Virus record (IMG/VR): IMGVR_UViG_3300033182_000674
Span: 62,001 to 126,000 of that record
Strand: one strand, 5' to 3'
Length of the DNA stretch: 64,000 nucleotides
Under the pieces are notes generated by a model. It made no database searches. It was given only the letters and a program-made list of their open reading frames with translations, and was not told where the DNA came from. Positions 1 to 64,000 of the stretch are shown piece after piece. The translations under genes and the position numbers were made by a program. Numbering within the stretch: position 1 is the stretch's first letter; every line of letters starts with the position of its first letter.

Positions 1-124
1 CAGGCGCGCCATAGATTCGTTCATAGTTACTATTTTCATCTAATAGTTTCTTATAATCATCATACGAACAAAATACTTCAAATTCTTCTTCAGTATCTTT
101 ATTTCTAATTCTATAAGTTGGCAT
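1..124 (-). CDS. Partial small conserved T4-like phage protein (MPTY... N-terminus), runs off the window
   Basis: Manual translation from ATG at 124 gives MPTYRIRNKDTEEEFEVFCSYDDYKKLLDENSNYERIYGAP, open to the window edge; the start overlaps the upstream stop region. Confidence 0.6.
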   Translation of the reverse strand, partial: MPTYRIRNKDTEEEFEVFCSYDDYKKLLDENSNYERIYGAP

Positions 125-662
125 TATTGCTCCTAAACCATTCTGGCATTTCTGTGTAATTCCATTTAGCGAATAATTTCTTTTCGTTAATATAATAGTT
201 ACGGTATGCTTTAATAGTATCATCACCCTTACAGTCATCTGGCATACACTGAGGTGGTTCTACAAATTTACCACAATCAATATTTTCTGGCTCTAATGCA
301 AGAATATTACGTAACTTCTTATCTGTTTCATGTTTCTTACCATATCGTTTAGTGTATTCATCACAGGTAGCAACAAATAGTTTATATAAGTAATTATAGT
401 TACCACATGATTTACGTGTCCAGACTGTATCTGGATGATTCACGTGTGCTGCTTTATATAGCTTTTCGTTACGAGCATCATCAATTTTCCACCGTTTAAT
501 TCTACGATTATTGGCAGTTAATTCAATATATTCTTCACCATCAAGAATGCGATGTGCTGTAGAAAGCATTTGCGCATACTCGATAACCATTTTAACTACG
601 TGCTTATCGCAATGTTGTGATGCACATACTACTGGATCTTTGTCTAGATAAAAAATATTCAT
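111..662 (-). CDS. Pyrimidine-dimer DNA glycosylase (DenV-like family)
   Basis: MNIFYLD..P..CA..HCDKHVVKM..E.AQMLSTAH and H.NHP...W motifs typical of this family. Confidence 0.75.
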   Translation of the reverse strand: MNIFYLDKDPVVCASQHCDKHVVKMVIEYAQMLSTAHRILDGEEYIELTANNRRIKRWKIDDARNEKLYKAAHVNHPDTVWTRKSCGNYNYLYKLFVATCDEYTKRYGKKHETDKKLRNILALEPENIDCGKFVEPPQCMPDDCKGDDTIKAYRNYYINEKKLFAKWNYTEMPEWFRSNNANL

Positions 663-682
663 AATGTATATTATACCACAGT

Positions 683-1102
683 TTACTCTTTAATTAAACC
701 AGGAAATGCTTCTGATACCATATTTTTTGTTACATATGGAATCTTTTGTTTACTAATCATTGAAATAACTAAATCAGCATCTTTAGGGTGAATTGATTCC
801 AATAAAGCAATATAGATCTTTTCTCTTTTTGCTTTCATCATCTTTTCACCTTGTCCACCTTTTACAAAATAAGTAAATTGTTTATTTTGTCGTAGCAATG
901 AACTAGGACTATTGTGTCCTTCTGCTGGAGTGAATGGTGGTTTACCATTTGGAATCAACCATTGGATAGTATCATCATATGTTCCACGGAGAATATCTTT
1001 TAGAGCCCAGCTTTCATTCTCTCTTAGAATCTTAATTTTATCTTCTTTTAATCGTGCTTTACGTGCAGCATCAATAACTTCGAATACTTGTTTAGTAGAC
1101 AT
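683..1102 (-). CDS. Conserved hypothetical protein of T4-like phages (downstream of rnh)
   Basis: 139 aa ORF coupled to rnh; KREK.YI.LLESIHP.DA motif; function unknown. Confidence 0.6.
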   Translation of the reverse strand: MSTKQVFEVIDAARKARLKEDKIKILRENESWALKDILRGTYDDTIQWLIPNGKPPFTPAEGHNSPSSLLRQNKQFTYFVKGGQGEKMMKAKREKIYIALLESIHPKDADLVISMISKQKIPYVTKNMVSEAFPGLIKE

Positions 1103-1953
1103 TATAAAAACTCCTGTACATTTTCTAATAAAAGCTTACAGCGCTTTTGTACCAAATATGGAAAAACCTTTCCTTTATTAGGATATGGATCTTGACTTTC
1201 ATACATATTTAGGATCTTTTCTATAACTGGTTCTGGTGTTTCAGATAGATCAATTAGTTTCTTATTACGAATAAAGTTACGATATACATCAGCACCCATA
1301 GCTTTTTCCATATCTTCTGATGCTAACCAAGCTTCCATTTTCTTTTTGGTTACAGGTGTTTGACGACGTCCATCAACAAATACATTGTCATCAGACATAA
1401 CATTAGGTACACCATCACCAGCATCACCTTTAAAGATATGCTCCATTAGTGTTAAACGTGGATTATCTGATTTAACAAATTTCTTTGTCATTGGAGAGAA
1501 TTGTTTGATGTTATCGTATTTCTGTAGTTGTACAAAGTCTTTATCCGCAGAAACAATCATAACTTGTTCATGTTTACCAAACTCTTGTGTGCTTAATGCA
1601 ATATGAGCAATAGCATCATCGGCTTCACAACCATGAACTTGTAGAACATGATAAGGGAAGTTTTCTTTGATTTCTTCTCTAATCATATTAATAATACGGA
1701 AAGCTTCATCCCAATCAATAGGAGATTCTTCACGGCCTTCCTTACGTTTAAATTTATATTGAGGGAAATACTCTTTACGCCAGTTATCTTTGCCATCTGC
1801 AACAATAACTACTTCGCCATAGTCTTTATGAAACTTTTGACGATACATACGAATAGAGTTTAGAATCATATGTCGAAGAAGGTTTTCCTCGACTGCGAGC
1901 TTTTGCACCACTAGGTTGCCAACGGCAATACCGTTAAAATCAATTATAATCAT
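1102..1953 (-). CDS. rnh: T4-type RNase H (5'-3' exonuclease)
   Basis: IIIDFN, WRK.YFP.YK..R, EADDAI, SADKDF.QL and GD.GDGVPN motifs of the FEN/5' nuclease family. Confidence 0.92.
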   Translation of the reverse strand: MIIIDFNGIAVGNLVVQKLAVEENLLRHMILNSIRMYRQKFHKDYGEVVIVADGKDNWRKEYFPQYKFKRKEGREESPIDWDEAFRIINMIREEIKENFPYHVLQVHGCEADDAIAHIALSTQEFGKHEQVMIVSADKDFVQLQKYDNIKQFSPMTKKFVKSDNPRLTLMEHIFKGDAGDGVPNVMSDDNVFVDGRRQTPVTKKKMEAWLASEDMEKAMGADVYRNFIRNKKLIDLSETPEPVIEKILNMYESQDPYPNKGKVFPYLVQKRCKLLLENVQEFL

Positions 1954-1978
1954 AATATGTTCCTGTGTTAGTATACTA

Positions 1979-2008
1979 ATTATATCACAGCCGAGTGAGA
2001 ATGTAAAC
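1979..2008 (-). promoter_or_regulatory. Sigma70-like early/middle promoter for rnh
   Basis: Minus strand gTTTACA-17 bp-TATAAT. Confidence 0.75.
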
Positions 2009-2010
2009 CT

Positions 2011-2490
2011 TTATTTCTTCTGTTTTGCTAGTTCTTTCTCATATTTTTCACGGTCAACCACTCCTTCATTTAAGAGCTTTTGTCTGTTAACTTCGTGTTG
2101 TGCTTGAGTATCGTCTTTAGAACCGCCAAAATAAGGAACACAATGACCTTCTTCAGCCATAACTTCAGTTACTAATCTACCATCAGCAATTTTAAAGTCG
2201 CCAAGAATACGGCCAAATTTGCCTTTCATATCTTCGCCAGACTTATCTTCTGTAGTGATTAGTGTAGCACCTTCTTTTAAGAGTTCTTTTAAACGCTTTT
2301 TAGCTGCTAAACCAAATAGTTTTTCAACTTTGTTAGAAGTACGTGATTCAGGAGTATCAATACCCATAATACGAACACGCTCATCTTTTAACCAAACGCC
2401 AAAACCAAGATCAATATCTACATCGACAGTATCACCATCGACAGCTTTTAATAGTACAACATCGTACTCATTTACTTTTAATTCACGCAT
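2011..2490 (-). CDS. Thermonuclease (SNase-like) nuclease
   Basis: VDGDTVD, RVRIMGIDTPE and GKFGRILG motifs. Confidence 0.85.
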   Translation of the reverse strand: MRELKVNEYDVVLLKAVDGDTVDVDIDLGFGVWLKDERVRIMGIDTPESRTSNKVEKLFGLAAKKRLKELLKEGATLITTEDKSGEDMKGKFGRILGDFKIADGRLVTEVMAEEGHCVPYFGGSKDDTQAQHEVNRQKLLNEGVVDREKYEKELAKQKK

Positions 2491-2496
2491 TATGAC

Positions 2497-2904
2497 TTAC
2501 CTAATGTGTTTAGAGTGAATTTTACCTCCAATAAACTCATTATAATATTCGTCAGAAAAAAGAACTTCCCTGTCAAATTGTTCTTTCATCTCGTAGTAAG
2601 TCATTTCGCCTTTTGATTTACATAATCTTAATATCTCACGATGGAATCTTTCACCACCATAATCTTCAACAAGTGTTTTGACTTGTTCGCTTGAACCATA
2701 ATAATCTTGCCAGTCTGAATCGACCTTCTCAATTCTTTTTCTTTTTTTACCTTTCAATGGAGGTCGTTTAATCGTTCTCCAGAAGAGTTTCTTACCAACA
2801 TACTTTTTATTATTTTCCTTATCTGTAATTAGATAAACAAAACCAGTATAGTCTTGGTAGTCATTCTCTTCTGGATTGAACAATTTATTTTTATAATACC
2901 ACAT
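2497..2904 (-). CDS. GIY-YIG family endonuclease-like protein
   Basis: GFVYLIT...KKYVGKK, Y.GSS, F.REIL, YYN motifs; late promoter TATAAATA at 2935-2942. Confidence 0.75.
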   Translation of the reverse strand: MWYYKNKLFNPEENDYQDYTGFVYLITDKENNKKYVGKKLFWRTIKRPPLKGKKRKRIEKVDSDWQDYYGSSEQVKTLVEDYGGERFHREILRLCKSKGEMTYYEMKEQFDREVLFSDEYYNEFIGGKIHSKHIR

Positions 2905-2949
2905 AACGAATCCTATTCAATTATTATATGGTATTATTTATAAGGTTTA

Positions 2950-3117
2950 TTATTCGTCTTCTTCTTCGCAATCATCGCATAATGAATCGATAATTTGTGC
3001 ATTAACATCTGCTGAACACATAGGACAATAACACGGCTCGTCCTCGTAGTCTTCCATATCAGTTGTTACTTGCGTTGTCGTCTCACATGATAAACACTCC
3101 AATAGATAATAGTACAT
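2950..3117 (-). CDS. Small acidic zinc-ribbon protein (55 aa), not in the ORF track
   Basis: Manual translation MYYYLLECLSCETTTQVTTDMEDYEDEPCYCPMCSADVNAQIIDSLCDDCEEEDE; CxxC...CPxC; GGAG upstream. Confidence 0.7.
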   Translation of the reverse strand: MYYYLLECLSCETTTQVTTDMEDYEDEPCYCPMCSADVNAQIIDSLCDDCEEEDE

Positions 3118-3120
3118 AGG

Positions 3121-4098
3121 TTATTCTCCTGCCCATACGTCATCCCACTTACCGGTTAATGCGCCTTTAGCATAATCGGTAGCTCTATTTTCGAAGAAAT
3201 TTGTATGAGTTGGAGCATTAATCATTTCCTCAACCCAAGGTAATGGATTGTTCTTTACTTTGAATATTCCCTTTAAGCCCATAGAAATTAATCTTCTATC
3301 TGCTATATATCTAATATATTCCTTTACTTCTGAGTCAGTCAATCCTTGAACTGTTCCCATTTGGAATGCTAGATCAACGAACTTATCTTCTAGATCAACC
3401 ATTTTGGTGGCAATGGTATAGATTTCACCCTTTGTTTTATCATTCCAGATTTCACGGTTTTCTTCGATATATGTTCTAAATAACTTAATAACACCTTCGG
3501 CGTGCATAGTTTCATCAACAATAGACCATGTTACAATTTGACCCATACCTTTCATTTTACCATGACGTGGGAAATTAAGCAACATAATGAATGATGAGAA
3601 TAATGCTAGACCTTCAGTAAATGCAGATACAGCAGCCATCTTTAATGGAAGACTACCGCCATTATCTACCTTAGATAAGAAATACTCATGCTTTTCACGC
3701 ATAGCATCATATTCAAGGAATTCATTATAAGTTGATTCTGGCATGCCTAATGATTCAATAAGGTGTGAATATGCCGCAATATGTAAAGCTTCACGAGCAG
3801 CAAAACCCATTAACATCATTCTTACTTCTGGTTGAGGGAAGTTTGGTAGATAATTTTTAACATAACCACCCGCAACATCAATATCAGATTGAGTAAAGAA
3901 TCTAAAGATATTAGTAAGGAAATACTTTTCTTCTTGTGTTAAGCGATTCTTCCAATCCTTTACATCTTCCAACATTGGTACTTCAGTGTGTAACCAATGG
4001 GATTGTTCATGCTTGAGCCACATATCATAAGCCCAAGGATAATGGAATGGTTTAAAGTATGTTCTTTCGTCGTTTAAGCGTAATTTCTTTGTGACCAT
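3121..4098 (-). CDS. nrdB: Ribonucleotide reductase class Ia beta subunit
   Basis: Di-iron ligands D, EALH, E, DETMH; radical Tyr in HIAAYS; C-terminal NFFE.R.TDY. Confidence 0.95.
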   Translation of the reverse strand: MVTKKLRLNDERTYFKPFHYPWAYDMWLKHEQSHWLHTEVPMLEDVKDWKNRLTQEEKYFLTNIFRFFTQSDIDVAGGYVKNYLPNFPQPEVRMMLMGFAAREALHIAAYSHLIESLGMPESTYNEFLEYDAMREKHEYFLSKVDNGGSLPLKMAAVSAFTEGLALFSSFIMLLNFPRHGKMKGMGQIVTWSIVDETMHAEGVIKLFRTYIEENREIWNDKTKGEIYTIATKMVDLEDKFVDLAFQMGTVQGLTDSEVKEYIRYIADRRLISMGLKGIFKVKNNPLPWVEEMINAPTHTNFFENRATDYAKGALTGKWDDVWAGE

Positions 4099-4346
4099 TA
4101 ATCTAACTCCAGCTCAGCTTTTAGCTTCTCTGGAGCATGTGCACCAACAACGCGCTTAATTTCATTTCCATCATCATCTAATAATACCATTGTAGGTACA
4201 CCACGAATACCAAATGATGCCGCTTTATCAGTATCTTCATCAATATCGATTTCAGTTAGAGGATAAGGTAATTCAATGTTCTCTAAGATCTTTGATAATT
4301 GTTGACATGGACCACACCATGACGCGCTAAATTTTAATAGTTCCAT
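4098..4346 (-). CDS. Thioredoxin
   Basis: WCGPC active site and GVPT cis-Pro motif; start reassigned to 4346 (GAGGAG RBS); lies between nrdA and nrdB. Confidence 0.92.
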   Translation of the reverse strand: MELLKFSASWCGPCQQLSKILENIELPYPLTEIDIDEDTDKAASFGIRGVPTMVLLDDDGNEIKRVVGAHAPEKLKAELELD

Positions 4347-4362
4347 TTTTTTCTCCTCTAAA

Positions 4363-6153
4363 TTAACCTTCACAAGCCAAGCATTCACTGCCGCCTGCTA
4401 CAGCTGTCATATCAATTTCTTTAATAATTTCTCTTTCAATCTTTTTAGATACTTTATCTGCTTTACCAATCTTTTCAGAGCGGCAATAGTACATAGTCTT
4501 AACACCTTTCTTCCACGCTAAGAAGTGTACTGCGTGCAAATAAGCAATATTAGCATCTGGTCTAAAGAATACATTCAATGATTGCGCCTGATCAATAAAC
4601 TCTTGACGATCAGCAGCATGTTCAATAACCCAACGTTGGTCAATTTCCATTGATGTTTTGTAAACTTCTTTTTCATGCTCATCTAAAATTTTAAGATGTT
4701 GCACAGATCCGTCATTTGAAATAATAGATGACCAAATCTTTTGATAATTTAATGATTCATCTTCTTCACATTTCTTTTTAATAAGAGCATCTAAATACTT
4801 ATTCTTATTTAAGAATGAACCACTTAACGTATCTTGACGATAAGCATTTGCTCTCCAAGGTTCAATAGAAGGTGAAGTATTACCCATAATAATAGATGAA
4901 GATGCATTAGGTGCAATAGCCATAACATGTGAACAACGTCGGCCAGTACCAATAGCATCAGGTGCTTCACCACGCTCTTGGCCAAGTTCTAAGTTTGCTT
5001 TTTCTAACATAGAGTTAATGTGTTTAAACATTCTAATATTAGCAGACTTAGCTAATGCAGATTCAAATGCAATATTTTTCTTTTGTAAATAAGCATGGAA
5101 TCCTAAAGCACCAACACCAACAGAACGCTCACGCTCTGCAGAATACTTAGCACGATCAATAGTAGATGGCGCATTAGAGATAAAGACTTGTAATACGTTA
5201 TCAAGCATTTCTAACATATCACGTAAGAACATCTTATCTTTAGACCATTCATCATAGTGTTCTAAATTAACTGATGATAAACAACAAACAGCAGTACGAT
5301 CTTTATTTGTTGGTAATATAATCTCAGAACACAAATTAGATTGATGAACCTTTAGACCTTTATTTTTTAACCATTCTGGTAGTTTATCATTAGAAGTATC
5401 AATAAAATGTAGGTATGGTTCACCAGTTTGCATACGCATTTCAATGATACGTTGCCATAATTCACGTGCTGATACTGTATCTTTTACTTCACCAGTATGT
5501 GGATCTTTTAATTGCCAAGTATCATCAGCTTCTGGATCAGTCATACATTCTTCAATTAAATGCATAAAGTCATCAGTAATATTAACGCCGTGATGTAGAT
5601 TTAAACAACGGAAGTTTTGATCACCAGTAGGTTTACGCATCTCAAGGAATAACAAAATATCTGGGTGGTTAATATCCAAATATGCTGCATAAGAACCACG
5701 ACGAGTTTTACCTTGACGATATGCTAAAGATGATGCATCATACATTTTAAGGTGAGGCATTACACCAGTTGATTTATCATCAGCTGAACGAATACCAAAA
5801 CCAATACCAACACCGCCGCCTAACATAGACAACCAGTTTGTTTCAGATAAGTTATCTACTAATCCTTCTGCGGTATCGTTAATAAAATTCAAATAGCATG
5901 AAATAGGTAAACCACGCTTACTACGGCCATATGATAATACTGGCGTAGAATATGATAACCAATGCTTCGATGCGTATTCATACAAACGTTGTGCATGATC
6001 CGGGTTTGAAGAAAAAGTTTTTGATACATATGCGAATCGTTCTTGAGGAGATATTTCACTTTCCATCATATAAGATTCTTTTAATCTCGTAACACCTAAT
6101 TCATCAAATAATGAATCCCTATTGGGATCAATAACAATTCCCATATGCTCCAT
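4363..6153 (-). CDS. nrdA: Ribonucleotide reductase class I alpha subunit (short, no ATP cone)
   Basis: PISCY, SNLCSEI, AVCCL, APNASSS, YY and C-terminal CLACEG. Confidence 0.95.
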   Translation of the reverse strand: MEHMGIVIDPNRDSLFDELGVTRLKESYMMESEISPQERFAYVSKTFSSNPDHAQRLYEYASKHWLSYSTPVLSYGRSKRGLPISCYLNFINDTAEGLVDNLSETNWLSMLGGGVGIGFGIRSADDKSTGVMPHLKMYDASSLAYRQGKTRRGSYAAYLDINHPDILLFLEMRKPTGDQNFRCLNLHHGVNITDDFMHLIEECMTDPEADDTWQLKDPHTGEVKDTVSARELWQRIIEMRMQTGEPYLHFIDTSNDKLPEWLKNKGLKVHQSNLCSEIILPTNKDRTAVCCLSSVNLEHYDEWSKDKMFLRDMLEMLDNVLQVFISNAPSTIDRAKYSAERERSVGVGALGFHAYLQKKNIAFESALAKSANIRMFKHINSMLEKANLELGQERGEAPDAIGTGRRCSHVMAIAPNASSSIIMGNTSPSIEPWRANAYRQDTLSGSFLNKNKYLDALIKKKCEEDESLNYQKIWSSIISNDGSVQHLKILDEHEKEVYKTSMEIDQRWVIEHAADRQEFIDQAQSLNVFFRPDANIAYLHAVHFLAWKKGVKTMYYCRSEKIGKADKVSKKIEREIIKEIDMTAVAGGSECLACEG

Positions 6154-6249
6154 ATTAAGCTCCTATTCTATAATGACCTTTCTTCAGGACAAACAAAGGC
6201 CTGCAAAAAGACTATGCTTTTTACTAAACTTTTTTTATTTAGTGGTAGT

Positions 6250-6278
6250 ATTATATATTAAAGTAAGTCAGATGTACA
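6250..6278 (-). promoter_or_regulatory. Sigma70-like promoter for the nrdA operon
   Basis: TGTACA-17 bp-TATAAT. Confidence 0.7.
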
Positions 6279-6315
6279 TCACTTTTTTTAAAAAAATTGT
6301 AATATACATTAAGGA

Positions 6316-6660
6316 TTAGAATTTATCTTCTACTGTATCCTTTGCTTTATCTACTGCCTTTTTGATCTTACCGCTGAAACCAAATGATTTCTTAGGAGCA
6401 GATGCTGTTACTTTAGGCGCCTCAGGTGCTTCTTCAAGTTCTTCAGCAACAAGTACTGGTGCTTCTTCTTGAACTTCTTCTACGACTGGCGCTGGCTTTG
6501 GTGCTGCTTTTTTAGCAGGCTTGACACCTAGATACTCATCAATCTCTTCTTGAGTGAAAGATCTAGGTAATAGAATTTCATTTCTAGCTGGATGCTTCCA
6601 ACCTTTAGTTGTTGGTACGCCGCCTTTTGCTGCTACCCACGCTGGTGCTTTAATTGCCAT
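6316..6660 (-). CDS. Hypothetical protein with Ala/Pro/Lys/Glu low-complexity tail
   Basis: 114 aa ORF with AGGA RBS; PT.KGW.HP...E.L motif. Confidence 0.6.
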   Translation of the reverse strand: MAIKAPAWVAAKGGVPTTKGWKHPARNEILLPRSFTQEEIDEYLGVKPAKKAAPKPAPVVEEVQEEAPVLVAEELEEAPEAPKVTASAPKKSFGFSGKIKKAVDKAKDTVEDKF

Positions 6661-6690
6661 ATTAGTATTCCTTTTTAAAAATTAAAAATA

Positions 6691-7656
6691 TCATGGTGTA
6701 GTATCATTCATCCAGCCACTAAACCTCTTAAGAAGTCTAGGTGCTTTATCTTTTCTTCGTCTTCTATCTATAGCGACGATACCATCATCACCTGCACCAG
6801 CCACACTAGTTGTATTAACTGCTGGTTCTTCGGTAATATTATATTTATCTTTATACATTTCTAGAAGATCATCTGGATCCATAGTTAAGTTATATGCTTT
6901 AGAAATGGTAACCGCATGATGTTCCATTGGAATATCAAGCTTATGAGATGAAATAAGTGTGTGTAAAGCTTTTACAGCCATTTCGATATTTAATTCGTGT
7001 TCTTCTTTCATTTGTTTACCGTTATCCTTAATCCATTTCTTTGCAATTGGATTTTCTGGTGATCTTTTAATCCATGCTCCCATTCTTTTATAAAGAGATT
7101 GAGTAGCACCTTTAAAGTTACCTTCATTAGAATTATCTATAACATACATGTGACGGCCAAATAAGTTTTGGAACTTACCAATATTATCTTGTACTTCTTG
7201 CCACATTTTCTTTACTATATCATCTGGTAAAGATCGTGCTCTAGCCGAATTACGATCTAGTGCAGTTTGTAGATTAGTATTAACAAAAATCATTGAAACA
7301 TCATAACCAAGCTTTCTTAATTCTTCTGCTTGGCCTTTAATTTTATCAAAGTTCTTACCAGTTCCATCAATAACTAATCCTAATCTACCTTTTAGGTATA
7401 GATTCATTTGTGATTTTGTTAATGCAACTGATTTCTTTCTAATTTCTTGACCCTTTGGTGAAAAAATATTAGATGGTGTCATATCCATTTGTGCTTTCTT
7501 AAGAGCTGCTTCAAAAAAATTATCTGAATTAACTAACTTTAAGCCAAATGAAGTTAATGCTGTTTGTCCTACAATAAATGATTTACCAGAACCTGGACCA
7601 CCGGCTAGAAACACAGCCTTAAAAATACCAGGATCATTTACTCCTTCTAATAACAT
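6691..7656 (-). CDS. P-loop kinase (zeta-toxin/AAA_33/PNK-like), possibly virion-internal
   Basis: Walker A GGPGSGKS, VNSD, LVIDGT and lid RN..R.R motifs. Confidence 0.8.
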   Translation of the reverse strand: MLLEGVNDPGIFKAVFLAGGPGSGKSFIVGQTALTSFGLKLVNSDNFFEAALKKAQMDMTPSNIFSPKGQEIRKKSVALTKSQMNLYLKGRLGLVIDGTGKNFDKIKGQAEELRKLGYDVSMIFVNTNLQTALDRNSARARSLPDDIVKKMWQEVQDNIGKFQNLFGRHMYVIDNSNEGNFKGATQSLYKRMGAWIKRSPENPIAKKWIKDNGKQMKEEHELNIEMAVKALHTLISSHKLDIPMEHHAVTISKAYNLTMDPDDLLEMYKDKYNITEEPAVNTTSVAGAGDDGIVAIDRRRRKDKAPRLLKRFSGWMNDTTP

Positions 7657-8240
7657 TAAATGATTTCCTCTATGGTGAAATATATTTTTTGTGCAGTTTT
7701 AATATGTGTACCTTCATATATATTCAAACCACAAATATCACCAACCGGCAAAGTATTTTCACTTACACGGACTTGATCACCAGGATTGACAATCTCTTCG
7801 CATGTTGAGTTAACCATTTTAGAATATTTTAATTTATAGACGCCGGGTGCTACTGAACCATCATCTAATAAGAACCAAGAACTTGATTCATTGAGAAATT
7901 GAACAGGCTCATAACCTGTCTCTTCTATAATCTTTTGTACACCTTTATCAGTAAGATTTAGATTTTCTTTAATAAGATATAAAGCAGCTGCATATGATGC
8001 AATAGAAGAACGACCACCCGGAATCTTACCAAGTAATCTTTTGATATTGAATACTAGACGGTGGAAAGGTGTGTATGCATTCTTTTCTTCAGACGTATTA
8101 ATCCGATTTTCTTTAATACGCTTACCTTTTTCATCAATAAGGCCAAGTTTAAATGCTTCAGTTTTTTCAAAAGGTGTTACCAATAATGTTAAGAAACGAA
8201 AGGTATAGACTAAGTCACCTGCTCTTTTTAAAATTCCCAT
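7656..8240 (-). CDS. Conserved hypothetical protein of marine T4-like phages
   Basis: Y.FRFL.LL.TPFEK..AFKLG.ID and FHRLVFNIKR motifs; translationally coupled. Confidence 0.6.
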   Translation of the reverse strand: MGILKRAGDLVYTFRFLTLLVTPFEKTEAFKLGLIDEKGKRIKENRINTSEEKNAYTPFHRLVFNIKRLLGKIPGGRSSIASYAAALYLIKENLNLTDKGVQKIIEETGYEPVQFLNESSSWFLLDDGSVAPGVYKLKYSKMVNSTCEEIVNPGDQVRVSENTLPVGDICGLNIYEGTHIKTAQKIYFTIEEII

Positions 8241-8250
8241 TTTATATCCC

Positions 8251-8622
8251 TTAAATCTCTCTTAATACAGCTACAACCTTTTTATCCATTGAAATACCAG
8301 TATATTGTTCATTAGTAATATATTTCATAAAAACTAGAAATGGCTTAATCACTGGCCAATGTTTTTCTTCTAGTTTTAATTCTAATATATTTAAAGAAGC
8401 TTCTATATTGAATGAATTAAAAATAACAATCAAATGATTTAAAATCAAACGTTCAGAAAGATTACCTGTTTCCAGATACTTATTTAGTAATCGCTTTAAG
8501 TATTTAAAACGATGTAAATCTTCTTGAAACTCTTCAAAGTCTATACACTTAGGATTATAATAATGCTTTGCAGCGTATAGCAGAAGATTATCTTCTGTTA
8601 GTACATAATTAGGTTGTTGCAT
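8251..8622 (-). CDS. Conserved hypothetical protein of T4-like phages
   Basis: YA.KHY.NP.C....EF.EDL.RFKY.KRL and ERLILNH motifs. Confidence 0.65.
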   Translation of the reverse strand: MQQPNYVLTEDNLLLYAAKHYYNPKCIDFEEFQEDLHRFKYLKRLLNKYLETGNLSERLILNHLIVIFNSFNIEASLNILELKLEEKHWPVIKPFLVFMKYITNEQYTGISMDKKVVAVLREI

Positions 8623-8638
8623 AATATAGTTTTATTTT

Positions 8639-9547
8639 TTATTTTCCGCTTTTTACAATACTCTTATCACCGGTTGCTTGATCAGCTGGTCTCTTAGGTG
8701 CAGCTTTAACATCAGCAGCAAATGATTTAAAGTTTTGTACGTTTACTTTCTCATGATCATATTTATCATCAGTTTCAACTTTATGCATATCAACAAAATC
8801 TTTTTCGCCTTTACGCTTCTTTAATTGATCTACCCAATTATCACGTGTAATAGGATCAGACTTGTGATTTGCGGTTGGCTTATCAGCTTTAGGCTCTTTA
8901 GGCTCAAATGCTTCAGTTGTTTCTACTTTCATATCTTCATCCTGATCTTCATGCTGTACTTGAGTATTATTACCAGACTTTAATCTTTTCTTACCAATAG
9001 ATCCAATACCTAGTTTACGCATTGCTTTTTCTTTCGCTTCTTTTTCAGAACGTGCAGATACAGTTGCAAAACCACGTCCGGGAATAGTGATTTTATAACT
9101 CTTATCTTCTGATACTTCTTCTACAGATTCTAGTTCTACACTTTCTTTTTGAGGCTCTACAACATCTTTTTCTTTTTCATCATCGCATTCACATGGTTCT
9201 TTACCGCATGAATCACAAACCTCATCAGATTCTTTAGCTTCATTCTTTACAGCTTTACTGACTGCTTTACGACGATTGTGGAGATATTCATCAGACTCAT
9301 CTTCATCACCATCATTATCGATGTCTTTATCTTTACGATCATCAAACTTTTTCTTTAATGCTTTAGGCTGAACCTTGTCCATACCTTCACCATCGTCTGA
9401 TACGTCGTTAGTATTATCTTCTTTCTTACAACTCTTTCTTTCTTCAAGAGTTTCTTCTTCAAGAGTTTCTTCCAAGACTTCTTCTTTCTTATTAAGTCCT
9501 AAGACTTCTAAATATGCTGAAGTCATGTTTTTGTAATCGATTGCCAT
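8639..9547 (-). CDS. Highly charged late protein, probable internal head/core protein
   Basis: D.D.DNDGD.D.SD.YL..RRKA motif, many LEE/VEE sites, late promoter at 9596-9603. Confidence 0.55.
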   Translation of the reverse strand: MAIDYKNMTSAYLEVLGLNKKEEVLEETLEEETLEERKSCKKEDNTNDVSDDGEGMDKVQPKALKKKFDDRKDKDIDNDGDEDESDEYLHNRRKAVSKAVKNEAKESDEVCDSCGKEPCECDDEKEKDVVEPQKESVELESVEEVSEDKSYKITIPGRGFATVSARSEKEAKEKAMRKLGIGSIGKKRLKSGNNTQVQHEDQDEDMKVETTEAFEPKEPKADKPTANHKSDPITRDNWVDQLKKRKGEKDFVDMHKVETDDKYDHEKVNVQNFKSFAADVKAAPKRPADQATGDKSIVKSGK

Positions 9548-9595
9548 TATTATCTCCCGGTTTATAATTTGTGGCTTTTCATTAAAGCTTATCTA

Positions 9596-9603
9596 TATTT
9601 ATA
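9596..9603 (-). promoter_or_regulatory. gp55-dependent late promoter (TATAAATA); further copies at 2935, 16553, 20128, 24906, 33447, 55292, 55776
   Basis: Exact T4 late consensus on the minus strand, each copy ~30-80 nt upstream of a gene start; gp55 is encoded in the window. Confidence 0.8.
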
Positions 9604-9607
9604 TAAG

Positions 9608-12205
9608 TTATCCCTTCAACGATGCTGAAGGTGGTGTAAAGTTTGCGGTATATCTTGCTAGACCTTTAGTGACGCGAGCATCTTCAATATAACCCGTAAA
9701 ATGCCAAGTATATTGATCTAAGCTAGTACCTCCACTCATTCTGCCAAGATATAAATTATCATTTGCTGGTATAGATACATCTAAATTAACACCATTAAAG
9801 GTTGAAGCATCCGATCCAACGTTTGTGCCATCATACCAGAAATTTATAGTACCAGATTCTCTAGTCACTGCAACATGGTGCCAGCCGCCTGTTCCCATAT
9901 TAATTGCATTTGAGTGTGATGATTTAAAAGTAGAATCAAAGTTATTAGTTGGTTTGTGACTAAGTTTCAATTTATTACCTTGTTGCTGGTTATACCTAAA
10001 ATCCCATGAAACTCTACTACTACTATTAGCACTAAAGAAATTACCCAAGCTAATAATAGGACTATAAGTTTCATTTGCGGCAGTTACACCGTCCACTGTT
10101 TGATATACCCAAGCTTCAATAGTAAAATCACCAGTATTTAAATCATATTCTGGAGTATGAGGGAGTGTGATATAATCACCAGTTCCATCTAAGTACATTG
10201 ATGAAGAACCATTATTTGTTACTGCAGTCGATGATTGAGTGTTACCATTTAGTACTAATCCGCCAGACTGTGCTTTATCAATTATAGCAGCATCATCATG
10301 GCCATTGACCAATAATACTGTATTAGTGATTTCTTCTAGTGGTTCTGTTGGTGGAGTAAACGCAGCAGTATAAAGTGCTGTGCCTTTTAAAATTCTTAAA
10401 TCAGTAGTAAAACCATTTACATAACCATTTGATCCATCCCATGCACCCCAGTGAATATGGAAGTCACCGCCTTTACACCAATCAATACTTCCAGCATTAC
10501 TGCCTGTTGCTTCTTGTTTACCATTAACCCAAAGCGTAAAATTATTACCACTTCTCGTTAATGCAATATGCATCCATTCATTTGCTCTAAACGATGATGA
10601 TGAAGTTAACCAAGGATCTCCTATGCCATTCCAGAAAAATGCTACTTTATTTGGTGCAGTAGTATTATTAAAACGTAATGCAACACCACCAGAAGGATTA
10701 GACCAACTTTCGCCTGAAACAATACTTGGATAGTTGCCTGGAGTACTAACATTATAATGCCAGAATTCAACAGTAAAATCACCAGTACCCATATCTAAAT
10801 CATTTGTATCTGCTACTGTTATATATTGTCCAGATGCAGTATATAGAGATGCGCCGTGTGTTGCCGAATCGTATTCTTTGTAATCGTATGGAGCAAAAGG
10901 TTTAGCACTTACGTTACCATTTACAGTAATTGTATGATCATTTGATGAGCTGTCTTTAGGATATGGCAGCTGACAAGTTAATAAAGATGTATTAGTAACT
11001 GCGGTTAAGCGTTCTGTTGGTGAGGTGAATGCTGATGTATAAAGAGCAGTACCGTTAACGATACGAGCGTCTGAAATATAACCATTAAATAGTTGTATTG
11101 AACCATCTTGATTCATTCCAACATATAAACTTGGCGCCGTAGAATTCATATTTGAGCTATCTGTTTGAGTGGTTCCTATTTGTGTGCCATTAAGGAAAAA
11201 CTTTAAATTAGTTCCTTCTCTAGACACAGCAATATGGTACCATTGTCCGGTAGTAAATGTTTCAGATGCGGTATACTGCGTTCCAAATGCACTGTTATTA
11301 CCAGTAGAAAATAAAAATGTATCAGATTTTATTTGAATAATAAAATTAAAAGCATTAGCTCCACCCCATGATCCAAACACCGTTTGATATGTAGAAGAGT
11401 TTATGCTAGTGAAATAAATCCAACTTTCAATAGTAAAATCACCAGTACCAAATTGAAGACTAGTATCATTAGGAATACTTAAATAATCTCCACTACCATC
11501 AAAATAATAACTATAACCACCCGAACGATATGGACTGAATGTCTGTGCAGTTGCACCAGATACAGTAAGTGTTTTTGGTGTGGTATTTTTATCTGTTAAA
11601 CCAGTATTAACATCGCCATTACCACCAATAGAAGTAATTAATGCTGATGTATATTTTGAATCTTCAACGAAGAAAGCCAATTCAAATGAATTAACATCTG
11701 TCGACAAGTTTACACCATCTGAAGCAGTAAATGTGATTGAGAATGTTCCCGCATCAGCTGAATTTGTAGATGGTGTGATAGTAAATACATTATCTGCTTG
11801 AGATACAGTAGCAGTATTTCCAAGAGAACCAGAAGTAACTGAATAGGACCATGTAATAGGCAACTCTTCTGGATCTGTAGCAACTAATGTAATAACGGTT
11901 GGTGTACCATCATCAGCAAGTGTATATGCTCCAGCTCCTCCTTGTGTGATCTGAGGGGCAGTATTAATTAATGCAATATTATACCAACCGTCGCCATTCC
12001 AGATGTAAAGACGGTTATTACCTGTGACATAAACCTGATCACCAGGATTGTTTCCTGTTAATGGTAAATCATTAACTGTACCATAATTAACAGTAGACGA
12101 TACATCACCTGCAGTTACTTTACTCCAAGCATTATCTGTGGAATTATAAATGTATCCACTATACTTATCACCATTTGCTGGATTTGTTGGAAATGTTATT
12201 GCCAT
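9608..12205 (-). CDS. Tail fibre/adhesin-like virion protein with cadherin-like domain and three LamG/ConA-like domains
   Basis: Three repeats of FDG.GDY...GDFTIE.W...W.H.A..R......F.NG...GYI.D.RI..G.A.YT..FT.P; N-terminal MAITFPTNP. Confidence 0.8.
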   Translation of the reverse strand: MAITFPTNPANGDKYSGYIYNSTDNAWSKVTAGDVSSTVNYGTVNDLPLTGNNPGDQVYVTGNNRLYIWNGDGWYNIALINTAPQITQGGAGAYTLADDGTPTVITLVATDPEELPITWSYSVTSGSLGNTATVSQADNVFTITPSTNSADAGTFSITFTASDGVNLSTDVNSFELAFFVEDSKYTSALITSIGGNGDVNTGLTDKNTTPKTLTVSGATAQTFSPYRSGGYSYYFDGSGDYLSIPNDTSLQFGTGDFTIESWIYFTSINSSTYQTVFGSWGGANAFNFIIQIKSDTFLFSTGNNSAFGTQYTASETFTTGQWYHIAVSREGTNLKFFLNGTQIGTTQTDSSNMNSTAPSLYVGMNQDGSIQLFNGYISDARIVNGTALYTSAFTSPTERLTAVTNTSLLTCQLPYPKDSSSNDHTITVNGNVSAKPFAPYDYKEYDSATHGASLYTASGQYITVADTNDLDMGTGDFTVEFWHYNVSTPGNYPSIVSGESWSNPSGGVALRFNNTTAPNKVAFFWNGIGDPWLTSSSSFRANEWMHIALTRSGNNFTLWVNGKQEATGSNAGSIDWCKGGDFHIHWGAWDGSNGYVNGFTTDLRILKGTALYTAAFTPPTEPLEEITNTVLLVNGHDDAAIIDKAQSGGLVLNGNTQSSTAVTNNGSSSMYLDGTGDYITLPHTPEYDLNTGDFTIEAWVYQTVDGVTAANETYSPIISLGNFFSANSSSRVSWDFRYNQQQGNKLKLSHKPTNNFDSTFKSSHSNAINMGTGGWHHVAVTRESGTINFWYDGTNVGSDASTFNGVNLDVSIPANDNLYLGRMSGGTSLDQYTWHFTGYIEDARVTKGLARYTANFTPPSASLKG

Positions 12206-12230
12206 TTACTATTCCTTAAAATTTTAAAAA

Positions 12231-13439
12231 TTAATATGCACTAAAACCAGATGGAGTACTATATACTCGTGAATCTTTATTAACGCCAATATGTAATTTA
12301 GCATCCATATAGGTAAAGCTAGATGTTCCACTAATATAGCCATAATAAAGATCTCCAGATCCACCAATTACTATACTACTGGAAGTAGTAGGATCTTCAT
12401 ACCAAACATTATTTCTAGCAAACCAAACTTCTCTTGTTGAAGTATCTACACAAATACCTATAATATCATTGACACCTATTGTACCTAATGAAACACCTGA
12501 AGTGCCACCATAATAAATAATACCATCTTCATATATTGAAGCTTGATTTGCCGATCCATAAGACATGTTTAGTGCTGCATCTGCAATACCGCCCCAAAAA
12601 TTGTAGCTACTATAAGTTACAACACTACTTTCAATATACCAACGTCCCGATTTTAAAGGATTATCAGCGGTACCATCATAAGGTGATCTAGAAAAGTTAT
12701 TATCAATTGAGCCAGTAAATGCACTGGTTTGAGTACCACCAGCAAATGTCATATCGCTTGAAAATGATAAATTAAACGTCGATGTTTTACCAATAACGTT
12801 TAATCCATCTGATGCTTTAAACCTCATTACAAAATCACCAGCGTCTGAATCATTTGTTGAAGGTGTGATTGTAAAAGTACCATCATTATTATTAACAATA
12901 GTGGCTTGAGTTTGATTTGATGGTGATGTATCATAGTCATATGTTATACCAAACCCATCAGGATCTGTTGCTTCTACAGTAGCAGTTGTTGCTGTACCAT
13001 CAGTTGCTAACAGATAAGTCGAATTAGGTTCAACAACCCAATCTGGATTTTGATTAGATCCACTATAAACTTGATCCCATTCTGCTCCATCCCATACATA
13101 TAATGCCTTCGTATCTTGAGCAATTACAAACTGGCCGAGAGTATTACCGGATGTTGGAAAGTTTGTTTTACTTGCATATTGTACTGCTGCTCCATCTGCT
13201 CCATCTGCACCGTCTGCACCAGTAGGACCACTAATAGCAACCCACACTGAACCATATCTTACATATAATGCACCAGTTGATGATTTCCACCACATTGTTC
13301 CTTGTACAGGATTATCTGGTGCAGTATCAGATACTTTAATTGCTGAAGATAATTTTTCCCAAACACCTACAGTACCATTATAAACATAGGTTTGGTAAAT
13401 ATCACCATCACTTGGATTTGTTGGAAAATCTAATGCCAT
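12231..13439 (-). CDS. Virion adhesin paralog with C-terminal SPRY-like domain
   Basis: MALDFPTNPSDG start, short collagen-like G-x-x run, ATDPDG Ig-like module, SGRWY.E and D.IG..VD......WF.RN..W motifs. Confidence 0.7.
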   Translation of the reverse strand: MALDFPTNPSDGDIYQTYVYNGTVGVWEKLSSAIKVSDTAPDNPVQGTMWWKSSTGALYVRYGSVWVAISGPTGADGADGADGAAVQYASKTNFPTSGNTLGQFVIAQDTKALYVWDGAEWDQVYSGSNQNPDWVVEPNSTYLLATDGTATTATVEATDPDGFGITYDYDTSPSNQTQATIVNNNDGTFTITPSTNDSDAGDFVMRFKASDGLNVIGKTSTFNLSFSSDMTFAGGTQTSAFTGSIDNNFSRSPYDGTADNPLKSGRWYIESSVVTYSSYNFWGGIADAALNMSYGSANQASIYEDGIIYYGGTSGVSLGTIGVNDIIGICVDTSTREVWFARNNVWYEDPTTSSSIVIGGSGDLYYGYISGTSSFTYMDAKLHIGVNKDSRVYSTPSGFSAY

Positions 13440-13449
13440 TTCTTATTCC

Positions 13450-14979
13450 TTAAAAAGTAATTGTTCCATCATCAGTAAATGTATACCAATAATAGCCACC
13501 ACTTTGAGTTTCTGTAACAGTACCTGTTGTTGCAGATGCTTGTCCATCTGCTCTTAATATGCAAACACCAGATCCACCAGAGCCTGCAAGGGCAGAGTGT
13601 GGTCCACCACCACCGCCGCCACCGGTATTAGCAGTACCATCAGAAGCAGCAGTTGTACCACGAATACCGCCTTGTCCACCGCCGCCTTGTCCACCGGCTG
13701 ATTGCACAGTCGATGAATCATCGCTATTACCGCCGCCACCGCCGGCATAATAGTTACCATCTATCCACTGTAAGCCAGCGCCACCAACACCGCCATAAGT
13801 GCCACCGCCATTACCTCCAGATGCGCCTGCGCCGCCACCGCCGCCAGCACCAGCACCTGCTCCTCCAGCACCAGAGTACGCAGCTCCACCGCCATTGCCG
13901 TATTTCTGCCAGCCTGTACCTGATACATTACCAACGCCAGTACCACCACTGCCACCAGTAGTGCCACCAACACCGCCGCCGCCGCCACAGCCGCCACTAT
14001 TACCTGAAGTACCAGTACCGGTAGTATAATGACCACCGCCACCGCCGCCTTCTGCAGTTAATGATGTAGAATCGGGTAATGTTAATGTTGATGCTGATCC
14101 ATTGAATCCATTAGTATGGCCATTTGCGGGATTGCTTCCAGCTCCGCCGGCGCCAACCACAACTGAGAAAGTTCCACTTAATAAACTTAATGCTTCAGTA
14201 CTAACAAGATAAGCGCCAGCACCACCAGCACCACCGCCGTCTGTACCACCGCCACCACCGCCGCCGACTAATAAATAATCAACAGTAGTATTCCAAGTTA
14301 AATTAAACGTATTTACATCATTTGTTGTATACACACCATCAGAAGCAGTAAATGTTAATTGGAATGTTCCTGCATCATTTTGATCAGTTGATGGTGTGAT
14401 CGTAAATACATTATCTGCTTGAGATACTGTTGCTGTACTTCCAAGAGAACCAGAGGTAACAGCATAAGACCAAGTAATAGGTAAACCTTCTGGATCAGTT
14501 GCACTTAATGTAATAACGGTTGGTGTACCATCTGTTGCTAATTTATATGTTCCTGCTCCGCCTTGTATAATATTAGGTCCAGTATTAGTTGTAGCAATAT
14601 GTTCCCATGCACTACCACTCCAAATGTATAGCTTAGACACGTCTTCTGCATATGCTAAATCACCTGCAGTATTACCAGATGTTGGAAATGAAGAAGTATT
14701 AGCATATGATACAGTTGCGTCTGCGCCAGCAGCACCGTCTAAACCATCAGCTCCATTACCTGCAGTAATCCATTGCCCATCATATCTAATGTACATTCCA
14801 CCAGTTGTAGAATTCCACCAGAATACACCTTCTGCTGCACTACTAGGTGCTGAAGCAGAAATAATAACAGGAGATTGAGATGCATCCCACACACCAGTAG
14901 TTGCATTATAAATGTATGCCGTTTGACCTACTAATGTAGTTTGACCGTCACTTGGATTTGTTGGAAATGTTATTGCCAT
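13450..14979 (-). CDS. Virion adhesin paralog with glycine-rich C-terminal domain
   Basis: Shared N-terminal modules followed by VDYLLVGGGGGGG...YYAGGGGG...ANTGGGGGG...GGSGV. Confidence 0.75.
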   Translation of the reverse strand: MAITFPTNPSDGQTTLVGQTAYIYNATTGVWDASQSPVIISASAPSSAAEGVFWWNSTTGGMYIRYDGQWITAGNGADGLDGAAGADATVSYANTSSFPTSGNTAGDLAYAEDVSKLYIWSGSAWEHIATTNTGPNIIQGGAGTYKLATDGTPTVITLSATDPEGLPITWSYAVTSGSLGSTATVSQADNVFTITPSTDQNDAGTFQLTFTASDGVYTTNDVNTFNLTWNTTVDYLLVGGGGGGGTDGGGAGGAGAYLVSTEALSLLSGTFSVVVGAGGAGSNPANGHTNGFNGSASTLTLPDSTSLTAEGGGGGGHYTTGTGTSGNSGGCGGGGGVGGTTGGSGGTGVGNVSGTGWQKYGNGGGAAYSGAGGAGAGAGGGGGAGASGGNGGGTYGGVGGAGLQWIDGNYYAGGGGGNSDDSSTVQSAGGQGGGGQGGIRGTTAASDGTANTGGGGGGGPHSALAGSGGSGVCILRADGQASATTGTVTETQSGGYYWYTFTDDGTITF

Positions 14980-14980
14980 A

Positions 14981-16204
14981 TTAAGCGCCCCAAATTTCTA
15001 ATTCACACATTGACAAGCCCCATTGACCAGATCTACTCAATGAAAGTCTTACGTATGTTGCGTTACGTTCGATCATTATCTCTTCACTCTGGCCAGTTGT
15101 ATATGTACCCCATGTCCAACCAGTAACAGCTGTCCAATTTGTACCATCACTAGATGTTTCTACTGCAGTAACAGATGTAAACGAATCACTACGAGAATAT
15201 GGATAAACTACAATCTTTTCAAGATAACTAAATGCAGCTCCATTTGTTACTTGATTTGAAAGATCTATTGTCAAAGTACCACTACTAGCATTATTTGATA
15301 GCCAGTAGGTAGTACCACCACTAGGAGAAGTTGTGCCATCAAATAAATATTCCAGATAATAATTAGGAGAACTACTATATGTTGGATCTGATGATGTAAC
15401 AACAGCGCCACTTGGTGCAGTATATACAGTTTGACCGGCTGTACCACCGGTGCCGCCAGACAAATCTAATAACGCAGAGTTGAAAATAGTTATAGTCGAA
15501 AGAGATTTAATTTTATTAACACCATCATCAGCTGTTACTCTTAATGAAAATTCACCAGTTGTTGCTGCATCAGGAGTAATAGTAAATTGATTGGAATTTG
15601 CTCCTGTACCTTGTGTTATAGTTGCTGAAGCGGGATTTGCTGAATCAGTTGTAAATCCATAATTAATTGGAAATCCATCTGGATCTGTGGCTTCAACTGT
15701 TATAGTATCAGCAGAATCTCCTATCTTATACAGATAGTTTGAATTAAGCGGTGTTGTCCATTCGGGTAATGATTGAGCGCCAGAAGATACTCTATCCCAT
15801 TCTGTTCCATCCCATACGTATAGCGCTTTTGTATCTTGAGCAAATGCCATATCACCAGCAGTATTACCAGATGTTGGAAATGAAGAAGTATTAGCATATG
15901 ATACAGTTGCGTCTGCACCAGCAGCGCCATCAGCACCAGCTGGGCCTTGTGGTCCTGGAGTACCTACAGCATTTGTTACAACCCATTGAGATGTAGTACC
16001 ATCATTATAATAAACATATGTTTTTAATGTACTACTATTAAACCAAAGATCACCCGCACTAGGATTCGCTGGAGGAGTATCAGCTGTAGTAACAGATGCA
16101 CCGCCACCGGAAGCGCCTTCAATTGAAATGCCAGCAAACCCACCTTCTTCTGTAGTAGTTTGCTTAATCAATTTACCTAATGAAAATCCATTACTAATTG
16201 CCAT
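14981..16204 (-). CDS. Virion adhesin paralog with discoidin/F5-8 type C-like C-terminal domain
   Basis: LFDG...YW...LTIDL...S.DG.NWT...YVRL...ELEIWG pattern. Confidence 0.7.
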   Translation of the reverse strand: MAISNGFSLGKLIKQTTTEEGGFAGISIEGASGGGASVTTADTPPANPSAGDLWFNSSTLKTYVYYNDGTTSQWVVTNAVGTPGPQGPAGADGAAGADATVSYANTSSFPTSGNTAGDMAFAQDTKALYVWDGTEWDRVSSGAQSLPEWTTPLNSNYLYKIGDSADTITVEATDPDGFPINYGFTTDSANPASATITQGTGANSNQFTITPDAATTGEFSLRVTADDGVNKIKSLSTITIFNSALLDLSGGTGGTAGQTVYTAPSGAVVTSSDPTYSSSPNYYLEYLFDGTTSPSGGTTYWLSNNASSGTLTIDLSNQVTNGAAFSYLEKIVVYPYSRSDSFTSVTAVETSSDGTNWTAVTGWTWGTYTTGQSEEIMIERNATYVRLSLSRSGQWGLSMCELEIWGA

Positions 16205-16213
16205 TTAATTATC

Positions 16214-16519
16214 CTACACTAAAAATACTTTAAAGCCTGTTGCAACTGCAGTTGCAATTAATATCCACATAAGTTTATTAATTGTAGCAACTGTTCTACT
16301 GTTAACAGAAACAGCTATAGTTAATTCATCTAATTTTTCTGAATGTTTATTTACTCTATTGTATAAATTCTGTTTGTCAGCATCTAATGCAATAAGTTTT
16401 TCTTCTGTACGAGCAAGAGAAACCATAGCTTCTGATAGCTTATCTATCTTTGTTTCAATGCGATCAAATCTTTCATTGATAATTACATTGTTTGAATTTG
16501 TTCTTCCGGTTGTATCCAT
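16214..16519 (-). CDS. Coiled-coil protein with C-terminal transmembrane helix (holin/XhlA-like architecture)
   Basis: Heptad region followed by LMWILIATAVATGFKVFLV; late promoter at 16553-16560. Confidence 0.55.
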   Translation of the reverse strand: MDTTGRTNSNNVIINERFDRIETKIDKLSEAMVSLARTEEKLIALDADKQNLYNRVNKHSEKLDELTIAVSVNSRTVATINKLMWILIATAVATGFKVFLV

Positions 16520-16565
16520 TTTAATTTTCTCTAAGGTTATGGTTATTAGATCTATTTATATGTTT

Positions 16566-17015
16566 TTAATATTGTTGTCCTGCTGCGCCATTACTGTATT
16601 CCAACCTCTCATTACTTATTGTTGCAAGATCATTACCCGAATCGGTAATAGAGTATGTCCATGTGAGTGGCAAACCTTCTGGATCAGTTGCAGACAATAC
16701 AATTGAAGTTGCACTACCACCAATCGAATCTAGATCATAAGCTGCTTCTGGCAAACCACCAGAATCCCAAGTAGGTGTTTGATTGATTAAAGCGATATTA
16801 TACCAGCCAGCACCAGTCCAGATATACAATCGATTTGTGTCTGCAACAAATACTTGATCACCAACTTGGTTACCTGATGCAGGTAGATCATTAGAAGTAT
16901 TATATGACTCTGCTGCAGGTGCTACTATTTCTTGCAATAAATCGGCATCAATATCAGAAGATTGTATTGTTGTTGATGTACCTAATAATAATCCTAAATT
17001 TCTACCGTTTGACAT
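16566..17015 (-). pseudogene. Truncated adhesin paralog
   Basis: Carries the GDQVFV..TNRLYIW.G.GWYNIALIN and ATDPEGLPLTW.Y modules but stops mid Ig-like domain with no terminal domain. Confidence 0.5.
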
Positions 17016-17027
17016 TCTTATTCCGCC

Positions 17028-18032
17028 TTAATACCAAATCTGTTTTATGCCAGATATAATTGTTGTTCCACCGCCTTCACCGCCTTCGCTGTTTATTGTA
17101 CGACCAACTATATACTTACTTCCACCACCATAGATTCTTTTTATCTCAGCAATATTATATGGCACATCACTTCTTAATGAAAAAATTCTTTTTCTACTTT
17201 CTGGTAAAGATGTTGATGTGGGTGAAGTGATTGAAGTAATTTTACGTCTTTTAGATAAATTAATTTCTGGTGCTACGCCATTACCATATGATAAAGTTTC
17301 TCTGTATACATCAGCAGGACCAATTGTTGTTTGACCAACAAAATTTGAACCATCACCAGCATAATAAAAATATTGAGAAAGATCTGTAGTTTTCGAAAGA
17401 CTAGGACCTGCCCAGTTAAATGTCATATTAGATCCACCAATCTGTTCTTCATGAACTATACGTATAGGATAATATACATCAGCAGTTAAAGAAATACTAC
17501 CACTTCTTTCTTGATTACCGTGGCCTGAACCCATATCATTATTTACAACTGCGTTAGAAGTAGTTCTTCCAGTTGCGTCTGATGCAATGTCACCAATCCA
17601 AACACCAGAGCCATCATCGGAAGATGTATAAAAAGTGTATGTTCCAGTTGTAGGAGGTCTAAAATACCCAATCCACATATAAGCATAGTTATTGCCAAGA
17701 TCGCCATAACTAATAGATGTAAATAATGTCGCACTTGTGAATGGTAATGTAATACCAACATCACCTGATGCTATTGTATTTCTTGCTGTAGAAGTTAAAA
17801 TTTGTTCACCATATAATCCACCTTGATTATATGTTACATTGCTTGCAGCAACAGCATCACCAATCGCATCACCTTGAGTTGAAAAATGATATGTTCCAGC
17901 TAATATATCAAGATCATTTTGTAACGTCCAAGAGACAGTGGATGAAGAACTTTTAATATGAGATGGCTCATAAAACGCATCTACCTTGTTCTCATCTCCA
18001 TGTCCGTTTGAACGTATACTAAACGTTGCCAT
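17028..18032 (-). CDS. PA14/GLEYA carbohydrate-binding domain virion protein
   Basis: W.GYF.PPTTGTYTF...SDDGS.VWI and L.A..YYPIRI motifs. Confidence 0.8.
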   Translation of the reverse strand: MATFSIRSNGHGDENKVDAFYEPSHIKSSSSTVSWTLQNDLDILAGTYHFSTQGDAIGDAVAASNVTYNQGGLYGEQILTSTARNTIASGDVGITLPFTSATLFTSISYGDLGNNYAYMWIGYFRPPTTGTYTFYTSSDDGSGVWIGDIASDATGRTTSNAVVNNDMGSGHGNQERSGSISLTADVYYPIRIVHEEQIGGSNMTFNWAGPSLSKTTDLSQYFYYAGDGSNFVGQTTIGPADVYRETLSYGNGVAPEINLSKRRKITSITSPTSTSLPESRKRIFSLRSDVPYNIAEIKRIYGGGSKYIVGRTINSEGGEGGGTTIISGIKQIWY

Positions 18033-18035
18033 ATA

Positions 18036-19850
18036 TTATACCTGAACATTTGCAATAATATCTGATAATCCAGCACCAGTAATAATAATAGCCTGTGATG
18101 TTTCACCTGTAGTTGATGTAGTAATTGTAGCAGTTGTACCACCATCACCAAATGTCATAGTACTACCATCAATTGATAATGCAACGTCAACAGCAATTCT
18201 TTCATTATTAATATTATATGCGCTAATATTAACAGTACTATTGATATTAGAACCTTGATAATCATAAGATGATGAAGCAGGATCAATAGTAATTTTTGTA
18301 GGAATTGTTGGAGTTAATACATGATATGATGCAGTATAACCATCACCTGAAGAAGCAACTGCCCAAATTCTATCAGTTGAATCTCTACCAACCATATGGA
18401 ATTTTTCTATAATTGTAGAAGTCAATTCCCAACCATTAGTATCATTCCATGTATAAATTAAGAATGAATTTTCTAAGAATACACCCATTATAGTTCTAGC
18501 ATCATTTAAGAAAAGAACTTGTCTTGGTGTTGCTGGAATAATTGTAGCACTATGGTGTGTTAATTGTTTTGGATCACTTGCATCTACTGAATATGTAACG
18601 TATGTTCTAGATAATGCACTTGCATCTGATGTTTGATGGAAAGCTGTTGCTTGCATCATTGTTAAATATCTAGTTCCGTTACTAACAAACCATTCATTCC
18701 AAATAACGGTACCTTCATCTGAATGATCGCCTTGACCACCTCTAATTGAATTGAAGTGAGTAGAACTTAAATCACCCGTAATAGTAATATCTTCATTACG
18801 TGTAAATGTATCGGTTGTAGTATCCCATGTATAATAGAATGGATGATAATTTAAACTAGTATCAAAGTATGGAAGATAGAAACCTTTAACGTTTGCAGAA
18901 ACATCCCATGAAGTTGATGCCATTTTAATTACATTACCAATAGAAGTATTTGCTCTTGCACCGCCATAACTTGTACCAGCAGCAGAAGGAGCTCCACTAA
19001 AATAATGTAAATCAGTTGTATTATTAGAACTAACATTATGTCGAGTTACATATTGTTGATAATCATTATCTTGTTTATTATACAAATATAATGGTTTACC
19101 ATCTACCGAAGATTTACCAATATACTGAATAGTGTAAACATTTCTTGAAGTTAAATCCCAATCTGTACCATTTGGTGCAGCAGTAAACTGAGTTCTTCCT
19201 AAAGCATACATTGGCCGATGACTATAACTACCATAATGCATGTACTTAGTAATCCAGGAAATATAGTCAGAACCAGTTTCTTTTGTAACAGGCCATACTC
19301 CTTGATAGGTGGTGTCGTTGCTAGTATTGCCGCCATAAGAGTATTCATTACCAGGCTCGGTTATATGAAATTCAGCACTATTATTAGACCACACTCTAAC
19401 ATATTGTTTGTTATATTTTGTTGAATATATATTCCAGATATCAACATATTGCTGGTCATTATCGTCATAGATTCTATTAATAAATGAATGCTTATTATCA
19501 GGATCAATTGACATCATATGATAAAATTCTACATTATTTTGACGGTCATTACCAGTACCAGATTGATTTTGTATGCAATAAGCAGTTTCTTTAGCTAGTG
19601 CTCCAGTCCAGCCGCCCATACCCATTCTAATATTATAGGTATTGCCATCGTTATTTCTTGCATAATTACCTTGTCCTAGAGTATATCCACTGACTGCGGT
19701 AGATCCTTTACTCATTATCATGGGAGCATCAAAAAGAGGCGCTAACGTATTTTTATTAAACCCATCGCCTTCGATATAAACCGTATTTTTCCAAGGATTT
19801 TCTACGAGTGCTATTGTATTTTGTTTTGATGATTTTTTAATTTTAGCCAT
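18036..19850 (-). CDS. Putative virion structural protein (beta-rich)
   Basis: 604 aa rich in Ser/Thr/Asn/Tyr, within the tail gene block. Confidence 0.55.
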   Translation of the reverse strand: MAKIKKSSKQNTIALVENPWKNTVYIEGDGFNKNTLAPLFDAPMIMSKGSTAVSGYTLGQGNYARNNDGNTYNIRMGMGGWTGALAKETAYCIQNQSGTGNDRQNNVEFYHMMSIDPDNKHSFINRIYDDNDQQYVDIWNIYSTKYNKQYVRVWSNNSAEFHITEPGNEYSYGGNTSNDTTYQGVWPVTKETGSDYISWITKYMHYGSYSHRPMYALGRTQFTAAPNGTDWDLTSRNVYTIQYIGKSSVDGKPLYLYNKQDNDYQQYVTRHNVSSNNTTDLHYFSGAPSAAGTSYGGARANTSIGNVIKMASTSWDVSANVKGFYLPYFDTSLNYHPFYYTWDTTTDTFTRNEDITITGDLSSTHFNSIRGGQGDHSDEGTVIWNEWFVSNGTRYLTMMQATAFHQTSDASALSRTYVTYSVDASDPKQLTHHSATIIPATPRQVLFLNDARTIMGVFLENSFLIYTWNDTNGWELTSTIIEKFHMVGRDSTDRIWAVASSGDGYTASYHVLTPTIPTKITIDPASSSYDYQGSNINSTVNISAYNINNERIAVDVALSIDGSTMTFGDGGTTATITTSTTGETSQAIIITGAGLSDIIANVQV

Positions 19851-19862
19851 TTTATGCTCCCA

Positions 19863-20099
19863 TTAATCTCTGGCTTTAAACCATTCAACGACTTCATCTT
19901 CAGAAGTCCAATCTGATCTAGATCCATCATTGTTTGTTTTCCAAGGTTGTAAGCAAACACTTCTTTTATTGTTACTATCAACAACCATAAAAATTTCTGC
20001 TACAGTACCATCTAATACTGCTTCATATGTTATGTCAATTGCAACTTCTGTTCCATCTGAATCAGCTGTTGTTTTTTGAATAATAAAATTGGTCGCCAT
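19863..20099 (-). CDS. Small hypothetical protein (possible fibre chaperone)
   Basis: GGAG RBS and late promoter at 20128-20135. Confidence 0.55.
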   Translation of the reverse strand: MATNFIIQKTTADSDGTEVAIDITYEAVLDGTVAEIFMVVDSNNKRSVCLQPWKTNNDGSRSDWTSEDEVVEWFKARD

Positions 20100-20130
20100 T
20101 GCGTTTATCTCCTTGGGTTTATATCTCTAT

Positions 20131-23118
20131 TTATAGTCTTTTATACATAAACTGCATATATAAATCTTCACCTTTTTGTGTGGTTCCAATTGCAGTTACA
20201 TCGACTGTTAAATAATCACCTTGATTCATACTAATAGATTGATTAGTAACATTTGCTGTAGTTTCACCTGCATTAAAATCAAATGCTGATGCTAAATTAC
20301 CATTTTTCTTAGCTTGAATAGTTACAGTATTATCTGCTGCAGTGCCTAGTTTAGCAGTAATAACAGATATCTGTAAATTATATGGTGCGTACCATCTAGT
20401 AGAACCAGTTAATAATTCAAGTTCACCAATAGTATGAAGATTAATTGGTGTTAATAACTCATCTTTAATTTGTGCGGTAACATCAGATGCAGTTACTTTA
20501 TCTGATGTATTAGTTTTAATAATGTCTTCAATCTTAGCTTTTAATTGTGGTGTCTCATCTAAATACTCACCAATATCTTTTGCTTTAAATGTTTTACTTG
20601 CTGCATCAAATACAAGTGTCATATTATCAGATGAATCAAATCCTGGCTTAGGTCTAACTTCTACAATTTGATCATGGCCTTCTTGATAATGTTGTAAGTA
20701 TAATCTTAAACGACCAGTACCATCTGATTCAGTCTTAAGATCTTTAATTGTAATTTCACCTTGCATTGCAGCATGAATACCACATTGATAGTACATTGTG
20801 TCAGGTGCTGAATCTGGAATAGTCCATACTAATTGTCCGTGGCCACCATCACTACCTTCTGCTCTTGAATTAACAACACCATGAGTATACTCGCCATAAT
20901 AACTACCACCAGCAAAGTTAGTTCCATCATCTGTTGTTAAATAGAATGGATGTCCAGAAGTATTACTATCTAATACAAATGTGTATGTACCACCTCTATA
21001 GAATGGTCCAAGATCTGTATTTCTACCAACTTGATGTCCGAAGTTATGATAATATGAAACATAAGCGCCTGGATTATCACTATCAAATGACATATAATAA
21101 TTTAAGTTTGGCAGTGTTAATTCTGGAATCGTAATATTTTCAGGCACAGTAAATTGTAATCTTTGTACTTGTGTTGCATTACCACCATTAATATCTGGAT
21201 GAGTAACAGAAGTACTATCATAATTAACCCAATCTACATTATGATCTAATCCTGCAACAGAAATCCATTTCAAGAATAACCCATGTGTTTGAGTCATATT
21301 ACCATGTAATTCATGAGCAAAGTTATTAATAATATAAGAACCTTGTTTATATAATGGTACTGATGATTGAATTTGATTTGTAATTTTTGTTCTTTGGTAT
21401 GAAGTACGACCTGCATCCCATGTCCAAAACCAATTAGTTCCATGACCAGCTAATGGGAAGTCTGCATTTAACACAAATGTTTCAGGTACAATTTCAGTAT
21501 CGAAGTTTGACATTTCTTGTAATTTAGTAGGAACTTGAGTATCACCCAATTTAGTTCCTTCAGGTAATTTAATACCGCCGCTAGTTGAATCTACTTCAAT
21601 CGCTGCTTCACCAATTTTAATACCACCAGTAGGTGTTGCTCCAAGTGCTGTATTACCAAGATAAATTGTACCAGTTGATAAATATAAATCTCTAAACTTA
21701 TGATTAGAATCACCTAAATCATAAAGCTCGTCGCCAGTTGGAATAATATTACCAGTGATAGTGAAACCTTGGTTATTGGTATCTAATGCAAAATTATATG
21801 TACCATCTGAAATTTGATTTCCACTTAATGTTGCATTACCACCATAAAACTTGTTAAAGTTATACATTACAAGTTCAGCACCAGAATCTAATCCTTGTAC
21901 TAATGTAATTGTATTAGCATCAGTTTGTGTATAGTCAGTACCAGCAAATAAGTTAATACCATTTAAGAATACAATTAGATTATCTTGGCTATAATTTAAT
22001 GAGTTACCATTAATATCTGGACCAGTAAATACAGACTGATTCGAATCAGCAACATACTTATAGTTTGTTACTTCTGTTACAGTTTTATATTCGCCAGCAA
22101 TATTATCTCTAACATAATTTAAATGAGTTGAATCAATTAAATCATTTAGGTCAAAACTAAATTTAGAATAATTATTTTGAATTAATACTTCATTACCAGC
22201 ATTCAATGAATCTAAAATAGTAATTGAAGAACCATCAGTAGCAGTAAAGTCTTGACCGTTTGTTAATAGAATACCATTTAAGAATACGTTAGCACTACCA
22301 GGATTATATGATAATGGAGTACCTGAAGCATCATTGCCAGTAAAGGTGCTTTGTCCTTCTATAGTCACATATCTAAATGACTGGAAGTTAATTTCTCCAC
22401 CTTTATATGGAAGGTTCCAGTGATTTGCAAATGATTGTATAGTAAACTGATCATTTAATGCAGCAGCTTGAGTTAAATTAATTGTATTATTAGAAACAGT
22501 ATAATCAGCTGGTGCAGATAACATTACACCATTAATAAAGACTAATATTGCTGCATCATTAATTTCTAATAAATTACCATTATCATCATTACCAGTTAAA
22601 GATGTTTGGCCTTGAGTAGTAGTAAAGAAATAAGTTGCAATAGATGATTTACCAAGATATAAATCACCAACTCTTGATGAAATATAATCAGAGTCAAAAT
22701 ATAATTCTAAGTTTGTATCTGATGTAGGATCATATGTAACAACCGTAATTTCATCATTTAAATTTGCGTTAAACGTTAATGTAATAGATGATCCAGAAAC
22801 AGTATAGTCATCGGTTTCAATTAAGAGAGCGCCATTCAAAAATACCGCAAGGTTTTGTCCAGTGAAACTTAATACATCACCATTATCATCACTATCAGCA
22901 AATATTGTTTGATTAGCTGTTGCGGTATAAACATATTGTTCAACACCGCCAGAAATAAGTTGGCCGCTACCTCCTGTAATGCCAAGAGCATTAACAAAAT
23001 CAACGTCAACAGTATCTTCAATAAGATTAATCGTCTGTTGAGAGTCAACAGAGCCTACACCGCCGCCTTCATTAATAAGCTTCAGTGTATCAAATAGTAA
23101 TCTAGCTTTAGACGACAT
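20131..23118 (-). CDS. Large tail/baseplate-associated protein with tandem repeats and a cupredoxin-like domain
   Basis: Four repeats of Y.A...Q..F.G.D.NG..L......VF.NG..L....DY; I.P..D..YDLG....FRDLYLS; GHPFYL...YYQCGIHAAM. Confidence 0.7.
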   Translation of the reverse strand: MSSKARLLFDTLKLINEGGGVGSVDSQQTINLIEDTVDVDFVNALGITGGSGQLISGGVEQYVYTATANQTIFADSDDNGDVLSFTGQNLAVFLNGALLIETDDYTVSGSSITLTFNANLNDEITVVTYDPTSDTNLELYFDSDYISSRVGDLYLGKSSIATYFFTTTQGQTSLTGNDDNGNLLEINDAAILVFINGVMLSAPADYTVSNNTINLTQAAALNDQFTIQSFANHWNLPYKGGEINFQSFRYVTIEGQSTFTGNDASGTPLSYNPGSANVFLNGILLTNGQDFTATDGSSITILDSLNAGNEVLIQNNYSKFSFDLNDLIDSTHLNYVRDNIAGEYKTVTEVTNYKYVADSNQSVFTGPDINGNSLNYSQDNLIVFLNGINLFAGTDYTQTDANTITLVQGLDSGAELVMYNFNKFYGGNATLSGNQISDGTYNFALDTNNQGFTITGNIIPTGDELYDLGDSNHKFRDLYLSTGTIYLGNTALGATPTGGIKIGEAAIEVDSTSGGIKLPEGTKLGDTQVPTKLQEMSNFDTEIVPETFVLNADFPLAGHGTNWFWTWDAGRTSYQRTKITNQIQSSVPLYKQGSYIINNFAHELHGNMTQTHGLFLKWISVAGLDHNVDWVNYDSTSVTHPDINGGNATQVQRLQFTVPENITIPELTLPNLNYYMSFDSDNPGAYVSYYHNFGHQVGRNTDLGPFYRGGTYTFVLDSNTSGHPFYLTTDDGTNFAGGSYYGEYTHGVVNSRAEGSDGGHGQLVWTIPDSAPDTMYYQCGIHAAMQGEITIKDLKTESDGTGRLRLYLQHYQEGHDQIVEVRPKPGFDSSDNMTLVFDAASKTFKAKDIGEYLDETPQLKAKIEDIIKTNTSDKVTASDVTAQIKDELLTPINLHTIGELELLTGSTRWYAPYNLQISVITAKLGTAADNTVTIQAKKNGNLASAFDFNAGETTANVTNQSISMNQGDYLTVDVTAIGTTQKGEDLYMQFMYKRL

Positions 23119-23137
23119 ATATTATAGTTCCAACAAA

Positions 23138-24871
23138 TTATTTACGTAAGTCTTTAAACGATTTATTAAGTACATTCTCGTTTTTGAGCTTGCCTCTCTT
23201 TTGTAACTCTCTTTTAGCAGCCATTGCGTGAGCACCACCTTTCTTTGCAAGAGTGTAAAGAGAGCTATCAGACATTTTAGATACCATCATATTCTGAGCT
23301 ACTGAATACATACCTTCATTAGTTTCTTTTTCTTCTTTAGGTACACAGTTAGGAACTTTCTTACCATTCTTATCTTTCATACCAACCATTTCATAATCTT
23401 TCCAACATGGATCATTATCTTCTTTTTTGGTTGTTGCCATACCTTTAGTAGCACCAGGCTTCTTCATATCTGATTTAGCTGCTGCTCTTGCTGCTTTTGC
23501 ATCTTGACGATTAATTTTTTGTGCAGCCTTTTTAATCATATCATAGCGTGCTGGATTACCTGCTTCATCTAATTCAACAGACTCTGGTAATTTACCACGT
23601 TTAACACTATTCTTTTGTTGCCATGAAATATTCTGCTTACCAAGACCTTTCTTAGCTGCTTTCTTTTGAGCTTTATCAGTATCAACGATGTTCTGAGCAT
23701 AACCACGTTTAGCCATCTTAGGATCCTGCGCCATGTGTGCATCGCTGCGCTTCTTAGATTGCTTTTCGCGCCACTTGTCGAACTTGTCACCTTTCATTTT
23801 AAGAGCACGATCATGGTGAGTATACTTACCACCAAATACACCTTGCTTATCTGCATACTTAGCAGCAGAACCAACTGCTTCTTCAATCTCTACTTCTTCA
23901 CTAATAGTACCATTAGCACGGAATTGACGCAGACTAGCAATTACAGAACTATGTGCTTGAGCAGAAGCAGTAACCCATAGGTCTTTACCTTTACGCTCAA
24001 CTTTAGCATTCTTATCACGCTCTTTAATTGAGTTCTCAATATACTTATCTGTTTTGTCTACATCATATTTAAATCTATGTTGACCAACAGGAACTTTACC
24101 ACCACGGAGTTTAACTTCTACTGCCTCATCGATTTGAAATTCAGTTTCTTCTTTCAAACCTGCTTTATGCATAAGTGATCTATGCATAGCTGGATCATGC
24201 TTTTTAATGATAGACATAACTTTATCACGTGGATCTGTATCCATACCACGAATATGTTTAGCAGCTTGATGTACAGCACCTGGATTACCAGTTTCTGAAT
24301 GATGTGCTAATTTACCAGCAACATGATGGAAATCTTTCTTATCGATACCACCACTCTTAGTACCATAATCATGAAGAGCTGCAGCAGCTTTAGACTTGGT
24401 TTTCAAACCTTCTTCTACTTCTTCTTTTTTTGATGCACCAGCTAAACCTTTCTTAGCAAGATGTTTGGCCATATTTTTGATAGGGTTGCCAAATCTGTCT
24501 TTACGCTGTTGACCAGGTTTTACTGTTTTATAAGGTTTTGAAAAAGGTGGTTTAACATCTTCGCTGAAATAATCTTGATAATCAACTGATTCATGCATAT
24601 GTGCTTTATTCTTAGTTCTATAATTTTGAACAGCTCTATTAGCAGCACGATCACCACTTTTTGAATAAGCACTTAAATAAGCATCAGCTTCACCTTTAGC
24701 ATGTTCAGGCTTCTTATAAGACCCGCCGCCATGATACATTGTATGGCCTTTAGTTTTATGTTTAATCTGAGCTCTATACCCACCTTTATGTCCTTTATCA
24801 GCATGAGTAGTATAGTCGGATGCGTAAATTGCTTCCTCTAAGCCTGTTTTAAAATTCTTAAAATTTTTCAT
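23138..24871 (-). CDS. Probable internal head polyprotein
   Basis: Capsid-targeting-like N-terminus MKNFKNFKTGLEE; basic modules separated by acidic (V/I/L)xE motifs; late promoter at 24906-24913. Confidence 0.6.
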   Translation of the reverse strand: MKNFKNFKTGLEEAIYASDYTTHADKGHKGGYRAQIKHKTKGHTMYHGGGSYKKPEHAKGEADAYLSAYSKSGDRAANRAVQNYRTKNKAHMHESVDYQDYFSEDVKPPFSKPYKTVKPGQQRKDRFGNPIKNMAKHLAKKGLAGASKKEEVEEGLKTKSKAAAALHDYGTKSGGIDKKDFHHVAGKLAHHSETGNPGAVHQAAKHIRGMDTDPRDKVMSIIKKHDPAMHRSLMHKAGLKEETEFQIDEAVEVKLRGGKVPVGQHRFKYDVDKTDKYIENSIKERDKNAKVERKGKDLWVTASAQAHSSVIASLRQFRANGTISEEVEIEEAVGSAAKYADKQGVFGGKYTHHDRALKMKGDKFDKWREKQSKKRSDAHMAQDPKMAKRGYAQNIVDTDKAQKKAAKKGLGKQNISWQQKNSVKRGKLPESVELDEAGNPARYDMIKKAAQKINRQDAKAARAAAKSDMKKPGATKGMATTKKEDNDPCWKDYEMVGMKDKNGKKVPNCVPKEEKETNEGMYSVAQNMMVSKMSDSSLYTLAKKGGAHAMAAKRELQKRGKLKNENVLNKSFKDLRK

Positions 24872-24923
24872 TTTGTTAAACCCTATCAGTTGTTTGTTAT
24901 TATACTATTTATAGTTATTTTAA

Positions 24924-27860
24924 TTAGCCATTCCATGTAGCCATTGAGCTAAATGTATTGTGAACATTTTGTACTTCACTTTGAGATAATTCAACATCCC
25001 AGAATAATATAGCTTGAATTTCATAACCAGATGACCAGCTTAATCCGTAATTGTTCAATTGGAAACCATTTGATGATGCGCCGCCAATTCCCGTTATAGC
25101 ATATGAATTAAATAAATTAGCATCCATCGCATTCCAAGCAGCTTGTCTATGTCCCACGTTTGTACCATTTACATATTGTGCAGTCCAAGTATAACTATTT
25201 CCAAGGTCTGAAGACGATGATGGATCCATTACACCTATATATTGCGACCCGCCAGGACCCCATAAAACTGTTTGATTATCGGCACCGTCATTGGGTACTG
25301 ATAATATTATAATAGCGGTATTAACATTACTAAAGATATTAGTATCGAATGGAATATTAGTATTAGTTGCAATATTAAGTACTGTAGTACCACCTATTCC
25401 AGCACCATAAGTAGCAGATCCAAGGGTAATAGTTTGATCGTTACCCGCCGCACTTAAATCATATAAATCTGTTCCAGTGCCAGGATAGCTACTTGTCTTT
25501 CTAAAATCATACCAACCAATCAAATTAGCTAATTGTGGTAAAGGAAACGCAAGTGATATTGTTGAATATGCTGAAGAGAAATTTAATCCATCAGTTGCAG
25601 TAAATCTAGCAGTAATATCACCAGAATTATTAAGATCAGAATCCGGAGTTAATGTAAATGTACCATCATTATTGTTTACGATTGTAACTTTAGTTTGATT
25701 AGATGGATTAATATCAACATCATATGTTATAGGGAAACCTTCTGGATCTTCTGCTGCAATTGTTAATGTTGATGCAGAATCTCCTATATTTAAGCTTAAT
25801 GTTGAAGGTGGGCTTGTTGTCCATAATGGTGAATCATTAGGACCACTATAAATTTGTTTCCAAGCTGAACCGTCCCAAACATATAATGTTTTAGAACCAG
25901 TAACAAATGCTAAACTACCAGCAGTATCTGGGAATGGTAGTTGTGCTTCAGCCGCATATTCTTCTACACCTTGTGGAATAGTTACTCTAGCTGCAACATA
26001 ATCAGAATCAACAACTGCTGCAACATTTGATTCAATATTATTCCAACCTAAATCATTAACTGCAGTATTAACAATTGAAGTTAATTGAGTATCTGGAATT
26101 TCTCTAATATAATATTTACTAAATGATGTTACTACCAATTCATCGTTTAATGACGCTGCTGGTGAAAGTGTTATAACTGTGCCATTTGTTGCAGTGTAAT
26201 CATCTGATGTTAATAACACACCATTCAAATGAACTAAAATATTTCCAGGATTATATGATAAAGTATTACCATTATCATCGCCATTAGAGAAAGCAACTTG
26301 CCCCGCAGTGGCAGTAAATTTAAATACATCTACTGTAGCTTCAGTATCAGGGAAACTATTATCTAAATAATTAGCTACCTTACTATTAATATAATCAGAG
26401 TCTAAATCAATATTAAACATCTGAGACATAGATACAATTAAGATCTCATCATTAGCATTAATAGCTTGCTGAATAGTTACTGTTGATCCATCATTTGCTG
26501 TATAGTCAGGACCTTCTACAATTAATACACCATTTAAATAAATTAAAATGTTACCATTATCATATGATAAAGTATTGCCATTAGCATCACTACCAGAGAA
26601 TATAGTCTGGCCTTGAGATGCAAGATATCTAAACTTTTGTAATCCTAATGTAGATGGAAAATCTGGTAAGTTAAGTGGGACATAATGTGCAACACGATTA
26701 TCAATATAAGATGAATCAATAATATCAGAAGCTTCTAATACATAACGTGTTTTAAAATTATGAATATTAACTGCATCTTGAGAATCTAATGCAGCATTAA
26801 ATACAATAGTATCACCTGCAGAATATGTTGTATAGTCATTTCCTTCAGTAAGTAAAATACCATTTACAAAGACTTGAAGATGACCAGCATCATAATTTAG
26901 TGTATTACCATTAATATCTAGACCAGTGAATTGAGTTTGACCTTGAGATGCAAAGTACTTAAACTTATCAATCTCTCTAGTACCGCCATAGATTTCATTG
27001 ATTCTATTTAAAACATAATTTGAATCAATAATATCTTCATACGCAAAATTAACTTTAACATTTGTTGTTACGATTGTAATTTCAGTATCAACCGCTAATT
27101 GAACAGTTGTTGTAATCTTTGAAGGACTGGTTGAAACAACATAGTCTTCGGTTTCAACTAATAAAACACCGTTAGAATATACATCAATCGTTTTATTAAC
27201 TAGATCTAATGTATTACCATTTGCATCAGTTCCAGTATATTCAGTTTGTCCAGAAGTTGTAACATAATGATATTTAGTTACATCAATTTCGCCTGGAAAA
27301 TCTAATGGAACATTAGGTGATAAGAATAATGTAGAGAAAGAGTTAATATAAATCTCTTCTCCAGCAAGAGCAGGTGTTGTTAATGTAATTGTATTACCAT
27401 TAGAAACGGTATAGTCTTCGCCTTGAATATAAAGAACACCATTTGAAAATACTTGTACAGCATTATCTTCAAAAGCTAAAGTATTACCATTTGCGTCCAA
27501 ACCAGTAAATTGTGTTTGATTTGCTGTAGCGACAAATTTAAAGTAATTAAAGAATCCTTGACCGACAAGTACTTGGCCATTAACCTTATTAAGAATATAA
27601 TCAGAATCAATAATTGCTTCTAATGATGCTGAATCGATTGTACCAGATCCACCACTACCAAAAGTAGCATCTCTAAATTCGAATTTATTTGTGGTATCAT
27701 TCCAAACAATAACTTGATTATCAGTAGCAGTATCAGTATCGATTCCTAATCCAGGCAGACGTAAACGATCGCTTGAGCTATCGCCCAAAACAATATCGTT
27801 AGCTGGTGCACTAGCAGTTAACGTAAAGACTTCAGCAAGTGATCTACCTTTTGTCGCCAT
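24924..27860 (-). CDS. Large tail-associated protein with five tandem repeats, Ig-like module and C-terminal lectin-like domain
   Basis: Same repeat as 20131-23118 plus LYVWDG, AEDPEG and WYD.....SYPGTG...DLS modules. Confidence 0.7.
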   Translation of the reverse strand: MATKGRSLAEVFTLTASAPANDIVLGDSSSDRLRLPGLGIDTDTATDNQVIVWNDTTNKFEFRDATFGSGGSGTIDSASLEAIIDSDYILNKVNGQVLVGQGFFNYFKFVATANQTQFTGLDANGNTLAFEDNAVQVFSNGVLYIQGEDYTVSNGNTITLTTPALAGEEIYINSFSTLFLSPNVPLDFPGEIDVTKYHYVTTSGQTEYTGTDANGNTLDLVNKTIDVYSNGVLLVETEDYVVSTSPSKITTTVQLAVDTEITIVTTNVKVNFAYEDIIDSNYVLNRINEIYGGTREIDKFKYFASQGQTQFTGLDINGNTLNYDAGHLQVFVNGILLTEGNDYTTYSAGDTIVFNAALDSQDAVNIHNFKTRYVLEASDIIDSSYIDNRVAHYVPLNLPDFPSTLGLQKFRYLASQGQTIFSGSDANGNTLSYDNGNILIYLNGVLIVEGPDYTANDGSTVTIQQAINANDEILIVSMSQMFNIDLDSDYINSKVANYLDNSFPDTEATVDVFKFTATAGQVAFSNGDDNGNTLSYNPGNILVHLNGVLLTSDDYTATNGTVITLSPAASLNDELVVTSFSKYYIREIPDTQLTSIVNTAVNDLGWNNIESNVAAVVDSDYVAARVTIPQGVEEYAAEAQLPFPDTAGSLAFVTGSKTLYVWDGSAWKQIYSGPNDSPLWTTSPPSTLSLNIGDSASTLTIAAEDPEGFPITYDVDINPSNQTKVTIVNNNDGTFTLTPDSDLNNSGDITARFTATDGLNFSSAYSTISLAFPLPQLANLIGWYDFRKTSSYPGTGTDLYDLSAAGNDQTITLGSATYGAGIGGTTVLNIATNTNIPFDTNIFSNVNTAIIILSVPNDGADNQTVLWGPGGSQYIGVMDPSSSSDLGNSYTWTAQYVNGTNVGHRQAAWNAMDANLFNSYAITGIGGASSNGFQLNNYGLSWSSGYEIQAILFWDVELSQSEVQNVHNTFSSMATWNG

Positions 27861-27861
27861 A

Positions 27862-28140
27862 TTAATATTCTCTTATTTGTAATACTAAATTAGTTTTGCC
27901 TTTAATTATACGATGATATTCACATGATTCAATATGAAATTCATCACCTACTTTTAGATCAAATGGAATTTCATTATCATATTGGAATTTCCATCCTTCT
28001 CCTTCTAGAACTTCTACGGTTCTATTATTTTCATCCCTATGCCACACAAGTTCTTTTGACGAAACGTCTTTATCAAATTCTCTAATAATATAACCATCTT
28101 CAACAACCTGTGTGTAAGGTCTATTAAGATTTTCTACCAA
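27862..28140 (-). CDS. Small cupin-like protein
   Basis: LVWHRD...R...V.EG.GW.FQ.D...YHR.IKG. Confidence 0.65.
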   Translation of the reverse strand: MVENLNRPYTQVVEDGYIIREFDKDVSSKELVWHRDENNRTVEVLEGEGWKFQYDNEIPFDLKVGDEFHIESCEYHRIIKGKTNLVLQIREY

Positions 28141-28925
28141 AAGAAATTGCCTCCACCACTAAGTCCTAATTGTTTTGCATAATATGGTAATCTACATGAC
28201 CAATAACCTGATGAAGTCTTGTCATTTTTTTGATCACAATTATGTCTTGCAACGAAAGACTTACGCGCTGCAGGGTCATCGATCTTAGCCTTAAGGCCAG
28301 TTGTATCTCCAAAAGAAACCTTTTTAACATTACCTGTTTTTGGATCTTTCACATAAACATAAAACTTTTTAGCGCCACCACGCTTTGGTTTATTAAGTTC
28401 TACATCTTTTTCTTCGTTAATTTTACCAACGATTTGCGCATCTACATCAACTGCAGATCCATCTTTAATTCTGAACTTAGCAGTACGTTTATTTGGTAAT
28501 TCTAGAGTAATAAATTGTTTACCAACGTTCTTAACTTTAAGTTTGTATTTACCAGACTTGCCGATTGGTCCAGAAGCAGTTAGATTAACTTCTACAGTAT
28601 CGCCTTTTTGAATATTCATCTTTTTCATAAAAGGACCCATACGTACTTCGTTAACGGATTCTCTTTCCATCATTGGACAATCTAAAGGTACATGCTTTCC
28701 TTCATACATATCAAATAAACCAATATCAGTTTGTTCTAATAAAAACTTATCAATTCCTTCTGGAATATATGTACCTTCTTCCATTTGTTTGCGTGCTTCA
28801 GCAAATAAAGCATAATAGCCTTCTGAACCAACACGAAAAACATTTTCATTTAATGGAATACCTTTTTCGATATGATACTCTAAATTTAGAGATGCATCAT
28901 TATTATATGTCTTAAATGTTTTCAT
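28134..28925 (-). CDS. Probable internal head protein (conserved C-terminal KF.VYV...KKV.FG...RKSF.ARH.C domain)
   Basis: MKTFK start, multi-module layout with VNE/INE boundaries. Confidence 0.6.
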   Translation of the reverse strand: MKTFKTYNNDASLNLEYHIEKGIPLNENVFRVGSEGYYALFAEARKQMEEGTYIPEGIDKFLLEQTDIGLFDMYEGKHVPLDCPMMERESVNEVRMGPFMKKMNIQKGDTVEVNLTASGPIGKSGKYKLKVKNVGKQFITLELPNKRTAKFRIKDGSAVDVDAQIVGKINEEKDVELNKPKRGGAKKFYVYVKDPKTGNVKKVSFGDTTGLKAKIDDPAARKSFVARHNCDQKNDKTSSGYWSCRLPYYAKQLGLSGGGNFFW

Positions 28926-29356
28926 CCGAATTCATGTCCTGCAACGCGTCTCATTTCTTTTTTAAATTGTTCATATGAAGGCTTTTCTTTATATAACTTA
29001 ATAGAAATTTCTGGTCTATCTTTACCTTTAATTCTCCAGTTATAACCTTTTTCTTTATGTTCAGGTTTAGTTGTTTTTACAACTCGTCTTTTATAACCAG
29101 CTTCCCAGCTTTCTGAACCTTCATCTAAACTTTCGGTAACCATATTAGCTAATTCTCTAGCATCAACACCATTATATTGTTTTGCTATTTGAGAAGCATA
29201 ATATTCAATACCATGTTTCTTATCTTTCTTTTTACGTGCCCATACTTTTTTTAGTGTATCAGCAGCATGCTTATAAGCTTTCTTATGAGTTAGCTTACTT
29301 ACACCTCTGGTAAACCAATTACCATCTTCTTCTATATAGGACTTAAACGTTTTCAA
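28922..29356 (-). CDS. Probable internal head protein
   Basis: MKTFKSYIEE resembles the T4 capsid-targeting sequence; two basic modules split by ESLDE. Confidence 0.6.
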   Translation of the reverse strand: MKTFKSYIEEDGNWFTRGVSKLTHKKAYKHAADTLKKVWARKKKDKKHGIEYYASQIAKQYNGVDARELANMVTESLDEGSESWEAGYKRRVVKTTKPEHKEKGYNWRIKGKDRPEISIKLYKEKPSYEQFKKEMRRVAGHEFG

Positions 29357-30729
29357 TTCTTTTTACCACGCTCTTTAGCCATTAATGCTGCCAATTTACC
29401 AAGAGTATGTTGATCTTTATGAGTCATATTATCTCTTTTTCTTTGGTCTAATTGTCTATTCATAGACTTACCATACTCAGCAGATGATTCATTCTTTTCT
29501 TTGCGTTCTGCATCTAAGAAAGCAGCTACTGCCATTTTCTTACGCTCATCTTTATCTTTACCTTTAAATTGAGGAGCATCGGATGATTGAAAATCTTTAA
29601 CCCAAGCACCCATTCCATCAGATACTTTAAGAACTTCATTTACACTTTCTTGATGATCAGAATTTGCAACCTTTTTACGTTGCTTTGGAATCATCTTAAT
29701 TCTCATTTTACCCATAGCATCTCGATATGTTACAGGTTTCTTATCAGCAGAAGTTACAAAGTTTGCTGTATTAACATCGCCAGATGCTTCATCAATATCA
29801 TCTTTTCCTGTAGCTTTTGCTCTAAATGCTTTCTTTGCATCAGCAGGAGTAACTCTATCAATACTCTTAATCATTTCTTCTGGCTTCTTTAATTTTTGTC
29901 TAAGAGAAGCTTTAATTTCGCCAGCTGATCCACCATCAATATACATCTTTGGCAAACCTTCAATGTCTACTTTATATAATGCTTCATTAACATCTTCTTT
30001 CTTCAACGCTTCTTTTTCACGTTGGTGTTTATCTGCTAATGATTCTTTTTCTCTGGCATGCTTAAGTTTTAGTTGAGCCTTTTGTGCTTCTGATGCAGCT
30101 TCTTCAACTTGCTCTTCTTTTAACTTACCTTTCATTGCACCATACATTTTATCGCTTTTACCTGCTTCGCGATCCTTATCTTTTTTCTTTTCAGCATCTG
30201 TAGGTGGTGTATATCTTAAAGAGCTAGATTGTTTTTGTTTAATTAAACGACCTAATGTTCTTGGTCTGCTCCAAGCTTCATCAACGCTTTCAAATTTCAT
30301 ATCATCAAGATCTAAATCTTTTACATCTTCTTCATCTTCAATATCTGACTTATTAGCCATCATATAATCTCTAACAGTATCTAAATCTTCCATAGCTCTA
30401 GAGATTTTTCCCTGACACCATTCAGGAAGATTTTCATCATCTTCCATCATATCATGTAATTCTTCTGCAGCATCAGCAATAACAACTAAATGATCTTTAG
30501 CCATATCACCTTCATTATCATATTCATCATCGTCTTCATACATTGCATGATAGTTTCTATAGCCTTCATGTAGTTTACTATCTAAACCACCAGCAAGTGC
30601 ATCGAATAATGAGAAGGCTGAGATGTTTTCGATTTGCTCCATCTCTTCAGCCAATTTAATAAACTCTGGCTTATTTGCATTATGAGCAATAGCCGATCTA
30701 AAAGTATTAAGCCATTTATCTGCTGACAT
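29353..30729 (-). CDS. Probable internal head polyprotein
   Basis: Modules separated by ESVDEA, EQVEEA, EDVNEA, DIDEA, ESVNEV. Confidence 0.55.
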   Translation of the reverse strand: MSADKWLNTFRSAIAHNANKPEFIKLAEEMEQIENISAFSLFDALAGGLDSKLHEGYRNYHAMYEDDDEYDNEGDMAKDHLVVIADAAEELHDMMEDDENLPEWCQGKISRAMEDLDTVRDYMMANKSDIEDEEDVKDLDLDDMKFESVDEAWSRPRTLGRLIKQKQSSSLRYTPPTDAEKKKDKDREAGKSDKMYGAMKGKLKEEQVEEAASEAQKAQLKLKHAREKESLADKHQREKEALKKEDVNEALYKVDIEGLPKMYIDGGSAGEIKASLRQKLKKPEEMIKSIDRVTPADAKKAFRAKATGKDDIDEASGDVNTANFVTSADKKPVTYRDAMGKMRIKMIPKQRKKVANSDHQESVNEVLKVSDGMGAWVKDFQSSDAPQFKGKDKDERKKMAVAAFLDAERKEKNESSAEYGKSMNRQLDQRKRDNMTHKDQHTLGKLAALMAKERGKKN

Positions 30730-31732
30730 TTTTATCTCCCTTGGAATTTCTCAATCTAGCAGACTGAGCTCTTTTAATAGTATTAAATGTTTTAGGAACC
30801 TTTGCCGTTGGCTTTGGTTGTATTGACTTTTCGTTACTAGGTAATTGGCCTGGAATAATTTTCTTTAAATCATTTGTATATTCAGGCGTACCAACTTCAT
30901 ATACTTTTTCTTCTAGTGGCTCTACAGCATCTAGCCATTTACGAATAGTCTTACCATCTGATAATTCTAAAATCAGATAATTAGATCCTTTATGTTGCAC
31001 TGTTGCAACTTCTTCGGTTTCTTTAATAACAACTTGATCACCTTTATTGAAAATATCTCCGGTAACAAATTGTTCTCTAATCTGTGAAACAGGTTCCATT
31101 TGAACATGATTTCTAAATTCGGTTTGCTCTTTAAGACCCATACCTTTTCTCACTGCATTAAATAAATCTTTTGAATCTTTATTAGAAAAGTTCTTAGGAA
31201 GACCATGTGAGAATTGAACAAAGTCATTGTCTGCTGCAGCATTTCTTTGTTTGGTTGCAGACGCGCCAGATACATCATCAGAATCTGGATCTCTTTCACC
31301 TGCTGAAATAACCTTAATAGATTTAAAGTTATATAAACCATGACGAGCTTTAACACCATTATATTTGTTTAAAAGCATGTCGAATTCTTTTATACGATCA
31401 TCACCAACAACCATAACTAAATTTACATAGCCTTCTTCAAACATTGAAGTGGCCGCGCCCATAACATTCTTTACGTTCTTATTCATCATAATAAAACGAG
31501 CATGTTTTGGAAACATCTTACGCACAAATTTAACTTTCTCTGTATACGACAAGGGATTCTTTTTAGCGTCCTGTGACTGCGTAAGATAGACACGATATGG
31601 ATTACGTTGTGCTTTAGATGATAATTTATCTAAAAGCATACCATGTCCAATAGTAGGAGGATTCATTCTACCAAGAGTAAAATAAATTGTTTTTTCTTCT
31701 TCTACTAAATATTGTCTGAAGGAATTAATCAT
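30716..31732 (-). CDS. HxGH-type nucleotidyltransferase (cytidylyltransferase-like) with C-terminal SH3/KOW-like domain
   Basis: GRMNPPTIGH, KNPL, VVG.DR and SATK.R motifs; N-terminus MINSFRQYLVEE. Confidence 0.8.
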   Translation of the reverse strand: MINSFRQYLVEEEKTIYFTLGRMNPPTIGHGMLLDKLSSKAQRNPYRVYLTQSQDAKKNPLSYTEKVKFVRKMFPKHARFIMMNKNVKNVMGAATSMFEEGYVNLVMVVGDDRIKEFDMLLNKYNGVKARHGLYNFKSIKVISAGERDPDSDDVSGASATKQRNAAADNDFVQFSHGLPKNFSNKDSKDLFNAVRKGMGLKEQTEFRNHVQMEPVSQIREQFVTGDIFNKGDQVVIKETEEVATVQHKGSNYLILELSDGKTIRKWLDAVEPLEEKVYEVGTPEYTNDLKKIIPGQLPSNEKSIQPKPTAKVPKTFNTIKRAQSARLRNSKGDKNVSR

Positions 31733-32169
31733 TTCGAACCGCCACCCCTTTTTCTGGCTAACTCAGCTTTACGAATCTTAGGTAGTAGTTTCTTTGCAAT
31801 ACGATCTATTCTACCGCCCATTCTTTCGAGTTTCTTTTCAATTTCCTGCTTACGAGCGTATGTCAATTCGCTCTTAGGAATTCCTTTAGTAATTTTCTTA
31901 AGGACTAAATTTCTTGCTGCACGTCTAGAACGTTTCTTTAGCACAGGCAAAGATGCAACTCTTCGCTTAGCTCTTAAACGTCCCATGCGAATCTTTGATT
32001 TGTTTTTACGGAGAGAACGAGCACGCTTTAAACGTTGTTGTAAACTAAGCGCTTCGCCAACAGGACCGCCGCCAAGGCCTCTACGCTTTCTACGTTGTGC
32101 TCTATAATTCATGAAGTCGTCTTCACCTGCAAGAGTATCGACGACAGTTAAGTCTTTAAAATCTAACAT
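31729..32169 (-). CDS. Extremely Arg/Lys-rich protein, possible DNA-condensing internal protein
   Basis: Composition; VGEAL possible processing site. Confidence 0.6.
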   Translation of the reverse strand: MLDFKDLTVVDTLAGEDDFMNYRAQRRKRRGLGGGPVGEALSLQQRLKRARSLRKNKSKIRMGRLRAKRRVASLPVLKKRSRRAARNLVLKKITKGIPKSELTYARKQEIEKKLERMGGRIDRIAKKLLPKIRKAELARKRGGGSK

Positions 32170-33395
32170 TAGTTTCTTCCTGGTTTATCCCATCCCTTTA
32201 ATACATCTGGCGAAAAGTTGTTGTATGAAAATTCCAATCTGTCAACAATCTTTACCGCGTCACCACCAAGTCTATCGATAGCAACATAACCTTCATGGCC
32301 TGTTACCTTAAAACCGTCCTTAGTTTTCACAAACGTATCGATAGTTTTCATCTTATTAAGTATATTTATAAGCTTTAACTTGACTTCTACTATTAATTTT
32401 TGCAAGTCAAACATCTTTTTAAGATTAGCTTTATTGCTATCACTAAAGAATAAAAGTAACTCATCTAACTTTTTTTGTTTAGATGCTTTACCTTTATCTG
32501 ATTTCATTTTTTCTTTTTCTGCTAGAACTTTTTGAATAATCCATTTAATAAGACCATTTACATGTCTTGTTGTATTTGTAATTGATTGACCAGCTCTAAC
32601 ATGAGTATTATTATATTGTTCAATCATTCTAGGTAATTCAGGATGCGCTTGTAATTGTTTTAGAGTAGTACTAGAAATTTGATTAAAGAGTTTACCAATC
32701 ATAGTTAATTTTTTATTAACATCATCAGTATCTCTTTTCGTCATAGTAATATTAGTCATATCTCTAAGCATTGCATCTTGTGACCACACATTAGCAGATT
32801 TTTTAAACTTACTAACATCTACACCGTATGAAGCTTTCATTGATTCGAAAGTACTTCCCGTATAAGTAGTATGCCATACAATACCAATCTTTGCACGTTT
32901 AATTTCTCTAGCGCCAGGTGATTTTGCTGGTACTGCGTAAATGATCGTATTAGGATGGAAAGTTAAATAGCTTTCACCATCAATAGTTTCAGTACTTAAA
33001 TCTGATTTTGAGAATAGAAAATCACCTTGTACAACACCTTTAATTCCTAGCTCTGGTAAATATTGTAGTGCTGCTTTAAGTTTATCTGAGAGGTCACCAG
33101 AGGTGTCTGCATCCACTTCTTCGGGTGTTTTATAGACCTTAGGGTTCTTATTAAAGATACCTTTCTTAGCTACAAAGAATTTACCATCAGATGGATCAAT
33201 ACCAGCAAATACGGCAGGAGCGCCGTCCCACTTAACACTAACAGAACCGCCATGACCACCAAGCATATTTCTCAAATCTCTAAGAGCAAAGATTGCTTCA
33301 CGGACACCATTCACGCCACCATATAATACTCTATCCTCAATATGAGTCATATGAGTATTTTTCTGTTCGTTAAGTGTTTGACTAAATGTTTTCAT
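32169..33395 (-). CDS. Ligase-fold nucleotidyltransferase-like protein (DUF6267-like)
   Basis: KWDG (motif I), VQGDF (III), EGYV (IV), VKIVDR (V); N-terminus MKTFSQTLNE; late promoter at 33447. Confidence 0.65.
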   Translation of the reverse strand: MKTFSQTLNEQKNTHMTHIEDRVLYGGVNGVREAIFALRDLRNMLGGHGGSVSVKWDGAPAVFAGIDPSDGKFFVAKKGIFNKNPKVYKTPEEVDADTSGDLSDKLKAALQYLPELGIKGVVQGDFLFSKSDLSTETIDGESYLTFHPNTIIYAVPAKSPGAREIKRAKIGIVWHTTYTGSTFESMKASYGVDVSKFKKSANVWSQDAMLRDMTNITMTKRDTDDVNKKLTMIGKLFNQISSTTLKQLQAHPELPRMIEQYNNTHVRAGQSITNTTRHVNGLIKWIIQKVLAEKEKMKSDKGKASKQKKLDELLLFFSDSNKANLKKMFDLQKLIVEVKLKLINILNKMKTIDTFVKTKDGFKVTGHEGYVAIDRLGGDAVKIVDRLEFSYNNFSPDVLKGWDKPGRN

Positions 33396-33460
33396 TCATT
33401 ATCCACCAAAAATACTAATACCTTGTTGTTTTAATAATTATACTACTATTTATATAAATT

Positions 33461-33486
33461 AAAAAAGGAGCCGAAGCTCCTTTTTT
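33461..33486 (-). terminator. Rho-independent terminator with UUCG tetraloop
   Basis: Minus strand AAAAAAGGAGC-TTCG-GCTCCTTTTTT directly after the DUF932 stop; likely bidirectional. Confidence 0.92.
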
Positions 33487-33487
33487 A

Positions 33488-34441
33488 TTAAGCTGCTGTG
33501 GCAAATTTGACTGCCTCTTCAGCGGCTTGGACTTTACGTCGTTGGTTATTACCAAACCATTGACTATGTAGTCGATTCTCTGCATTTCGACCTTGCACGT
33601 GGTCAGTAATATAAGTTACTGAATTAAGTGCTTGCCACCACGAACCTTCTGCAAAGTTAGCACCAGGTTGAGTCTCAAGAACGTCAAATGCTTGTTGTGC
33701 AGAACGTGAAAGATCATCATATGTTTTAACAACCTTTTCACCTTTACGCGATGTTGAAGGGAATACTTGGTTATAGTATTGAATCAATGCATCCATATCG
33801 AAACGTTTCTTACCAAGGAATTCAGCCATCTCTTTGTACTTAGCAAACTTTTCATGTGCAATACCAAGAGTCTCTTTTACAGTATCTGCGTTAAATTCAG
33901 TACGGTGACCAACTTTAACTGCACGTTGTGCTTGCTCATTTAGTGACATTGTCAAAGTATTATTACATACCACACGGATAGGTGTGAAACGAATATCAAT
34001 TGACTTACCATATTGGTGTGGATTAGAGAACAAGAGATATGAATCAACTTGGTCACCACCAAAGATATCAAATGACTCTTTAACTTTTGCAAGAGCCCAT
34101 ACAACTTGTCCATCACGAAGTGAACCCGCTGTATGCATTTCCATATCACCTGCAAGTACATATTCATTAAAGAAGTCAAATGCTTCTTCATTTTGTACTG
34201 GCTTCCAATCTTTACCAACGTTAGTTAGGATACGACCGTCTGTTGAACGAACCAAAGACTTTTGACCAGTTGGAATACGATCACCTTTGAATTCAACAAA
34301 TGATTCTACTTCTTCAACACCCCAATCAACACCAGCTTTTTGCATCATTTGAGCTGGAGTTAGATCATTACTAACTGATACACCAAGACCATGCCAAGGG
34401 ACCTGACCTGCGTATGCCATTGTTTCTACCATATGTGCCAT
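33488..34441 (-). CDS. DUF932 / phage-plasmid-like protein
   Basis: MAH.VETMAY....PWHGLG, VQN.EAF.F, TAGSL..G..VW.LA, TPIRVVCNNTL motifs. Confidence 0.85.
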   Translation of the reverse strand: MAHMVETMAYAGQVPWHGLGVSVSNDLTPAQMMQKAGVDWGVEEVESFVEFKGDRIPTGQKSLVRSTDGRILTNVGKDWKPVQNEEAFDFFNEYVLAGDMEMHTAGSLRDGQVVWALAKVKESFDIFGGDQVDSYLLFSNPHQYGKSIDIRFTPIRVVCNNTLTMSLNEQAQRAVKVGHRTEFNADTVKETLGIAHEKFAKYKEMAEFLGKKRFDMDALIQYYNQVFPSTSRKGEKVVKTYDDLSRSAQQAFDVLETQPGANFAEGSWWQALNSVTYITDHVQGRNAENRLHSQWFGNNQRRKVQAAEEAVKFATAA

Positions 34442-34452
34442 ATTATTTCTCC

Positions 34453-34845
34453 TTAGTGAGTTTTAGCGGCTTTGGTGGAAGATAATACCACCCAATTAGG
34501 ATTAGAATAGCGATCAAATACAAACCACTTTCCATCTTTAAATAAGTAAGCAAATTCTGCACCATAATTAGTCATATTTGCTTCAAGATCTGCTTCACTA
34601 TCAAAATATTCTGGATCATCTTTATTTGCATGCTGATCCGGATCAAGATTAGCTTTCATTGTATCATGCAATGAAGATAGGTAACCTAGATCTGCAAGAG
34701 TAAAAGCAGATTCTTCATCATTGAAGTTACGAAGAAGAGTAGTACCTACACCTTCAAGATAACCATCATAGTGACAATAAGTGGCAACTACACCACCACC
34801 ATTTTCTTGATTAAATTCTGCTGCAATAATTGAACGAGTAGCCAT
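34453..34845 (-). CDS. Conserved phage early hypothetical protein
   Basis: MATRS.I...YCHYDGYLEGVG..L and EFAYLF.DG.W motifs; GGAG RBS. Confidence 0.7.
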   Translation of the reverse strand: MATRSIIAAEFNQENGGGVVATYCHYDGYLEGVGTTLLRNFNDEESAFTLADLGYLSSLHDTMKANLDPDQHANKDDPEYFDSEADLEANMTNYGAEFAYLFKDGKWFVFDRYSNPNWVVLSSTKAAKTH

Positions 34846-34863
34846 GATAAATTCTCCTTAAGA

Positions 34864-35196
34864 TTAACGACGGTGGATGTAAGCATCAACACGATCAGCA
34901 CATGAGATTGGTAAACTCATCGCTACACGTGATTTGATATACCAATCTGGGACTGTATTACCGTGTTTTTTACGATAATATTCTTTGCAACGTTCAAAAC
35001 GATTTTTGCCACGTCCTTGACATTTAACATAGAATTGATAATCCATACCTGCATTACGAAGTGAACGATTCATATATTTGACAATGTTACGAACTTCGTC
35101 CAACTGCTGCATATCTGCTACAGAATTACAGTCGAAAGTACCAACATATGCGTTACTACGATTTTTATCCATTTTAATACCCATAATATTCACCAA
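34864..35196 (-). CDS. Hypothetical early protein
   Basis: ORF within the early cassette. Confidence 0.6.
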   Translation of the reverse strand: MVNIMGIKMDKNRSNAYVGTFDCNSVADMQQLDEVRNIVKYMNRSLRNAGMDYQFYVKCQGRGKNRFERCKEYYRKKHGNTVPDWYIKSRVAMSLPISCADRVDAYIHRR

Positions 35197-35526
35197 TTAA
35201 AAGTTGTAGTCATAGTATTTGTAAGGTTCGTCAGCAAGAACAAACTCGCTGTTTTTGTAACCAAACAATTCTTTGTTACGATATTTCTGTTTCTTTTTAC
35301 GACGAAGACGAATAACTTCGTTGTTTTCATTAGAAGAGAAAATCCATTTCTGTTCGTGATCATTAGTACAATAGCCTGAATAACCGCCAACAATAAATTC
35401 TGGTTTAAAAGAAGGATCAAGTTCAGCATCTAATTGACGAACTTCGATAGTTTTGTCTGAGATTACTCGAATAACTTCATAAGCTTCACGGTCTGTATAA
35501 CCAAGATATGTTGCGAACTTTTTCAT
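35197..35526 (-). CDS. Hypothetical early protein
   Basis: First ORF after the 35558-35586 promoter; ends YYDYNF. Confidence 0.65.
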   Translation of the reverse strand: MKKFATYLGYTDREAYEVIRVISDKTIEVRQLDAELDPSFKPEFIVGGYSGYCTNDHEQKWIFSSNENNEVIRLRRKKKQKYRNKELFGYKNSEFVLADEPYKYYDYNF

Positions 35527-35546
35527 AATTTCTATCCTTTTTCCAA

Positions 35547-35666
35547 TTTATGGTTATATTATAAGCTAATTCTTCTTAAATGTACACAGTTTTTTTCATT
35601 TTTTTGAAAAGAATTTTTGCTTTAGAATCAATGGCTTGCGTAAGAGAAGGCTCTAAGCCATTGATT
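35547..35666 (-). promoter_or_regulatory. Strong early promoter (TGTACA-17-TATAAT, A-tract UP element) with two inverted IHF-consensus sites
   Basis: -10 at 35558-35563, -35 at 35581-35586; WATCAANNNNTTR at 35626-35638 (+) and 35654-35666 (-); near-identical copy at 50524-50605. Confidence 0.8.
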
Positions 35667-35733
35667 TATAAGGATATTTTATTTTTTAATGGATATGTGA
35701 TTTATGATTAAAATCTTTAATAATGAGAGAAAG

Positions 35734-36030
35734 TAGCAGGGTTTTGGGTGATAAGGAAACCCTGCTAGAACCTCAGATGGATCATGCTGCTAGAGCATAA
35801 CCACCATAAACGTCATCGTTTGCGTTTACTTTAAATGACAGTTAGGCTGTCTAGCCATTCTCAGTAATGCTTTCAAAACCCTGTCGAAACTGATCATCCC
35901 CGCCATAAGCACACCCTGCGTAGTCTTCAAACGTACTCGTCGAACCTTACTGCGCCTGACGGGTGTGCTTATGGTGGAGATGGTGGGAATCGCACCCACG
36001 TCCAGAGCTCCTATTGACATTACGTCAACG
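35734..36030 (-). ncRNA. ssrA: Circularly permuted two-piece tmRNA
   Basis: Acceptor piece with T-arm GTGGG-TGCGATT-CCCAC and CATCTCC-ACCA ending at 35972; 70 nt intervening hairpin; coding piece starting GGGGATG at 35901 (G3.U70 pair); tag frame 35823-35782 = ANDDVYGGYALAA*; terminal hairpin 35734-35767. Confidence 0.93.
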
Positions 36031-36159
36031 AATTAATTGCATCATTTCTGCTGTGACAAAAATAACTTTGCCTAAAAGAAATGTTGCTGCAACCCACAAA
36101 ATCACATAGCACCAACAGCAACTACATGATCCTATGGATTTAAACCATTTATCAAGCAT
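36025..36159 (-). CDS. Small Cys-rich membrane peptide (44 aa)
   Basis: MLDKWFKSIGSCSCCWCYVILWVAATFLLGKVIFVTAEMMQLIR; start overlaps the end of the upstream gene. Confidence 0.45.
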   Translation of the reverse strand: MLDKWFKSIGSCSCCWCYVILWVAATFLLGKVIFVTAEMMQLIR

Positions 36160-36421
36160 CTTTCTTAGAAGCAGTCTTTTTCTTAGTAGTCTTCTTCTTA
36201 GTCGTTGCTTTCTTTTTGGTTGTCTTTTTAGCTGGTGCTTTCTTAGCAGGTTCAGCTGCTTTATCTGCTGCTGTAGCTGGACCAACTTTACCTTTCATTT
36301 GTACATTATGTACGTTAGGTGCTTTATGATTCATATCAACAGGCTTATTGCGATATTTTACAAGCATTGAAATTACCAAAGCTGCAACTACCACACCAAC
36401 AATAATTAATAATGTATCCAT
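36152..36421 (-). CDS. Membrane-anchored protein with histone-like Lys/Ala/Thr tail
   Basis: N-terminal TM helix followed by PAKKAPAKKTTKKK repeats; AGGAG RBS; promoter at 36452-36480. Confidence 0.7.
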   Translation of the reverse strand: MDTLLIIVGVVVAALVISMLVKYRNKPVDMNHKAPNVHNVQMKGKVGPATAADKAAEPAKKAPAKKTTKKKATTKKKTTKKKTASKKDA

Positions 36422-36451
36422 AATAATTTAACTCCTTTCGATATATGGTAT

Positions 36452-36480
36452 ATTATATATCATTTTCTCTGTAATGTAAA
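36452..36480 (-). promoter_or_regulatory. Sigma70-like promoter, probably also driving the tmRNA
   Basis: gTTTACA-17 bp-TATAAT. Confidence 0.75.
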
Positions 36481-36864
36481 CTACTTTTTAGTAGCGTTTT
36501 CCATCAAATATTCAACTTTCTCTTTAAGATCGTCAAGCATTTTTTGATGTTCTTCTAACAAAAGTTCAGTACTTAATACTAAATCATTTGCTTGGTTTAA
36601 TTCTGATAACATAATATCAGAACCATATGTGATATAATCAGACATATCAACAATATTTTGTACAGCATCATCTGAAATATAAACAGTTCCACCTGCATCA
36701 AAATCACAATTTATTTCATAATCATCTAATGAAACTGTGTATGTAGCATCAGCAGAATATTGATCTGGCCAATATGTTGTAGTTGCACCATATGTTTCAC
36801 TTAGATCAATAGTAATAGTTGTACCATCTACAGTAATGATATCGTCATCTTTATCTTTACTCAT
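36481..36864 (-). CDS. Acidic hypothetical protein
   Basis: 127 aa ORF with GGAG RBS. Confidence 0.6.
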   Translation of the reverse strand: MSKDKDDDIITVDGTTITIDLSETYGATTTYWPDQYSADATYTVSLDDYEINCDFDAGGTVYISDDAVQNIVDMSDYITYGSDIMLSELNQANDLVLSTELLLEEHQKMLDDLKEKVEYLMENATKK

Positions 36865-36873
36865 AGTATTCTC

Positions 36874-37149
36874 CTATACATTATCGTGTACATATAGCTG
36901 TAAAAGAGCATAATGAAGTACTTTCATCATATCCTTTTTAGCATCTTCTTTGGTGCCTTTATTACCATATCTTTGGGCGTACTTTAAGATATTACCAACA
37001 AAGAAACCAGCTCCGTGGCCAGCATCAACTATAACTTCACTGGCTTGTATATTACCTTGAGCATAGTGTTGTCCATAAGTTGCGTTAATGTAATCACTAA
37101 GCTCTTTAATATATTTATCTTCGTTGAATTTATAATTTATATTAGCCAT
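36874..37149 (-). CDS. DUF3310-like conserved phage protein
   Basis: YI..TY..HY, GF..GNI.KYA.RYG.K, D..K..HYA motifs. Confidence 0.7.
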   Translation of the reverse strand: MANINYKFNEDKYIKELSDYINATYGQHYAQGNIQASEVIVDAGHGAGFFVGNILKYAQRYGNKGTKEDAKKDMMKVLHYALLQLYVHDNV

Positions 37150-37358
37150 TAGTAGGCAATCTCCTTAATTCCTAAGGTCCAATTTTCAGCAGCATCTTGT
37201 ACGTAATGTTGACTTTTTCCTGGAAAATTTTCAGTAAAAAATACTTTTCCTTCCGAATTAGCATATTCGATAAAATATTCACCATCTTCAAAGGTATGTA
37301 CTACTCTTGCTTCTTCACCTTTTTCAGTATAATATACACTTACGACATCTCTATGCAT
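37149..37358 (-). CDS. Hypothetical protein
   Basis: Start reassigned to ATG at 37358 (AGGAG RBS); KS..YV.DAAENW motif. Confidence 0.6.
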   Translation of the reverse strand: MHRDVVSVYYTEKGEEARVVHTFEDGEYFIEYANSEGKVFFTENFPGKSQHYVQDAAENWTLGIKEIAY

Positions 37359-37368
37359 AGCTATGCTC

Positions 37369-38055
37369 CTATTCTGATATAAAATCATTTGCCATAGGGA
37401 ATACCTCAGCAATCACCTTGGCACATTCTCTTGCAAGTTCCATATGCTCTTTTTGAGTTCCATGACCAGATCGCAATTGGATATAATGTACCCAACTACG
37501 AAGAGTTCCATTGACATACAATCTAGACTTAGTTAAACCTTCTGGTAAAACAACTCTAGCTTGTTCTTTTGCAATACCATTATGGATTGCCCATTCATAT
37601 GCTTCTTTAGCAGCATCAATAACTCTTTTCTGATGTTGTTCAAAAAGATAAGCTAACTTTTGATCATCAGTTGGAATAGAGTTTTGACGATTATTATAAT
37701 CTTGTAGACGACATTCACGTGTTACAAATTGATCACCAAACTCTGCTGGATCTGCATAACGTTGTGAAAATTCTTGGAATGAAAAAGATCTATGACGGAG
37801 TAATTGACGAGCAATATCTCTAGTAGTATCTACTTCAATACAAGCGCTTACCATCTCTAATGGAGACCAATGAGCATGCTTAATAAGATAATTAATAAGC
37901 TTTTCTGAAGTTTCAATATTATATTGATTATTAGGATTAGATACTCTAGCTGCAAATGCAATCAACTCTTGAACATTATTCATTTGTTCAGATAGATTGT
38001 CATCAAATACATCTTTATGTAATTGTGAGTAACTTATAAGTTTTGCTTTCATCAT
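37369..38055 (-). CDS. thyX: FAD-dependent thymidylate synthase
   Basis: RHRSFSFQEFSQRY ThyX signature, H.SP.E, EQAR.VLP. Confidence 0.95.
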   Translation of the reverse strand: MMKAKLISYSQLHKDVFDDNLSEQMNNVQELIAFAARVSNPNNQYNIETSEKLINYLIKHAHWSPLEMVSACIEVDTTRDIARQLLRHRSFSFQEFSQRYADPAEFGDQFVTRECRLQDYNNRQNSIPTDDQKLAYLFEQHQKRVIDAAKEAYEWAIHNGIAKEQARVVLPEGLTKSRLYVNGTLRSWVHYIQLRSGHGTQKEHMELARECAKVIAEVFPMANDFISE

Positions 38056-39425
38056 AATTTAAAATCCGTAAATTTGCTATCATCTGGAGAAGGTTGCTTT
38101 TGATAAACTGGTGTATCATCAACTAATGTTTGTTCACCTTCATCAACATCATACAATCTCATTTTAGATCGGTCAACACCAATAACAAAACGTTTCTTGT
38201 ACGTTGGATCATTATATCTATTCTTCAATTGTTTTACTGCAATTTGACCCATATTCTCAAGTTCTTCAGTTGAAACAATCGCAAACATTAAATCGGCTGT
38301 AGCAGGTAGACCAAATGATTCTGAAGTATCTTCAAGACCAACATCAGTATTACCATAACCAGAACGAGTTGTTTGTGTGGCTGACATAATTGGTGCATCA
38401 AACTCTACAGCAAGACCACGTAGTTCTTCAGCGATTGCTTTGATATAACTATAAGAGTTAATAGAACCACCCATACCTTTCATACGAGATGAAGCACAGA
38501 TGTTTAAGTAATCAATAAAGATAATATCTGGTTTGAATGATTTCTTAAGTTGTAATTCATTCAATAAAGCTCTAAAGTGGCTAGCATGTGCTTGGCCAGT
38601 TGGATATTCTTTAATGATTAATTTACCATTAGTCTTATTAGAAATATCTCTTACTTTATCAGAGAACATATCTTTGGTCAAGTTTTCAAGTTGATCAATA
38701 GGTACATTTAGTAAGTTAGCATCGATACGTTCTGCGATACGTTCTTCTGCCATTTCCATAGTTATATATAAAACATTCTTGCTCTGAGACAAAACCGCGG
38801 CAGCATGATGACACATAAACAATGACTTACCCACACCAGTACCAGCAAGGATAATATTCAACGATTTCTTTGGCAAACCACCTTTTGTAATAAGATTGAA
38901 GTAATTCAAATCGAAAGGTAAACGTTCTTCATCACGATGATAGAATTCAAAACGTTCTTGATAATTTTCTAAGTAGTCGTGACCAACGTTATTATCAAAT
39001 GAAACCGCAAGAGCTTTTGTTAAAATGTCTGGTAATGAATTCTTAGTAAGAGTGTTGTGTTTACCATCAATAATCTGAATAGATTCCATAACCGCATTAT
39101 ACAATGCACGATCTTGACACCATTTTTCAGTCGTATCATATAACCATGTCTTATCAGTTTCTTCATGAGCAAAAAGATTAGGAAGTACTTCTACTGCATG
39201 GCTATATTGTTCTTCATTCAAATTTTCAAGATTATCAATTTCAATCTTAAACGCTTCAGCTGTTGGTAGTTTATTATACTTACCAACAAACTTACCAGCT
39301 TCTTTAAATAAAATTTTGTATACACCTTCAAAATAATCAGGTTTAATGAAAGGCAAAACCTTTCTCATATATTCTTCATTGGTAAGAATATTTTTTAATA
39401 CAACTTGTTCGATATTTGTGTTCAA
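38052..39425 (-). CDS. 41: Replicative DNA helicase gp41
   Basis: AGTGVGKS, EMAEERIAERIDAN, IDYLNIC, SESFGLPATAD. Confidence 0.96.
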   Translation of the reverse strand: MNTNIEQVVLKNILTNEEYMRKVLPFIKPDYFEGVYKILFKEAGKFVGKYNKLPTAEAFKIEIDNLENLNEEQYSHAVEVLPNLFAHEETDKTWLYDTTEKWCQDRALYNAVMESIQIIDGKHNTLTKNSLPDILTKALAVSFDNNVGHDYLENYQERFEFYHRDEERLPFDLNYFNLITKGGLPKKSLNIILAGTGVGKSLFMCHHAAAVLSQSKNVLYITMEMAEERIAERIDANLLNVPIDQLENLTKDMFSDKVRDISNKTNGKLIIKEYPTGQAHASHFRALLNELQLKKSFKPDIIFIDYLNICASSRMKGMGGSINSYSYIKAIAEELRGLAVEFDAPIMSATQTTRSGYGNTDVGLEDTSESFGLPATADLMFAIVSTEELENMGQIAVKQLKNRYNDPTYKKRFVIGVDRSKMRLYDVDEGEQTLVDDTPVYQKQPSPDDSKFTDFKL

Positions 39426-39766
39426 ATTACGTCCTTCATGGTAATGCCTTCATTATTTACAATAGCTGATTCAATAATAGCTAGTAAAGTATCTGCAGCT
39501 TGTTGTTGTAGCCCAACTGTATCTTCTGTTACAGTTTCATCTGGACTACTTATAAGACTAAAATCAAATGTCATGTAAGATTGTTGTTCATCTAACTCAC
39601 CATTTTCATCTTCACCTTTAATAGTAATCTTGCCATATTCAATTACAGTTTCAGGATAATCACCAGTTAGAAAACGAACACGCCAAAGATCACCGTCAGC
39701 TGGAACAAGTTGATAATCTTTATTCTCATAAAGACCAGTTTGCGGTTTATATTTTTCTTTACTCAT
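39422..39766 (-). CDS. Hypothetical protein at the gp40 position between uvsX and 41
   Basis: Synteny with T4 uvsX-40-41; start reassigned to 39766. Confidence 0.5.
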   Translation of the reverse strand: MSKEKYKPQTGLYENKDYQLVPADGDLWRVRFLTGDYPETVIEYGKITIKGEDENGELDEQQSYMTFDFSLISSPDETVTEDTVGLQQQAADTLLAIIESAIVNNEGITMKDVI

Positions 39767-40814
39767 CTGCATTCTCCGCAATCTCTTCCATATCAACTAA
39801 TGAATTGTAGCCAATAGAGTATTGCTTCTTAAGAAACTCTTTAAAGTCTGTACCTTCAAAGATTGGAGTCCAGAATTCTTCTTCTAACGTTTGGGCTTCT
39901 CGTACTTTAGGCTCCACAAGTTCACCAGTTTCTTTATCCACCCGACAATACCAACCATTGCTAGGCTTAACGACGTAACCACCAGCAAGGCCAGCATCGA
40001 GAAGACCACTATAACGCTGAACACCACCTTCCCAAGAAACAGTAATAGGAATTTTAGATTTTTCTTTAACATATCTTGACTTCTCTACATTAATTACAAA
40101 ATGATAACCTTGGATTTCTGTACCTTTCTTATCTTGTTGACGGCCAAGGATCCAGATGTTATCAGCTGAATAGTAGATACCAGTACCACCACCAACTACA
40201 TCTTTAGGGAACAAACCAATCTCTTTATAGGTGTGGTTAATAGCCAACAATGGAATATCTTTCATTGTTAGATAAGGTGTTGTCATACGGAACAAACCTT
40301 TAAGTGCTTTAGCGCGAGACATATCAGCAACTGATTTTTCATTCAATGCATCTTCCATTTCTTTCTTTGATGCAAGGTTACCAATAGAATCAATAACAAC
40401 AATTACTTTATCACCACGTTCGATTTGCTCAAGCTGGCCAATCATATCAAACTTAAGTTCTTCTACGTTAGTAATAGGAGTATGAAGAACACGTGAAGTG
40501 TCAATACCATATTGTTCAAAGTAAGATTGTGGTGAACCAAATTCTGAATCATAGAATAGCATAACAGCATCATCATATTTTTTCATATAAGCTGCAGCCA
40601 TCAACAAAGCAAAAGAAGTTTTAAAGTGTTTAGATGGACCAGCAAGAACTGTTAGTCCAGGAGTAACACCGCCATCAACAGAACCAGATAACGCAACGTT
40701 AATCATAGGAACGTTCGTTGGTACCATATCTTTTTCTTTAAAAAATTTAGATTCAGAAAGAACTTCAGTATGCTTAAGCTTAGAGTTCTTTTTAAGTTTG
40801 TCCATTATACTCAT
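39759..40814 (-). CDS. uvsX: RecA-like recombinase UvsX
   Basis: AGPSKHFKT, YDSEFG, DSIGNLASKKE, DMSRAK. Confidence 0.96.
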   Translation of the reverse strand: MSIMDKLKKNSKLKHTEVLSESKFFKEKDMVPTNVPMINVALSGSVDGGVTPGLTVLAGPSKHFKTSFALLMAAAYMKKYDDAVMLFYDSEFGSPQSYFEQYGIDTSRVLHTPITNVEELKFDMIGQLEQIERGDKVIVVIDSIGNLASKKEMEDALNEKSVADMSRAKALKGLFRMTTPYLTMKDIPLLAINHTYKEIGLFPKDVVGGGTGIYYSADNIWILGRQQDKKGTEIQGYHFVINVEKSRYVKEKSKIPITVSWEGGVQRYSGLLDAGLAGGYVVKPSNGWYCRVDKETGELVEPKVREAQTLEEEFWTPIFEGTDFKEFLKKQYSIGYNSLVDMEEIAENADE

Positions 40815-40817
40815 AAA

Positions 40818-41141
40818 TTAAACCTCGTCAAATTTGACTATCCACTCTTTTTTATGTTCCCAACCAATTTCACTAAAATATTCAGAAATTATACCTGGAA
40901 GAGTGTTTTCCAAGCGTTCACGTGGAACAAGCATTTTATACTCAAATAACTCTTTTGAAGAAATTGGAGTTGTATTTCTGAGTTTTACTTTTTCAAGTGT
41001 TTTACGATTTTCGAGAACAACATTTTTTGCATTAATAGCATATAAGCCTCTGTCAAGAGTTTTATACATTGCTTTGGCCATATAATCTGGCATATATGTA
41101 AAAGCAGAAGTGATGCTAGAAACTTCTAAAATTGTTTTCAT
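40818..41141 (-). CDS. Hypothetical protein
   Basis: GGAG RBS; promoter TGTACT-17-TATAAT at 41170-41198. Confidence 0.55.
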   Translation of the reverse strand: MKTILEVSSITSAFTYMPDYMAKAMYKTLDRGLYAINAKNVVLENRKTLEKVKLRNTTPISSKELFEYKMLVPRERLENTLPGIISEYFSEIGWEHKKEWIVKFDEV

Positions 41142-41206
41142 ATTTTATCTCCGTTATATCAGTAGATATATTATAACAAAATTTCTCGTCAAAGTACATA
41201 ATAATT

Positions 41207-42400
41207 TTACATAAAACCGTCAAGAGTTGATGGCTCGTATTCAGACCAGAATGTCTGAGCTTTATTATCTTGAACAGCATATGGTGCTTCAATAGTATCA
41301 ATATTGCCACCTAAGAAGTTTTTAATATTAGTTGCCATATCCATTGCAGTACTTACTGGAACATTTTGTGCAATCATATTAAGATTTCTGCGTCCACCGT
41401 GCAAGATAAAATCTTTTGGCATCTTCATAATATCAAGAGCTTCTCTTGTATTGATATAACGATTTTCATCAGGGTGCGTAAGAGTAGTTACAAAATGACC
41501 AACAAAAGCACCAATATGTCCTTTACCAATCTCTGTCATCTTACGCATTAAGTTACCACCATTATCTAACTTATCTTGCATACGCTTACATTTTTGAGCA
41601 ATACTATCATGACCATTTGCTCTCATCCATTTAGCAACTTCAGTATATTTTATTTTATTTGCTTCAATATAAACCAATGGATTAGTCGACTTCTCAATCA
41701 TATTAAAGAAATCCATATGAGTAATTCCACCGTGCATTTCTTCTAAAATATATTGATAGTATGGATTATCAGTTGGCTTTTGTAAATTAGTTGGACTATT
41801 CCACATTAAGTCATTTACAATATCATCATGTTTAGATGATCTAATCTGTTCTTCAATACGAGTAAAAGGCCGTTTATAATATTCAAATACTGGAATCTTA
41901 TTACCTTTCCAAAAGAAGTAAAAGGTTCTATCACGTACTTGTGATAAGCCATGAAGAAGAGATTTAGTTTTGTATATACTAAGTGTATATCCATTTTCTC
42001 TTGCAAGCTTTCTCATTTGATGAACGATTGGTGCACCCATTTTACTTGCAAGACGTGGAGCATTTTCTCCCCAAAAAACAGCAGGTTTAATTTCTTCAAG
42101 AACATATTTAGCTGATGTAATCATCCAATCATTAGTTGTACTATCACTACGACTACTTGGGCTTAAAGAAGATAAACCTGCACAAGGACAAACTGCATTC
42201 ACTACGTCCACAGATTTATTTTGTAAATCACCTTGATCTAATAAATGATAAGGTACTTCATTATTATAATATTCTAAAAGTTGTTTATCATTATTTTCAA
42301 AAGGTGTATAAGAGAGAATATAATCAGGTTTATTACCAAATACATTCTGCATTGCAATCGTTTCACCACCAATAAGTGGTACTATACTAGCGTACTTCAT
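41207..42400 (-). CDS. DNA cytosine-C5 methyltransferase-like protein
   Basis: Motif IV CPCAGLS, VI ENA, VIII Q.R.R, IX/X R....RE....M..P.DF...QNVP; degenerate motif I (PLIGG). Confidence 0.75.
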   Translation of the reverse strand: MKYASIVPLIGGETIAMQNVFGNKPDYILSYTPFENNDKQLLEYYNNEVPYHLLDQGDLQNKSVDVVNAVCPCAGLSSLSPSSRSDSTTNDWMITSAKYVLEEIKPAVFWGENAPRLASKMGAPIVHQMRKLARENGYTLSIYKTKSLLHGLSQVRDRTFYFFWKGNKIPVFEYYKRPFTRIEEQIRSSKHDDIVNDLMWNSPTNLQKPTDNPYYQYILEEMHGGITHMDFFNMIEKSTNPLVYIEANKIKYTEVAKWMRANGHDSIAQKCKRMQDKLDNGGNLMRKMTEIGKGHIGAFVGHFVTTLTHPDENRYINTREALDIMKMPKDFILHGGRRNLNMIAQNVPVSTAMDMATNIKNFLGGNIDTIEAPYAVQDNKAQTFWSEYEPSTLDGFM

Positions 42401-43400
42401 TTAAAAATTTCCTCGCAGTTGCTAGTGCAGAATTAATTGCTTGGTGCATATCAACATAAACGTACATACCACAACGACCAATAAACTGCATCTTAGTTTC
42501 ATCTACCATATCTTTATACAGTTTATATATCTTTCTATTCTTGCCTTCTACATCTTTTACTGGATAATAACGCTCAAGATTATTATCACGATAGTCACAC
42601 GGTTCTTCATAAGTAAGAACAGTCATCTTATTATTATCGCCATGACCTGGAATATTTTTCCATTCGGTTACTCGAGTATATGGACCATCATGAGTAAAGT
42701 TAACAGTACCAGTTGGTAGCACTTTAGACATTGGTAATTCCACATTATGGAACTTAATAGAGCGATACGGTAATTCGCCATGACAAAAATGGAAGTAATC
42801 ATCAATTGGCATTGAATTAAAGATATAATCGTAATCATCTTCCATTTCATATGTAAATTCTGTATCTAAATTTACTGTAATGTTTTCATGTAAGAAAATA
42901 CTTTCAAAGACTTCAGTATAACCATTCTTTGGCATCATCTGATATTCATCATTAGGAAAATATAATTCGTTATCATCATCGCGAGTAGGAATACGATTAA
43001 TAATTGATGGATCTAGTTCATCAAGTGTTTTACCCCACATTTTTAGAGTATAAGGTCTAAAGAAAATATCTAAAACGTTTTCTTCACCAACAATCTCTTT
43101 AGTTTCTTTATTTACTGGAAGAGTTACATAACGGCCATCACTTAACTGTGCTTTTACTTTATGTTTATAATCAATCCATTCAGTAAACTTAGATAGCCAA
43201 TCAACAACATCTTTATTATTAGTATGAAACAAATGTGGACCATACTGGTGGATTCTGATGCCATTCGCATCAACATAATCATAGGCATTACCACCAATAT
43301 GGTCGCGTTTATCGATGACAGTTACTTCATGATCTGCTTCTGCTAATTCACGAGCAATAACTGCACCAGAAAATCCAGCACCAACTACTAAGACTTTCAT
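42387..43400 (-). CDS. glf: UDP-galactopyranose mutase
   Basis: VVGAGFSG, HIGGNAYD, H.YGPHLFHT, LPYRS, RYYP, GRCG.Y.Y.DMHQAI. Confidence 0.92.
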   Translation of the reverse strand: MKVLVVGAGFSGAVIARELAEADHEVTVIDKRDHIGGNAYDYVDANGIRIHQYGPHLFHTNNKDVVDWLSKFTEWIDYKHKVKAQLSDGRYVTLPVNKETKEIVGEENVLDIFFRPYTLKMWGKTLDELDPSIINRIPTRDDDNELYFPNDEYQMMPKNGYTEVFESIFLHENITVNLDTEFTYEMEDDYDYIFNSMPIDDYFHFCHGELPYRSIKFHNVELPMSKVLPTGTVNFTHDGPYTRVTEWKNIPGHGDNNKMTVLTYEEPCDYRDNNLERYYPVKDVEGKNRKIYKLYKDMVDETKMQFIGRCGMYVYVDMHQAINSALATARKFLNEVR

Positions 43401-44509
43401 AGAATAACTCCAAGTTCTTTTTGCTGTAGTTCTTTATCTAATGGATGATTCTTATATAGCATATGTTTTTGTGCTGCTGCTGTTTCCATCAATTCGTCAA
43501 GAGACATTTGCTCTACATCATGAGCAGTTAAGCTTGCAAGTTTTTCATCTCCATATAATAAAAACATTTCATCATATGCACCAATAAGAATAGAACCTGC
43601 GTCGGCAACTTGTAATGGACGAGCTCTCCACCAGCCTGATCCTGCATGATCATAACCTGGCATTAAACAACCCCATTGTTCTGCATAAACTTTACACATA
43701 TCACCTTCACCAAGCCGACGTTGTTTTTCTTTACGAGAACCAAAGAATTCAATCTCCCAATTAGTCACATTTTGTTTCTTTAACCACTTAGCAGTCTTAC
43801 CTTGTACTAATGAAGCAAAGTTAAAGATCTTAGCTTTATTAGAAGGAGATACAGTATCTTCAGCTTCAGTTAACGTCATTTGTTGTTCCATAAAATCCAT
43901 TTCATCTACAGGAATATCACCACGATCACCGGGTTTACGGTTACGATGATATGGATTAGGATTATAACCAACCAACAATTCTTTAGGATAGTCAATCAAC
44001 TTACTTAGATCACCACCCATAAAGACAGACATTAATACACGAGCTTTCTTTTCGCCAATATATTTTACTGCATCTAAAAGAATATCAGTATGTGGTTCCA
44101 ATACTTCACGTGAAAGAGTTGGATCACAACCTTGACTTTGTTGAATAGTAAACTCTTTTAATAGAGATTCTTTATCAGTGCATGATTGAATACCTTTAAA
44201 AATATCAGCTGTTTGCCAATCATCAAATGCTAGTACAAGATTTTCTTTTGGTGTAGCGTGAATAGCCCATAGACCATTATAAAAAGCAAGTTGTAATGCT
44301 TGACGTGGTGAAGCAAGAAAACAAATAACACGATGATATTCAGATAAATCTTCACCAATATTAACAAGACGTTGTTCTACTTCATAACCCATATCTTCTA
44401 AACAACGTATTAAAGAATAATGTGAAGGAACTACTTTCAATTGCTGGCGTAAATAAAAATCTTTTGTTGTTTGATTCTTATTCATACCAGTGATTAGAAT
44501 TTTTTTCAT
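43397..44509 (-). CDS. Putative GT-B DNA glycosyltransferase (T4 beta-glucosyltransferase-like)
   Basis: KVVPS...L..MGYEV...D...Y.R.I N-terminus and R..Q...AG.IL. C-terminal motif resemble T4 BGT as I recall it; start reassigned to 44509 (TAATG overlap). Confidence 0.6.
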   Translation of the reverse strand: MKKILITGMNKNQTTKDFYLRQQLKVVPSHYSLIRCLEDMGYEVEQRLVNIGEDLSEYHRVICFLASPRQALQLAFYNGLWAIHATPKENLVLAFDDWQTADIFKGIQSCTDKESLLKEFTIQQSQGCDPTLSREVLEPHTDILLDAVKYIGEKKARVLMSVFMGGDLSKLIDYPKELLVGYNPNPYHRNRKPGDRGDIPVDEMDFMEQQMTLTEAEDTVSPSNKAKIFNFASLVQGKTAKWLKKQNVTNWEIEFFGSRKEKQRRLGEGDMCKVYAEQWGCLMPGYDHAGSGWWRARPLQVADAGSILIGAYDEMFLLYGDEKLASLTAHDVEQMSLDELMETAAAQKHMLYKNHPLDKELQQKELGVIL

Positions 44510-45366
44510 TATTTTAACTCCATTTGATATGCTGATTCGCACATATCTTTTAGATCACGTTTAGTTTCCAAATACTTAGATTTGTTATCAACACACAACT
44601 CAGCTGGATCGCCTTCGCGGCGTGGTCCATATTCAATTTTAAAGTTGTTTGTACATTGTACCATTATATCACAAACCTCTGCATTTGTAAACCCTTTACC
44701 AGAACCAAGACATTCATAGTCTTTATTCTCAGGAGTATTTAGTGCAGCATTACAGATAGCATCTGCGAGATCTACCACATGAATATAATCACGAATACAT
44801 GTTCCATCACGCGTAGGATAATCATCTCCAAAGATAACCATCTTCTCTCTTTTACCAGCAGCAACCTCAGCTGCTACTCTAATAATATGAGTCGATTCAC
44901 CAATCTGTCTAAACTCACCACCAGATCCAGCAACATTAAAGAATCTAAAGATAGTATAATTCTTTGCCATCTGTTTAATAACATCTTCAGCCGCTACTTT
45001 AGATTTAGCATATGGAGAAATAGGATCAAATGCGCCAGCAGTAGAAGCAAAGATAAAGTGATCACAATCTACATTCTTTAAAACTTTCATTGTCTTATGA
45101 AGATTAGTATCATAATATTTTGCAGGATTAGTCATCGATTCTGCAACAGAAATATAACCTGCACAATGTACTACTACATCATATCGTCCAACCCACAAAG
45201 CAGCATCATGAATATCATAATGTGTTAGGTACTTTCTAACTGGTTTAGCATTAGGTGAATCTTCAATATCAACACCTGTTACTTTAAATCCAGCATCATA
45301 TAATGCTTTTGCGGTATGAGAACCAATATAACCATTTACACCTGTTACTAATGCAGTCTTACTCAT
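44509..45366 (-). CDS. galE: UDP-glucose 4-epimerase-like SDR
   Basis: TG..GYIGSH, ES...P.KYY..N, YAKSK, R.FNVAG, DGTCIRDYIHV.DLA, RREGDP. Confidence 0.88.
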   Translation of the reverse strand: MSKTALVTGVNGYIGSHTAKALYDAGFKVTGVDIEDSPNAKPVRKYLTHYDIHDAALWVGRYDVVVHCAGYISVAESMTNPAKYYDTNLHKTMKVLKNVDCDHFIFASTAGAFDPISPYAKSKVAAEDVIKQMAKNYTIFRFFNVAGSGGEFRQIGESTHIIRVAAEVAAGKREKMVIFGDDYPTRDGTCIRDYIHVVDLADAICNAALNTPENKDYECLGSGKGFTNAEVCDIMVQCTNNFKIEYGPRREGDPAELCVDNKSKYLETKRDLKDMCESAYQMELK

Positions 45367-45835
45367 TTTCTACTCCCAAGCGTTTAATATTAACTTTTGC
45401 TTCATTGCACATCGAAACAGTAGTATCATAAGACTCTTGCCAAATTGGTGGAATCTCTCCTTCCATATCCCAATAGATGTTTTTGACACCTACTTGGATA
45501 ACACCTTTGGCACATTCAGAGCACATAGGAAGCCCCCAGATGTAAAGATCTGATCCGTCTAAAGATACACCATTATACGTTGCATTATATATGCAGTTCA
45601 TTTCTGCGTGCACGACGTATTTATATTTAGTCTCGCGATCCTCATATCGGTTCTCGTCATCATTGATTCCTCGTGGGAAACCATTATAACCCTGTGCAAG
45701 TACTTGACCTTTTGAGCCGACTGCTACAGCACCGATCTTTTTAGATGGATCCTTAGACCAACCAGAAAATTCTTTCGCTAAATTCATATAGCGGTTTTGC
45801 CATGATTTATTAACAGGCCACATAATTAATCCCAC
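45359..45835 (-). CDS. cd: dCMP deaminase
   Basis: SKDPS, GYNGFPRG, HAE.N, P.C.EC. Confidence 0.92.
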   Translation of the reverse strand: MGLIMWPVNKSWQNRYMNLAKEFSGWSKDPSKKIGAVAVGSKGQVLAQGYNGFPRGINDDENRYEDRETKYKYVVHAEMNCIYNATYNGVSLDGSDLYIWGLPMCSECAKGVIQVGVKNIYWDMEGEIPPIWQESYDTTVSMCNEAKVNIKRLGVENE

Positions 45836-46371
45836 AAACTTCTAAAATATTTTCCAAATAAACGAAATCCATTGTCCATACGTTTAGAATATTCATCATA
45901 CTTTTCTTTATCAAACTTTCCTTTTAAAGAACTTGTATCCATTTCATACCACTCATATTCTTCATTTTCACCCTCATCATTAGGAAATAAAAGTAATTGA
46001 GCTGGTCCAACACCAGTACTCTCCATTTCAAATAAACTTACTGAATCGCTATCATAGTTAAAGAACTGGTCTTCCCATTCGTTATTAAGACTAGCAAAAG
46101 CAAAAATCATTTCATCAATTACATAATCCCAAGCTTTAAAATGATATGGATCTGTTTCACCTACTTCAATAGGCAAATCACAGCGTAAGCGTTCTGGACG
46201 ATCTTCCATATCAACAAATGGCGCACCATGTTTTTCCTTTTTTAATTGTCTCAACATTGGTTCAACTAACAATGCTAGTGTATGATCCATTGACCAAGTA
46301 TCGTAATCATCTATATGAATAGAGACATCACGATAACCTTCTTCTACATATGGTCCAATTTGTACATTCAT
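45826..46371 (-). CDS. Conserved phage hypothetical protein
   Basis: DTWSMD.TLA, W....DEMIFAF, GF.LFGKY...LWD; start reassigned to 46371 (ATGA overlap). Confidence 0.65.
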   Translation of the reverse strand: MNVQIGPYVEEGYRDVSIHIDDYDTWSMDHTLALLVEPMLRQLKKEKHGAPFVDMEDRPERLRCDLPIEVGETDPYHFKAWDYVIDEMIFAFASLNNEWEDQFFNYDSDSVSLFEMESTGVGPAQLLLFPNDEGENEEYEWYEMDTSSLKGKFDKEKYDEYSKRMDNGFRLFGKYFRSLWD

Positions 46372-46823
46372 TTCATTAAATCTCCAAAGAAAGAGAAAGC
46401 AACATCTTTTGCAACTTGATCTGTTACTTCCCACATCGGTATCATAAGATTAATTTCCTCTGATGTTGGTGGTACAAACATTTTATTTGTATCATCAAAC
46501 CGACCTTCATTAATAGTATTCATCCAAATTACATAATCAGGTTTAAGCAACTTACGCGTTTCAGGTGTAGGAGAAATCATATCAACAATAGAATAAGGAT
46601 ATACAGAATTATCTACAAGTTTACGCATACGAGTTGCAGCTCGAATACGACCTTCTTCTGAAAAATCCCAATCTTGATATGCTTCACGAATTTTATCTGC
46701 ATTAAACCAATTAGGAATTACGCCATGATTTTCAAATTCAGTTTTTAGTTTTTCAGCAAATGTAGTCTTACCTGAACCAGGTAGACCCATCACTAATATC
46801 ATTTTATTCGACATCCCAATCAT
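46368..46823 (-). CDS. Adenylylsulfate-kinase-like P-loop kinase
   Basis: GLPGSGKTT, NAD.IR, DFS.EGR.R. Confidence 0.75.
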   Translation of the reverse strand: MIGMSNKMILVMGLPGSGKTTFAEKLKTEFENHGVIPNWFNADKIREAYQDWDFSEEGRIRAATRMRKLVDNSVYPYSIVDMISPTPETRKLLKPDYVIWMNTINEGRFDDTNKMFVPPTSEEINLMIPMWEVTDQVAKDVAFSFFGDLMK

Positions 46824-47511
46824 TCCTAATTAAATCAAAATGGCGTTCATATACATGTAAATTTTGAACTTGCCAGTAAATTGTACTTGGTGTAATAACA
46901 TCATCAATAGTTTCTGTTTGACGATTAATGTCATCACATAGTTTACGAAGAACATATTTTTGCCAAGCAAAATCATTCTTATATCCAAAGACGACATCAT
47001 TTGATCGCATTTGAACTACTGCATACATTTTTTTATTACGAATATAATAAGTTACACCATTAGTACAAATAAAATCAGACTTACCATCTTCATTAAATTC
47101 TGTCCAGATAGTTGGACGTTGATAAACCATTTCAGCACGACGGCCGTCTGGATTATTGAGTAACTCATTTAATACTTTCTCGTATTGATTACCATATTGT
47201 TCAGAGAAAATTAGTAATCCATAATTTGAATTAATAAGGCCGTCGCTGTTAGCAGCATACTTCCAAGCAGCAGGAGGATCGCGATCTTCGCCGAAAATGT
47301 CATTGATATTGTTCGATTGTTTTTCATACCATTCAATCTCCTTCATGATATATTCATTATTAGGTTTACCAAAGATTGCTGGTTCATCAGCAATAAAAGA
47401 AGCGCCAATCCATTCAATAGTCTTAGCACCAGTTTTATCTGTGGTAAAGTTCTTTGCTCTTAGTTCGCCTTCAAAGAAAGCACGGACATTTTTAACTGTT
47501 GGGATATTCAT
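46804..47511 (-). CDS. 42: dCMP hydroxymethylase (T4 gp42 homolog)
   Basis: DKTG.KTIE.IGASF.ADEP.IFG, INSNYG, SDF.CTN, MRSNDVVFG..ND.AWQKYVL, LHVY.RHF, all closely matching T4 gp42; Asp retained at the cytosine-specificity position. Confidence 0.92.
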   Translation of the reverse strand: MNIPTVKNVRAFFEGELRAKNFTTDKTGAKTIEWIGASFIADEPAIFGKPNNEYIMKEIEWYEKQSNNINDIFGEDRDPPAAWKYAANSDGLINSNYGLLIFSEQYGNQYEKVLNELLNNPDGRRAEMVYQRPTIWTEFNEDGKSDFICTNGVTYYIRNKKMYAVVQMRSNDVVFGYKNDFAWQKYVLRKLCDDINRQTETIDDVITPSTIYWQVQNLHVYERHFDLIRNDWDVE

Positions 47512-47930
47512 TATTTAGCCTTTTCAATATTATAAACTGATTTACGTAAACCACTACTTGAGAATCTATGATCTCGTTTATTAAAGTAAAGTTCAATATC
47601 ACGTCGACGACATTCATCTTTACCAGTAAAGTCTTTATCACGATACTCATCACCGAGAATACGAATATTAATCGGATACATGTTTATTATATCAAGTAAA
47701 TCGGCTTCTGTACAATACGGAATGATTTCATCTACATATTTTACTGCAGCCAATTGTGTATGTCTTTCTACAATGGTTTGTACCGGTGAATTCTTTTCAG
47801 GACGATCAACTGATGGATCTACTTGTAATCCACAAATTAAATAATCACATCGTGCTTTTGCATCACGCAACATTGTGATATGACCAGCATGTAATAAATC
47901 AAATGTACTACAAGTAAATCCTACAATCAT
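47511..47930 (-). CDS. TagD/RfaE-like cytidylyltransferase
   Basis: FDLLHAGH, ER...L....YVDE, R.H..SSS. Confidence 0.85.
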   Translation of the reverse strand: MIVGFTCSTFDLLHAGHITMLRDAKARCDYLICGLQVDPSVDRPEKNSPVQTIVERHTQLAAVKYVDEIIPYCTEADLLDIINMYPINIRILGDEYRDKDFTGKDECRRRDIELYFNKRDHRFSSSGLRKSVYNIEKAK

Positions 47931-48040
47931 TGCTTCTTTTCCTTCGCTTTGTTATTCATCAATTTACAAGATCCCCATTTACATGATGGGTTTATTTTCT
48001 TTTTACATACTACACAAGTATCAGTCTGAGATGAATTCAT
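47927..48040 (-). CDS. Small Cys/Lys-rich peptide (37 aa), not in the ORF track
   Basis: MNSSQTDTCVVCKKKINPSCKWGSCKLMNNKAKEKKQ; stop overlaps the next ATG (ATGA). Confidence 0.4.
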   Translation of the reverse strand: MNSSQTDTCVVCKKKINPSCKWGSCKLMNNKAKEKKQ

Positions 48041-48377
48041 TGTATTCTTCTTCTGTCATAAATGATTCAATTAAACTAGTATCTTCAACTTCTAATTTAA
48101 ACATCCATACAGATGCATCATCATTTAAAGTTTCTGGTGTATCTAGAATATCTTCATTAACTTCGACTACTGTTCCAGCCATTGGACAATAAACATCTGA
48201 TGCTGCTTTTACAGATTCAACTACTGCACAATCTTCATCTGCTTCATAGTACTTACCAACTTCTGGTAACTCAATGAAAACTAAATCACCAAGTAATTCT
48301 GCAGCATGCGCAGTAATACCAACAAAGACGTAATCTCCGTCTTGTTCTACCCATTCGTGTTCTTTTGTATAACGCAT
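48021..48377 (-). CDS. gcvH: Glycine cleavage system H protein
   Basis: YT.EHEWV, VGIT..A...LGD.VF.ELP, lipoyl-Lys motif VESVKAASD. Confidence 0.93.
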   Translation of the reverse strand: MRYTKEHEWVEQDGDYVFVGITAHAAELLGDLVFIELPEVGKYYEADEDCAVVESVKAASDVYCPMAGTVVEVNEDILDTPETLNDDASVWMFKLEVEDTSLIESFMTEEEYNEFISD

Positions 48378-48721
48378 TATTCTTTTCTTCCTCCGTCAAA
48401 GACGCAAACAAAGTATAAGCCATTCTCATTAGCATATACTCTATGAAAAGCACCATCTGGTATTTGAATAATATCACCTGCTCTTACATTGAACACTTCA
48501 TCATCAATTTCCATTTCACCATCGCCATACATGAAAAAATAAACTTCTTCTTGTCCTTCATGGCTATGACCATTGGTTGCTTTATTTGGTTGTAATCTTG
48601 TTGAACTAAGTACTAGGTTATTTAGTAATGTATTATCAGTGACCACATAACGATCATCTGATTTTACTACATTACCATTTACTACCCACCCAGCATGAAC
48701 ATAATCTTCAATATCAATCAT
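48377..48721 (-). CDS. Cupin-domain protein
   Basis: GHSH..QEEVY.F..G.G and GD...IP.G.FHRV. Confidence 0.85.
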   Translation of the reverse strand: MIDIEDYVHAGWVVNGNVVKSDDRYVVTDNTLLNNLVLSSTRLQPNKATNGHSHEGQEEVYFFMYGDGEMEIDDEVFNVRAGDIIQIPDGAFHRVYANENGLYFVCVFDGGRKE

Positions 48722-49481
48722 TATTAAAACCTAACAATTTATTGTTATATTCCAATAGAGATTTAGTAGCAGTTGGATCAATGCCTACACTTTCAGCCCA
48801 AGCACACCAACCATAGATATCTTTTGGAATACATTTACTATTAGCTCCACGATTATCAGGGAAGACAAAAGTCCACCATAGATTTTGTCGTGGGTCATCA
48901 CCATAAACAGCTTCTCGAATAGTATAATAATCTACTCCAGCTGCTTCACATGCATCATATAATTCTTGGCATTGCATTACCTTATAGAAAATTGCACGAT
49001 TTTCAGAGAATTTAATAATCTCTGCTTCATATGCAGATACTTGACGAATATTAACATTAGCATTATAAGCTTGTTGATAACATTCAATAACTTTACGAGT
49101 ATCTTCTTTAGTACCACCAAGAATCATAAACTGACGAGAATCCATTTGTAAGAATGGATGATTAGGTGTTTCACCAAGATATTCTGGTTGAACTACAATG
49201 CGTTTATTATATTTCTTAGCCATCTCATCAGCAAATCCTGGTTGAGTAGCAGAACGAATAACAATGAAATCACATCCGCATTCTTTAATAGCATCTTCTA
49301 CAGCAGAACAATCTAATCCATCGCCTTGATTCCACGGAGTAGGTACGGCAAGAAAAGCAATATCACAATTTTCTAAAGGCTTTGTAAATCCTTCGATATA
49401 TTTATCGTAAACTTGTGCATCAGGAAAAAGTTTTTGTGTTGCTTTGCCAATCCAACCGTATCCAATGATTCCTACTTTCAT
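48714..49481 (-). CDS. UDP-glucose/GDP-mannose dehydrogenase-like protein (lacks C-terminal domain)
   Basis: GIIGYG.IG, AVPTP, IRS, PEYL, AE..K..EN, CIPKD. Confidence 0.8.
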   Translation of the reverse strand: MKVGIIGYGWIGKATQKLFPDAQVYDKYIEGFTKPLENCDIAFLAVPTPWNQGDGLDCSAVEDAIKECGCDFIVIRSATQPGFADEMAKKYNKRIVVQPEYLGETPNHPFLQMDSRQFMILGGTKEDTRKVIECYQQAYNANVNIRQVSAYEAEIIKFSENRAIFYKVMQCQELYDACEAAGVDYYTIREAVYGDDPRQNLWWTFVFPDNRGANSKCIPKDIYGWCAWAESVGIDPTATKSLLEYNNKLLGFNND

Positions 49482-49493
49482 ATTATTATTCTC

Positions 49494-49727
49494 CTAAACA
49501 ATTTTTTGTTTTGTACATTCTTCAAAGGTCTTAAAGGTTCGATCAAACTTAATCTCGTATAATTCCATTACACCAATAAGAAGATTTATAAGTTTATCTT
49601 GATGCTCTGGTTTCATACCTTCAAAGAATGGATCATCACCAACGAACTTATATATGTCTTTTATATCTGTTGTTATATTCCAACAGTCAAGAATTTCTTG
49701 TTCTAGGTCAAATCGTGTTTTATTCAT
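49494..49727 (-). CDS. Conserved phage hypothetical protein
   Basis: RFDLEQ.I..CW....DI and N.L.G...LY..KF motifs. Confidence 0.6.
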   Translation of the reverse strand: MNKTRFDLEQEILDCWNITTDIKDIYKFVGDDPFFEGMKPEHQDKLINLLIGVMELYEIKFDRTFKTFEECTKQKIV

Positions 49728-50031
49728 TGTCGGCTGCCACATATCTATCATCCCATTTCTTTTGTTCTAAAAAGTAAACATACAAGAAAGCACATTGTGT
49801 TAAAGCATGTGCTAAATGAGGTTCACCAGATTCTGGATCAAAGTCTTCACCACTCCAAAAAGAATTTAGATGTCGTTGAAGAGAAGAATAAGAACGTGAC
49901 CATTCAGAAGGATCTTTACGCCAGTTATTAGCGCCATATTTTGTAGCACCAAACTCTAGTACTGTAGCCATAGCTTCGATAACTTCTGGGGGTACTAAAG
50001 CGATAGGTGCTTTACCATCATCGTATTTCAT
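49720..50031 (-). CDS. DUF5664-like (dATP/dGTP diphosphohydrolase N-terminal-like) protein
   Basis: K.D.GK....L.P, V..FGA.KYG..NW, RHL....GE..DPESG..HLAHA. Confidence 0.85.
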   Translation of the reverse strand: MKYDDGKAPIALVPPEVIEAMATVLEFGATKYGANNWRKDPSEWSRSYSSLQRHLNSFWSGEDFDPESGEPHLAHALTQCAFLYVYFLEQKKWDDRYVAADNE

Positions 50032-50039
50032 ATTATATC

Positions 50040-50510
50040 TCAGTTAAGTTGATTACAAAATGGAAGCTCATTACTTGAGCTTTCCGCTAAGTATTTATGC
50101 GTCAAACGAGTCTCAGTTTCTTTATGTGTTGAAATTTCTTCTTTTATTTTATGACCCGTTAATGGACAAGGATATTCTACCACATGTCGAGGACAACGTA
50201 CACAGTAAACTTCTACAGTATCTTCTTCAATAGAATCTAGTACATCCATAATACGACGATTAGTAGCATCACCATATTTACCACGACCTTGTTGATAAGT
50301 ATTTAGTCGACCAGCAAAACCCATTTTACCGCCAGCTTTACCAATCTTCATTAATTGATTATTTACAAACATAAAATAAACAATATCACCCATAGCAATT
50401 AGATCTTTACGACGTAGACCTTCGTCAAGTTTAAAACGAAACTCGTCGCCATTCATAACGAACTTACCTAGGTATTTAGTATTACGTAAAACATTCTGTT
50501 CAAAATTCAT
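50040..50510 (-). CDS. GIY-YIG nuclease resembling T4 endonuclease II (DenA)
   Basis: IVY....N..L..IGK, R.N.Y, D.T, VE.Y...C, E...P..N in EndoII-like spacing (recalled). Confidence 0.6.
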   Translation of the reverse strand: MNFEQNVLRNTKYLGKFVMNGDEFRFKLDEGLRRKDLIAMGDIVYFMFVNNQLMKIGKAGGKMGFAGRLNTYQQGRGKYGDATNRRIMDVLDSIEEDTVEVYCVRCPRHVVEYPCPLTGHKIKEEISTHKETETRLTHKYLAESSSNELPFCNQLN

Positions 50511-50523
50511 AGCAAATCTCCAC

Positions 50524-50605
50524 TTTATGGATATATTATAAGCTAATTCTTCTCAAATGTACACAGTTTTTTTCAGTTATTTTTTCTTTTAGAATCAATG
50601 GCTTA
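50524..50605 (-). promoter_or_regulatory. Second copy of the early promoter/IHF-site element
   Basis: TGTACA(50558-63)-17-TATAAT(50535-40); AATCAATGGCTTA at 50593-50605; ~50 bp near-identical to 35547-35598. Confidence 0.8.
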
Positions 50606-50607
50606 GA

Positions 50608-51543
50608 TCAAACCATCTTATATGCGTACTCAATAGCACGATCTGCTTCCACATTTAGTGGTCTATTTTCATACAAATTTGATGTATCTCTATCAAGTTC
50701 ACGTATAAGCATTTCAATTTCTGTTGCAGAGATAGGATATTCTTTCTTAAGAGCATTAATTGCAATAGAACTCATAATACGATATATCATAGCATAACGA
50801 CCAGTATTATCAATATGAGCAATGTCTTTATATTCTTTTACTAGCTTCTTATTTACAAATGGACAATCAGTATAACCTGACCAAGATATAGTAGTATTTT
50901 GAAGTTTAGATTTTTTGTATTCGATAACTTTCTTTTGTAAATCATCAGGCAGACGATCCATAAAAGTTCTGCCTTCTTTTATTGGAGCTGGATGTTTTTC
51001 TATAAGTGCATAAGGATCAACGTAATCACCAATATTAGTGAAAATAAAGTTATCAGCAGAATCGTAAGCTGCAGGGATGTAATACATTCTAGATAAGTCT
51101 TTAGTTTGTCTATCTCCCACTGAACCAACTTCTGTGTTGAGAGCGTACCAGAATTTTTTGATTGCATCTGCTCCAACTGTTGTTTTAAGTGGGAAAACAA
51201 GTCTGAACTTTGGTTTAGCAATGGTATTACTAGCAGTACTATAACAAACATAGTAATACCTGCCGAAACGAGAATGAAGTTCATTTTTTAGATCGCCTTT
51301 GAATTCGTGATCGTCTACATCGATCGCTGCCCAACCAGCCCAAGCAATAACGTTTTTATTCGCTCGAGTAGTACCATTAGTATATATGGCTGGAGACATC
51401 AATTGTGCGTCTTTTTTTCCTTTACGTCGTATTTTTGACAGATCGTATAAAAACTTCTCAAACTTATTCCAGTCTGAGAAGTTCATATTTTTGTCAGTCT
51501 TATTATCGTAAATAGACTTAAAAAATGTCGCTGAGATTTCCAT
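50608..51543 (-). CDS. Archaeo-eukaryotic primase (prim-pol)-like protein
   Basis: SPA.Y....R...NV, AIDVDD, YSTAS....PKFRLVFPL, D....D.SR.YY.P and a helical C-terminal domain. Confidence 0.7.
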   Translation of the reverse strand: MEISATFFKSIYDNKTDKNMNFSDWNKFEKFLYDLSKIRRKGKKDAQLMSPAIYTNGTTRANKNVIAWAGWAAIDVDDHEFKGDLKNELHSRFGRYYYVCYSTASNTIAKPKFRLVFPLKTTVGADAIKKFWYALNTEVGSVGDRQTKDLSRMYYIPAAYDSADNFIFTNIGDYVDPYALIEKHPAPIKEGRTFMDRLPDDLQKKVIEYKKSKLQNTTISWSGYTDCPFVNKKLVKEYKDIAHIDNTGRYAMIYRIMSSIAINALKKEYPISATEIEMLIRELDRDTSNLYENRPLNVEADRAIEYAYKMV

Positions 51544-51937
51544 GATTATCTTTATGGCTTGGTGCAGTCCAACCTTCTGGTTTCATTAGATCTGGTAATC
51601 CAAGTGGATTAGGACGCTCTGGTTTAATACCAGGTTCTTTTGACATATTAGCTGCATGTACACGATCCCATGCTTCATGTGCGTTAACACCAAATGCATC
51701 AAGTGTTCCAATTGCAACTACACATAAATCAATTAAGCCATCAACAACTTCTTCTGCATCTTTATTCATAAGAGCTGAACGTGTTTCATTATACTCTTCA
51801 CCAATAAAATCTAAGCGAAATTGTAGAAACTTTTGAAGTGTTTCATAATCTTTTTCAAATAATTTTTTAAGTGCCCACTCATGCACACCAAACTTTTGAT
51901 GCATATCGTGAATATCTTTTACCCAATCTTTAGACAT
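51518..51937 (-). CDS. MazG-like/PRA-PH NTP pyrophosphohydrolase (candidate dCTPase/dUTPase)
   Basis: EE..E, E.VD.L.D, V..ANMSK, KPEGW..P; promoter at 51963-51991. Confidence 0.8.
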   Translation of the reverse strand: MSKDWVKDIHDMHQKFGVHEWALKKLFEKDYETLQKFLQFRLDFIGEEYNETRSALMNKDAEEVVDGLIDLCVVAIGTLDAFGVNAHEAWDRVHAANMSKEPGIKPERPNPLGLPDLMKPEGWTAPSHKDNHGNLSDIF

Positions 51938-51994
51938 TATAAACTCCTTTGTTATAGACTATATTATAACACATGATCAAGAATTTGTAAACCA

Positions 51995-54544
51995 TTACGA
52001 GAAGAAATCTTCAAGAGTATTTCTTTCGTCAACAGACCAACCAACAGCTTCAAGGATAGGACTTAGAGGTTCAATGAAAGTCTTTTCAAACTGCATATCA
52101 TAGTCAATATACTTATTTAGATTCAATGGCTCTGGAAGGTAATCAGGGAACGAGATAACGTTTTCCTTGATAGGATTAGGTAACTTCATATATGAGAATT
52201 TAACCTTATCACCAGGTTGAATCATTGAATATTTGTTTTCAAGAGATAACTCTTTGATATAGTGATTATATAGCAAAGCACCGCGAACATGAATCGGCGT
52301 GCCTTTACCATAAATTGTAGTGCGGTTTTTCCACTTGTCAATTTCATTTACACCACGAGGGAATGATACATCTTCAGGTGGTAGTTGTTTAAATTCTTGT
52401 TTGAAGTCATTGATAAACTTACGTGTCTTTTCTTCAGAACCAGAGATAATAATCTTAAATGATTCCTTAAACTTATTACGAACAACTTCTGGTGTAGATG
52501 ATTTAATAGCTTCGATACCCATGATCTTGAGTTTAGGTTCAGCATATTGTACACCTTCATTGTTATGTACATTAAGGATATAACGTTTCTTTGCAGTCCA
52601 AATACCACGATCAGCAATAACTTCACGACCCATTTCCATTCGAGCACGGTAACCATTCATTACATCGAATAGTTTAGCATAAGCATCAGCAATAACTTTT
52701 TCAAAATGTTCTTGGCAGATTTTATCAAGTGCAGCAACTGGATCTTTAGGCTGTAACTTTTCTACAAATGGACCGAAGTTAATATAAACAGAATCAGTAT
52801 CAATCGCAATAACATAATCAACGTTATCAGTCTTAAGAATCTTATTCATCTCGATGTTGATAGCTTTTTCAGCCCACTTAATCGATAATTGGCCTGTAAG
52901 AGTTACACTTTCAGCCAAAGCATTGTCGAAGTACTTAAAGTATTTGTTAGCTAATGCACCATAAAGAGAGTTAAGAAGAATCTTAATCGCCATCTGGTTA
53001 TTTTCAAGTTGGTTAATTTCAGATTCTATTTCATGAGATTTTTCTTGTTCATAACGCTGTTTAGCTTCAAGCATTTTCTTCTTGACTACTTTACGTTCTG
53101 AATACAATTCAACGATAAGTTCCGGAATAATACCTTGACGATCTTTATGAAAACCAACACCACTTGCTGTTGCAGCTATATCACCAGTAGTAACTGGTTC
53201 AGACATATTTAAATATTTTTCTGGGCCAACTGGGAAACGTTTATCGATATCACGTACAATAGTTTCGGGTGAGATATTATATTGTACAATAATATTAGGA
53301 TACAGTGAGTTTAAGTCAAATGATACCACCCAATTATGTAGACCAACTTGTGGATCTTTTACATAACCACCAGCAATACTTTTATTTTCACCGCTAGAGC
53401 CTTCAGCACCAACAACTGCGTATGGAATCTTAGGAATCTGACCAATTGGAGATATAATACGTTTCTTCATCAAACGACGATAGATAATTGATTCCCATAT
53501 AGAAGTAGTACCAAAAGTATCATTAATGTTAACGCCACCTTTAAATGCAATCGTAAGAGCTAGGTTAATAAGACCCATCTTATCGTCCATACGTTTAACA
53601 AGCAAAGTATCTTTAATATTATAGTCAATAAACTTTTGGTGATTATGTTTATATAGAGTATGAAGACTACCATACTCAGAATATGATAATTTACTTTCGC
53701 CAAGTACCACGTGAGCAATATGATCTAACTTGTAAGATTCTTGAGCACCATAAGAGTAACCAAACTTCTTAAACAATTCAAGATAGTCTGCTTGTTGAAT
53801 GCCAGTTAGTTCATAACCATATTGAGTTCGTCCACCAATAACAGTATTACGTTCGTTAATAAGTTTCCAAGGAGACAAATGTTTAACTGCTTCTTCACCG
53901 CCAATTGCACGTATACGATTTACAAGATAAGGTACGTCAAAGAAACGAATATTCCAACCTGTTATAACATCAGGTGTATTTGCAATCCAATATTGTAAGA
54001 AAGAAGATAAAAGTTTTGCTTCGTTTTCACAACGATGATAAGCAATACCAACACCATGAGTATCAATCTCTGTTGCTTCAGGATTATATTCGTCCAATCC
54101 CCATACTTGATAGTAATCAGACTTACTAGATTTTAATGCAATAGAGATGACGGGATATGCTGCTTCCTCAGGCTTGGGGAAACCTTCATCGGAAGCAACC
54201 TCGATATCGAAAGTTACAACATTAACGTCATCCATGTTGAACTTGATGTCATTAGGGAATCTTTCAGTAATATACTGATGGATATAGTTGGTCGTACCAT
54301 AGATTTTGAAGTTGTCCATATCACCATACGATGTCATAAACTCTTTAGCTTCTTTCATCGTATCAAAATGAATTGAATCAACTGGAACGCCATCGAATGA
54401 TGTCCATTTAGTCTGACCTTTTGCTGGTACAAAAAAGGTAGGTGAGAATTTTTCTTTCTTTTCGACTTTTATGCCGTTTTCGTCATAGCCGCGATAAAGA
54501 ATGCTATTGCCATAACGATTAACTGATGTGTAAAAACCTGACAC
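51995..54544 (-). CDS. 43: Family B DNA polymerase gp43
   Basis: ExoI FDIEV, DLNSLYP, KILLNSLYGA, DTDS, KKRY; GTG start; promoter TTTACT-17-TATAAT at 54576-54604. Confidence 0.97.
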   Translation of the reverse strand: MSGFYTSVNRYGNSILYRGYDENGIKVEKKEKFSPTFFVPAKGQTKWTSFDGVPVDSIHFDTMKEAKEFMTSYGDMDNFKIYGTTNYIHQYITERFPNDIKFNMDDVNVVTFDIEVASDEGFPKPEEAAYPVISIALKSSKSDYYQVWGLDEYNPEATEIDTHGVGIAYHRCENEAKLLSSFLQYWIANTPDVITGWNIRFFDVPYLVNRIRAIGGEEAVKHLSPWKLINERNTVIGGRTQYGYELTGIQQADYLELFKKFGYSYGAQESYKLDHIAHVVLGESKLSYSEYGSLHTLYKHNHQKFIDYNIKDTLLVKRMDDKMGLINLALTIAFKGGVNINDTFGTTSIWESIIYRRLMKKRIISPIGQIPKIPYAVVGAEGSSGENKSIAGGYVKDPQVGLHNWVVSFDLNSLYPNIIVQYNISPETIVRDIDKRFPVGPEKYLNMSEPVTTGDIAATASGVGFHKDRQGIIPELIVELYSERKVVKKKMLEAKQRYEQEKSHEIESEINQLENNQMAIKILLNSLYGALANKYFKYFDNALAESVTLTGQLSIKWAEKAINIEMNKILKTDNVDYVIAIDTDSVYINFGPFVEKLQPKDPVAALDKICQEHFEKVIADAYAKLFDVMNGYRARMEMGREVIADRGIWTAKKRYILNVHNNEGVQYAEPKLKIMGIEAIKSSTPEVVRNKFKESFKIIISGSEEKTRKFINDFKQEFKQLPPEDVSFPRGVNEIDKWKNRTTIYGKGTPIHVRGALLYNHYIKELSLENKYSMIQPGDKVKFSYMKLPNPIKENVISFPDYLPEPLNLNKYIDYDMQFEKTFIEPLSPILEAVGWSVDERNTLEDFFS

Positions 54545-54608
54545 TGAGACCTCATGATATATGTGATAATACTATATTATACCACACTTCAAAGATAAAG
54601 TAAATAGG

Positions 54609-54703
54609 TGGTAGCGACGGAGTGACTCAGTACCTTATTTAACTACCCTGATGTCTTCCGTGAGACGGGCACTGTCCCTATCTAGCCACAAACGTCGCTA
54701 CCA
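54609..54703 (-). ncRNA. Candidate structured small RNA (long hairpin with central bubble)
   Basis: Perfect 11 bp terminal stem TGGTAGCGACG/CGTCGCTACCA plus inner stems; GC-rich in an AT-rich intergenic gap; AATAAATA late-like promoter just upstream. Confidence 0.6.
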
Positions 54704-54721
54704 ATAGTTATTTATTAAAAT

Positions 54722-55210
54722 TTAGATCACAAAATCCTTTTCATCAACATTTTCAGCCAAATATTCTGGCTCATATGTTTTAGAATTGTATTCGATCTCA
54801 ACTTTACGTGGTTGCTTTTCATCTGGTAAAATTCTTTCTAAATGAATAGATAGAATACCATCATTAAGTTCAGCACCCATTACCTCTACATATTCTGATA
54901 GAGTAAATGCACGCTTAAACTTTCTCTGAGAGATGCCTTTATATTCATATTCTGAATCTTCACGTTTGGTATCACCAAGATCACCAGCAATAACTAGTTC
55001 ACGATCGTTCACATCAATATCAATGCTGTCACGGTTATAACCGGCAACAGCCAACTCAATAATGTATCGGTTGTCTCCAACTCGAACGATGTTGTGAGGG
55101 GGAAAGGAAGGTTCTTGTCTTGAAGAGAGTTTCTCCAAATCGTGAAATAAACGATCAAAGCCAACAAAAGAATTAGGGAAAGCACGTCCCATAGAAAAAG
55201 TATTAGTCAT
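54722..55210 (-). CDS. hsp20: Small heat shock protein (IbpA-like Hsp20)
   Basis: GFDRLF, FPPHNI, IELAVAG, GIS.R.F.R.F.L, A.L.DGIL.I.L....P......I.I. Confidence 0.93.
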   Translation of the reverse strand: MTNTFSMGRAFPNSFVGFDRLFHDLEKLSSRQEPSFPPHNIVRVGDNRYIIELAVAGYNRDSIDIDVNDRELVIAGDLGDTKREDSEYEYKGISQRKFKRAFTLSEYVEVMGAELNDGILSIHLERILPDEKQPRKVEIEYNSKTYEPEYLAENVDEKDFVI

Positions 55211-55299
55211 AATGACCTCCTATTAAGCAAGGTTAAGTTGTGCCCCTATTGCGGGGCGGTTATAGGACCCGACTATTCGGCATCCTAAAATTATTTATA
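55211..55299 (-). promoter_or_regulatory. Late promoter plus ROSE-like RNA thermometer 5' UTR of hsp20
   Basis: TATAAATA then three hairpins; the last pairs CCUUGCU with the SD AGGAGG. Confidence 0.7.
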
Positions 55300-55305
55300 C
55301 GAGTT

Positions 55306-55716
55306 TTACTTTCTGCCGATGTTATACTTAGGACAAAGATCCCATTCATTTCTTTCTTTGAATGGAATAATTTTAATTTGTCTAAGTGGTGCCAATGGCT
55401 GAGCTTCTTCTGGCTGTTCAATTGAAATTAAACCCCAATCAGACATTAGTGTAGCGATAGTATTTCTACGTGCAATGTCAGATTCTTCAAGAGTAGAACG
55501 TTTTCCGTCTAATAAAAATAGTTCTTTAAAGTGAACTATAAAATATCTACCTTGTTTGTGTAGAATATGACATGATTGAAATAACTTCTTATCTTTTCTT
55601 GAAGCTACTCCAATACGAGTAAGAGTTTCTCTGACCTTTAAAAAATCGTCAGGTTCATTTAAGTTAACCTCCAGCATCATTTCTGGAGTCCATTCTATAG
55701 TTGTATTTTCTTCCAT
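55306..55716 (-). CDS. regA: Translational repressor RegA
   Basis: PDDFLKVRETLTRIG, QSCHILHKQG.Y.IVHFKELF.LDG. Confidence 0.96.
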   Translation of the reverse strand: MEENTTIEWTPEMMLEVNLNEPDDFLKVRETLTRIGVASRKDKKLFQSCHILHKQGRYFIVHFKELFLLDGKRSTLEESDIARRNTIATLMSDWGLISIEQPEEAQPLAPLRQIKIIPFKERNEWDLCPKYNIGRK

Positions 55717-55795
55717 TTTTTCAACTCACTTTTTTGTTATTATTGATAAAACATGCTATTGCATAATACTATCTTTATTTATATAAAATAAGTTT

Positions 55796-56173
55796 TTAAC
55801 CTTTACCACCTTTATATAATTTCTTTTTGATAGTAGTAAGTTGATCTTTAGTTAACAATGAAAGAACTTGACTTGCTTTCTCGTTGGAATATCCATAGTA
55901 CTCTTTAATAGCATCAATATCTGCTGAAGTCTCTGGTTTATTCCACTTAGAAAATCTCTTACGTTTACGAATAAGGAGACGAAGAAAATCATACTGCATT
56001 CTATTATCTAGATGATGCTGTATATTCATTTCATTCGCCATAAGTACAGTATCTTGAAAGTAAGATAATCCTCTATTTACCATAAAAGGATTATAAGCTT
56101 TCTCTGCAAGATCATCAACCATGATGTCCTTTTTAGTATCATTAATAGAATTTAAATACTCAAAAGGATTCAT
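55796..56173 (-). CDS. 62: Clamp loader small subunit gp62
   Basis: Y.PFM.NR.LS...D....ANEMN, RKR.SKW, YYGYS..KA. Confidence 0.9.
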   Translation of the reverse strand: MNPFEYLNSINDTKKDIMVDDLAEKAYNPFMVNRGLSYFQDTVLMANEMNIQHHLDNRMQYDFLRLLIRKRKRFSKWNKPETSADIDAIKEYYGYSNEKASQVLSLLTKDQLTTIKKKLYKGGKG

Positions 56174-56784
56174 GAGTTCAATGCCTGTATAATAGTTTGC
56201 ATACGCATAACATCCATAGCAATATCATGACGCGGATCATGACCAACAAATGATTCTTCAAGACCAGGTGGAATAAATTTATTATCTGCGCCTGTGCCCC
56301 AAAGTAAACCATCAAGTAATGAACGAGTATCACGTACTGTCCACCAAGGATATGGATCTTCTTTGCCAATCTGCTTCATAATGTATTCAAAGAAGATTGG
56401 ATCAAATGTGTTACCACGAGTATAGACTTTTTTAATCTGTTCAACGTCAGCATTTTCTACAAAGAAAGAATATAACTCAGTAATAGACTTATCTGTAGAC
56501 ATTGGCTTTAGAGATTGTTCTTGAGCTTCTTTAGGTTGGCTTTGCCACCATTCTAAAGTAGGCTTATCAATCTTACGGTCAAACTTCTTAACTTGTTCAG
56601 CAACATCAAACTTAATCATCTTAGCAGAGTTAACTAACTCTTGATAAGAATAAGGTGATGAAGTAAAACGACTTTCACTATAGTTAACCATAGCAAAAGA
56701 AAGTACCACACCATTGATTTGATTTTGAGATAAAGTTTCGAAATCGTATATTACACATTCGTTAATCATATTAGTTCCATTCAA
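56170..56784 (-). CDS. dexA: DexA-like DEDDh 3'-5' exonuclease
   Basis: DFETL, T..WW..Q, RG..FD, RD.RS, HD..HD...D. Confidence 0.8.
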   Translation of the reverse strand: MNGTNMINECVIYDFETLSQNQINGVVLSFAMVNYSESRFTSSPYSYQELVNSAKMIKFDVAEQVKKFDRKIDKPTLEWWQSQPKEAQEQSLKPMSTDKSITELYSFFVENADVEQIKKVYTRGNTFDPIFFEYIMKQIGKEDPYPWWTVRDTRSLLDGLLWGTGADNKFIPPGLEESFVGHDPRHDIAMDVMRMQTIIQALNS

Positions 56785-57709
56785 TATTAGCCATAATTTC
56801 AGTCATACATGCAACTACATTCAATTCATGGTCTGCAACAAAAGCATTCTTATATTGGTAATCAGCAAGAATCAAAACCAGTTGAGGAATTGATTGTGGC
56901 TTAACATAATCATTCATACGATCATAGATACCTCTAAAGATTGCAGATGCATCAGTATCAATATTATTAACAACCCACTTACGCATCATCTTAAAGTTTT
57001 TATCTTTTAGATGCTTGAGTAGTTCATCATAAGATTGTTCACCAATATTAACAAGAATACCAGTATCTATTTTACCACTAATTGCATAGCGTTGACACTC
57101 ATTTAATACACGGCGCCAATCTGGTGCAAACTTCATAATAAGTTCAGCAAGAGTCTTATCATCATGTTCAACCTGTTCAGCATCAAGGATAACCTTTAGA
57201 CGCTTCATAAATTGACCAGATAATCCAGCTAGAGTTTTCTTATCTGAATTAAACTCATATACAGAACAACGAGAATGTAATGGTTCAATAATACGATTCT
57301 TAAAGTTACATGTTAGAATAAAACGACAATTGTTTGAGAATTCTTCAATGAAACCACGAAGTGCTGGTTGAGTTGATTGCGCATTAAGATAATCTGCCTC
57401 ATCGAGGATGACTACTTTATAACCACCTTGTAATGAAACGGTGGATGCAAACTGTTTGATCTTAGTACGTAATGTATCAATGTTACCTTCTTCAGATCCA
57501 TTGATTAACATATAGTCAAGATCTAGCTCATTACATAGAGCTTTGGCAACTGTCGTTTTGCCAAGTCCAGCGGATCCCGAAAAAAGCATATTCGGAATCT
57601 CACCAGACTCAACAATCTTTCGAAAGACCGCTTTTAATTTTTCATCAAGGATAGTGTCGTTAATAGTCTGAGGGCGATATTTTTCAACCCACAAGAAATT
57701 ATTTTTCAT
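56771..57709 (-). CDS. 44: Clamp loader large subunit gp44
   Basis: LWVEKYRP, G.GKTT, DEAD, SRC. Confidence 0.96.
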   Translation of the reverse strand: MKNNFLWVEKYRPQTINDTILDEKLKAVFRKIVESGEIPNMLFSGSAGLGKTTVAKALCNELDLDYMLINGSEEGNIDTLRTKIKQFASTVSLQGGYKVVILDEADYLNAQSTQPALRGFIEEFSNNCRFILTCNFKNRIIEPLHSRCSVYEFNSDKKTLAGLSGQFMKRLKVILDAEQVEHDDKTLAELIMKFAPDWRRVLNECQRYAISGKIDTGILVNIGEQSYDELLKHLKDKNFKMMRKWVVNNIDTDASAIFRGIYDRMNDYVKPQSIPQLVLILADYQYKNAFVADHELNVVACMTEIMANIEWN

Positions 57710-57736
57710 AATGTAGTGTTATCCTTTAATGATAAA

Positions 57737-57940
57737 TTATTCAGAAGCTTGTTCTTGTTTGAATGCTTCTACAAGTTGTACACCTTGAGTGCACTGATCA
57801 CGCAATTGACCGATAGTAGATAGTTCTTCACCACGGAATCCACCGCGTTGAGTAACCGTATCAATCACTGCGATTGCAGATCGAGCAACCTGATTGAGTA
57901 CGTCATAAGCACGTTGGTGCTGAGCATTATCATCTGGCAT
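57737..57940 (-). CDS. Small conserved hypothetical protein
   Basis: ID...QRG.F.GEEL..IG.LR motif; start reassigned to 57940 (GGAG RBS). Confidence 0.65.
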   Translation of the reverse strand: MPDDNAQHQRAYDVLNQVARSAIAVIDTVTQRGGFRGEELSTIGQLRDQCTQGVQLVEAFKQEQASE

Positions 57941-57942
57941 AA

Positions 57943-58629
57943 TTATTCTCCATATGTTGAATTTTTCTCTAGAGCGATCCAATACTTCAATCCGTTTTCT
58001 TTGTTCTTGAATTCAGAAATAAGCTTGGAAGAAATACTAACTTGATAATCACCTGAAAGGATCTTTAAGTTAGGAATGTTAAATACGAAATTGTATTTAT
58101 CGATTTTAGAAGAGCCTTCGACATCAATTGTGAATGTGTTCGCTGTGCTATTACCTTTAGTAGTTACAACAAGTGTTACACTATTGGAGTCACCGGTGAC
58201 ACAGAGTTCACTATGTCCCAATGCGCCTGCAGCTCTCTTGATACGCGATAACGTATCATTATCTAAAGTAAAGGTAACATCAGGTTCTGGCATGTTTACA
58301 TCTTTTGCGGGAGCTGTAAGCATTTCAATATCTGAAAAGAAATATTTTACTTTAGATCGTCCAGTTGAATCACCAATAGTCACAGAGTTTTCATCAAACT
58401 TTAGACGTGGTGTGTCAACAAGATTTAGTACACCCAAGAATTCGGTAAGATCATAGATACCAAAAGCTTGAGGGAATTGTTCGGGTACTTCAACTTTAGC
58501 TAATACATTCTTAGCTTCAGCGATTGTTTGAAGAACATTACCTTGTCCAACAACTAAGTTAGCATTAATGCCAGCAAAGTTCTTCAAAATATTAATGGTA
58601 GATTCACTTAGTTCCATGATAAGCTCCAA
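57943..58629 (-). CDS. 45: Sliding clamp gp45
   Basis: LS..T...LKNFA.IN, F.IYDL.EFL, YWIALE; promoter at 58649-58677. Confidence 0.93.
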   Translation of the reverse strand: MELIMELSESTINILKNFAGINANLVVGQGNVLQTIAEAKNVLAKVEVPEQFPQAFGIYDLTEFLGVLNLVDTPRLKFDENSVTIGDSTGRSKVKYFFSDIEMLTAPAKDVNMPEPDVTFTLDNDTLSRIKRAAGALGHSELCVTGDSNSVTLVVTTKGNSTANTFTIDVEGSSKIDKYNFVFNIPNLKILSGDYQVSISSKLISEFKNKENGLKYWIALEKNSTYGE

Positions 58630-58664
58630 TTGTGTTTGTGTAGAATATATTATAACATGTTTGT

Positions 58665-60392
58665 TTAGGATTGTACATACTCTTGTTTCATTTTACTGAA
58701 ATTTTTATCCTTATAAAATTCAATCTTAGATAAGAATTTGTTCTCTAAGATATCACCTTTATGAGATATTACAAATGTGTTTGTATTATCATCTAGAGTA
58801 GATAGAATCTTGATTAGATTCTCAACTCCATCATGATCCAAAGAAGAATCAAATGTTTCGTCAAGGATAAGAAGATTAGTAGCAACCGAATTCTTCATCT
58901 TAGCAATCTGACGCCAAGTAAAGAGAAGAGATAAGTCGATCCTTTGCTTCTCACCTTCAGAAAATGAATCATAACTAAATGCATCACGATGTCTTGAACG
59001 AATAGTTTCAGTAAAGCTTTCATCAAGATCAAAATGAACAAAGAAGTCTAAGACTTGCAAATATGAATTCACGAGTTTATTTATAACAGGAAGATACTGT
59101 TTTATGACTTTTGTTTTGATACCAGTATCTTTTAACATTTCAGCCATTGCATTCTTATAAGCTAATTCATCAGACAAAGTTAACTTTCTTTCTAATAGAT
59201 CATCTTTGTCTTGAATCATCTTAGATAATTCTTCTTTAGCTTCATTTAAATCAGCTACAGCAGAACCAGCAATATCTTCTTCAAGAGTTATAATATGATT
59301 TTGTAATCGAGTAATCGCTTGGTTATTAATATGAATTTGACTTTGTTTTGATTTAATAACACCCAAATCAGAATCAATCATACTAATTTCGTTTTCAATT
59401 ATTGTAGTTTCTTCAGAAGCTTTATCCATAGCAGCTTTAAGTTCTTTAGCTCTGGTCTTTGCATCTTCCATTTTACTACTACGAAGAACATCATCTATAG
59501 ATTGATCACATGTTGGACATGTTTCATTCTCTGAATAGAATTTAGCATCCTTTGCTACAGCAGACATTTGCGATTTAAATTGACCACTGAATTGTACTAA
59601 TGATTGTTTCTTAGTTTGGAATGAAGCTAGCTTCTGATGTAATGGTTCATAATGTTCATCAACCATACTTGAAAGATCAATATTATGTTCTTGAAGCGCT
59701 TCAATCTCTTCACGATCATTTTCAATATTCTTTTTCTTATTATTAATATTAGTTTCAGTTAAATCATTAACATCTTTAATATATTTGTTTTGAGTATCGA
59801 TTTTATTCTTTACTATATCTAAAGAATATGATGTATCATTAATCTTATCTTTAAGATCACTAATCTTTTCTTTTAAAAGAACATTCATCTTCGAAAAGAT
59901 ATTAATATCCAATAGATCTTCAATAACATCTCTACGATGTTGTGCAGGTAACTGCATAAAAGGAATAAATGAAGATGAACCAAGTACTACAACTTGGTGA
60001 AAAGATTTATGATTTAACTTAAGAATATTTTGTTCTAATAACTTTTGATATTCTTTAGTATGAGATTCTTGATTAAAGAGTTTACCATTCTTATAGATTT
60101 CAAAGATACCAGGTTTAATACCACGTTTTACTTTAAATTCAGAACTACCAACTCTAAATTCAACTTCAACAATACAATCTTTATTATTGATAGTGTTAAC
60201 AAGTTGTGGCTTATTAATACTACGATGTGGTTTACCAAACAAAGCAAACGAAATAGCATCAAGTAAAGTCGATTTACCTGCACCATTTTGACCTACAATA
60301 AGAGTAGATCTAGAATCATTTAGCTTTATTTCAGTAAAAGAATTACCGGTGGAAAGAAAGTTTTTCCACCTAATCTTTGTAAATTCAATCAT
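58665..60392 (-). CDS. 46: Recombination ATPase gp46 (Rad50/SbcC-like)
   Basis: G.NGAGKST, CPTC zinc hook, FSEGEK signature, LILDE. Confidence 0.96.
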   Translation of the reverse strand: MIEFTKIRWKNFLSTGNSFTEIKLNDSRSTLIVGQNGAGKSTLLDAISFALFGKPHRSINKPQLVNTINNKDCIVEVEFRVGSSEFKVKRGIKPGIFEIYKNGKLFNQESHTKEYQKLLEQNILKLNHKSFHQVVVLGSSSFIPFMQLPAQHRRDVIEDLLDINIFSKMNVLLKEKISDLKDKINDTSYSLDIVKNKIDTQNKYIKDVNDLTETNINNKKKNIENDREEIEALQEHNIDLSSMVDEHYEPLHQKLASFQTKKQSLVQFSGQFKSQMSAVAKDAKFYSENETCPTCDQSIDDVLRSSKMEDAKTRAKELKAAMDKASEETTIIENEISMIDSDLGVIKSKQSQIHINNQAITRLQNHIITLEEDIAGSAVADLNEAKEELSKMIQDKDDLLERKLTLSDELAYKNAMAEMLKDTGIKTKVIKQYLPVINKLVNSYLQVLDFFVHFDLDESFTETIRSRHRDAFSYDSFSEGEKQRIDLSLLFTWRQIAKMKNSVATNLLILDETFDSSLDHDGVENLIKILSTLDDNTNTFVISHKGDILENKFLSKIEFYKDKNFSKMKQEYVQS

Positions 60393-60395
60393 TAT

Positions 60396-61457
60396 TTATG
60401 CTACCTCGAGAGCCTGAGCTTCCGTCAATAGATTTCGCATATTTACTTTAATACGATCTTTATCTAATTCAGTGTCGACACTTTCAACATAACTATCAAG
60501 AAGACTTGATGTATCTTCTACCGAAATAGATTCATCATCAATATTACCACCAACAAACTCGTCAAAAGTTTCAGCAATCTTCAGTTCGTGAATCTTACGG
60601 CTTTGAATTCTATCAACGAATCGATCAAAGGTAAATGGATCTTTCTTGTTAACTACAACGATCTTAACAAACTTATCGTCAAGATGGTCAACTTCTATAG
60701 TATTATAATCCATATTTGTGTCGTCGTACACTATTTTTTCAAATAAAGTGTAAGGATTATTTACAGCTGTCAATTCACGTGTTTCTGTGTCCAATACATG
60801 GAAGGCTTTGGGATCATTTGCATCAGACCAGAAAAATTCCATTTGACTACCAAGATAGATGATATTATCTTTCTCTGATTTAGTATGGAAATGACCAGAT
60901 AAAACCATCTCGAAACGATTAAATAATTTGTGATCCATACCATGTTTATTGGTAATACCTTTCATTAAATCAAAACCGCTTAGTTCAAGGTGAGCACCAA
61001 GAATATCAGCACGACAATTACGAATAAAGCTCATAGAGTCTTCATAATTTTCTGGATTGATCCAAGGAAGTAATGCCATACGTAAAGAACCATATTCCAT
61101 AACAGTAGGTTCCATAACAATATGGATCTCATTCATATAATGACCAAGTAATTCTTTTAGAGAATTTAATTCATTTGTATTCTTATAGTAAGTATCATGA
61201 TTGCCCGGAATAATATCCATAGCAATACCATACTCACGTAGCTTATCCAAAAATATTTTACGATTATGGTTTAGCGCTTTAAAATTTACAAACTTACGAT
61301 GATCATAATAATCGCCAAGATGCACAATTTGCTTAATATCATTTTCTAGTAAGTATGGAAAAAATACTTTACTATAAAAATTATCAGCGTGCTTCAAAAA
61401 TACATCAGAGCTATTTCTGATACCACAATGTGTATCATTCAATAATGCTATTTTCAT
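60396..61457 (-). CDS. 47: Recombination nuclease gp47 (Mre11/SbcD-like)
   Basis: DTH.G, LGD, GNHD, HLE, SGHFH. Confidence 0.96.
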   Translation of the reverse strand: MKIALLNDTHCGIRNSSDVFLKHADNFYSKVFFPYLLENDIKQIVHLGDYYDHRKFVNFKALNHNRKIFLDKLREYGIAMDIIPGNHDTYYKNTNELNSLKELLGHYMNEIHIVMEPTVMEYGSLRMALLPWINPENYEDSMSFIRNCRADILGAHLELSGFDLMKGITNKHGMDHKLFNRFEMVLSGHFHTKSEKDNIIYLGSQMEFFWSDANDPKAFHVLDTETRELTAVNNPYTLFEKIVYDDTNMDYNTIEVDHLDDKFVKIVVVNKKDPFTFDRFVDRIQSRKIHELKIAETFDEFVGGNIDDESISVEDTSSLLDSYVESVDTELDKDRIKVNMRNLLTEAQALEVA

Positions 61458-62078
61458 TTAGTCTTCCATCATAAACTCTGAAAGATCTGAATCAACAGAT
61501 TTCTTTCTTTTCTTACGAGTATTTAGATTATTGTCTTTTGCAAACTGTTTAATCTCATTATCGTAAGTTTTAACTTTATCAATTCTTTCTCTTAGATTAT
61601 CAACAAAGTGATTAGCATAAGTTTGTGCTACTTCATTATCTTCACCTTCAACTAAGAATTGATCATAAGAAGCCTGAGCCATATATCTTTCTTTGATTTC
61701 TTGTTGCTTCTTTTCTTTTGTAATACGACGCAAGAATGCATACCAGATTATCTGGGTAAAATAAGCAAACGCATTAGGTTTACCAGTTCTTGTTGTAGCA
61801 TTAACGTTATAGTTTTCAATCGCTTTTAAACAATTTTCTACTGCATCCATTACCATTTCTTCACGATACGTATATCTGATAAAGTTTGCTTTATGAGATA
61901 AATTCTCTGCAATCTTTAGAAATGACTCTGCAATGTAATTAGGAATAATAGGTGCTTTATTACCTTTATCTTTCTCTTTTTTTGCTTCATTAACATAGTC
62001 AACTACTGCTTGAGAAAATTCCTTATTATTAACGTAATGTACAGGTTGAGTTTTTGTCTTTGCCATCAAAGCCTCCAC
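61458..62078 (-). CDS. 55: Late-transcription sigma factor gp55
   Basis: HYVNNK.F, NF..Y.Y.EEM..D..E, NAFAYFTQI...AF..RI.KEK; acidic-hydrophobic C-terminal clamp-binding tail; promoter at 62102-62130. Confidence 0.93.
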   Translation of the reverse strand: MEALMAKTKTQPVHYVNNKEFSQAVVDYVNEAKKEKDKGNKAPIIPNYIAESFLKIAENLSHKANFIRYTYREEMVMDAVENCLKAIENYNVNATTRTGKPNAFAYFTQIIWYAFLRRITKEKKQQEIKERYMAQASYDQFLVEGEDNEVAQTYANHFVDNLRERIDKVKTYDNEIKQFAKDNNLNTRKKRKKSVDSDLSEFMMED

Positions 62079-62162
62079 ATTATTACTCTAATAATAGTTA
62101 TATTATAAACTATTTTGGAGTAAAAGTACATAAAAAAATTTATTAATTAATTAAAAAAACTG

Positions 62163-62191
62163 TGTACAAATCTTAAAAAGTATGATATAAT
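62163..62191 (+). promoter_or_regulatory. Plus-strand (antisense) sigma70-like promoter
   Basis: TGTACA-17 bp-TATAAT on the + strand, back to back with the gp55 promoter. Confidence 0.65.
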
Positions 62192-62226
62192 ATTTTAGTT
62201 CCCGGCGGGGAGGGTAGTATATAAGA

Positions 62227-62625
62227 TTAGTGTACTACAGTTTCACCATCATTGAATACATTAACAAAAGAAGAATCAGCCTGAGTGTCAAAGTATTCAT
62301 CTAAAGTTTCACTATCTTCTTCTAATTCACCATCTGCTTCAATATAAGTCTTTACTGTCTCTAAGTAACTCTCAGCAAATTCATAATCAGGTAGAGCCAT
62401 TGCGACTACTTGGCTACCATTAACAACAATGGGTCGTTGTTCTTTATTAATTTGATATACCATATAAGGTCTAAACAAATAAACAGTTTGATTGCGTGCT
62501 ATATCATCTACTCTTTCAATACGCAACGGATTCCTAACAACAAAATCGCCAGTATCTGTTTGATTATCTACGATTTCTACCATTAGCTCACTTCCGTCTG
62601 TGAGTCTTATTTGTTTAATATTCAT
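62227..62625 (-). CDS. Conserved hypothetical protein between uvsW and gp55 (Sm-like fold possible)
   Basis: I.L..G.E....I...........NP pattern; synteny. Confidence 0.6.
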   Translation of the reverse strand: MNIKQIRLTDGSELMVEIVDNQTDTGDFVVRNPLRIERVDDIARNQTVYLFRPYMVYQINKEQRPIVVNGSQVVAMALPDYEFAESYLETVKTYIEADGELEEDSETLDEYFDTQADSSFVNVFNDGETVVH

Positions 62626-62626
62626 A

Positions 62627-64000
62627 TTATAGATCTACCTTATATAGTTTAGATTTGAAGTTCTCTTTATTATATATCTTGACTCTTTCTTCACCATGTT
62701 TTAAACAATAATTCTTCTTTGATTTATGTTGAAGATCGTCGATAAGATCATATAATATAGTAGTTTCACCGTTTTCAGATTTACGTAACCCACGACCAAT
62801 TGATTGCAATACTCTAATTTGTGATTTAGATGGTGAAGCAAATACAATATTATGTAGGTTCCTAATATTTATACCTGTACTAAATGTGCCAAAACTCGCT
62901 ACAATAATAGCATCTTTCTGTGACTCAGTGATTTTACGTATAGCTTCTCTATCTGTAGCATCTGTTTGGCCAGATACAAAAAATACTTTTCTCTTTTCAT
63001 GCGCTTTATCTGTAATCATATCAAATAAAGGTTTACCGTGTTTCTCTACATATTGGAATAGAACTAGTGTATTACCTTTTTGATCTAATGCTAAGTTAGT
63101 AATAAACTTATTTCGTTTATCGTGTTTTACAATAAAATCAATTTCTTTTTGATAAGTATTACCTGCGCATGCTTTACAAGTCTCATCATCATATTTTAAA
63201 TTAAGTAACTTAATATCTAAGTCAGCAAGAGTATCTTTATCTTGAAGATCTTTAGTTGTAGTAACTTTCATTGTTTTACCAAATAATCCTTCAAGAACTA
63301 ATTGGTGAGTTTGAGTTCCATCTAATGTACCAGTTGTACCAAATCTATAAGCTACATCTCTAGATTTATTCATAATAGATGACAATGATTTAGATTTAAA
63401 TCCGTGACACTCATCTCCAAATATGACACCAAATTGATCAAACCATGTCATAGGTAATTTGTAAATAGATTGCCATGTACTAATAAAGACTCTTTCACTA
63501 ATATTTGTTTTTGGCTGTCCTGAATAGATAACGTGACAATCTTCTTCAGCATTAAATGATGGATCATTATCAGAATAGTCAGCAAAATCAGAATACATCT
63601 GTTGCACAAGAGAAGTTGTTGGTACAATTACAAGAGCTTTGTTATCGTGATTTTCTAAGTACCATCTTAATAACACATATATGATAAGAGATTTACCAGA
63701 ACCTGTTGGTGATAGTAATATTACACGCTTTCTTCTAATACTTTCACATATAGCGTTAAACTGATAATCTCTAACTTGAATTTTTTCACCATGACTCTTA
63801 AGTTCTAAACTATCAATAAAGGTCATAATTTCGTTAGGATCTACTTCATTATAATTTTCTGGTGGACCATAAGGACCATCAACAAACTCTACTTCATAAT
63901 GTCTCTTAGCTGCAAAGTTTGTAACATATGGTAATAAGCCTACTGGTAATTCTTGTGCTTGTTGATTATATAAGTAGACTTTTCCATCCCATACTTTATT
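62627..64000 (-). CDS. uvsW: UvsW SF2 helicase (5' end outside the window)
   Basis: Frame is open to the window edge (NKVWDGKVYL); R.YQ, SPTGSGKS, DECH, QSIGRGLR. Confidence 0.95.
   Translation of the reverse strand, partial: NKVWDGKVYLYNQQAQELPVGLLPYVTNFAAKRHYEVEFVDGPYGPPENYNEVDPNEIMTFIDSLELKSHGEKIQVRDYQFNAICESIRRKRVILLSPTGSGKSLIIYVLLRWYLENHDNKALVIVPTTSLVQQMYSDFADYSDNDPSFNAEEDCHVIYSGQPKTNISERVFISTWQSIYKLPMTWFDQFGVIFGDECHGFKSKSLSSIMNKSRDVAYRFGTTGTLDGTQTHQLVLEGLFGKTMKVTTTKDLQDKDTLADLDIKLLNLKYDDETCKACAGNTYQKEIDFIVKHDKRNKFITNLALDQKGNTLVLFQYVEKHGKPLFDMITDKAHEKRKVFFVSGQTDATDREAIRKITESQKDAIIVASFGTFSTGINIRNLHNIVFASPSKSQIRVLQSIGRGLRKSENGETTILYDLIDDLQHKSKKNYCLKHGEERVKIYNKENFKSKLYKVDL

What the first reader, a model, noticed from the sequence alone, without database searches (positions are those of the whole stretch)
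41207..51937. Candidate new DNA hypermodification system: furanose-sugar (Galf or Araf) glycosylated hydroxymethylcytosine
Seen: a tightly coupled gene block between gp43 and uvsX, where T4 keeps gene 42 and beta-gt. It encodes a near-canonical dCMP hydroxymethylase, and then galE -> BGT-like GT -> UDP-galactopyranose mutase (glf) -> C5-MTase-like, with overlapping stop/start codons. Established: GalE makes UDP-Gal, Glf converts UDP-Galp to UDP-Galf (and also accepts UDP-L-Arap), and T4 glucosylates hmC using host UDP-Glc. Inference: this phage makes its own furanose donor and transfers it to hmC in DNA, giving galactofuranosyl-hmC or an arabinofuranosyl variant. I do not know this base from characterised phages. 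The UDP-Glc dehydrogenase-like, cytidylyltransferase, kinase and cupin genes could elaborate the glycan further. The likely role is protection from restriction and CRISPR.
Basis: partly seen in the sequence, partly recalled or inferred. Interest (0 to 1): 0.92.

Follow-up and report, generated by a model that had tools for sequence, protein, structure and literature searches.

The report
Phage cytosine galactofuranosylation gene block
An uncultured marine T4-like phage carries, where T4 keeps its hydroxymethylcytosine and glucosyltransferase genes, a conserved cassette that most likely coats its DNA cytosines with a ring-contracted sugar (galactofuranose); this is a predicted new variant of a known anti-restriction strategy and no chemistry has tested it.

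Summary
It holds a T4-gp42-type dCMP hydroxymethylase. Its 12-residue active-site signature is identical to gp42 and lacks the D169N change that marks 5-hydroxycytosine synthases. Then come a GalE-like epimerase, a phage-only GT-B protein whose best solved-structure match is T4 beta-glucosyltransferase, a UDP-galactopyranose mutase and a C5-methyltransferase-like enzyme.

The transferase and mutase are adjacent in 69 of 76 related viral loci. In 49 of 54 loci a gp42-type enzyme lies upstream. In two other lineages the same pair follows a TET/JBP dioxygenase, a second route to hydroxymethyl-pyrimidine. The family is almost absent from bacterial genomes and was never seen in an LPS cluster.

Galactofuranosyl-5hmC is therefore the best-supported product, but the sugar and its ring form are inferred. 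An arabinofuranose route looks unlikely because no UDP-xylose synthase is present.

Novelty is moderate:
- Furanosyl cytosines are known (Araf-5hoC in RB69).
- A phage mutase feeding DNA galactosylation was proposed for RL38J1.
- Epimerase-plus-transferase cassettes acting on 5hmC are known.

The conserved methyltransferase-like enzyme in a presumed hmC phage remains unexplained.

The parts
51518..51937 (-). MazG/PRA-PH-type all-alpha NTP pyrophosphohydrolase; candidate dCTPase (functional analogue of T4 gp56)
   Evidence: Pfam PF01503 E 8e-11; PHROG 671; best PDB match is DR2231. Conserved next to gp43 in nearly all related loci. No significant similarity to T4 gp56, so the dCTPase role is inferred.
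50608..51543 (-). 311-aa primase-like protein; probably replication rather than modification
   Evidence: PHROG 9765 'DNA primase' E 2e-51; no Pfam hit. Also present next to gp43 in phage C48C1, which lacks the TS homolog.
49720..50031 (-). dGTP_diPhyd_N (MazZ-like) small NTP-diphosphohydrolase domain protein
   Evidence: Pfam PF18909 E 5e-34. Found in only a few related loci (L033, L047, L097/L098).
48714..49481 (-). Short NDP-sugar dehydrogenase-like protein (N and central domains only)
   Evidence: Pfam PF03721 and PF00984; TIGR03026 84.5 bits, below the 189.8 cut-off. GxGxxG and KCIPKD motifs present, no C-terminal domain. A similarly short form occurs in C48C1.
48377..48721 (-). Cupin_2 protein of unknown substrate
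   Evidence: Pfam PF07883 E 2e-11. Recurs just upstream of the cytidylyltransferase in several related loci.
48021..48377 (-). Full glycine-cleavage H protein (GcvH)
   Evidence: Pfam PF01597 E 5e-39. Passes the NCBIfam cut-offs (150 vs 117 bits; 137.9 vs 115.85). Lipoyl-lysine motif ESVKA present. Seen only in the window's own contig among sampled loci.
47511..47930 (-). Small cytidylyltransferase of the CDP-alcohol-forming (GCT) type
   Evidence: Pfam PF01467. Best PDB matches are ethanolamine-phosphate, glycerol-3-phosphate and choline-phosphate cytidylyltransferases. 72-81% identical in loci where the GT is only 45-50% identical; lies directly after Glf in L048.
46804..47511 (-). dCMP hydroxymethylase (T4 gp42 type)
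   Evidence: 53% identity to Tequatrovirus gp42. ThyA-numbered L143D, C146, D169 retained, N177D. The 12-residue signature is identical to T4 gp42 in 67 of 67 linked homologs.
46368..46823 (-). P-loop kinase (APS-kinase/PSTK-like)
   Evidence: Pfam PF01583 and KTI12; PHROG 10255; weak PDB matches to PSTK and APS kinase. Substrate unknown; present in a subset of loci.
45826..46434 (-). 202-aa protein of unknown function
   Evidence: PHROG 11543 (unknown function) E 5e-35. No Pfam, NCBIfam or PDB match.
45359..45835 (-). dCMP deaminase
   Evidence: Pfam PF00383 E 1e-16. Directly follows the TS homolog in most related loci.
44509..45366 (-). Compact GalE-like UDP-hexose 4-epimerase (285 aa)
   Evidence: TIGR01179 galE 201 bits, best hit but below the 262 cut-off. 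All 32 top PDB matches are UDP-glucose 4-epimerases. GxxGxxG and YxxxK motifs present.
43397..44509 (-). Phage-specific GT-B glycosyltransferase; predicted DNA hydroxymethylcytosine glycosyltransferase
   Evidence: No Pfam or NCBIfam hit. AlphaFold pLDDT 87. Foldseek PDB top hits are T4 BGT (E 2e-6), SenB and T4 AGT. 720 homologs, all from metagenomes or phages.
42387..43400 (-). UDP-galactopyranose mutase (Glf/UGM)
   Evidence: Pfam GLF E 8e-51 plus NAD_binding_8. D. radiodurans UGM E 9e-77, with a deletion of about 40 aa in the helical domain. TIGR00031 278.7 bits, below the 303.75 cut-off.
41207..42400 (-). C5-cytosine methyltransferase-like enzyme of unexplained role
   Evidence: Pfam PF00145 E 5e-20. 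Motifs PC, GEN, QxRxR and QNVP are invariant in 29 distinct homologs down to 46% identity; motif I reads PLIGGE. Foldseek top hits are CmoX 8yf3, M.HaeIII and M.HhaI.
37369..38055 (-).
   Evidence: Pfam PF02511 E 6e-44. Supplies dTMP, so the ThyA-family homolog is not needed for that.

Best explanation
The block is a two-stage cytosine hypermodification system of an uncultured marine T4-like, pelagimyophage-like phage. Stage 1 acts on the nucleotide pool. MazG-type pyrophosphohydrolase(s) return dCTP to dCMP (inferred). The gp42-type enzyme converts dCMP to 5-hydroxymethyl-dCMP using methylene-tetrahydrofolate (supported by sequence). A phage or host kinase takes it to the triphosphate, and gp43 incorporates it (inferred). 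dCMP deaminase and ThyX keep dTTP supplied. Stage 2 acts on DNA. The GalE-like epimerase makes UDP-galactose from host UDP-glucose. Glf contracts it to UDP-galactofuranose. The BGT-fold transferase, translationally coupled to both, puts the sugar on the hydroxymethyl group, giving galactofuranosyl-5hmC. This shields the DNA from restriction enzymes, CRISPR nucleases and glucosyl-hmC-specific type IV enzymes. The cytidylyltransferase, cupin, short dehydrogenase, kinase and GcvH are accessory (donor or one-carbon supply, or further decoration). The role of the C5-methyltransferase-like enzyme is unresolved.
For: The gp42-type identity rests on 53% identity and on residues L143D, D169 and N177D. 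The whole active-site signature is identical to T4 gp42 in 67 of 67 linked homologs, using the diagnostic residues defined in PMC13326640. The GT model is confident (pLDDT 87), and its best solved-structure matches are the two T4 DNA glucosyltransferases and SenB. Glf matches bacterial UGMs at E 9e-77 with key arginines kept. The epimerase's top 32 PDB matches are all GalE. GT and Glf are adjacent in 69 of 76 loci, and a gp42-type TS lies upstream in 49 of 54. The same trio is present in cultured Aeromonas Tulanevirus phages, where Aes012 gp42 has the T4-type signature. Erwinia phage FBB1 carries the adjacent GT-Glf pair, but its TS homolog was not examined. In phage C48C1 and MAG contig L099 the cassette instead follows a TET/JBP dioxygenase, with the order TET-(GalE)-GT-Glf. 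The rare exception L048 still lies between ThyX and ribonucleotide reductase. The GT family gave only 5 hits in 185,579 species genomes, all on MAG contigs; three of the five have neighbours from the same cassette. The position equals that of gene 42 and beta-gt in T4, and of the arabinosylation cluster in RB69.
Against: There is no chemical or enzymatic evidence. The GT has no significant sequence similarity to BGT, and its TM-scores to BGT are only about 0.5. Glf and GalE both fall below the NCBIfam equivalog cut-offs, and Glf lacks about 40 residues of the helical domain, so donor specificity could differ. Five related loci have the GT without Glf. Many relatives lack the GalE-type gene or carry a different SDR after Glf. 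All known galactofuranosyltransferases I can recall have other folds (my own knowledge). A conserved, apparently active C5-methyltransferase in the same operon is hard to reconcile with complete replacement of C by hmC.
Confidence: 0.58

Rival explanations
1. The system glycosylates 5hmC in DNA, but the sugar is not galactofuranose. It could be a pyranosyl hexose, a hexuronic acid, L-arabinofuranose, GalfNAc, or a sugar further decorated by a CDP-alcohol-derived phospho-group.
For: Glf and GalE score below their equivalog cut-offs, and Glf has a domain-2 deletion. A short UGDH-like gene and a CDP-alcohol-type cytidylyltransferase are present. HexA- and HexNAc-modified cytosines were produced by related epimerase-plus-GT cassettes (bioRxiv 10.1101/2023.12.21.572611). 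UGMs can accept UDP-L-Ara (established knowledge).
Against: The 4-nt overlap and near-universal adjacency of GT and Glf argue that the mutase product is the donor. No UDP-xylose synthase is present for an arabinose route. The UGDH-like gene is absent from most relatives.
Confidence: 0.22
2. The sugar genes are auxiliary metabolic genes that remodel the host surface (O-antigen/LPS) or glycosylate virion proteins, and the TS homolog is simply a second thymidylate synthase. This is how such genes were read in pelagimyophages (PMC7029224).
For: PMC7029224 interprets UGDH, rfaE-like and glycosyltransferase genes of pelagimyophages as LPS-related, and 'two thymidylate synthases plus dCMP deaminase' as dTMP supply. 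Galf is a common O-antigen sugar (established knowledge).
Against: The TS homolog has N177D and L143D, which specify dCMP and a non-methyl product, and ThyX is present for dTMP. The GT's nearest folds are DNA glucosyltransferases. The cassette is embedded between replication and nucleotide genes and alternatively couples to TET/JBP. The GT family is essentially absent from bacterial genomes.
Confidence: 0.07
3. The base is a glycosylated 5-hydroxycytosine (ether-linked, as in RB69, DLP3 and RL38J1) rather than 5-hydroxymethylcytosine.
For: The only phage family for which a Glf has been tied to DNA galactosylation (RL38J1, Pootjesviridae) uses 5hoC (PMC13326640).
Against: All 67 linked TS homologs, the window's included, keep D169. 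The D169N change diagnostic of 5hodCMP synthases is absent. Identity to T4 gp42 is 53%, against 26% to RB69 gp48.
Confidence: 0.04

Closest known systems
T4 gene 42 / gene 56 / beta-glucosyltransferase system (glucosyl-5hmC)
   Same: Same genomic slot between gp43 and uvsX. Same type of dCMP hydroxymethylase, with an identical active-site signature. The transferase has the same GT-B fold, and T4 BGT is its best solved-structure match. The logic is the same: substitute in the nucleotide pool, then glycosylate after replication.
   Different: The donor is predicted to be phage-made UDP-Galf, not host UDP-Glc. The phage encodes GalE and Glf. The GT shows no significant sequence similarity to BGT. 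The dCTPase candidate is a different MazG-type protein. Extra genes are present (C5-MTase-like, cytidylyltransferase, GcvH).
Rhizobium phage RL38J1 / Pootjesviridae: Gal-(Glc)n-5-hydroxycytosine with a phage Glf (PMC13326640)
   Same: A phage-encoded UDP-galactopyranose mutase (37% identical to the window's) is proposed to supply UDP-Galf for galactosylation of a C5-oxygenated cytosine made by a TS homolog.
   Different: That base is 5hoC (D169N enzyme, ether link), not 5hmC. Its transferases were not found as homologs of the window GT (no Rhizobium phage among the tblastn hits). Its Glf is not adjacent to the GT.
RB69 / DLP3 arabinofuranosyl-5-hydroxycytosine (PMC13326640; PMC6024577)
   Same: T4-like phages with a furanose sugar on cytosine C5. 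The cluster sits in the same gp43-uvsX interval and includes a nucleotide kinase, a GT-B transferase and a TS homolog.
   Different: The sugar is D-Araf, made from ribulose-5-P through an isomerase, phosphatase, kinase and nucleotidyltransferase; there is no mutase. The base is 5hoC.
Metagenomic phage MT/TET (5mYOX) or ThyS plus epimerase plus GT clusters (bioRxiv 10.1101/2023.12.21.572611; PMC8256090)
   Same: GT activity on 5hmC depends on a partner sugar epimerase. T4-BGT-like GT-B enzymes lie next to TS homologs or TET. The C48C1 and L099 versions of this cassette are TET-(GalE)-GT-Glf.
   Different: No mutase or furanose is mentioned in that work. Here a Glf is an obligate neighbour of the GT.
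CmoX DNA cytosine C5-carboxymethyltransferase (PMC12783734, PDB 8yf3)
   Same: It is the top Foldseek match of the window's MTase-like protein. It is a phage C5-MTase homolog used for hypermodification.
   Different: CmoX is defined by an SPPC motif and by Arg replacing the motif-X Asn. The window protein has CPCAG and keeps Asn in QNVP, so it is not of the CmoX type.

Membership tests
T4 gp42-type dCMP hydroxymethylase (ThyA superfamily) | ThyA fold with the catalytic Cys146 | tested here: met
   Pfam PF00303 E 3e-11; Cys aligned with ThyA C146.
T4 gp42-type dCMP hydroxymethylase (ThyA superfamily) | N177D (dCMP rather than dUMP) and L143D/E (non-methyl product) | tested here: met
   Asp at both positions. 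The same holds in 67 of 67 linked homologs. Criteria are from PMC13326640.
T4 gp42-type dCMP hydroxymethylase (ThyA superfamily) | Produces 5hm-dCMP from dCMP and methylene-THF | not testable with these tools
   Needs an enzyme assay or the E. coli plasmid LC-MS assay.
5hodCMP synthase (RB69 gp48 type) | D169N substitution | tested here: not met
   Asp is retained at position 169 in the window protein and in all linked homologs.
UDP-galactopyranose mutase (Glf/UGM) | N-terminal FAD-binding Rossmann motif plus a full GLF domain | tested here: met
   PF13450 E 1e-20 and PF03275 covering 2-203 of 203, E 8e-51. PDB UGMs at E 9e-77 to 1e-45.
UDP-galactopyranose mutase (Glf/UGM) | Reaches the curated equivalog score (TIGR00031) | tested here: not met
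   278.7 bits against a cut-off of 303.75. The shortfall coincides with a deletion of about 40 aa in the helical domain.
UDP-galactopyranose mutase (Glf/UGM) | Substrate-binding arginines (D. radiodurans R198 and R305 equivalents) | tested here: met
   Both are aligned and conserved in the phmmer alignment. The residue numbering rests on my own count.
UDP-glucose 4-epimerase (GalE) | SDR GxxGxxG and YxxxK motifs, with GalE as the best family match | tested here: met
   Motifs are visible in the translation. TIGR01179 is the best hit at E 2e-59. The top 32 PDB matches are all GalE.
UDP-glucose 4-epimerase (GalE) | Reaches the curated equivalog score | tested here: not met
   201.3 bits against a cut-off of 262.3. 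The protein is about 45 residues shorter than GalE.
T4 beta-glucosyltransferase (GT-B DNA glycosyltransferase) | Two-Rossmann-domain GT-B fold most similar to BGT | tested here: met
   Foldseek 1qkj/1nzd E 2e-6 to 5e-6, probability 1.00, TM about 0.5; AGT 1y6g E 6e-4.
T4 beta-glucosyltransferase (GT-B DNA glycosyltransferase) | Detectable sequence homology to BGT | tested here: not met
   BLASTP gives only a 15-residue match at E 0.015. A profile of the family finds no BGT in the PDB.
T4 beta-glucosyltransferase (GT-B DNA glycosyltransferase) | Catalytic Asp equivalent to BGT D100, and base flipping of hmC in duplex DNA | not tested
   A family-invariant DDW follows strand 4 at residues 97-99. 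No residue-level superposition was available.
C5-cytosine DNA methyltransferase | Motifs IV (PC), VI (ENV), VIII (QxRxR) and X (GN.V) | tested here: met
   CPCAG, GENAP, QVRDR and QNVP are invariant over 29 distinct homologs. The fold matches M.HaeIII and M.HhaI at E 1e-11.
C5-cytosine DNA methyltransferase | Canonical SAM-binding motif I (FxGxG) | tested here: inconclusive
   The motif reads PLIGGE, invariant in the family, with the first Gly replaced by Leu. The Pfam match starts only at profile position 28.
CmoX C5-carboxymethyltransferase | SPPC motif and Arg in place of the motif-X Asn | tested here: not met
   The window protein has CPCAG and retains the Asn (QNVP).

The most novel reading that the evidence does not exclude
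The product is more than a monosaccharide on hmC. The invariant C5-methyltransferase-like enzyme has a non-canonical cofactor motif and sits in an operon with hmC synthesis, where ordinary C5 methylation has no obvious substrate. It might act on hmC or glycosyl-hmC itself, or on the few remaining cytosines, using covalent C6 chemistry. Separately, the highly conserved CDP-alcohol-type cytidylyltransferase might feed a phospho-alcohol decoration of the furanose. Either would give a teichoic-acid-like or doubly modified cytosine unknown in any DNA.
Probability: 0.1. Interest if true: 0.88.

Novelty: new variant of a known kind. Interest (0 to 1): 0.62.

Why it matters
If correct, a large clade of abundant ocean T4-like phages has DNA in which cytosine carries a furanose hexose, as do cultured Aeromonas phages and possibly an Erwinia phage. 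The clade includes pelagimyophage-like lineages: the GT family has 720 members in metagenomes, and 198 viral-contig stretches encode relatives.

- Marine genes so far read as 'a second thymidylate synthase' and 'LPS auxiliary genes' would be reinterpreted.
- A new base would be added to the hypermodification catalogue.
- Systematic bias against these phages in restriction-, ligation- and nanopore-based viromics would be predicted.
- The work would provide a DNA-directed galactofuranosyltransferase, and a portable GalE-GT-Glf cassette that evolution has attached both to gp42-type and to TET/JBP-type hydroxymethyl-pyrimidine sources.

Tried and rejected
- **Megablast of the block against 50,697 phage records:** no match. 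The phage has no close sequenced isolate.
- **BLASTP of the GT against T4 BGT, and a GT-family profile against PDB sequences:** nothing significant. Only fold comparison linked them.
- **5-hydroxycytosine hypothesis:** rejected on the D169 signature.
- **L-arabinofuranose route:** considered and disfavoured, because no UXS-type decarboxylase is present and the SDR scores as GalE.
- **CmoX-type carboxymethyltransferase reading of the MTase-like protein:** rejected on the motif-X Asn and the absence of SPPC.
- **TET in the window:** none found.
- **phmmer of the MTase-like protein, and of the 202-aa protein, against the PDB:** nothing useful.
- **PADLOC:** only generic MTase models.
- **MazG against T4 gp56:** no significant similarity.
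- **Literature:** nothing found on phage C48C1 or on DNA chemistry of Tulanevirus phages. Iyer et al. 2013 could not be retrieved, so I could not check whether the Aeromonas GT family was already predicted there.

Full report
**Observation.** The window region 41207-51937 is a run of minus-strand ORFs between a family-B DNA polymerase (gp43, 51995-54544) and uvsX (39759-40814). In transcription order the genes are:

- a MazG/PRA-PH pyrophosphohydrolase
- a 311-aa primase-like protein
- a 156-aa protein
- a dGTP_diPhyd_N protein
- an 85-aa protein
- a short NDP-sugar-dehydrogenase-like protein
- a cupin
- a complete GcvH
- a small cytidylyltransferase
- a ThyA-family protein (46804-47511)
- a P-loop kinase
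- a 202-aa protein
- a dCMP deaminase
- a GalE-like SDR
- a 370-aa protein with no Pfam or NCBIfam match
- a UDP-galactopyranose mutase
- a C5-methyltransferase-like protein

From the cytidylyltransferase to the methyltransferase-like gene, every junction overlaps by 1 to 67 nt. T4 has 43-imm.1-imm-42-beta-gt-segA-uvsX at this position, and RB69 has its arabinosylation cluster there.

**Source.** The window comes from IMG/VR contig UViG_3300033182_000674, 219,676 bp. It has no near-identical sequenced phage. Its polymerase is 54% identical to that of phage C48C1 (Kyanoviridae) and about 47% identical to cyanomyovirus polymerases. Relatives with the same block carry ribosomal protein S21 and a curli-type Gcw_chp gene. 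Curli-operon genes are described for pelagimyophages in PMC7029224. S21 as a pelagiphage trait is my own recollection.

**The base.** The ThyA homolog is 53% identical to Tequatrovirus gp42. PMC13326640 gives diagnostic positions in E. coli ThyA numbering: N177D for a dCMP substrate, L143D/E for a non-methyl product, and D169N for 5-hydroxy-dCMP synthases. I aligned the window protein with E. coli ThyA, T4 gp42 and RB69 gp48. It has D143, C146, D169 and D177, exactly as gp42 does, whereas RB69 gp48 has N169. The same 12-residue signature is found in all 67 TS homologs that lie next to relatives of the transferase. It is also found in gp42 of Aeromonas phage Aes012. ThyX is encoded nearby (37369-38055), so the ThyA homolog is not needed for dTMP. 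The predicted base is 5-hydroxymethylcytosine, not 5-hydroxycytosine and not thymine.

**The transferase.** The 370-aa protein belongs to a family of at least 720 proteins found only in metagenomes and phages. An AlphaFold model built on 30 homologs is confident (pLDDT 87.4, pTM 0.86). Its best matches among solved structures are:

- T4 beta-glucosyltransferase (E 2e-6 and 5e-6)
- the selenosugar synthase SenB
- T4 alpha-glucosyltransferase bound to DNA

Viral predicted structures gave uncharacterised phage proteins and generic GT-B enzymes. Sequence similarity to BGT is not significant. 'BGT-like' therefore holds at the level of fold only.

**The donor pathway.**

- *Mutase.* It has the FAD-binding Rossmann motif and a full GLF domain. 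It aligns with bacterial UGMs at E 9e-77 and keeps the substrate arginines. It lacks about 40 residues of the helical domain and misses the NCBIfam equivalog cut-off (278.7 vs 303.75 bits).
- *Epimerase.* It carries GxxGxxG and YxxxK. Its best family is GalE (201 bits, cut-off 262), and its 32 best PDB matches are all UDP-glucose 4-epimerases.
- *Arabinose route.* No UDP-xylose synthase is present, so a UDP-L-arabinose route is not encoded.

**Comparative test of the coupling.** A scan of IMG/VR with the GT family returned 198 relatives, of which 80 loci were kept.

- Of 76 loci with at least 1.2 kb downstream, 71 have Glf, 69 of them within 100 bp of the GT.
- Of 54 loci with at least 5 kb upstream, 49 have the gp42-type TS. 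It is usually followed by dCMP deaminase and preceded by the MazG and primase-like genes next to gp43.
- The GT-Glf pair is also adjacent in cultured Aeromonas Tulanevirus phages and in Erwinia phage FBB1.

Phage C48C1 has no ThyA-family gene anywhere in its genome. There, the gene immediately upstream of GT-Glf, overlapping the GT start, is a TET/JBP dioxygenase (PF12851, E 3e-17). A MAG contig (L099) has TET-GalE-GT-Glf in a row. The cassette is thus attached to two unrelated ways of making hydroxymethyl-pyrimidine.

One exception without a nearby ThyA homolog (L048) has ThyX-GalE-GT-Glf-cytidylyltransferase-ribonucleotide reductase, which is still nucleotide metabolism. Across one genome for each of 185,579 bacterial and archaeal species, the family gave five hits, all on MAG contigs. 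Three of those five (L097, L098, L099) have neighbours from the same cassette. That scan relied on two peptide patterns and so can miss divergent members.

**Accessory genes.**

- *Cytidylyltransferase.* It is most similar to enzymes that make CDP-ethanolamine, CDP-glycerol and CDP-choline. It is more conserved (72-81% identity) than the GT (45-50%) in the same loci.
- *Dehydrogenase-like protein.* It keeps the NAD motif and the catalytic cysteine but lacks the nucleotide-sugar-binding domain. C48C1 has a similar short form.
- *Kinase.* It resembles APS and PSTK kinases rather than dNMP kinases.
- *GcvH.* It passes the curated cut-offs and keeps the lipoyl-lysine. A plausible role is to boost methylene-THF for hydroxymethylation, but it occurs only in this contig.

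None of these roles is established.

**The methyltransferase-like protein.** It has a C5-MTase fold. Motifs IV, VI, VIII and X are invariant across 29 distinct homologs down to 46% identity, and motif I is an invariant but non-canonical PLIGGE. Its top structural match is the phage carboxymethyltransferase CmoX. It lacks the SPPC and Arg signature of CmoX and keeps the Asn typical of SAM-dependent methyltransferases. It is restricted to a subclade of the GT-bearing loci, and a gp42-type TS is present wherever the flank is long enough to show one. Why a phage that should have no free cytosine C5 keeps an apparently active C5-methyltransferase in this operon is unexplained.

**Comparison with what is known.**

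- PMC13326640 showed D-arabinofuranosyl-5-hydroxycytosine in RB69 and DLP3. It proposed that the Glf of Rhizobium phage RL38J1 supplies UDP-Galf for a Gal-(Glc)n-5hoC base.
- The preprint 10.1101/2023.12.21.572611 showed that metagenomic GTs install hexose, HexNAc and hexuronic acid on 5hmC, often only with a partner epimerase, and that BGT-like GTs lie near TS homologs or TET. It mentions no mutase or furanose.
- PMC7029224 read the corresponding pelagimyophage genes as a second thymidylate synthase and as LPS auxiliary genes.

I found no report of galactofuranosyl-5hmC.

**Verdict.** It is unproven for the exact sugar. It is a new variant of a known kind rather than a new kind of system.

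Noticed in passing
L001:6564-10011 (phage C48C1, record 49583-53030) and L099:5727-10018: The GT-Glf pair (with GalE in L099) directly follows a TET/JBP dioxygenase in genomes without a ThyA-family gene. C48C1 has only a Dam-type MTase, so the substrate there may be 5hmU, which would give a galactofuranosyl analogue of base J.
   Followed up: partly
window 41207-42400 (-): A C5-methyltransferase-like enzyme with all catalytic motifs invariant, but motif I reading PLIGGE, is conserved in an operon with hmC synthesis and glycosylation. Its top fold match is CmoX, but the CmoX signature is absent. Its role in a presumed hmC genome is unexplained.
   Followed up: partly
window 48021-48377 (-): The phage encodes a complete GcvH with its lipoyl-lysine, inside the hydroxymethylation block. 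It may boost methylene-THF supply. It was seen only in this contig among about 90 related loci.
   Followed up: partly
window 48714-49481 (-); L091:36267-37226: A short NDP-sugar-dehydrogenase-like protein has the NAD motif and the catalytic Cys but no UDP-binding C-terminal domain. A similar short form occurs in phage C48C1, next to an SDR between gp43 and uvsX.
   Followed up: partly
window 47511-47930 (-); L048:12024-12440: The small cytidylyltransferase is closest to CDP-ethanolamine, CDP-glycerol and CDP-choline synthases. It is far more conserved than the GT across loci, and in L048 it directly follows Glf. It may make a second activated group for decorating the sugar.
   Followed up: partly
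L071, L072, L078, L083, L088: A subclade of the GT family (about 48% identity) lies between a gp42-type TS and uvsX without any Glf. These phages may use a different donor.
   Followed up: no
L030, L041, L076 (for example L041:12111-12869): In many relatives a different 252-aa SDR, only 24-29% identical to the window's GalE-like protein, sits after Glf instead of a GalE-type gene before the GT.
   Followed up: partly
window 49720-50031 (-): A dGTP_diPhyd_N (MazZ-like) domain protein sits in the block, in addition to the MazG/PRA-PH protein. L007 has a DUF1599 protein at the equivalent place.
   Followed up: no
window 9608-27860 (-): A run of large proteins carries Laminin_G, cadherin-like, F5/8 type C, PA14/GLEYA and glycine-rich domains. 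It includes a patch of higher G+C (0.41 against about 0.33) at 12-16 kb. It is probably the hypervariable host-recognition region.
   Followed up: no
window 6691-7656 (-): A 321-aa P-loop protein of the zeta-toxin/AAA_33 kinase family lies near the ribonucleotide reductase genes (3121-6153).
   Followed up: no
L002:9229-10275 (Aes012_228): In Aeromonas Tulanevirus phages a further 348-aa protein with no Pfam match follows Glf and the GT. It could be a second transferase.
   Followed up: no

Follow-up and report, generated by a model that had tools for sequence, protein, structure and literature searches.

In this study we analysed a 64,000-nucleotide stretch of DNA (hereafter the window), corresponding to positions 62,001 to 126,000 of the IMG/VR virus record IMGVR_UViG_3300033182_000674, from the 219.7-kb genome of a marine T4-like phage that is rated 100% complete. 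The window encodes, on the minus strand, a 397-aa protein with the DNA cytosine-C5 methyltransferase (C5-MTase) fold, embedded in a cluster of sugar-nucleotide, nucleotide-metabolism and replication genes that follows the T4 order 41-40-uvsX-(beta-gt)-42 (Table 1). The ATG of the C5-MTase-like gene lies at 42400, 14 nt upstream of the end of the glf stop codon (TAG at 42389-42387), with GAGG about 10 nt upstream of the ATG, consistent with translational coupling. Only genetic code table 11 was used. A GcvH gene (one-carbon metabolism) also lies in the cluster.

Table 1. Coordinates of the C5-MTase-like gene, its motifs and neighbouring genes in the window.
Position	Strand	Feature	Supporting evidence
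41207..42400	-	C5-MTase-fold enzyme, 397 aa	Pfam PF00145 E=4.7e-20, 72.7 bits (cut-off 22); NCBIfam TIGR00675 35.4 bits (cut-off 100.65); AF2 model; Foldseek; family motif logo
42365..42388	-	Motif I variant SIVPLIGG, residues 5-12; family consensus (I/V)-P-L-(I/V)-G-G in place of F-x-G-x-G-G	P, L, G and G in 129-131 of 133 representatives; hhalign maps canonical F to I/V7 and the first G to L9
42170..42187	-	Motif IV PCAGLS, residues 72-77; catalytic Cys73 kept, Ala in place of the Gln of PCQ	Cys in 132 of 133; position 74 is A in 112, S in 14, G in 6; alignments to MET1 and HhaI
42056..42067	-	Motif VI ENAP, residues 112-115; catalytic Glu kept, Ala in place of the Val of ENV	E in 133 of 133, N in 131, A in 127
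41927..41941	-	Motif VIII QVRDR, residues 154-158	Q in 130, R in 133 and R in 133 of 133
41357..41368	-	Motif X QNVP, residues 345-348; Gln345 at the position of HhaI Asn304 and CmoX Arg350	HMMER alignments to HaeIII, CmoX and MET1; hhalign; Q in 131 of 133
42387..43400	-	UDP-galactopyranose mutase (Glf), overlapping the C5-MTase-like start by 14 nt	PF03275 E=8e-51; TIGR00031 E=7e-83
43397..44542	-	381-aa protein, probable GT-B DNA glycosyltransferase, in the variable segment between uvsX and gene 42 where T4 carries beta-gt	phrog_14998; no Pfam match; weak AF2 model (pLDDT 65); best Foldseek hit T4 beta-glucosyltransferase 1qkj, E=1.1e-3, prob 0.99; T4 gene order
44509..45366	-	GalE-like UDP-glucose 4-epimerase	PF01370 E=7e-35; TIGR01179 E=1.7e-59
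45359..45835	-	dCMP deaminase	PF00383 E=1.3e-16; phrog_174 E=1e-37
45826..46434	-	202-aa viral protein of unknown function	phrog_11543; an atlas search returned only viral hypothetical proteins
46368..46823	-	151-aa P-loop kinase, candidate hmdCMP kinase	phrog_10255 E=7e-24, APS-kinase-like; no T4 gp1 homolog in the genome
46804..47511	-	T4 gp42-type dCMP hydroxymethylase (5hmdCMP synthase signature)	PDB 1b49 E=9e-71; segments SDFICTN, MRSND and KNDFAW give D/C/D/D at ThyA positions L143/C146/D169/N177
47511..47930	-	Small nucleotidyltransferase (cytidylyl/adenylyltransferase-like), conserved just upstream of gp42 in relatives	PF01467 E=3e-11; TIGR02199 and TIGR01518 at about 1e-17; synteny
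49720..50031	-	MazG-like NTP pyrophosphohydrolase, the only candidate dCTPase seen, substrate unknown	PF18909 E=5e-34; gp56-type family phrog_173 has no match in this genome
37369..40814	-	Flanking T4-like core genes: ThyX (37369-38055), gp41-like helicase (38052-39425), UvsX (39759-40814)	Profile searches; T4 gene order

Fold, motifs and family-wide conservation

To characterize the enzyme, we combined profile searches, structure prediction and structural alignment. The AF2 model had pLDDT 83.5 and pTM 0.83, and the top 50 Foldseek hits were all DNA C5-MTases, led by M.HaeIII, CmoX (8yf3), M.HhaI, MET1 and DNMT1 with E values of 1e-12 to 1e-9. The domain order is also that of canonical enzymes, with a recognition domain between motifs VIII and IX. 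The curated profiles disagreed, since the Pfam score exceeds its cut-off whereas the NCBIfam dcm score falls far below it, and so profile membership is left unsettled; the Pfam alignment starts only at residue 35, so motif I lies outside it. Single-sequence and profile searches of the PDB gave only marginal sequence matches, and a profile of the N-terminal 75 aa found no methyltransferase in the PDB at E<=10.

The initial annotation, which gave no strand, had described intact catalytic PC, EN and QxRxR motifs, an atypical SAM-binding motif I and translational coupling to glf, and this observation is confirmed. Beyond the motifs in Table 1, motif IX reads R314..RE..MKMPKDF. We then asked whether the unusual motif I is peculiar to this protein, and found that it belongs to a remodelling of the SAM and transfer pocket that holds across 133 diverse representatives sharing only about 30% identity. 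Namely, canonical F becomes I/V and G becomes L in motif I, which in canonical enzymes makes the SAM adenine and methionine contacts, PCQ becomes PCA, ENV becomes ENA, the motif X GN becomes (C/A/T/S)-Gln, and the motif II Glu probably becomes Ser. The last assignment rests on an hhalign alignment that places Ser30 at the end of strand 2, but the N-terminal alignment to canonical enzymes has low confidence and a conserved N37-D38 (an acidic residue in 130 of 133) lies 7-8 residues later, so the fate of the acidic ribose contact is not decided by this comparison. The GG pair, N37-D38 and D55 are conserved and could still bind an adenosyl cofactor.

The family comprises at least 360 clusters at 50% identity, was found only on viral contigs and is essentially absent from cellular genomes and restriction-modification contexts. 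Its recognition domain is much more variable than the catalytic core (19% against 43% identity), as is seen in sequence-specific methylases. Among long family members only one fusion was informative, to a CXXC zinc finger, a domain that reads unmodified CpG, and cluster names gave no further information.

Genomic linkage to a gp42-type dCMP hydroxymethylase

The premise that the genome encodes gp42 holds, and the gp42 homolog keeps the Cys and both diagnostic Asp residues and has the 5hmC signature (Asp at ThyA positions 143, 169 and 177, plus Cys146; PMC13326640). The 5-hydroxycytosine (RB69-type) pathway was rejected because Asp is kept at the ThyA-D169 position. A lack of linkage between homologs and gp42 had been set out in advance as the result that would count against a role in the hmC pathway, and our survey found the opposite. 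In the close clade, 24 of 24 loci with more than 8 kb upstream carry gp42 1.3-6.3 kb upstream. Of 29 distant-clade viral records, 19 carry a gp42-type enzyme, all with the D/C/D/D signature; the 9 records with no thymidylate-synthase-family match are fragments 7-25% complete, one record (26% complete) has only a canonical ThyA, and all 3 records that are at least 90% complete have the gp42 type. A gp42-type enzyme was also found in 9 of 9 MAG contigs, while the cultured carriers cyanophage S-TIM5 and Pseudoalteromonas phage XG4 carry a dCMP-type thymidylate synthase homolog nearby; all partners checked have the hydroxymethylase signature except that of S-TIM5. The atypical motif I is conserved in all of these homologs. 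Wherever enough sequence is available, the same genome carries the hydroxymethylase, usually 0.6-6.5 kb away. For two distant clades (labelled P0287 and P0278) no IMG/VR relative was close enough to score gp42 in whole genomes, and at four loci (L090, L095-L097) no gp42 is seen within 10 kb. Part of the co-occurrence could reflect shared ancestry of a large phage group. The reverse does not hold, because T4 has gp42 and no such gene.

DNA glycosyltransferase (GT) and NDP-sugar genes usually lie beside the enzyme, also in distant members. In the window, the weak model of the 381-aa neighbour and its match to T4 beta-glucosyltransferase leave it undecided whether an hmC glycosyltransferase is present; relatives carry a PF11440 AGT-like gene in the same slot, but no relation between the two was detectable.

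Next, we searched for other pathway components. A search for the gp56-type dCTPase (phrog_173) gave no match in this genome or in three complete relatives, with a positive T4 control, and T4 gp1 had no match; the MazG-like protein and the P-loop kinase are possible substitutes. The idea that the enzyme replaces a missing dCTPase was not supported, since gp56-type genes coexist with family members in at least six genomes (XG4 and the genomes labelled G004, G005, G009, G017 and G029), and in XG4 the gene lies directly beside the family member. Little unmodified C should remain in those genomes. No TET (PF12851, E<=1) or CmoA (TIGR00740, E<=0.1) was found in the genome, and no canonical C5-MTase in the phage loci retrieved. 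A search for a SAM lyase in the genome gave no match, but the control search also found nothing, making it uninformative; the distant locus L095 does carry such a gene. In contrast, T4-like phage RB43 has a canonical-motif C5-MTase, and its only thymidylate synthase is a true one. Public data comprised assembled contigs of marine and estuary metagenomes without raw reads or RNA, and base modification was not read from them. The genome is CpG-depleted (0.64, against 0.95 in T4 at the same GC).

Possible roles and relation to known systems

The initial annotation argued that a genome whose cytosines are replaced by hmC offers little substrate for ordinary methylation, and proposed that the protein caps residual C, edits hmC or performs a non-methyl step. 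This interpretation is partly supported: the paradox is real and the protein belongs to the hmC module, but no computation here shows which of the three options it performs, and an ordinary SAM-dependent methylase is not excluded.

Our tentative reading is that the gene encodes a catalytically competent member of a large viral branch of the C5-MTase fold, acting after replication on the phage's own hydroxymethylated DNA. The branch keeps everything needed to flip a cytosine-type base out of DNA and add a cysteine to its C6 (the PC cysteine, the ENx glutamate, QxRxR and motif IX), while it has replaced in one conserved way the residues that in ordinary enzymes hold SAM and line the methyl-transfer pocket. 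In this view, the enzyme would flip out 5hmC, which fits a pocket widened by Gln-to-Ala and Val-to-Ala, Cys73 would add to C6, and the activated 5-CH2OH group would be exchanged or removed by loss of water or formaldehyde, which ordinary C5-MTases do slowly in vitro, at sites chosen by the recognition domain and with a still unknown co-substrate in the rebuilt former SAM site. HhaI Q82 and N304 line the space around the transferred group, and Q82A lowers methylation about 16-fold (PMC3526304). The chemistry is feasible, since a canonical C5-MTase forms covalent complexes with 5hmC DNA and removes its hydroxymethyl group in a Cys-dependent way (PMC11347137). What our analysis demonstrates is the fold, the motifs, their conservation across the family and the genomic linkage, whereas hmC as the substrate, the chemistry and the loss of canonical SAM use are inferred. 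There is no direct evidence for hmC binding or for loss of SAM binding; function was not assayed, and neither ligands nor protein-protein complexes were modelled, the latter because no such binding is claimed. The variable recognition domain, the CXXC fusion and the CpG depletion, which a CpG-directed 5mC enzyme could produce, also speak against this reading.

Taken furthest, and with slightly less confidence, the family might be the natural counterpart of the atypical reactions of C5-MTases: a SAM-independent or new-cofactor enzyme that, by covalent Cys-C6 catalysis, swaps or removes the hydroxymethyl group of 5hmC in DNA, giving a cytosine hypermodification or a site-specific hmC eraser not yet described in any organism. 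If the family acts on hmC, or uses a cofactor other than SAM, it adds a new enzymatic route to phage DNA hypermodification and would supply a natural enzyme for site-specific chemistry on 5hmC, of the kind sought for epigenome sequencing and labelling. Even as a plain methylase, the pairing of this large, marine, viral family with a dCMP hydroxymethylase implies that hmC replacement in many environmental T4-like phages is incomplete or patterned, which would change how their resistance to restriction, type IV and CRISPR defences should be modelled. S-TIM5 and XG4 make the question directly accessible.

The main rival, doubtful but close behind, is an ordinary SAM-dependent, sequence-specific 5mC methyltransferase that methylates cytosines which escaped pre-replicative hydroxymethylation, a gap filler whose unusual motifs are lineage-specific variation that still binds SAM. 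The PF00145 fold, the complete catalytic residues, the conserved GG, N37-D38 and D55, the variable recognition domain, the CXXC fusion and the CpG depletion fit this view; without a gp56-type dCTPase here and in three complete relatives, dCTP exclusion may be incomplete, and HhaI Q82A still methylates. However, at least six carriers do have such a dCTPase, a protective methylase would be useful without gp42 yet no member was found without it where the genome could be checked fully, the positions matching canonical SAM and pocket contacts are all replaced family-wide, and the NCBIfam score is far below its cut-off.

An unlikely alternative is a host-directed enzyme attacking unmodified cytosines, which in an infected cell would exist only in host DNA, by methylating them, adding another group, deaminating them or trapping itself covalently, in an Alc/EndoIV-like discrimination in which the phage is immune because its own C5 positions are occupied. 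The one-way dependence on gp42 would then reflect a need for self-immunity, the CXXC fusion would fit an unmodified-CpG target, and the position among DNA-metabolism genes in T4-like order suggests early expression, although timing was not examined. A tblastn search with T4 Dam found no match; T4 Alc, denA and denB were not searched. Against it, close physical and translational coupling to GT and sugar genes in many lineages points to phage-DNA modification, any C5-blocking base would give immunity yet the partners checked have the hydroxymethylase signature except in S-TIM5, and no benefit of 5mC on host DNA is evident. Still less likely is a post-replicative DNA cytosine hydroxymethylase that adds a one-carbon aldehyde unit to residual C, as C5-MTases can do with formaldehyde in vitro (Liutkeviciute et al. 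2009), creating 5hmC for the neighbouring GT to decorate; the remodelled SAM pocket, the adjacency to GTs even in the four loci without gp42 within 10 kb, and the GcvH gene would fit, but it would be redundant with gp42 in every genome that could be checked fully, no folate-binding features were seen and free formaldehyde is an unlikely physiological donor. A non-catalytic DNA- or hmC-binding reader, or a scaffold presenting bases to the GT, is suggested only by coupling and co-location with GT and sugar genes and is very unlikely given the near-absolute conservation of Cys, Glu and both Arg.

Among known systems, canonical bacterial and phage C5-MTases (M.HhaI, M.HaeIII, E. coli Dcm) share the fold (Foldseek E about 1e-11 to 1e-12), motifs IV, VI, VIII and IX and the domain order, and differ in the remodelled positions, the sub-threshold NCBIfam score, the viral distribution without restriction-modification context and the pairing with a dCMP hydroxymethylase. 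CmoX, the phage C5-carboxymethyltransferase that uses carboxy-SAM (PDB 8yf3; PMC12783734), is the second-best structural hit and a C5-MTase homolog whose transferred group differs because the residue at the HhaI-N304 position differs, but CmoX has there an Arg that contacts the carboxyl of Cx-SAM and needs CmoA, whereas this family has Gln, the genome lacks CmoA and the partner is gp42 rather than CmoA or CmoY; CmoX-type transfer was therefore rejected. In phage C5-MT/TET (5mYOX)/GT clusters (PMC8256090; bioRxiv 2023.12.21.572611) a C5-MTase-family gene likewise sits beside DNA glycosyltransferases and sugar enzymes, but there the methylase makes 5mC that TET oxidises to 5hmC after replication; here TET is absent, which ruled out this pathway, hmC is supplied before replication by gp42, and a methylase step has no obvious role. 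The engineered M.HhaI Q82A/Y254S/N304A and M.MpeI N374K (PMC3526304; cited in PMC12783734) were altered to change the transferred group, and the HhaI positions Q82 and N304 are the ones naturally altered here (Ala and Gln), in a family-wide change combined with changes in motifs I and II whose activity is unknown. Finally, the T4 hmC pathway (gp42, gp1, gp56, alpha- and beta-glucosyltransferase) and the Glf-dependent galactosylation pathway of RL38J1 (PMC13326640) are also close, and the locus shares the T4 order (41 - uvsX - GT slot - 42), a gp42 ortholog, a BGT-like GT-B protein and Glf to make UDP-galactofuranose. It differs in lacking gp1 and gp56 homologs and in the extra C5-MTase-like gene, which T4 and RL38J1 are not reported to have, and RL38J1 uses 5hoC whereas the gp42 homolog here has the 5hmC signature. 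Since the locus carries both GalE and Glf, a galactofuranosyl decoration is predicted.

The C5-methyltransferase-like gene and its neighborhood

The window (bases 62001-126000) derives from a 219,676-bp IMG/VR virus record that is rated 100% complete, with 34% GC and T4-like core genes, namely gp41, UvsX, gp42, gp43 and gp55. To characterize the flagged ORF, which encodes 397 aa, we compared it with profile and structure databases. It matches Pfam PF00145 at E=4.7e-20, although only from residue 35 onward, and reaches 35 bits against the 100.65-bit cut-off of NCBI's dcm model. An AlphaFold2 model (pLDDT 83.5) matched only DNA C5-methyltransferases: M.HaeIII, CmoX, M.HhaI, MET1 and DNMT1. The initial annotation was correct in what it observed, as all the motifs it named are present at the stated place: SIVPLIGG (residues 5-12), PC (72-73), EN (112-113) and QVRDR (154-158). 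The translational coupling to glf that it described also agrees with the sequence, in which the ATG overlaps the end of glf by 14 nt, behind a GAGG.

Reading the minus strand, the genes are a small nucleotidyltransferase, a gp42 ortholog (E=9e-71 to T4 dCMP hydroxymethylase), a P-loop kinase, a 202-aa unknown protein, dCMP deaminase, a GalE-like epimerase, a 381-aa protein whose weak model best matches T4 beta-glucosyltransferase, Glf, the methyltransferase (MT)-like gene, a 107-aa ORF, and then UvsX, the gp41-like helicase and ThyX. T4 has the order 41-40-uvsX-(segA)-beta-gt-42, and the whole cassette therefore occupies the T4 beta-gt slot. A 2026 paper showed that some gp42 homologs make 5-hydroxy-dCMP, and that these carry Asn at the ThyA-D169 position (PMC13326640). 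The window enzyme keeps Asp there, keeps Asp at positions 143 and 177, and keeps the Cys, and is therefore predicted to make 5hmdCMP. GalE, Glf and a BGT-like transferase together predict a galactofuranosyl decoration of hmC, which is an inference. In the same slot, relatives of the window cassette (loci L007, L010, L017 and L024) carry an AGT-like transferase (PF11440), UDP-glucose dehydrogenase, an epimerase, radical-SAM-like genes and QueC-like genes instead of Glf, and the sugar cassette between gp42 and the MT-like gene is swapped between otherwise syntenic phages. Among the genes beyond the cluster, GcvH may boost the methylene-tetrahydrofolate supply for gp42 and ThyX.

Features of the window and of related loci, with their positions
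Record	Position	Strand	Feature
Window	41207-42400	minus	C5-methyltransferase-like ORF
Window	48021-48377, 48377-48721 and 48714-49481	minus	Glycine-cleavage H-protein (GcvH) gene, a cupin and a short UDP-glucose-dehydrogenase-like gene, just upstream of the hmC cluster
Window	49720-50031	minus	103-aa MazG-like protein matching PF18909 (dATP/dGTP diphosphohydrolase N-terminal domain)
L003 (cyanophage S-TIM5)	5766-6602		Annotated ThyA
L089 (Pseudoalteromonas phage XG4, unannotated record)	271-816 and 7031-7486		gp42-like frame near the record start, containing an in-frame TAA; gp56-type dCTPase gene directly downstream of the MT-like gene
L090 (distant locus)	1-2045		DNA polymerase B gene
L095 (distant locus)	5260-5904		SAM-lyase-like gene (PF23780)
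L096 (distant locus)	11262-21281		Very large glycan gene cluster

A large viral family and its conserved motifs

The protein is one of a large, distinct, viral family. A word search found 2347 relatives, and a profile search of 1.8 billion representatives found 360 clusters at E<1e-30. In 133 full-length representatives, only 28-40% identical to the query outside its own clade, the catalytic residues are invariant and the non-canonical residues are equally invariant, the conserved motifs being (I/V)PL(I/V)GG, (C/P)PCAGLS, ENAP, HGxPQxRxR and xQNVP. HMMER alignments to HaeIII, CmoX and MET1 put the family's Gln at the HhaI-N304 / CmoX-R350 position and Ala at the Q82 position, and a profile-profile alignment to seven canonical enzymes (probability 99.3%) agrees. 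The latter also maps canonical F to I/V, the first Gly to Leu and, with low confidence, the motif II Glu to Ser, although the N-terminal alignment to canonical enzymes is weak. Taken as a profile, the N-terminal 75 residues find no methyltransferase in the PDB. Q82 and N304 are the residues that line the transferred group in M.HhaI, where Q82A lowers methylation about 16-fold (PMC3526304), and in CmoX an Arg at the N304 position selects carboxy-SAM (PMC12783734). The atypical motif I is therefore part of a coherent rebuild of the cofactor side of the active site, while the cytosine-attacking side is preserved.

Linkage to gp42-type hydroxymethylases

Next, we examined whether homologs are linked to gp42, since the initial annotation had proposed that unlinked homologs would count against its reading. 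In the close clade, of 80 IMG/VR loci, all 24 with more than 8 kb upstream have gp42 1.3-6.3 kb upstream, and 55 of 59 have uvsX just downstream. The genes in between vary and include AGT-like or BGT-like transferases, Glf, UDP-glucose dehydrogenase, epimerases and radical-SAM-like genes, and some loci have no transferase there at all. In the distant clade, 20 of 29 whole records have a thymidylate-synthase-family gene, and 19 of them have one with the full hydroxymethylase signature. The nine without are fragments 7-25% complete, whereas all three records that are at least 90% complete have it, and thirteen have it within 0.6-6.5 kb of the MT-like gene. For four distant loci (L090 and L095-L097) only about 8-10 kb on each side could be seen, and no gp42 was present there. 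The only ten hits among 185,579 species genomes of cellular organisms are MAG contigs that look like phage, and nine of nine long ones carry gp42 nearby.

Among cultured phages, members occur only in S-TIM5-type cyanophages and in Pseudoalteromonas phage XG4. The annotated ThyA of S-TIM5 has Asp at the ThyA-N177 position and Cys at the L143 position, and is probably a dCMP-modifying enzyme rather than a thymidylate synthase, so that S-TIM5 DNA may carry a modified cytosine. XG4 has a gp42-like gene 4.6 kb away from the MT-like gene and a gp56-like gene next door. In contrast, T4-like phage RB43 has a canonical-motif methylase and only a true thymidylate synthase. Literature searches found no paper that treats this family or the gp42 plus C5-MTase pairing, although one preprint notes methyltransferases near ThyS-associated glycosyltransferases without interpreting them. 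The dependence runs one way, because T4 has gp42 without this gene.

Candidate functions and genome composition

The Cys/Glu/Arg machinery is under strong selection, so the enzyme needs a cytosine-type substrate. In a genome whose C5 positions are filled before replication, there are three candidates: leftover unmodified C, host DNA, or hmC itself. The interpretation in the initial annotation, that the protein might cap residual C, edit hmC or perform a non-methyl step, was supported only in part, by the linkage to gp42. We tested whether carriers lack a dCTPase, which would leave gaps. The genome studied here and three complete relatives do lack a gp56-type gene, but at least six other carriers have one, so this does not explain the link. 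Because no gp56-type gene is present, the MazG-like protein is the only candidate for the dCTPase role in this genome, and one close relative (L076) has it next to gp42. TET and CmoA are absent.

We tentatively rank a post-replicative reaction on hydroxymethylated DNA first. A canonical methylase is known to form covalent complexes with 5hmC DNA and to strip its hydroxymethyl group in a cysteine-dependent way (PMC11347137). Three features point the same way: smaller residues at the Q82 and V121 positions, strict dependence on a hydroxymethylase, and recurrent placement beside glycosyltransferases, including in distant lineages. This ranking was made without ligand docking, biochemistry or modification-aware reads, and the public runs hold only contigs. 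One distant member, in L096, is followed directly by the glycan cluster, which includes a CMP-sugar synthetase fused to GT8, GT29 (sialyltransferase-like) fused to GT8, capsule-synthesis genes, pyruvyl-transferase genes and further methyltransferase genes, on a phage contig that also carries Gp23, and this may encode an elaborate DNA glycan. In L095, the SAM-lyase-like gene lies five genes upstream of a family member that sits next to a GT1-like gene, and a phage that destroys SAM while keeping this enzyme would argue against SAM dependence.

An ordinary SAM methylase acting as gap filler comes second and appears somewhat less likely. It is supported by the conservation of the GG pair, N37-D38 and D55, by the variable recognition domain, by the CpG depletion of the genome, and by one member, the metagenomic protein P0217 (598 aa), that is fused at its C-terminus to a CXXC zinc finger (PF02008, E=7e-7), the domain that reads unmodified CpG in DNMT1, TET and MLL. 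A host-directed enzyme with hmC as self-immunity is unlikely, and a DNA hydroxymethylase and, last, a non-catalytic role are more doubtful still.

Across the whole genome, window included, CpG observed/expected is 0.64, with CpA/TpG at 1.21, whereas T4 gives 0.95 at the same 34% GC. Other contigs that carry the family, among them L090 and L097, range from 0.37 to 0.84, and these values could reflect either CpG-directed C5 chemistry or general marine AT-rich composition. In the whole genome of the window, CATG is strongly under-represented, with 494 observed against 935 expected (z=-25), CCATGG occurs 0 times against 21 expected, and GGTACC 15 against 52, suggesting restriction avoidance that the cytosine modification does not cover. 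In L090, the DNA polymerase B gene is split by an intein (PF14890).

Follow-up and report, generated by a model that had tools for sequence, protein, structure and literature searches.

The locus examined here raises the question of what kind of glycosyltransferase a T4-like phage would encode between two enzymes of galactose metabolism in the middle of its replication genes. We analysed a window of 64,000 nucleotides from a marine T4-like phage (IMG/VR record IMGVR_UViG_3300033182_000674, positions 62,001 to 126,000 of that record), in which a preliminary description had noted an unannotated open reading frame resembling a divergent T4 beta-glucosyltransferase (BGT), lying between the two enzymes that would make its donor, and had suggested that it may be a DNA furanosyltransferase. 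Each part of this proposal that could be examined computationally held up, although the step to a DNA furanosyltransferase remains an inference.

A conserved gene coupled to GalE-like and Glf genes

The open reading frame is real. It runs on the minus strand from an ATG at 44509 to 43397 and encodes 370 amino acids, and its translation contains the segments KKILITGM, KVVPSH..L..MGYEV, DLSEYHRVI and GSGWWRARPLQVADAGSILI. A longer reading from a GTG at 44542 was rejected because that codon lies inside the upstream GalE-like gene and because homologs begin at MK(I/K)L. The gene is translationally coupled on both sides: its ATG shares its A with the TAA stop of the GalE-like gene (44509..45366, minus strand, 285 amino acids), while its TGA stop overlaps the ATG of the Glf gene (42387..43400, minus strand, 337 amino acids) as ATGA. 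The upstream neighbour matches PF01370 and solved UDP-glucose 4-epimerases (E 7.9e-43) and is predicted to make UDP-galactopyranose from UDP-glucose. The downstream neighbour matches PF03275 (E 8e-51) and solved UDP-galactopyranose mutases (E 8.7e-77) and is the predicted maker of UDP-galactofuranose. However, both score under the NCBIfam equivalog cut-offs (TIGR01179, 201 bits against 262; TIGR00031, 278.7 bits against 303.75), and bacterial Glf homologs may act on other nucleotide sugars such as UDP-GalNAc and dTDP-fucose; the substrates of both enzymes are inferred.

The conservation of the protein is far more than would be expected by chance. A search of clusters at 90% identity found 688 homologs, and 597 representatives at 50% identity match the family profile. 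Among 24 sequences of 52-81% identity there are 64 invariant columns, including DDW (96-98) and SGWWRAR (291-297), and the family-invariant residues include D97, W98, G257, E268, W293, R295, R297, E314, A344 and Q347. Homologs in isolate phages are annotated 'hypothetical protein' or 'putative phage protein' in all but one case. A megablast search of the region against isolate phages, from which near records may have been missing, found nothing. Public sequencing runs matched the region only through two 151-base contigs from one metatranscriptome, at 44306-44456 and 44621-44767, which is too little to claim transcription.

A distant relationship to T4 beta-glucosyltransferase

Interestingly, conventional sequence searches give no functional name to this protein. 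Neither Pfam (at E 0.01) nor NCBIfam gave a hit, and the PHROGs match, phrog_14998, is of unknown function. Searches of PDB sequences with the single protein and with the family profile found no glycosyltransferase and no significant match, the single-sequence search giving only a chance-level hit to an unrelated designed protein. None of the 24 family members matches the curated BGT model PF09198 even at E 10, an HMM of 24 BGT relatives finds nothing in the phage genome at E 1, and BLASTP against T4 BGT recovered only the EFFG..EKQ segment (E 0.014). No match to the group 1 glycosyltransferase models PF00534 and PF13524 was obtained for the protein, although one of the 24 relatives hits PF13524 at E 0.0042.

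In contrast, comparison of family profiles with hhalign aligned the protein family full length with the BGT family, over about 300 columns, in two runs (E 2.1e-7, probability 93.6%, and E 4.8e-9, probability 95.5%), whereas the controls T4 AGT, a GT1 enzyme and the RL38J1 transferase gp215 gave E 0.11, 0.049 and 0.3, respectively. The aligned segments are those that had first suggested the relationship, namely the N-terminal strand-loop-helix, the DLSEYHRVI strand, and the R..Q...AG.ILI segment, which matches R269..E272...SDAVMLI of BGT. A language-model search likewise placed PF09198 clusters among the nearest named families. The predicted structure (pLDDT 88, pTM 0.87, although under 50 at residues 290-292 of the SGWWR loop) has a GT-B fold with BGT as the top solved structure, and its nearest structures include both T4 DNA glucosyltransferases, but the Z score for BGT is only about 2 above generic GT-B enzymes. 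At the residue level, BGT R269, G214, Q220 and G257 align with R297, G257, Q263 and G285, whereas R191 and E272, which are likely UDP ligands in BGT, are replaced by Q236 and Q300. The two hhalign runs disagree on the residue equivalent to the catalytic Asp100, pairing it with the invariant D97 in the local alignment and with the non-conserved D112 in the global one.

Gene order provides further support. The family B DNA polymerase (51995..54544, minus strand; PF00136 and PF03104) lies at the position of T4 gp43, upstream of a T4 gp42-type dCMP hydroxymethylase (46804..47511, minus strand), and the candidate transferase is followed by UvsX (39759..40814, minus strand; 79% identity by tblastn to Phage C48C1) and by a replicative helicase at the position of T4 gene 41 (38052..39425, minus strand), the latter assigned from DnaB-type P-loop motifs in its translation and from position rather than from a family search. 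This arrangement, 43 ... 42 ... candidate transferase ... uvsX-40-41, mirrors the T4 order 43-imm-42-b-gt-segA-uvsX-40-41.

Genomic context points to hydroxymethylcytosine in DNA as acceptor

The gp42-type enzyme matches T4 deoxycytidylate hydroxymethylase 1B49 at E 8.7e-71. The equivalents of Cys148 and Asp179 are kept, and its motif is RSND rather than the RSQN of 5-hydroxycytosine synthases (PMC13326640). A gp42-type gene lies upstream in 50 of 56 loci, and all 10 thymidylate-synthase (TS) homologs checked next to family members keep the dCMP-specific Asp, including those of Aeromonas phage 25, FBB1, DSL-LC01, GMA2 and four of the contigs that carry fused or tandem relatives. Phage C48C1 instead has a TET/JBP dioxygenase, followed by the homolog and then Glf. 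A small P-loop kinase next to the hydroxymethylase (46368..46823, minus strand; APS-kinase-like and P-loop Pfam hits, phrog_10255 'kinase') is a candidate nucleotide kinase for the modified dNMP, a role that is inferred, and analogous kinases sit beside the TS homologs of RB69, DLP3 and RL38J1 (PMC13326640). A dCMP deaminase (45359..45835, minus strand; PF00383, phrog_174) lies between gp42 and the transferase in most related loci and recurs in the contigs that carry fused relatives. A MazG/PRA-PH-type nucleotide pyrophosphohydrolase (51518..51937, minus strand; PF01503, E 7.7e-11), of a family also found next to the fused relatives, is a candidate dCTPase that would keep plain dCTP out of phage DNA, which is again inferred.

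Remarkably, nine of ten long relatives fuse this domain to a C5-cytosine DNA methylase (PF00145), and three of these also carry a UDG-superfamily domain. The fusions are found in phage contigs with MazG, a TS homolog and dCMP deaminase, and a tenth relative has two tandem transferase domains behind a separate methylase gene. In the window itself a C5-cytosine DNA methylase-like gene (41207..42400, minus strand; PF00145, E 4.7e-20) overlaps the end of the Glf gene by 14 nt and is conserved downstream of Glf in the closest loci, although its role in a phage that makes hmC is unexplained.

Linkage to Glf suggests UDP-galactofuranose as donor

Glf lies on the same strand directly downstream of the homolog in 70 of 76 related viral loci, and it is adjacent to the homolog in Aeromonas phage 25, Erwinia FBB1 and actinophage DSL-LC01, as well as in C48C1. 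Indeed, all the isolate groups that carry a full-length homolog also appear among the Glf holders or have Glf annotated next to it. A GalE-like homolog of at least 39% identity lies immediately upstream of the transferase in 21 of 80 loci. The 219.7-kb phage genome has no match to the BGT-family profile and no PF00534 or PF00535 glycosyltransferase that could otherwise use the Glf product. Nevertheless, one clade of six loci and all the methylase fusions lack a nearby Glf, so the family as a whole is not tied to furanose. The GSGWWR motif, which the preliminary description had singled out as distinctive, is not specific to the Glf-linked members; it is kept in relatives that have no Glf nearby, and more likely serves the shared nucleotide or DNA chemistry than furanose recognition.

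A proposed pathway and its alternatives

The best reading of these data, which we consider more likely than not, is that the gene encodes a DNA 5-hmC glycosyltransferase of the GT-B fold that descends from the same lineage as BGT and most likely transfers galactofuranose. The DNA acceptor is well supported, whereas the identity of the sugar, in the absence of any measured activity, is inferred from gene linkage alone. In this pathway the gp42-type enzyme would make 5-hydroxymethyl-dCMP, and, by analogy with T4, the adjacent kinase and cellular kinases would raise it to the triphosphate while the MazG-type enzyme and the dCMP deaminase drain plain dC nucleotides, and the phage polymerase would build hmC into the DNA. 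The GalE-like enzyme and Glf would then supply UDP-galactofuranose, and the transferase would flip out hmC in duplex DNA and move the sugar onto the 5-CH2OH group, with an acidic residue of the invariant D96-D97-W98 turn acting as the base and R297 holding the diphosphate, as inferred from alignment with BGT. If the chemistry is inverting as in BGT, the product is 5-(beta-D-galactofuranosyl-oxymethyl)cytosine, whose likely use is protection of phage DNA from host nucleases.

The principal alternative, which we regard as possible but unlikely, is that the enzyme glycosylates hmC from a pyranose donor, either UDP-glucose, as BGT does, or UDP-galactose from the GalE-like enzyme, with Glf serving another step such as a second sugar added by an unrecognised enzyme or a different target. 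In its favour, relatives without any Glf nearby keep the same core motifs, and GalE alone is paired with DNA glycosyltransferases in TET-linked clusters (10.1101/2023.12.21.572611). Against it stand the translational coupling of Glf to the transferase gene, the adjacency of Glf in most loci and in four unrelated isolate lineages, and the absence of any other recognisable glycosyltransferase in the genome by the profile searches above. Moreover, residues P28-S29-H30, Q46 and S161 are conserved in Glf-linked members and changed in both Glf-less groups, which would fit a donor switch.

It seems improbable that the acceptor is a host envelope glycan or a virion protein. Galactofuranose is best known from cell-envelope glycans, and Glf genes in Streptococcus and Lactobacillus phage records and in Atu_ph04 have been read that way (PMC6630229), but the present gene sits inside the replication and nucleotide-metabolism block, belongs to a family that accompanies a dCMP-type TS homolog or a TET/JBP enzyme and is fused to DNA-base enzymes, and resembles both T4 DNA glucosyltransferases in predicted structure. 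Similarly doubtful is a base other than 5-hmC, such as 5-hydroxycytosine or 5-hydroxymethyluracil: Glf and galactose-bearing 5-hydroxycytosine do occur together in Rhizobium phage RL38J1 (PMC13326640), and one fusion contig carries an HMUDK helical-domain protein (PF18723), yet the TS homolog of the window shares the active-site motifs of T4 gp42 and lacks the Asp-to-Asn signature of 5-hydroxycytosine synthases. Least likely is a catalytically dead protein kept for a binding or structural role, for although some likely BGT ligand residues are replaced, conservation is very strong in the expected active-site elements (DDW, FFGS, SGWWRAR and E314), the gene persists across 597 clusters, and it is coupled to donor-making genes.

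It is about as likely as not that the family makes 5-(galactofuranosyl-oxymethyl)cytosine, a furanose-bearing form of hmC that we found described nowhere in the literature searched, which did not extend to the Iyer et al. 2013 survey of DNA-modification systems. The base would then be common in marine and estuarine T4-like phages and present in cultured Aeromonas and Erwinia phages, the enzyme would be, to our knowledge, the first GT-B galactofuranosyltransferase, and its relatives fused to C5-cytosine methylase domains would form a wider, undescribed class of single-polypeptide cytosine hypermodification enzymes. If the prediction holds, it would add a sugar in an unusual five-membered ring form to the natural DNA base modifications, explain Glf genes in T4-like phages that have been annotated as host cell-wall genes, and link the T4 beta-gt gene to a much larger and older family. 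In practice, an hmC-specific transferase with a donor orthogonal to UDP-glucose could complement T4 BGT in hmC labelling, and because furanosides are acid-labile the label could be removable. Such DNA would probably also behave differently toward glucosyl-hmC-specific restriction systems, which is relevant to phage-host studies.

Comparison with known DNA glycosylation systems

Known galactofuranosyltransferases of the GlfT1/GlfT2 type, which appear to have a GT-A fold, share the genetic linkage to Glf, but the protein studied here is predicted to be GT-B and no PF00535 match was found in the genome. There is no detectable sequence relation to T4 alpha-glucosyltransferase, and the RB69 and DLP3 arabinosyltransferases act on 5-hydroxycytosine. 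In the Rhizobium phage RL38J1 pathway (PMC13326640), a phage-encoded Glf (gp84) is likewise proposed to supply UDP-galactofuranose for a DNA base sugar, and a TS homolog and a kinase lie next to the first transferase; however, 'galactosyltransferase 1' (gp215) is unrelated in sequence to the present protein, the base is 5-hydroxycytosine, and Glf lies about 60 kb from the transferase, whereas here the two genes overlap. The TET/5mYOX-associated phage DNA glycosyltransferases (Burke 2021, PMC8256090; Pyle 2023, 10.1101/2023.12.21.572611) perform post-replicative glycosylation of 5-hmC, and some are GT-B enzymes that resemble BGT, some depend on an adjacent sugar epimerase, and C5-methylase genes lie in the cluster. 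Neither paper mentions a mutase or a furanose, and the present phage, in which a search of the genome found no TET/JBP gene, makes hmC at the nucleotide level.

The closest known system is T4 BGT itself (gene b-gt; PF09198), an inverting enzyme with which the protein shares a predicted two-domain GT-B fold, full-length profile homology, a gene position between gene 42 and uvsX, and a phage that makes hmC with a gp42-type enzyme. Identity is nevertheless only about 16-17% in the structural alignment, and the protein has an extra helical insert and a variable acidic loop at about residues 100-225 together with the DDW and SGWWRAR signatures. It is coupled to GalE-like and Glf genes, which T4 lacks, so the donor is probably UDP-galactofuranose rather than UDP-glucose.

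A conserved gene coupled to sugar-nucleotide enzymes

The window is part of a 219,676-bp virus record that CheckV rates complete, with a GC content of about 34%, and near-identical sequence occurs in marine, estuary and aquaculture metagenomes. On its minus strand, from 44509 to 43397, lies an ORF of 370 aa, the ATG of which shares a base with the TAA stop of the upstream gene and the TGA stop of which overlaps the ATG of the downstream gene; the three genes are therefore translationally coupled. All of the sequence motifs cited in the preliminary description, which had proposed that this ORF resembles a divergent T4 beta-glucosyltransferase (BGT), are present in the translation. The protein has no Pfam or NCBIfam match and falls in PHROG 14998, function unknown. 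Nevertheless, it is clearly a real, conserved gene. A search of 90%-identity clusters found 688 relatives, 597 representatives at 50% identity match the family profile, and there are 64 invariant columns among 24 sequences of 52-81% identity. When remote isolate-phage homologs were added, ten positions stayed invariant: D97, W98, G257, E268, W293, R295, R297, E314, A344 and Q347. Two 151-base contigs from one estuary metatranscriptome run, at 44306-44456 and 44621-44767, lie on the transferase and the GalE-like genes at low depth, although this is only a weak hint of transcription and DNA carry-over is not excluded.

The neighboring genes are all on the minus strand. Immediately upstream (44509-45366) is a short UDP-glucose 4-epimerase homolog, which matches solved GalE at E 7.9e-43 and for which the best NCBIfam model is galE, albeit under its cut-off. 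Immediately downstream (42387-43400) is a UDP-galactopyranose mutase (Glf) homolog (E 8.7e-77). The phage Glf is about 40 residues shorter than bacterial enzymes, lacking residues that correspond to D. radiodurans UGM 130-169, and it scores just under the NCBIfam equivalog cut-off; its substrate range may differ from that of bacterial UGMs. Farther upstream lie a dCMP deaminase (45359-45835), a conserved unknown (45826-46434), a small kinase (46368-46823) and a close homolog of the T4 gp42 dCMP hydroxymethylase (46804-47511; E 8.7e-71 to 1B49), followed by a MazG-type pyrophosphohydrolase (51518-51937) and a family B DNA polymerase (51995-54544). The gp42 homolog keeps the catalytic Cys and the cytosine-specifying Asp179, and has the RSND motif rather than the Asp-to-Asn change that marks 5-hydroxycytosine synthases (PMC13326640). 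Upstream of gp42, at 47511-49481, there is a run of an RfaE-II/TagD-like nucleotidyltransferase, a glycine-cleavage H protein, a cupin and a truncated NDP-sugar dehydrogenase (255 aa). The nucleotidyltransferase recurs near gp42 in many related loci, and this run may be a second sugar-nucleotide pathway with no identified user. In addition, a dATP/dGTP diphosphohydrolase N-terminal domain protein (PF18909; 49720-50031) and an ORF that, judged from its translation only, reads as a flavin-dependent thymidylate synthase (ThyX; 37369-38055) coexist with the gp42 homolog and dCMP deaminase, and the purine pyrophosphohydrolase hints at further nucleotide-pool editing.

Downstream of Glf is a C5-cytosine DNA methylase-like gene (41207-42400), in the translation of which the motifs PCAG, GENA, QVRDR and QNVP can be read. 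It sits in the same operon as a gp42-type hydroxymethylase, although hmC cannot be C5-methylated, and its role is unexplained; it could act on residual C or host DNA, in targeting, or in other chemistry. Beyond it come a small unassigned ORF (40818-41141), uvsX, a small ORF in the position of T4 gene 40 and a helicase ORF in the position of gene 41. The T4 order is 43-imm-42-b-gt-segA-uvsX-40-41, and the ORF therefore lies in the same stretch, between gene 42 and uvsX, that holds T4 beta-gt.

Predicted fold and relationship to T4 beta-glucosyltransferase

To investigate the relationship with BGT further, we built an AlphaFold2 model on 24 homologs. The model has a mean pLDDT of 88 and a pTM of 0.87, and its strand-helix pattern is that of two Rossmann-like domains. 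Foldseek against the PDB placed T4 BGT first (1qkj, E 2.9e-6), followed by many GT-B enzymes, and a scan of 48,161 representative chains that does not depend on Foldseek again ranked BGT first. BFVD showed uncharacterized phage proteins as the close structural relatives. A cluster hit in the AlphaFold DB, A0A139IK08, is a 944-aa cellular-database protein named 'NEDD8-activating enzyme E1 catalytic subunit', the C-terminal 390 residues of which (547-936) match the model at 36% identity (E 8e-31, TM 0.83); it may be another fusion or a mis-named entry.

The sequence profiles added specificity. The family alignment aligned with an alignment of 24 PF09198 proteins over about 300 columns at E 2.1e-7, and at E 4.8e-9 in global mode. 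In contrast, the same family profile gave E 0.11 against T4 alpha-glucosyltransferase, 0.049 against a GT1 enzyme and 0.3 against gp215 of Rhizobium phage RL38J1, although all of these E-values are for single comparisons. A protein-language-model search also listed PF09198 clusters among the nearest named families. In the alignments, BGT R269, G214, Q220 and G257 pair with R297, G257, Q263 and G285, while E272 pairs with Q300 and R191 with Q236. The catalytic Asp100 pairs with the invariant D97 in one run and with the non-conserved D112 in the other; we tentatively favor D96/D97, because they are invariant and follow a strand, as Asp100 does.

Evidence for DNA cytosine as the acceptor

Beyond synteny and the gp42 homolog, three independent lines of evidence point to DNA. 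In every isolate phage with a homolog there is either a second, gp42-like TS homolog with the dCMP signature, as in Aeromonas phage 25, Erwinia FBB1, actinophage DSL-LC01 and Gordonia GMA2, or a TET/JBP dioxygenase and no TS homolog. In Phage C48C1 (OQ984149.1; positions 6580-10027 of the locus, L001) the TET/JBP gene lies immediately upstream of the homolog, which is followed by Glf, and the same transferase-Glf pair is thus attached to the post-replicative route to hmC. Furthermore, nine of ten long relatives found by an exhaustive profile search carry an N-terminal C5-cytosine DNA methylase domain fused to the transferase domain. These are single polypeptides of 750-1400 aa, three of which have a UDG-superfamily domain in between and two of which (proteins P0222 and P0237) carry an intein with a LAGLIDADG endonuclease inside the methylase part. 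Finally, the genes for these long relatives lie in phage contigs next to MazG, a dCMP-type TS homolog and dCMP deaminase, which is the same module as in the window; no Glf was found in the flanking sequence examined around the fusions (up to 8 kb a side, with two of the contigs being short). The tenth long relative, in the same module, is an 867-aa tandem double transferase (6001-8604 of locus L100 and 1243-3846 of locus L101) directly behind a separate C5-methylase gene, an arrangement that would suit stepwise addition of two sugars.

Evidence for the donor

Among 80 related IMG/VR loci, Glf lies on the same strand directly downstream of the homolog in 70 of the 76 that extend far enough, and a gp42-like gene lies upstream in 50 of 56. 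Glf is also adjacent in Aeromonas phage 25, Erwinia FBB1, DSL-LC01 and C48C1. Indeed, all the isolate groups that carry a full-length homolog also appear among the Glf holders, or have Glf annotated next to it. A tree of the transferase shows two Glf-less groups: the methylase-fusion clade, and one tight clade of six marine loci (L067, L068, L072, L078, L082 and L086) nested among Glf-linked ones, in which the transferase gene is followed directly by uvsX and which could be a natural comparison set for donor specificity. The linkage is therefore old and was lost rarely. The phage genome holds no match to the BGT-family profile and no PF00534 or PF00535 glycosyltransferase, and the product of Glf thus has no other obvious user. 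A few positions (P28-S29-H30, Q46, S161 and others) are conserved in Glf-linked members and changed in both Glf-less groups, which is a lead for donor specificity, albeit one based on only two contrasts. The SGWWRAR motif, however, is kept in all groups, and so is not a furanose signature.

Proposed pathway and comparison with known systems

We propose that hmC enters the DNA through the gp42 route, that GalE-like and Glf convert UDP-glucose to UDP-galactofuranose, and that the transferase then glycosylates the hydroxymethyl group on DNA; if the chemistry is inverting as in BGT, the linkage is beta. The substrates, the catalytic residues, the stereochemistry and a biological role in nuclease evasion are inferences. 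The interpretation in the preliminary description, of a BGT-like and possibly furanose-transferring DNA glycosyltransferase, is supported as far as computation can go. Assignment as a DNA hmC glycosyltransferase is likely, whereas the full statement, including galactofuranose as the sugar, is held with less assurance and is only somewhat more probable than not.

We found no description of galactofuranosyl-hmC or of this family in the literature searched, which was incomplete, and a survey of Tevenvirinae does not list a glycosyltransferase for the Aeromonas phage 25 group. Work on TET-associated transferases mentions no mutase or furanose, but it does describe GT-B enzymes that resemble BGT, as well as epimerase-dependent transferases (PMC8256090; 10.1101/2023.12.21.572611). 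It is worth noting that a 2026 paper proposes UDP-galactofuranose made by a phage Glf for the galactose on 5-hydroxycytosine in Rhizobium phage RL38J1 (PMC13326640). There, however, the base differs, the transferase is unrelated, and Glf lies about 60 kb from the transferase.
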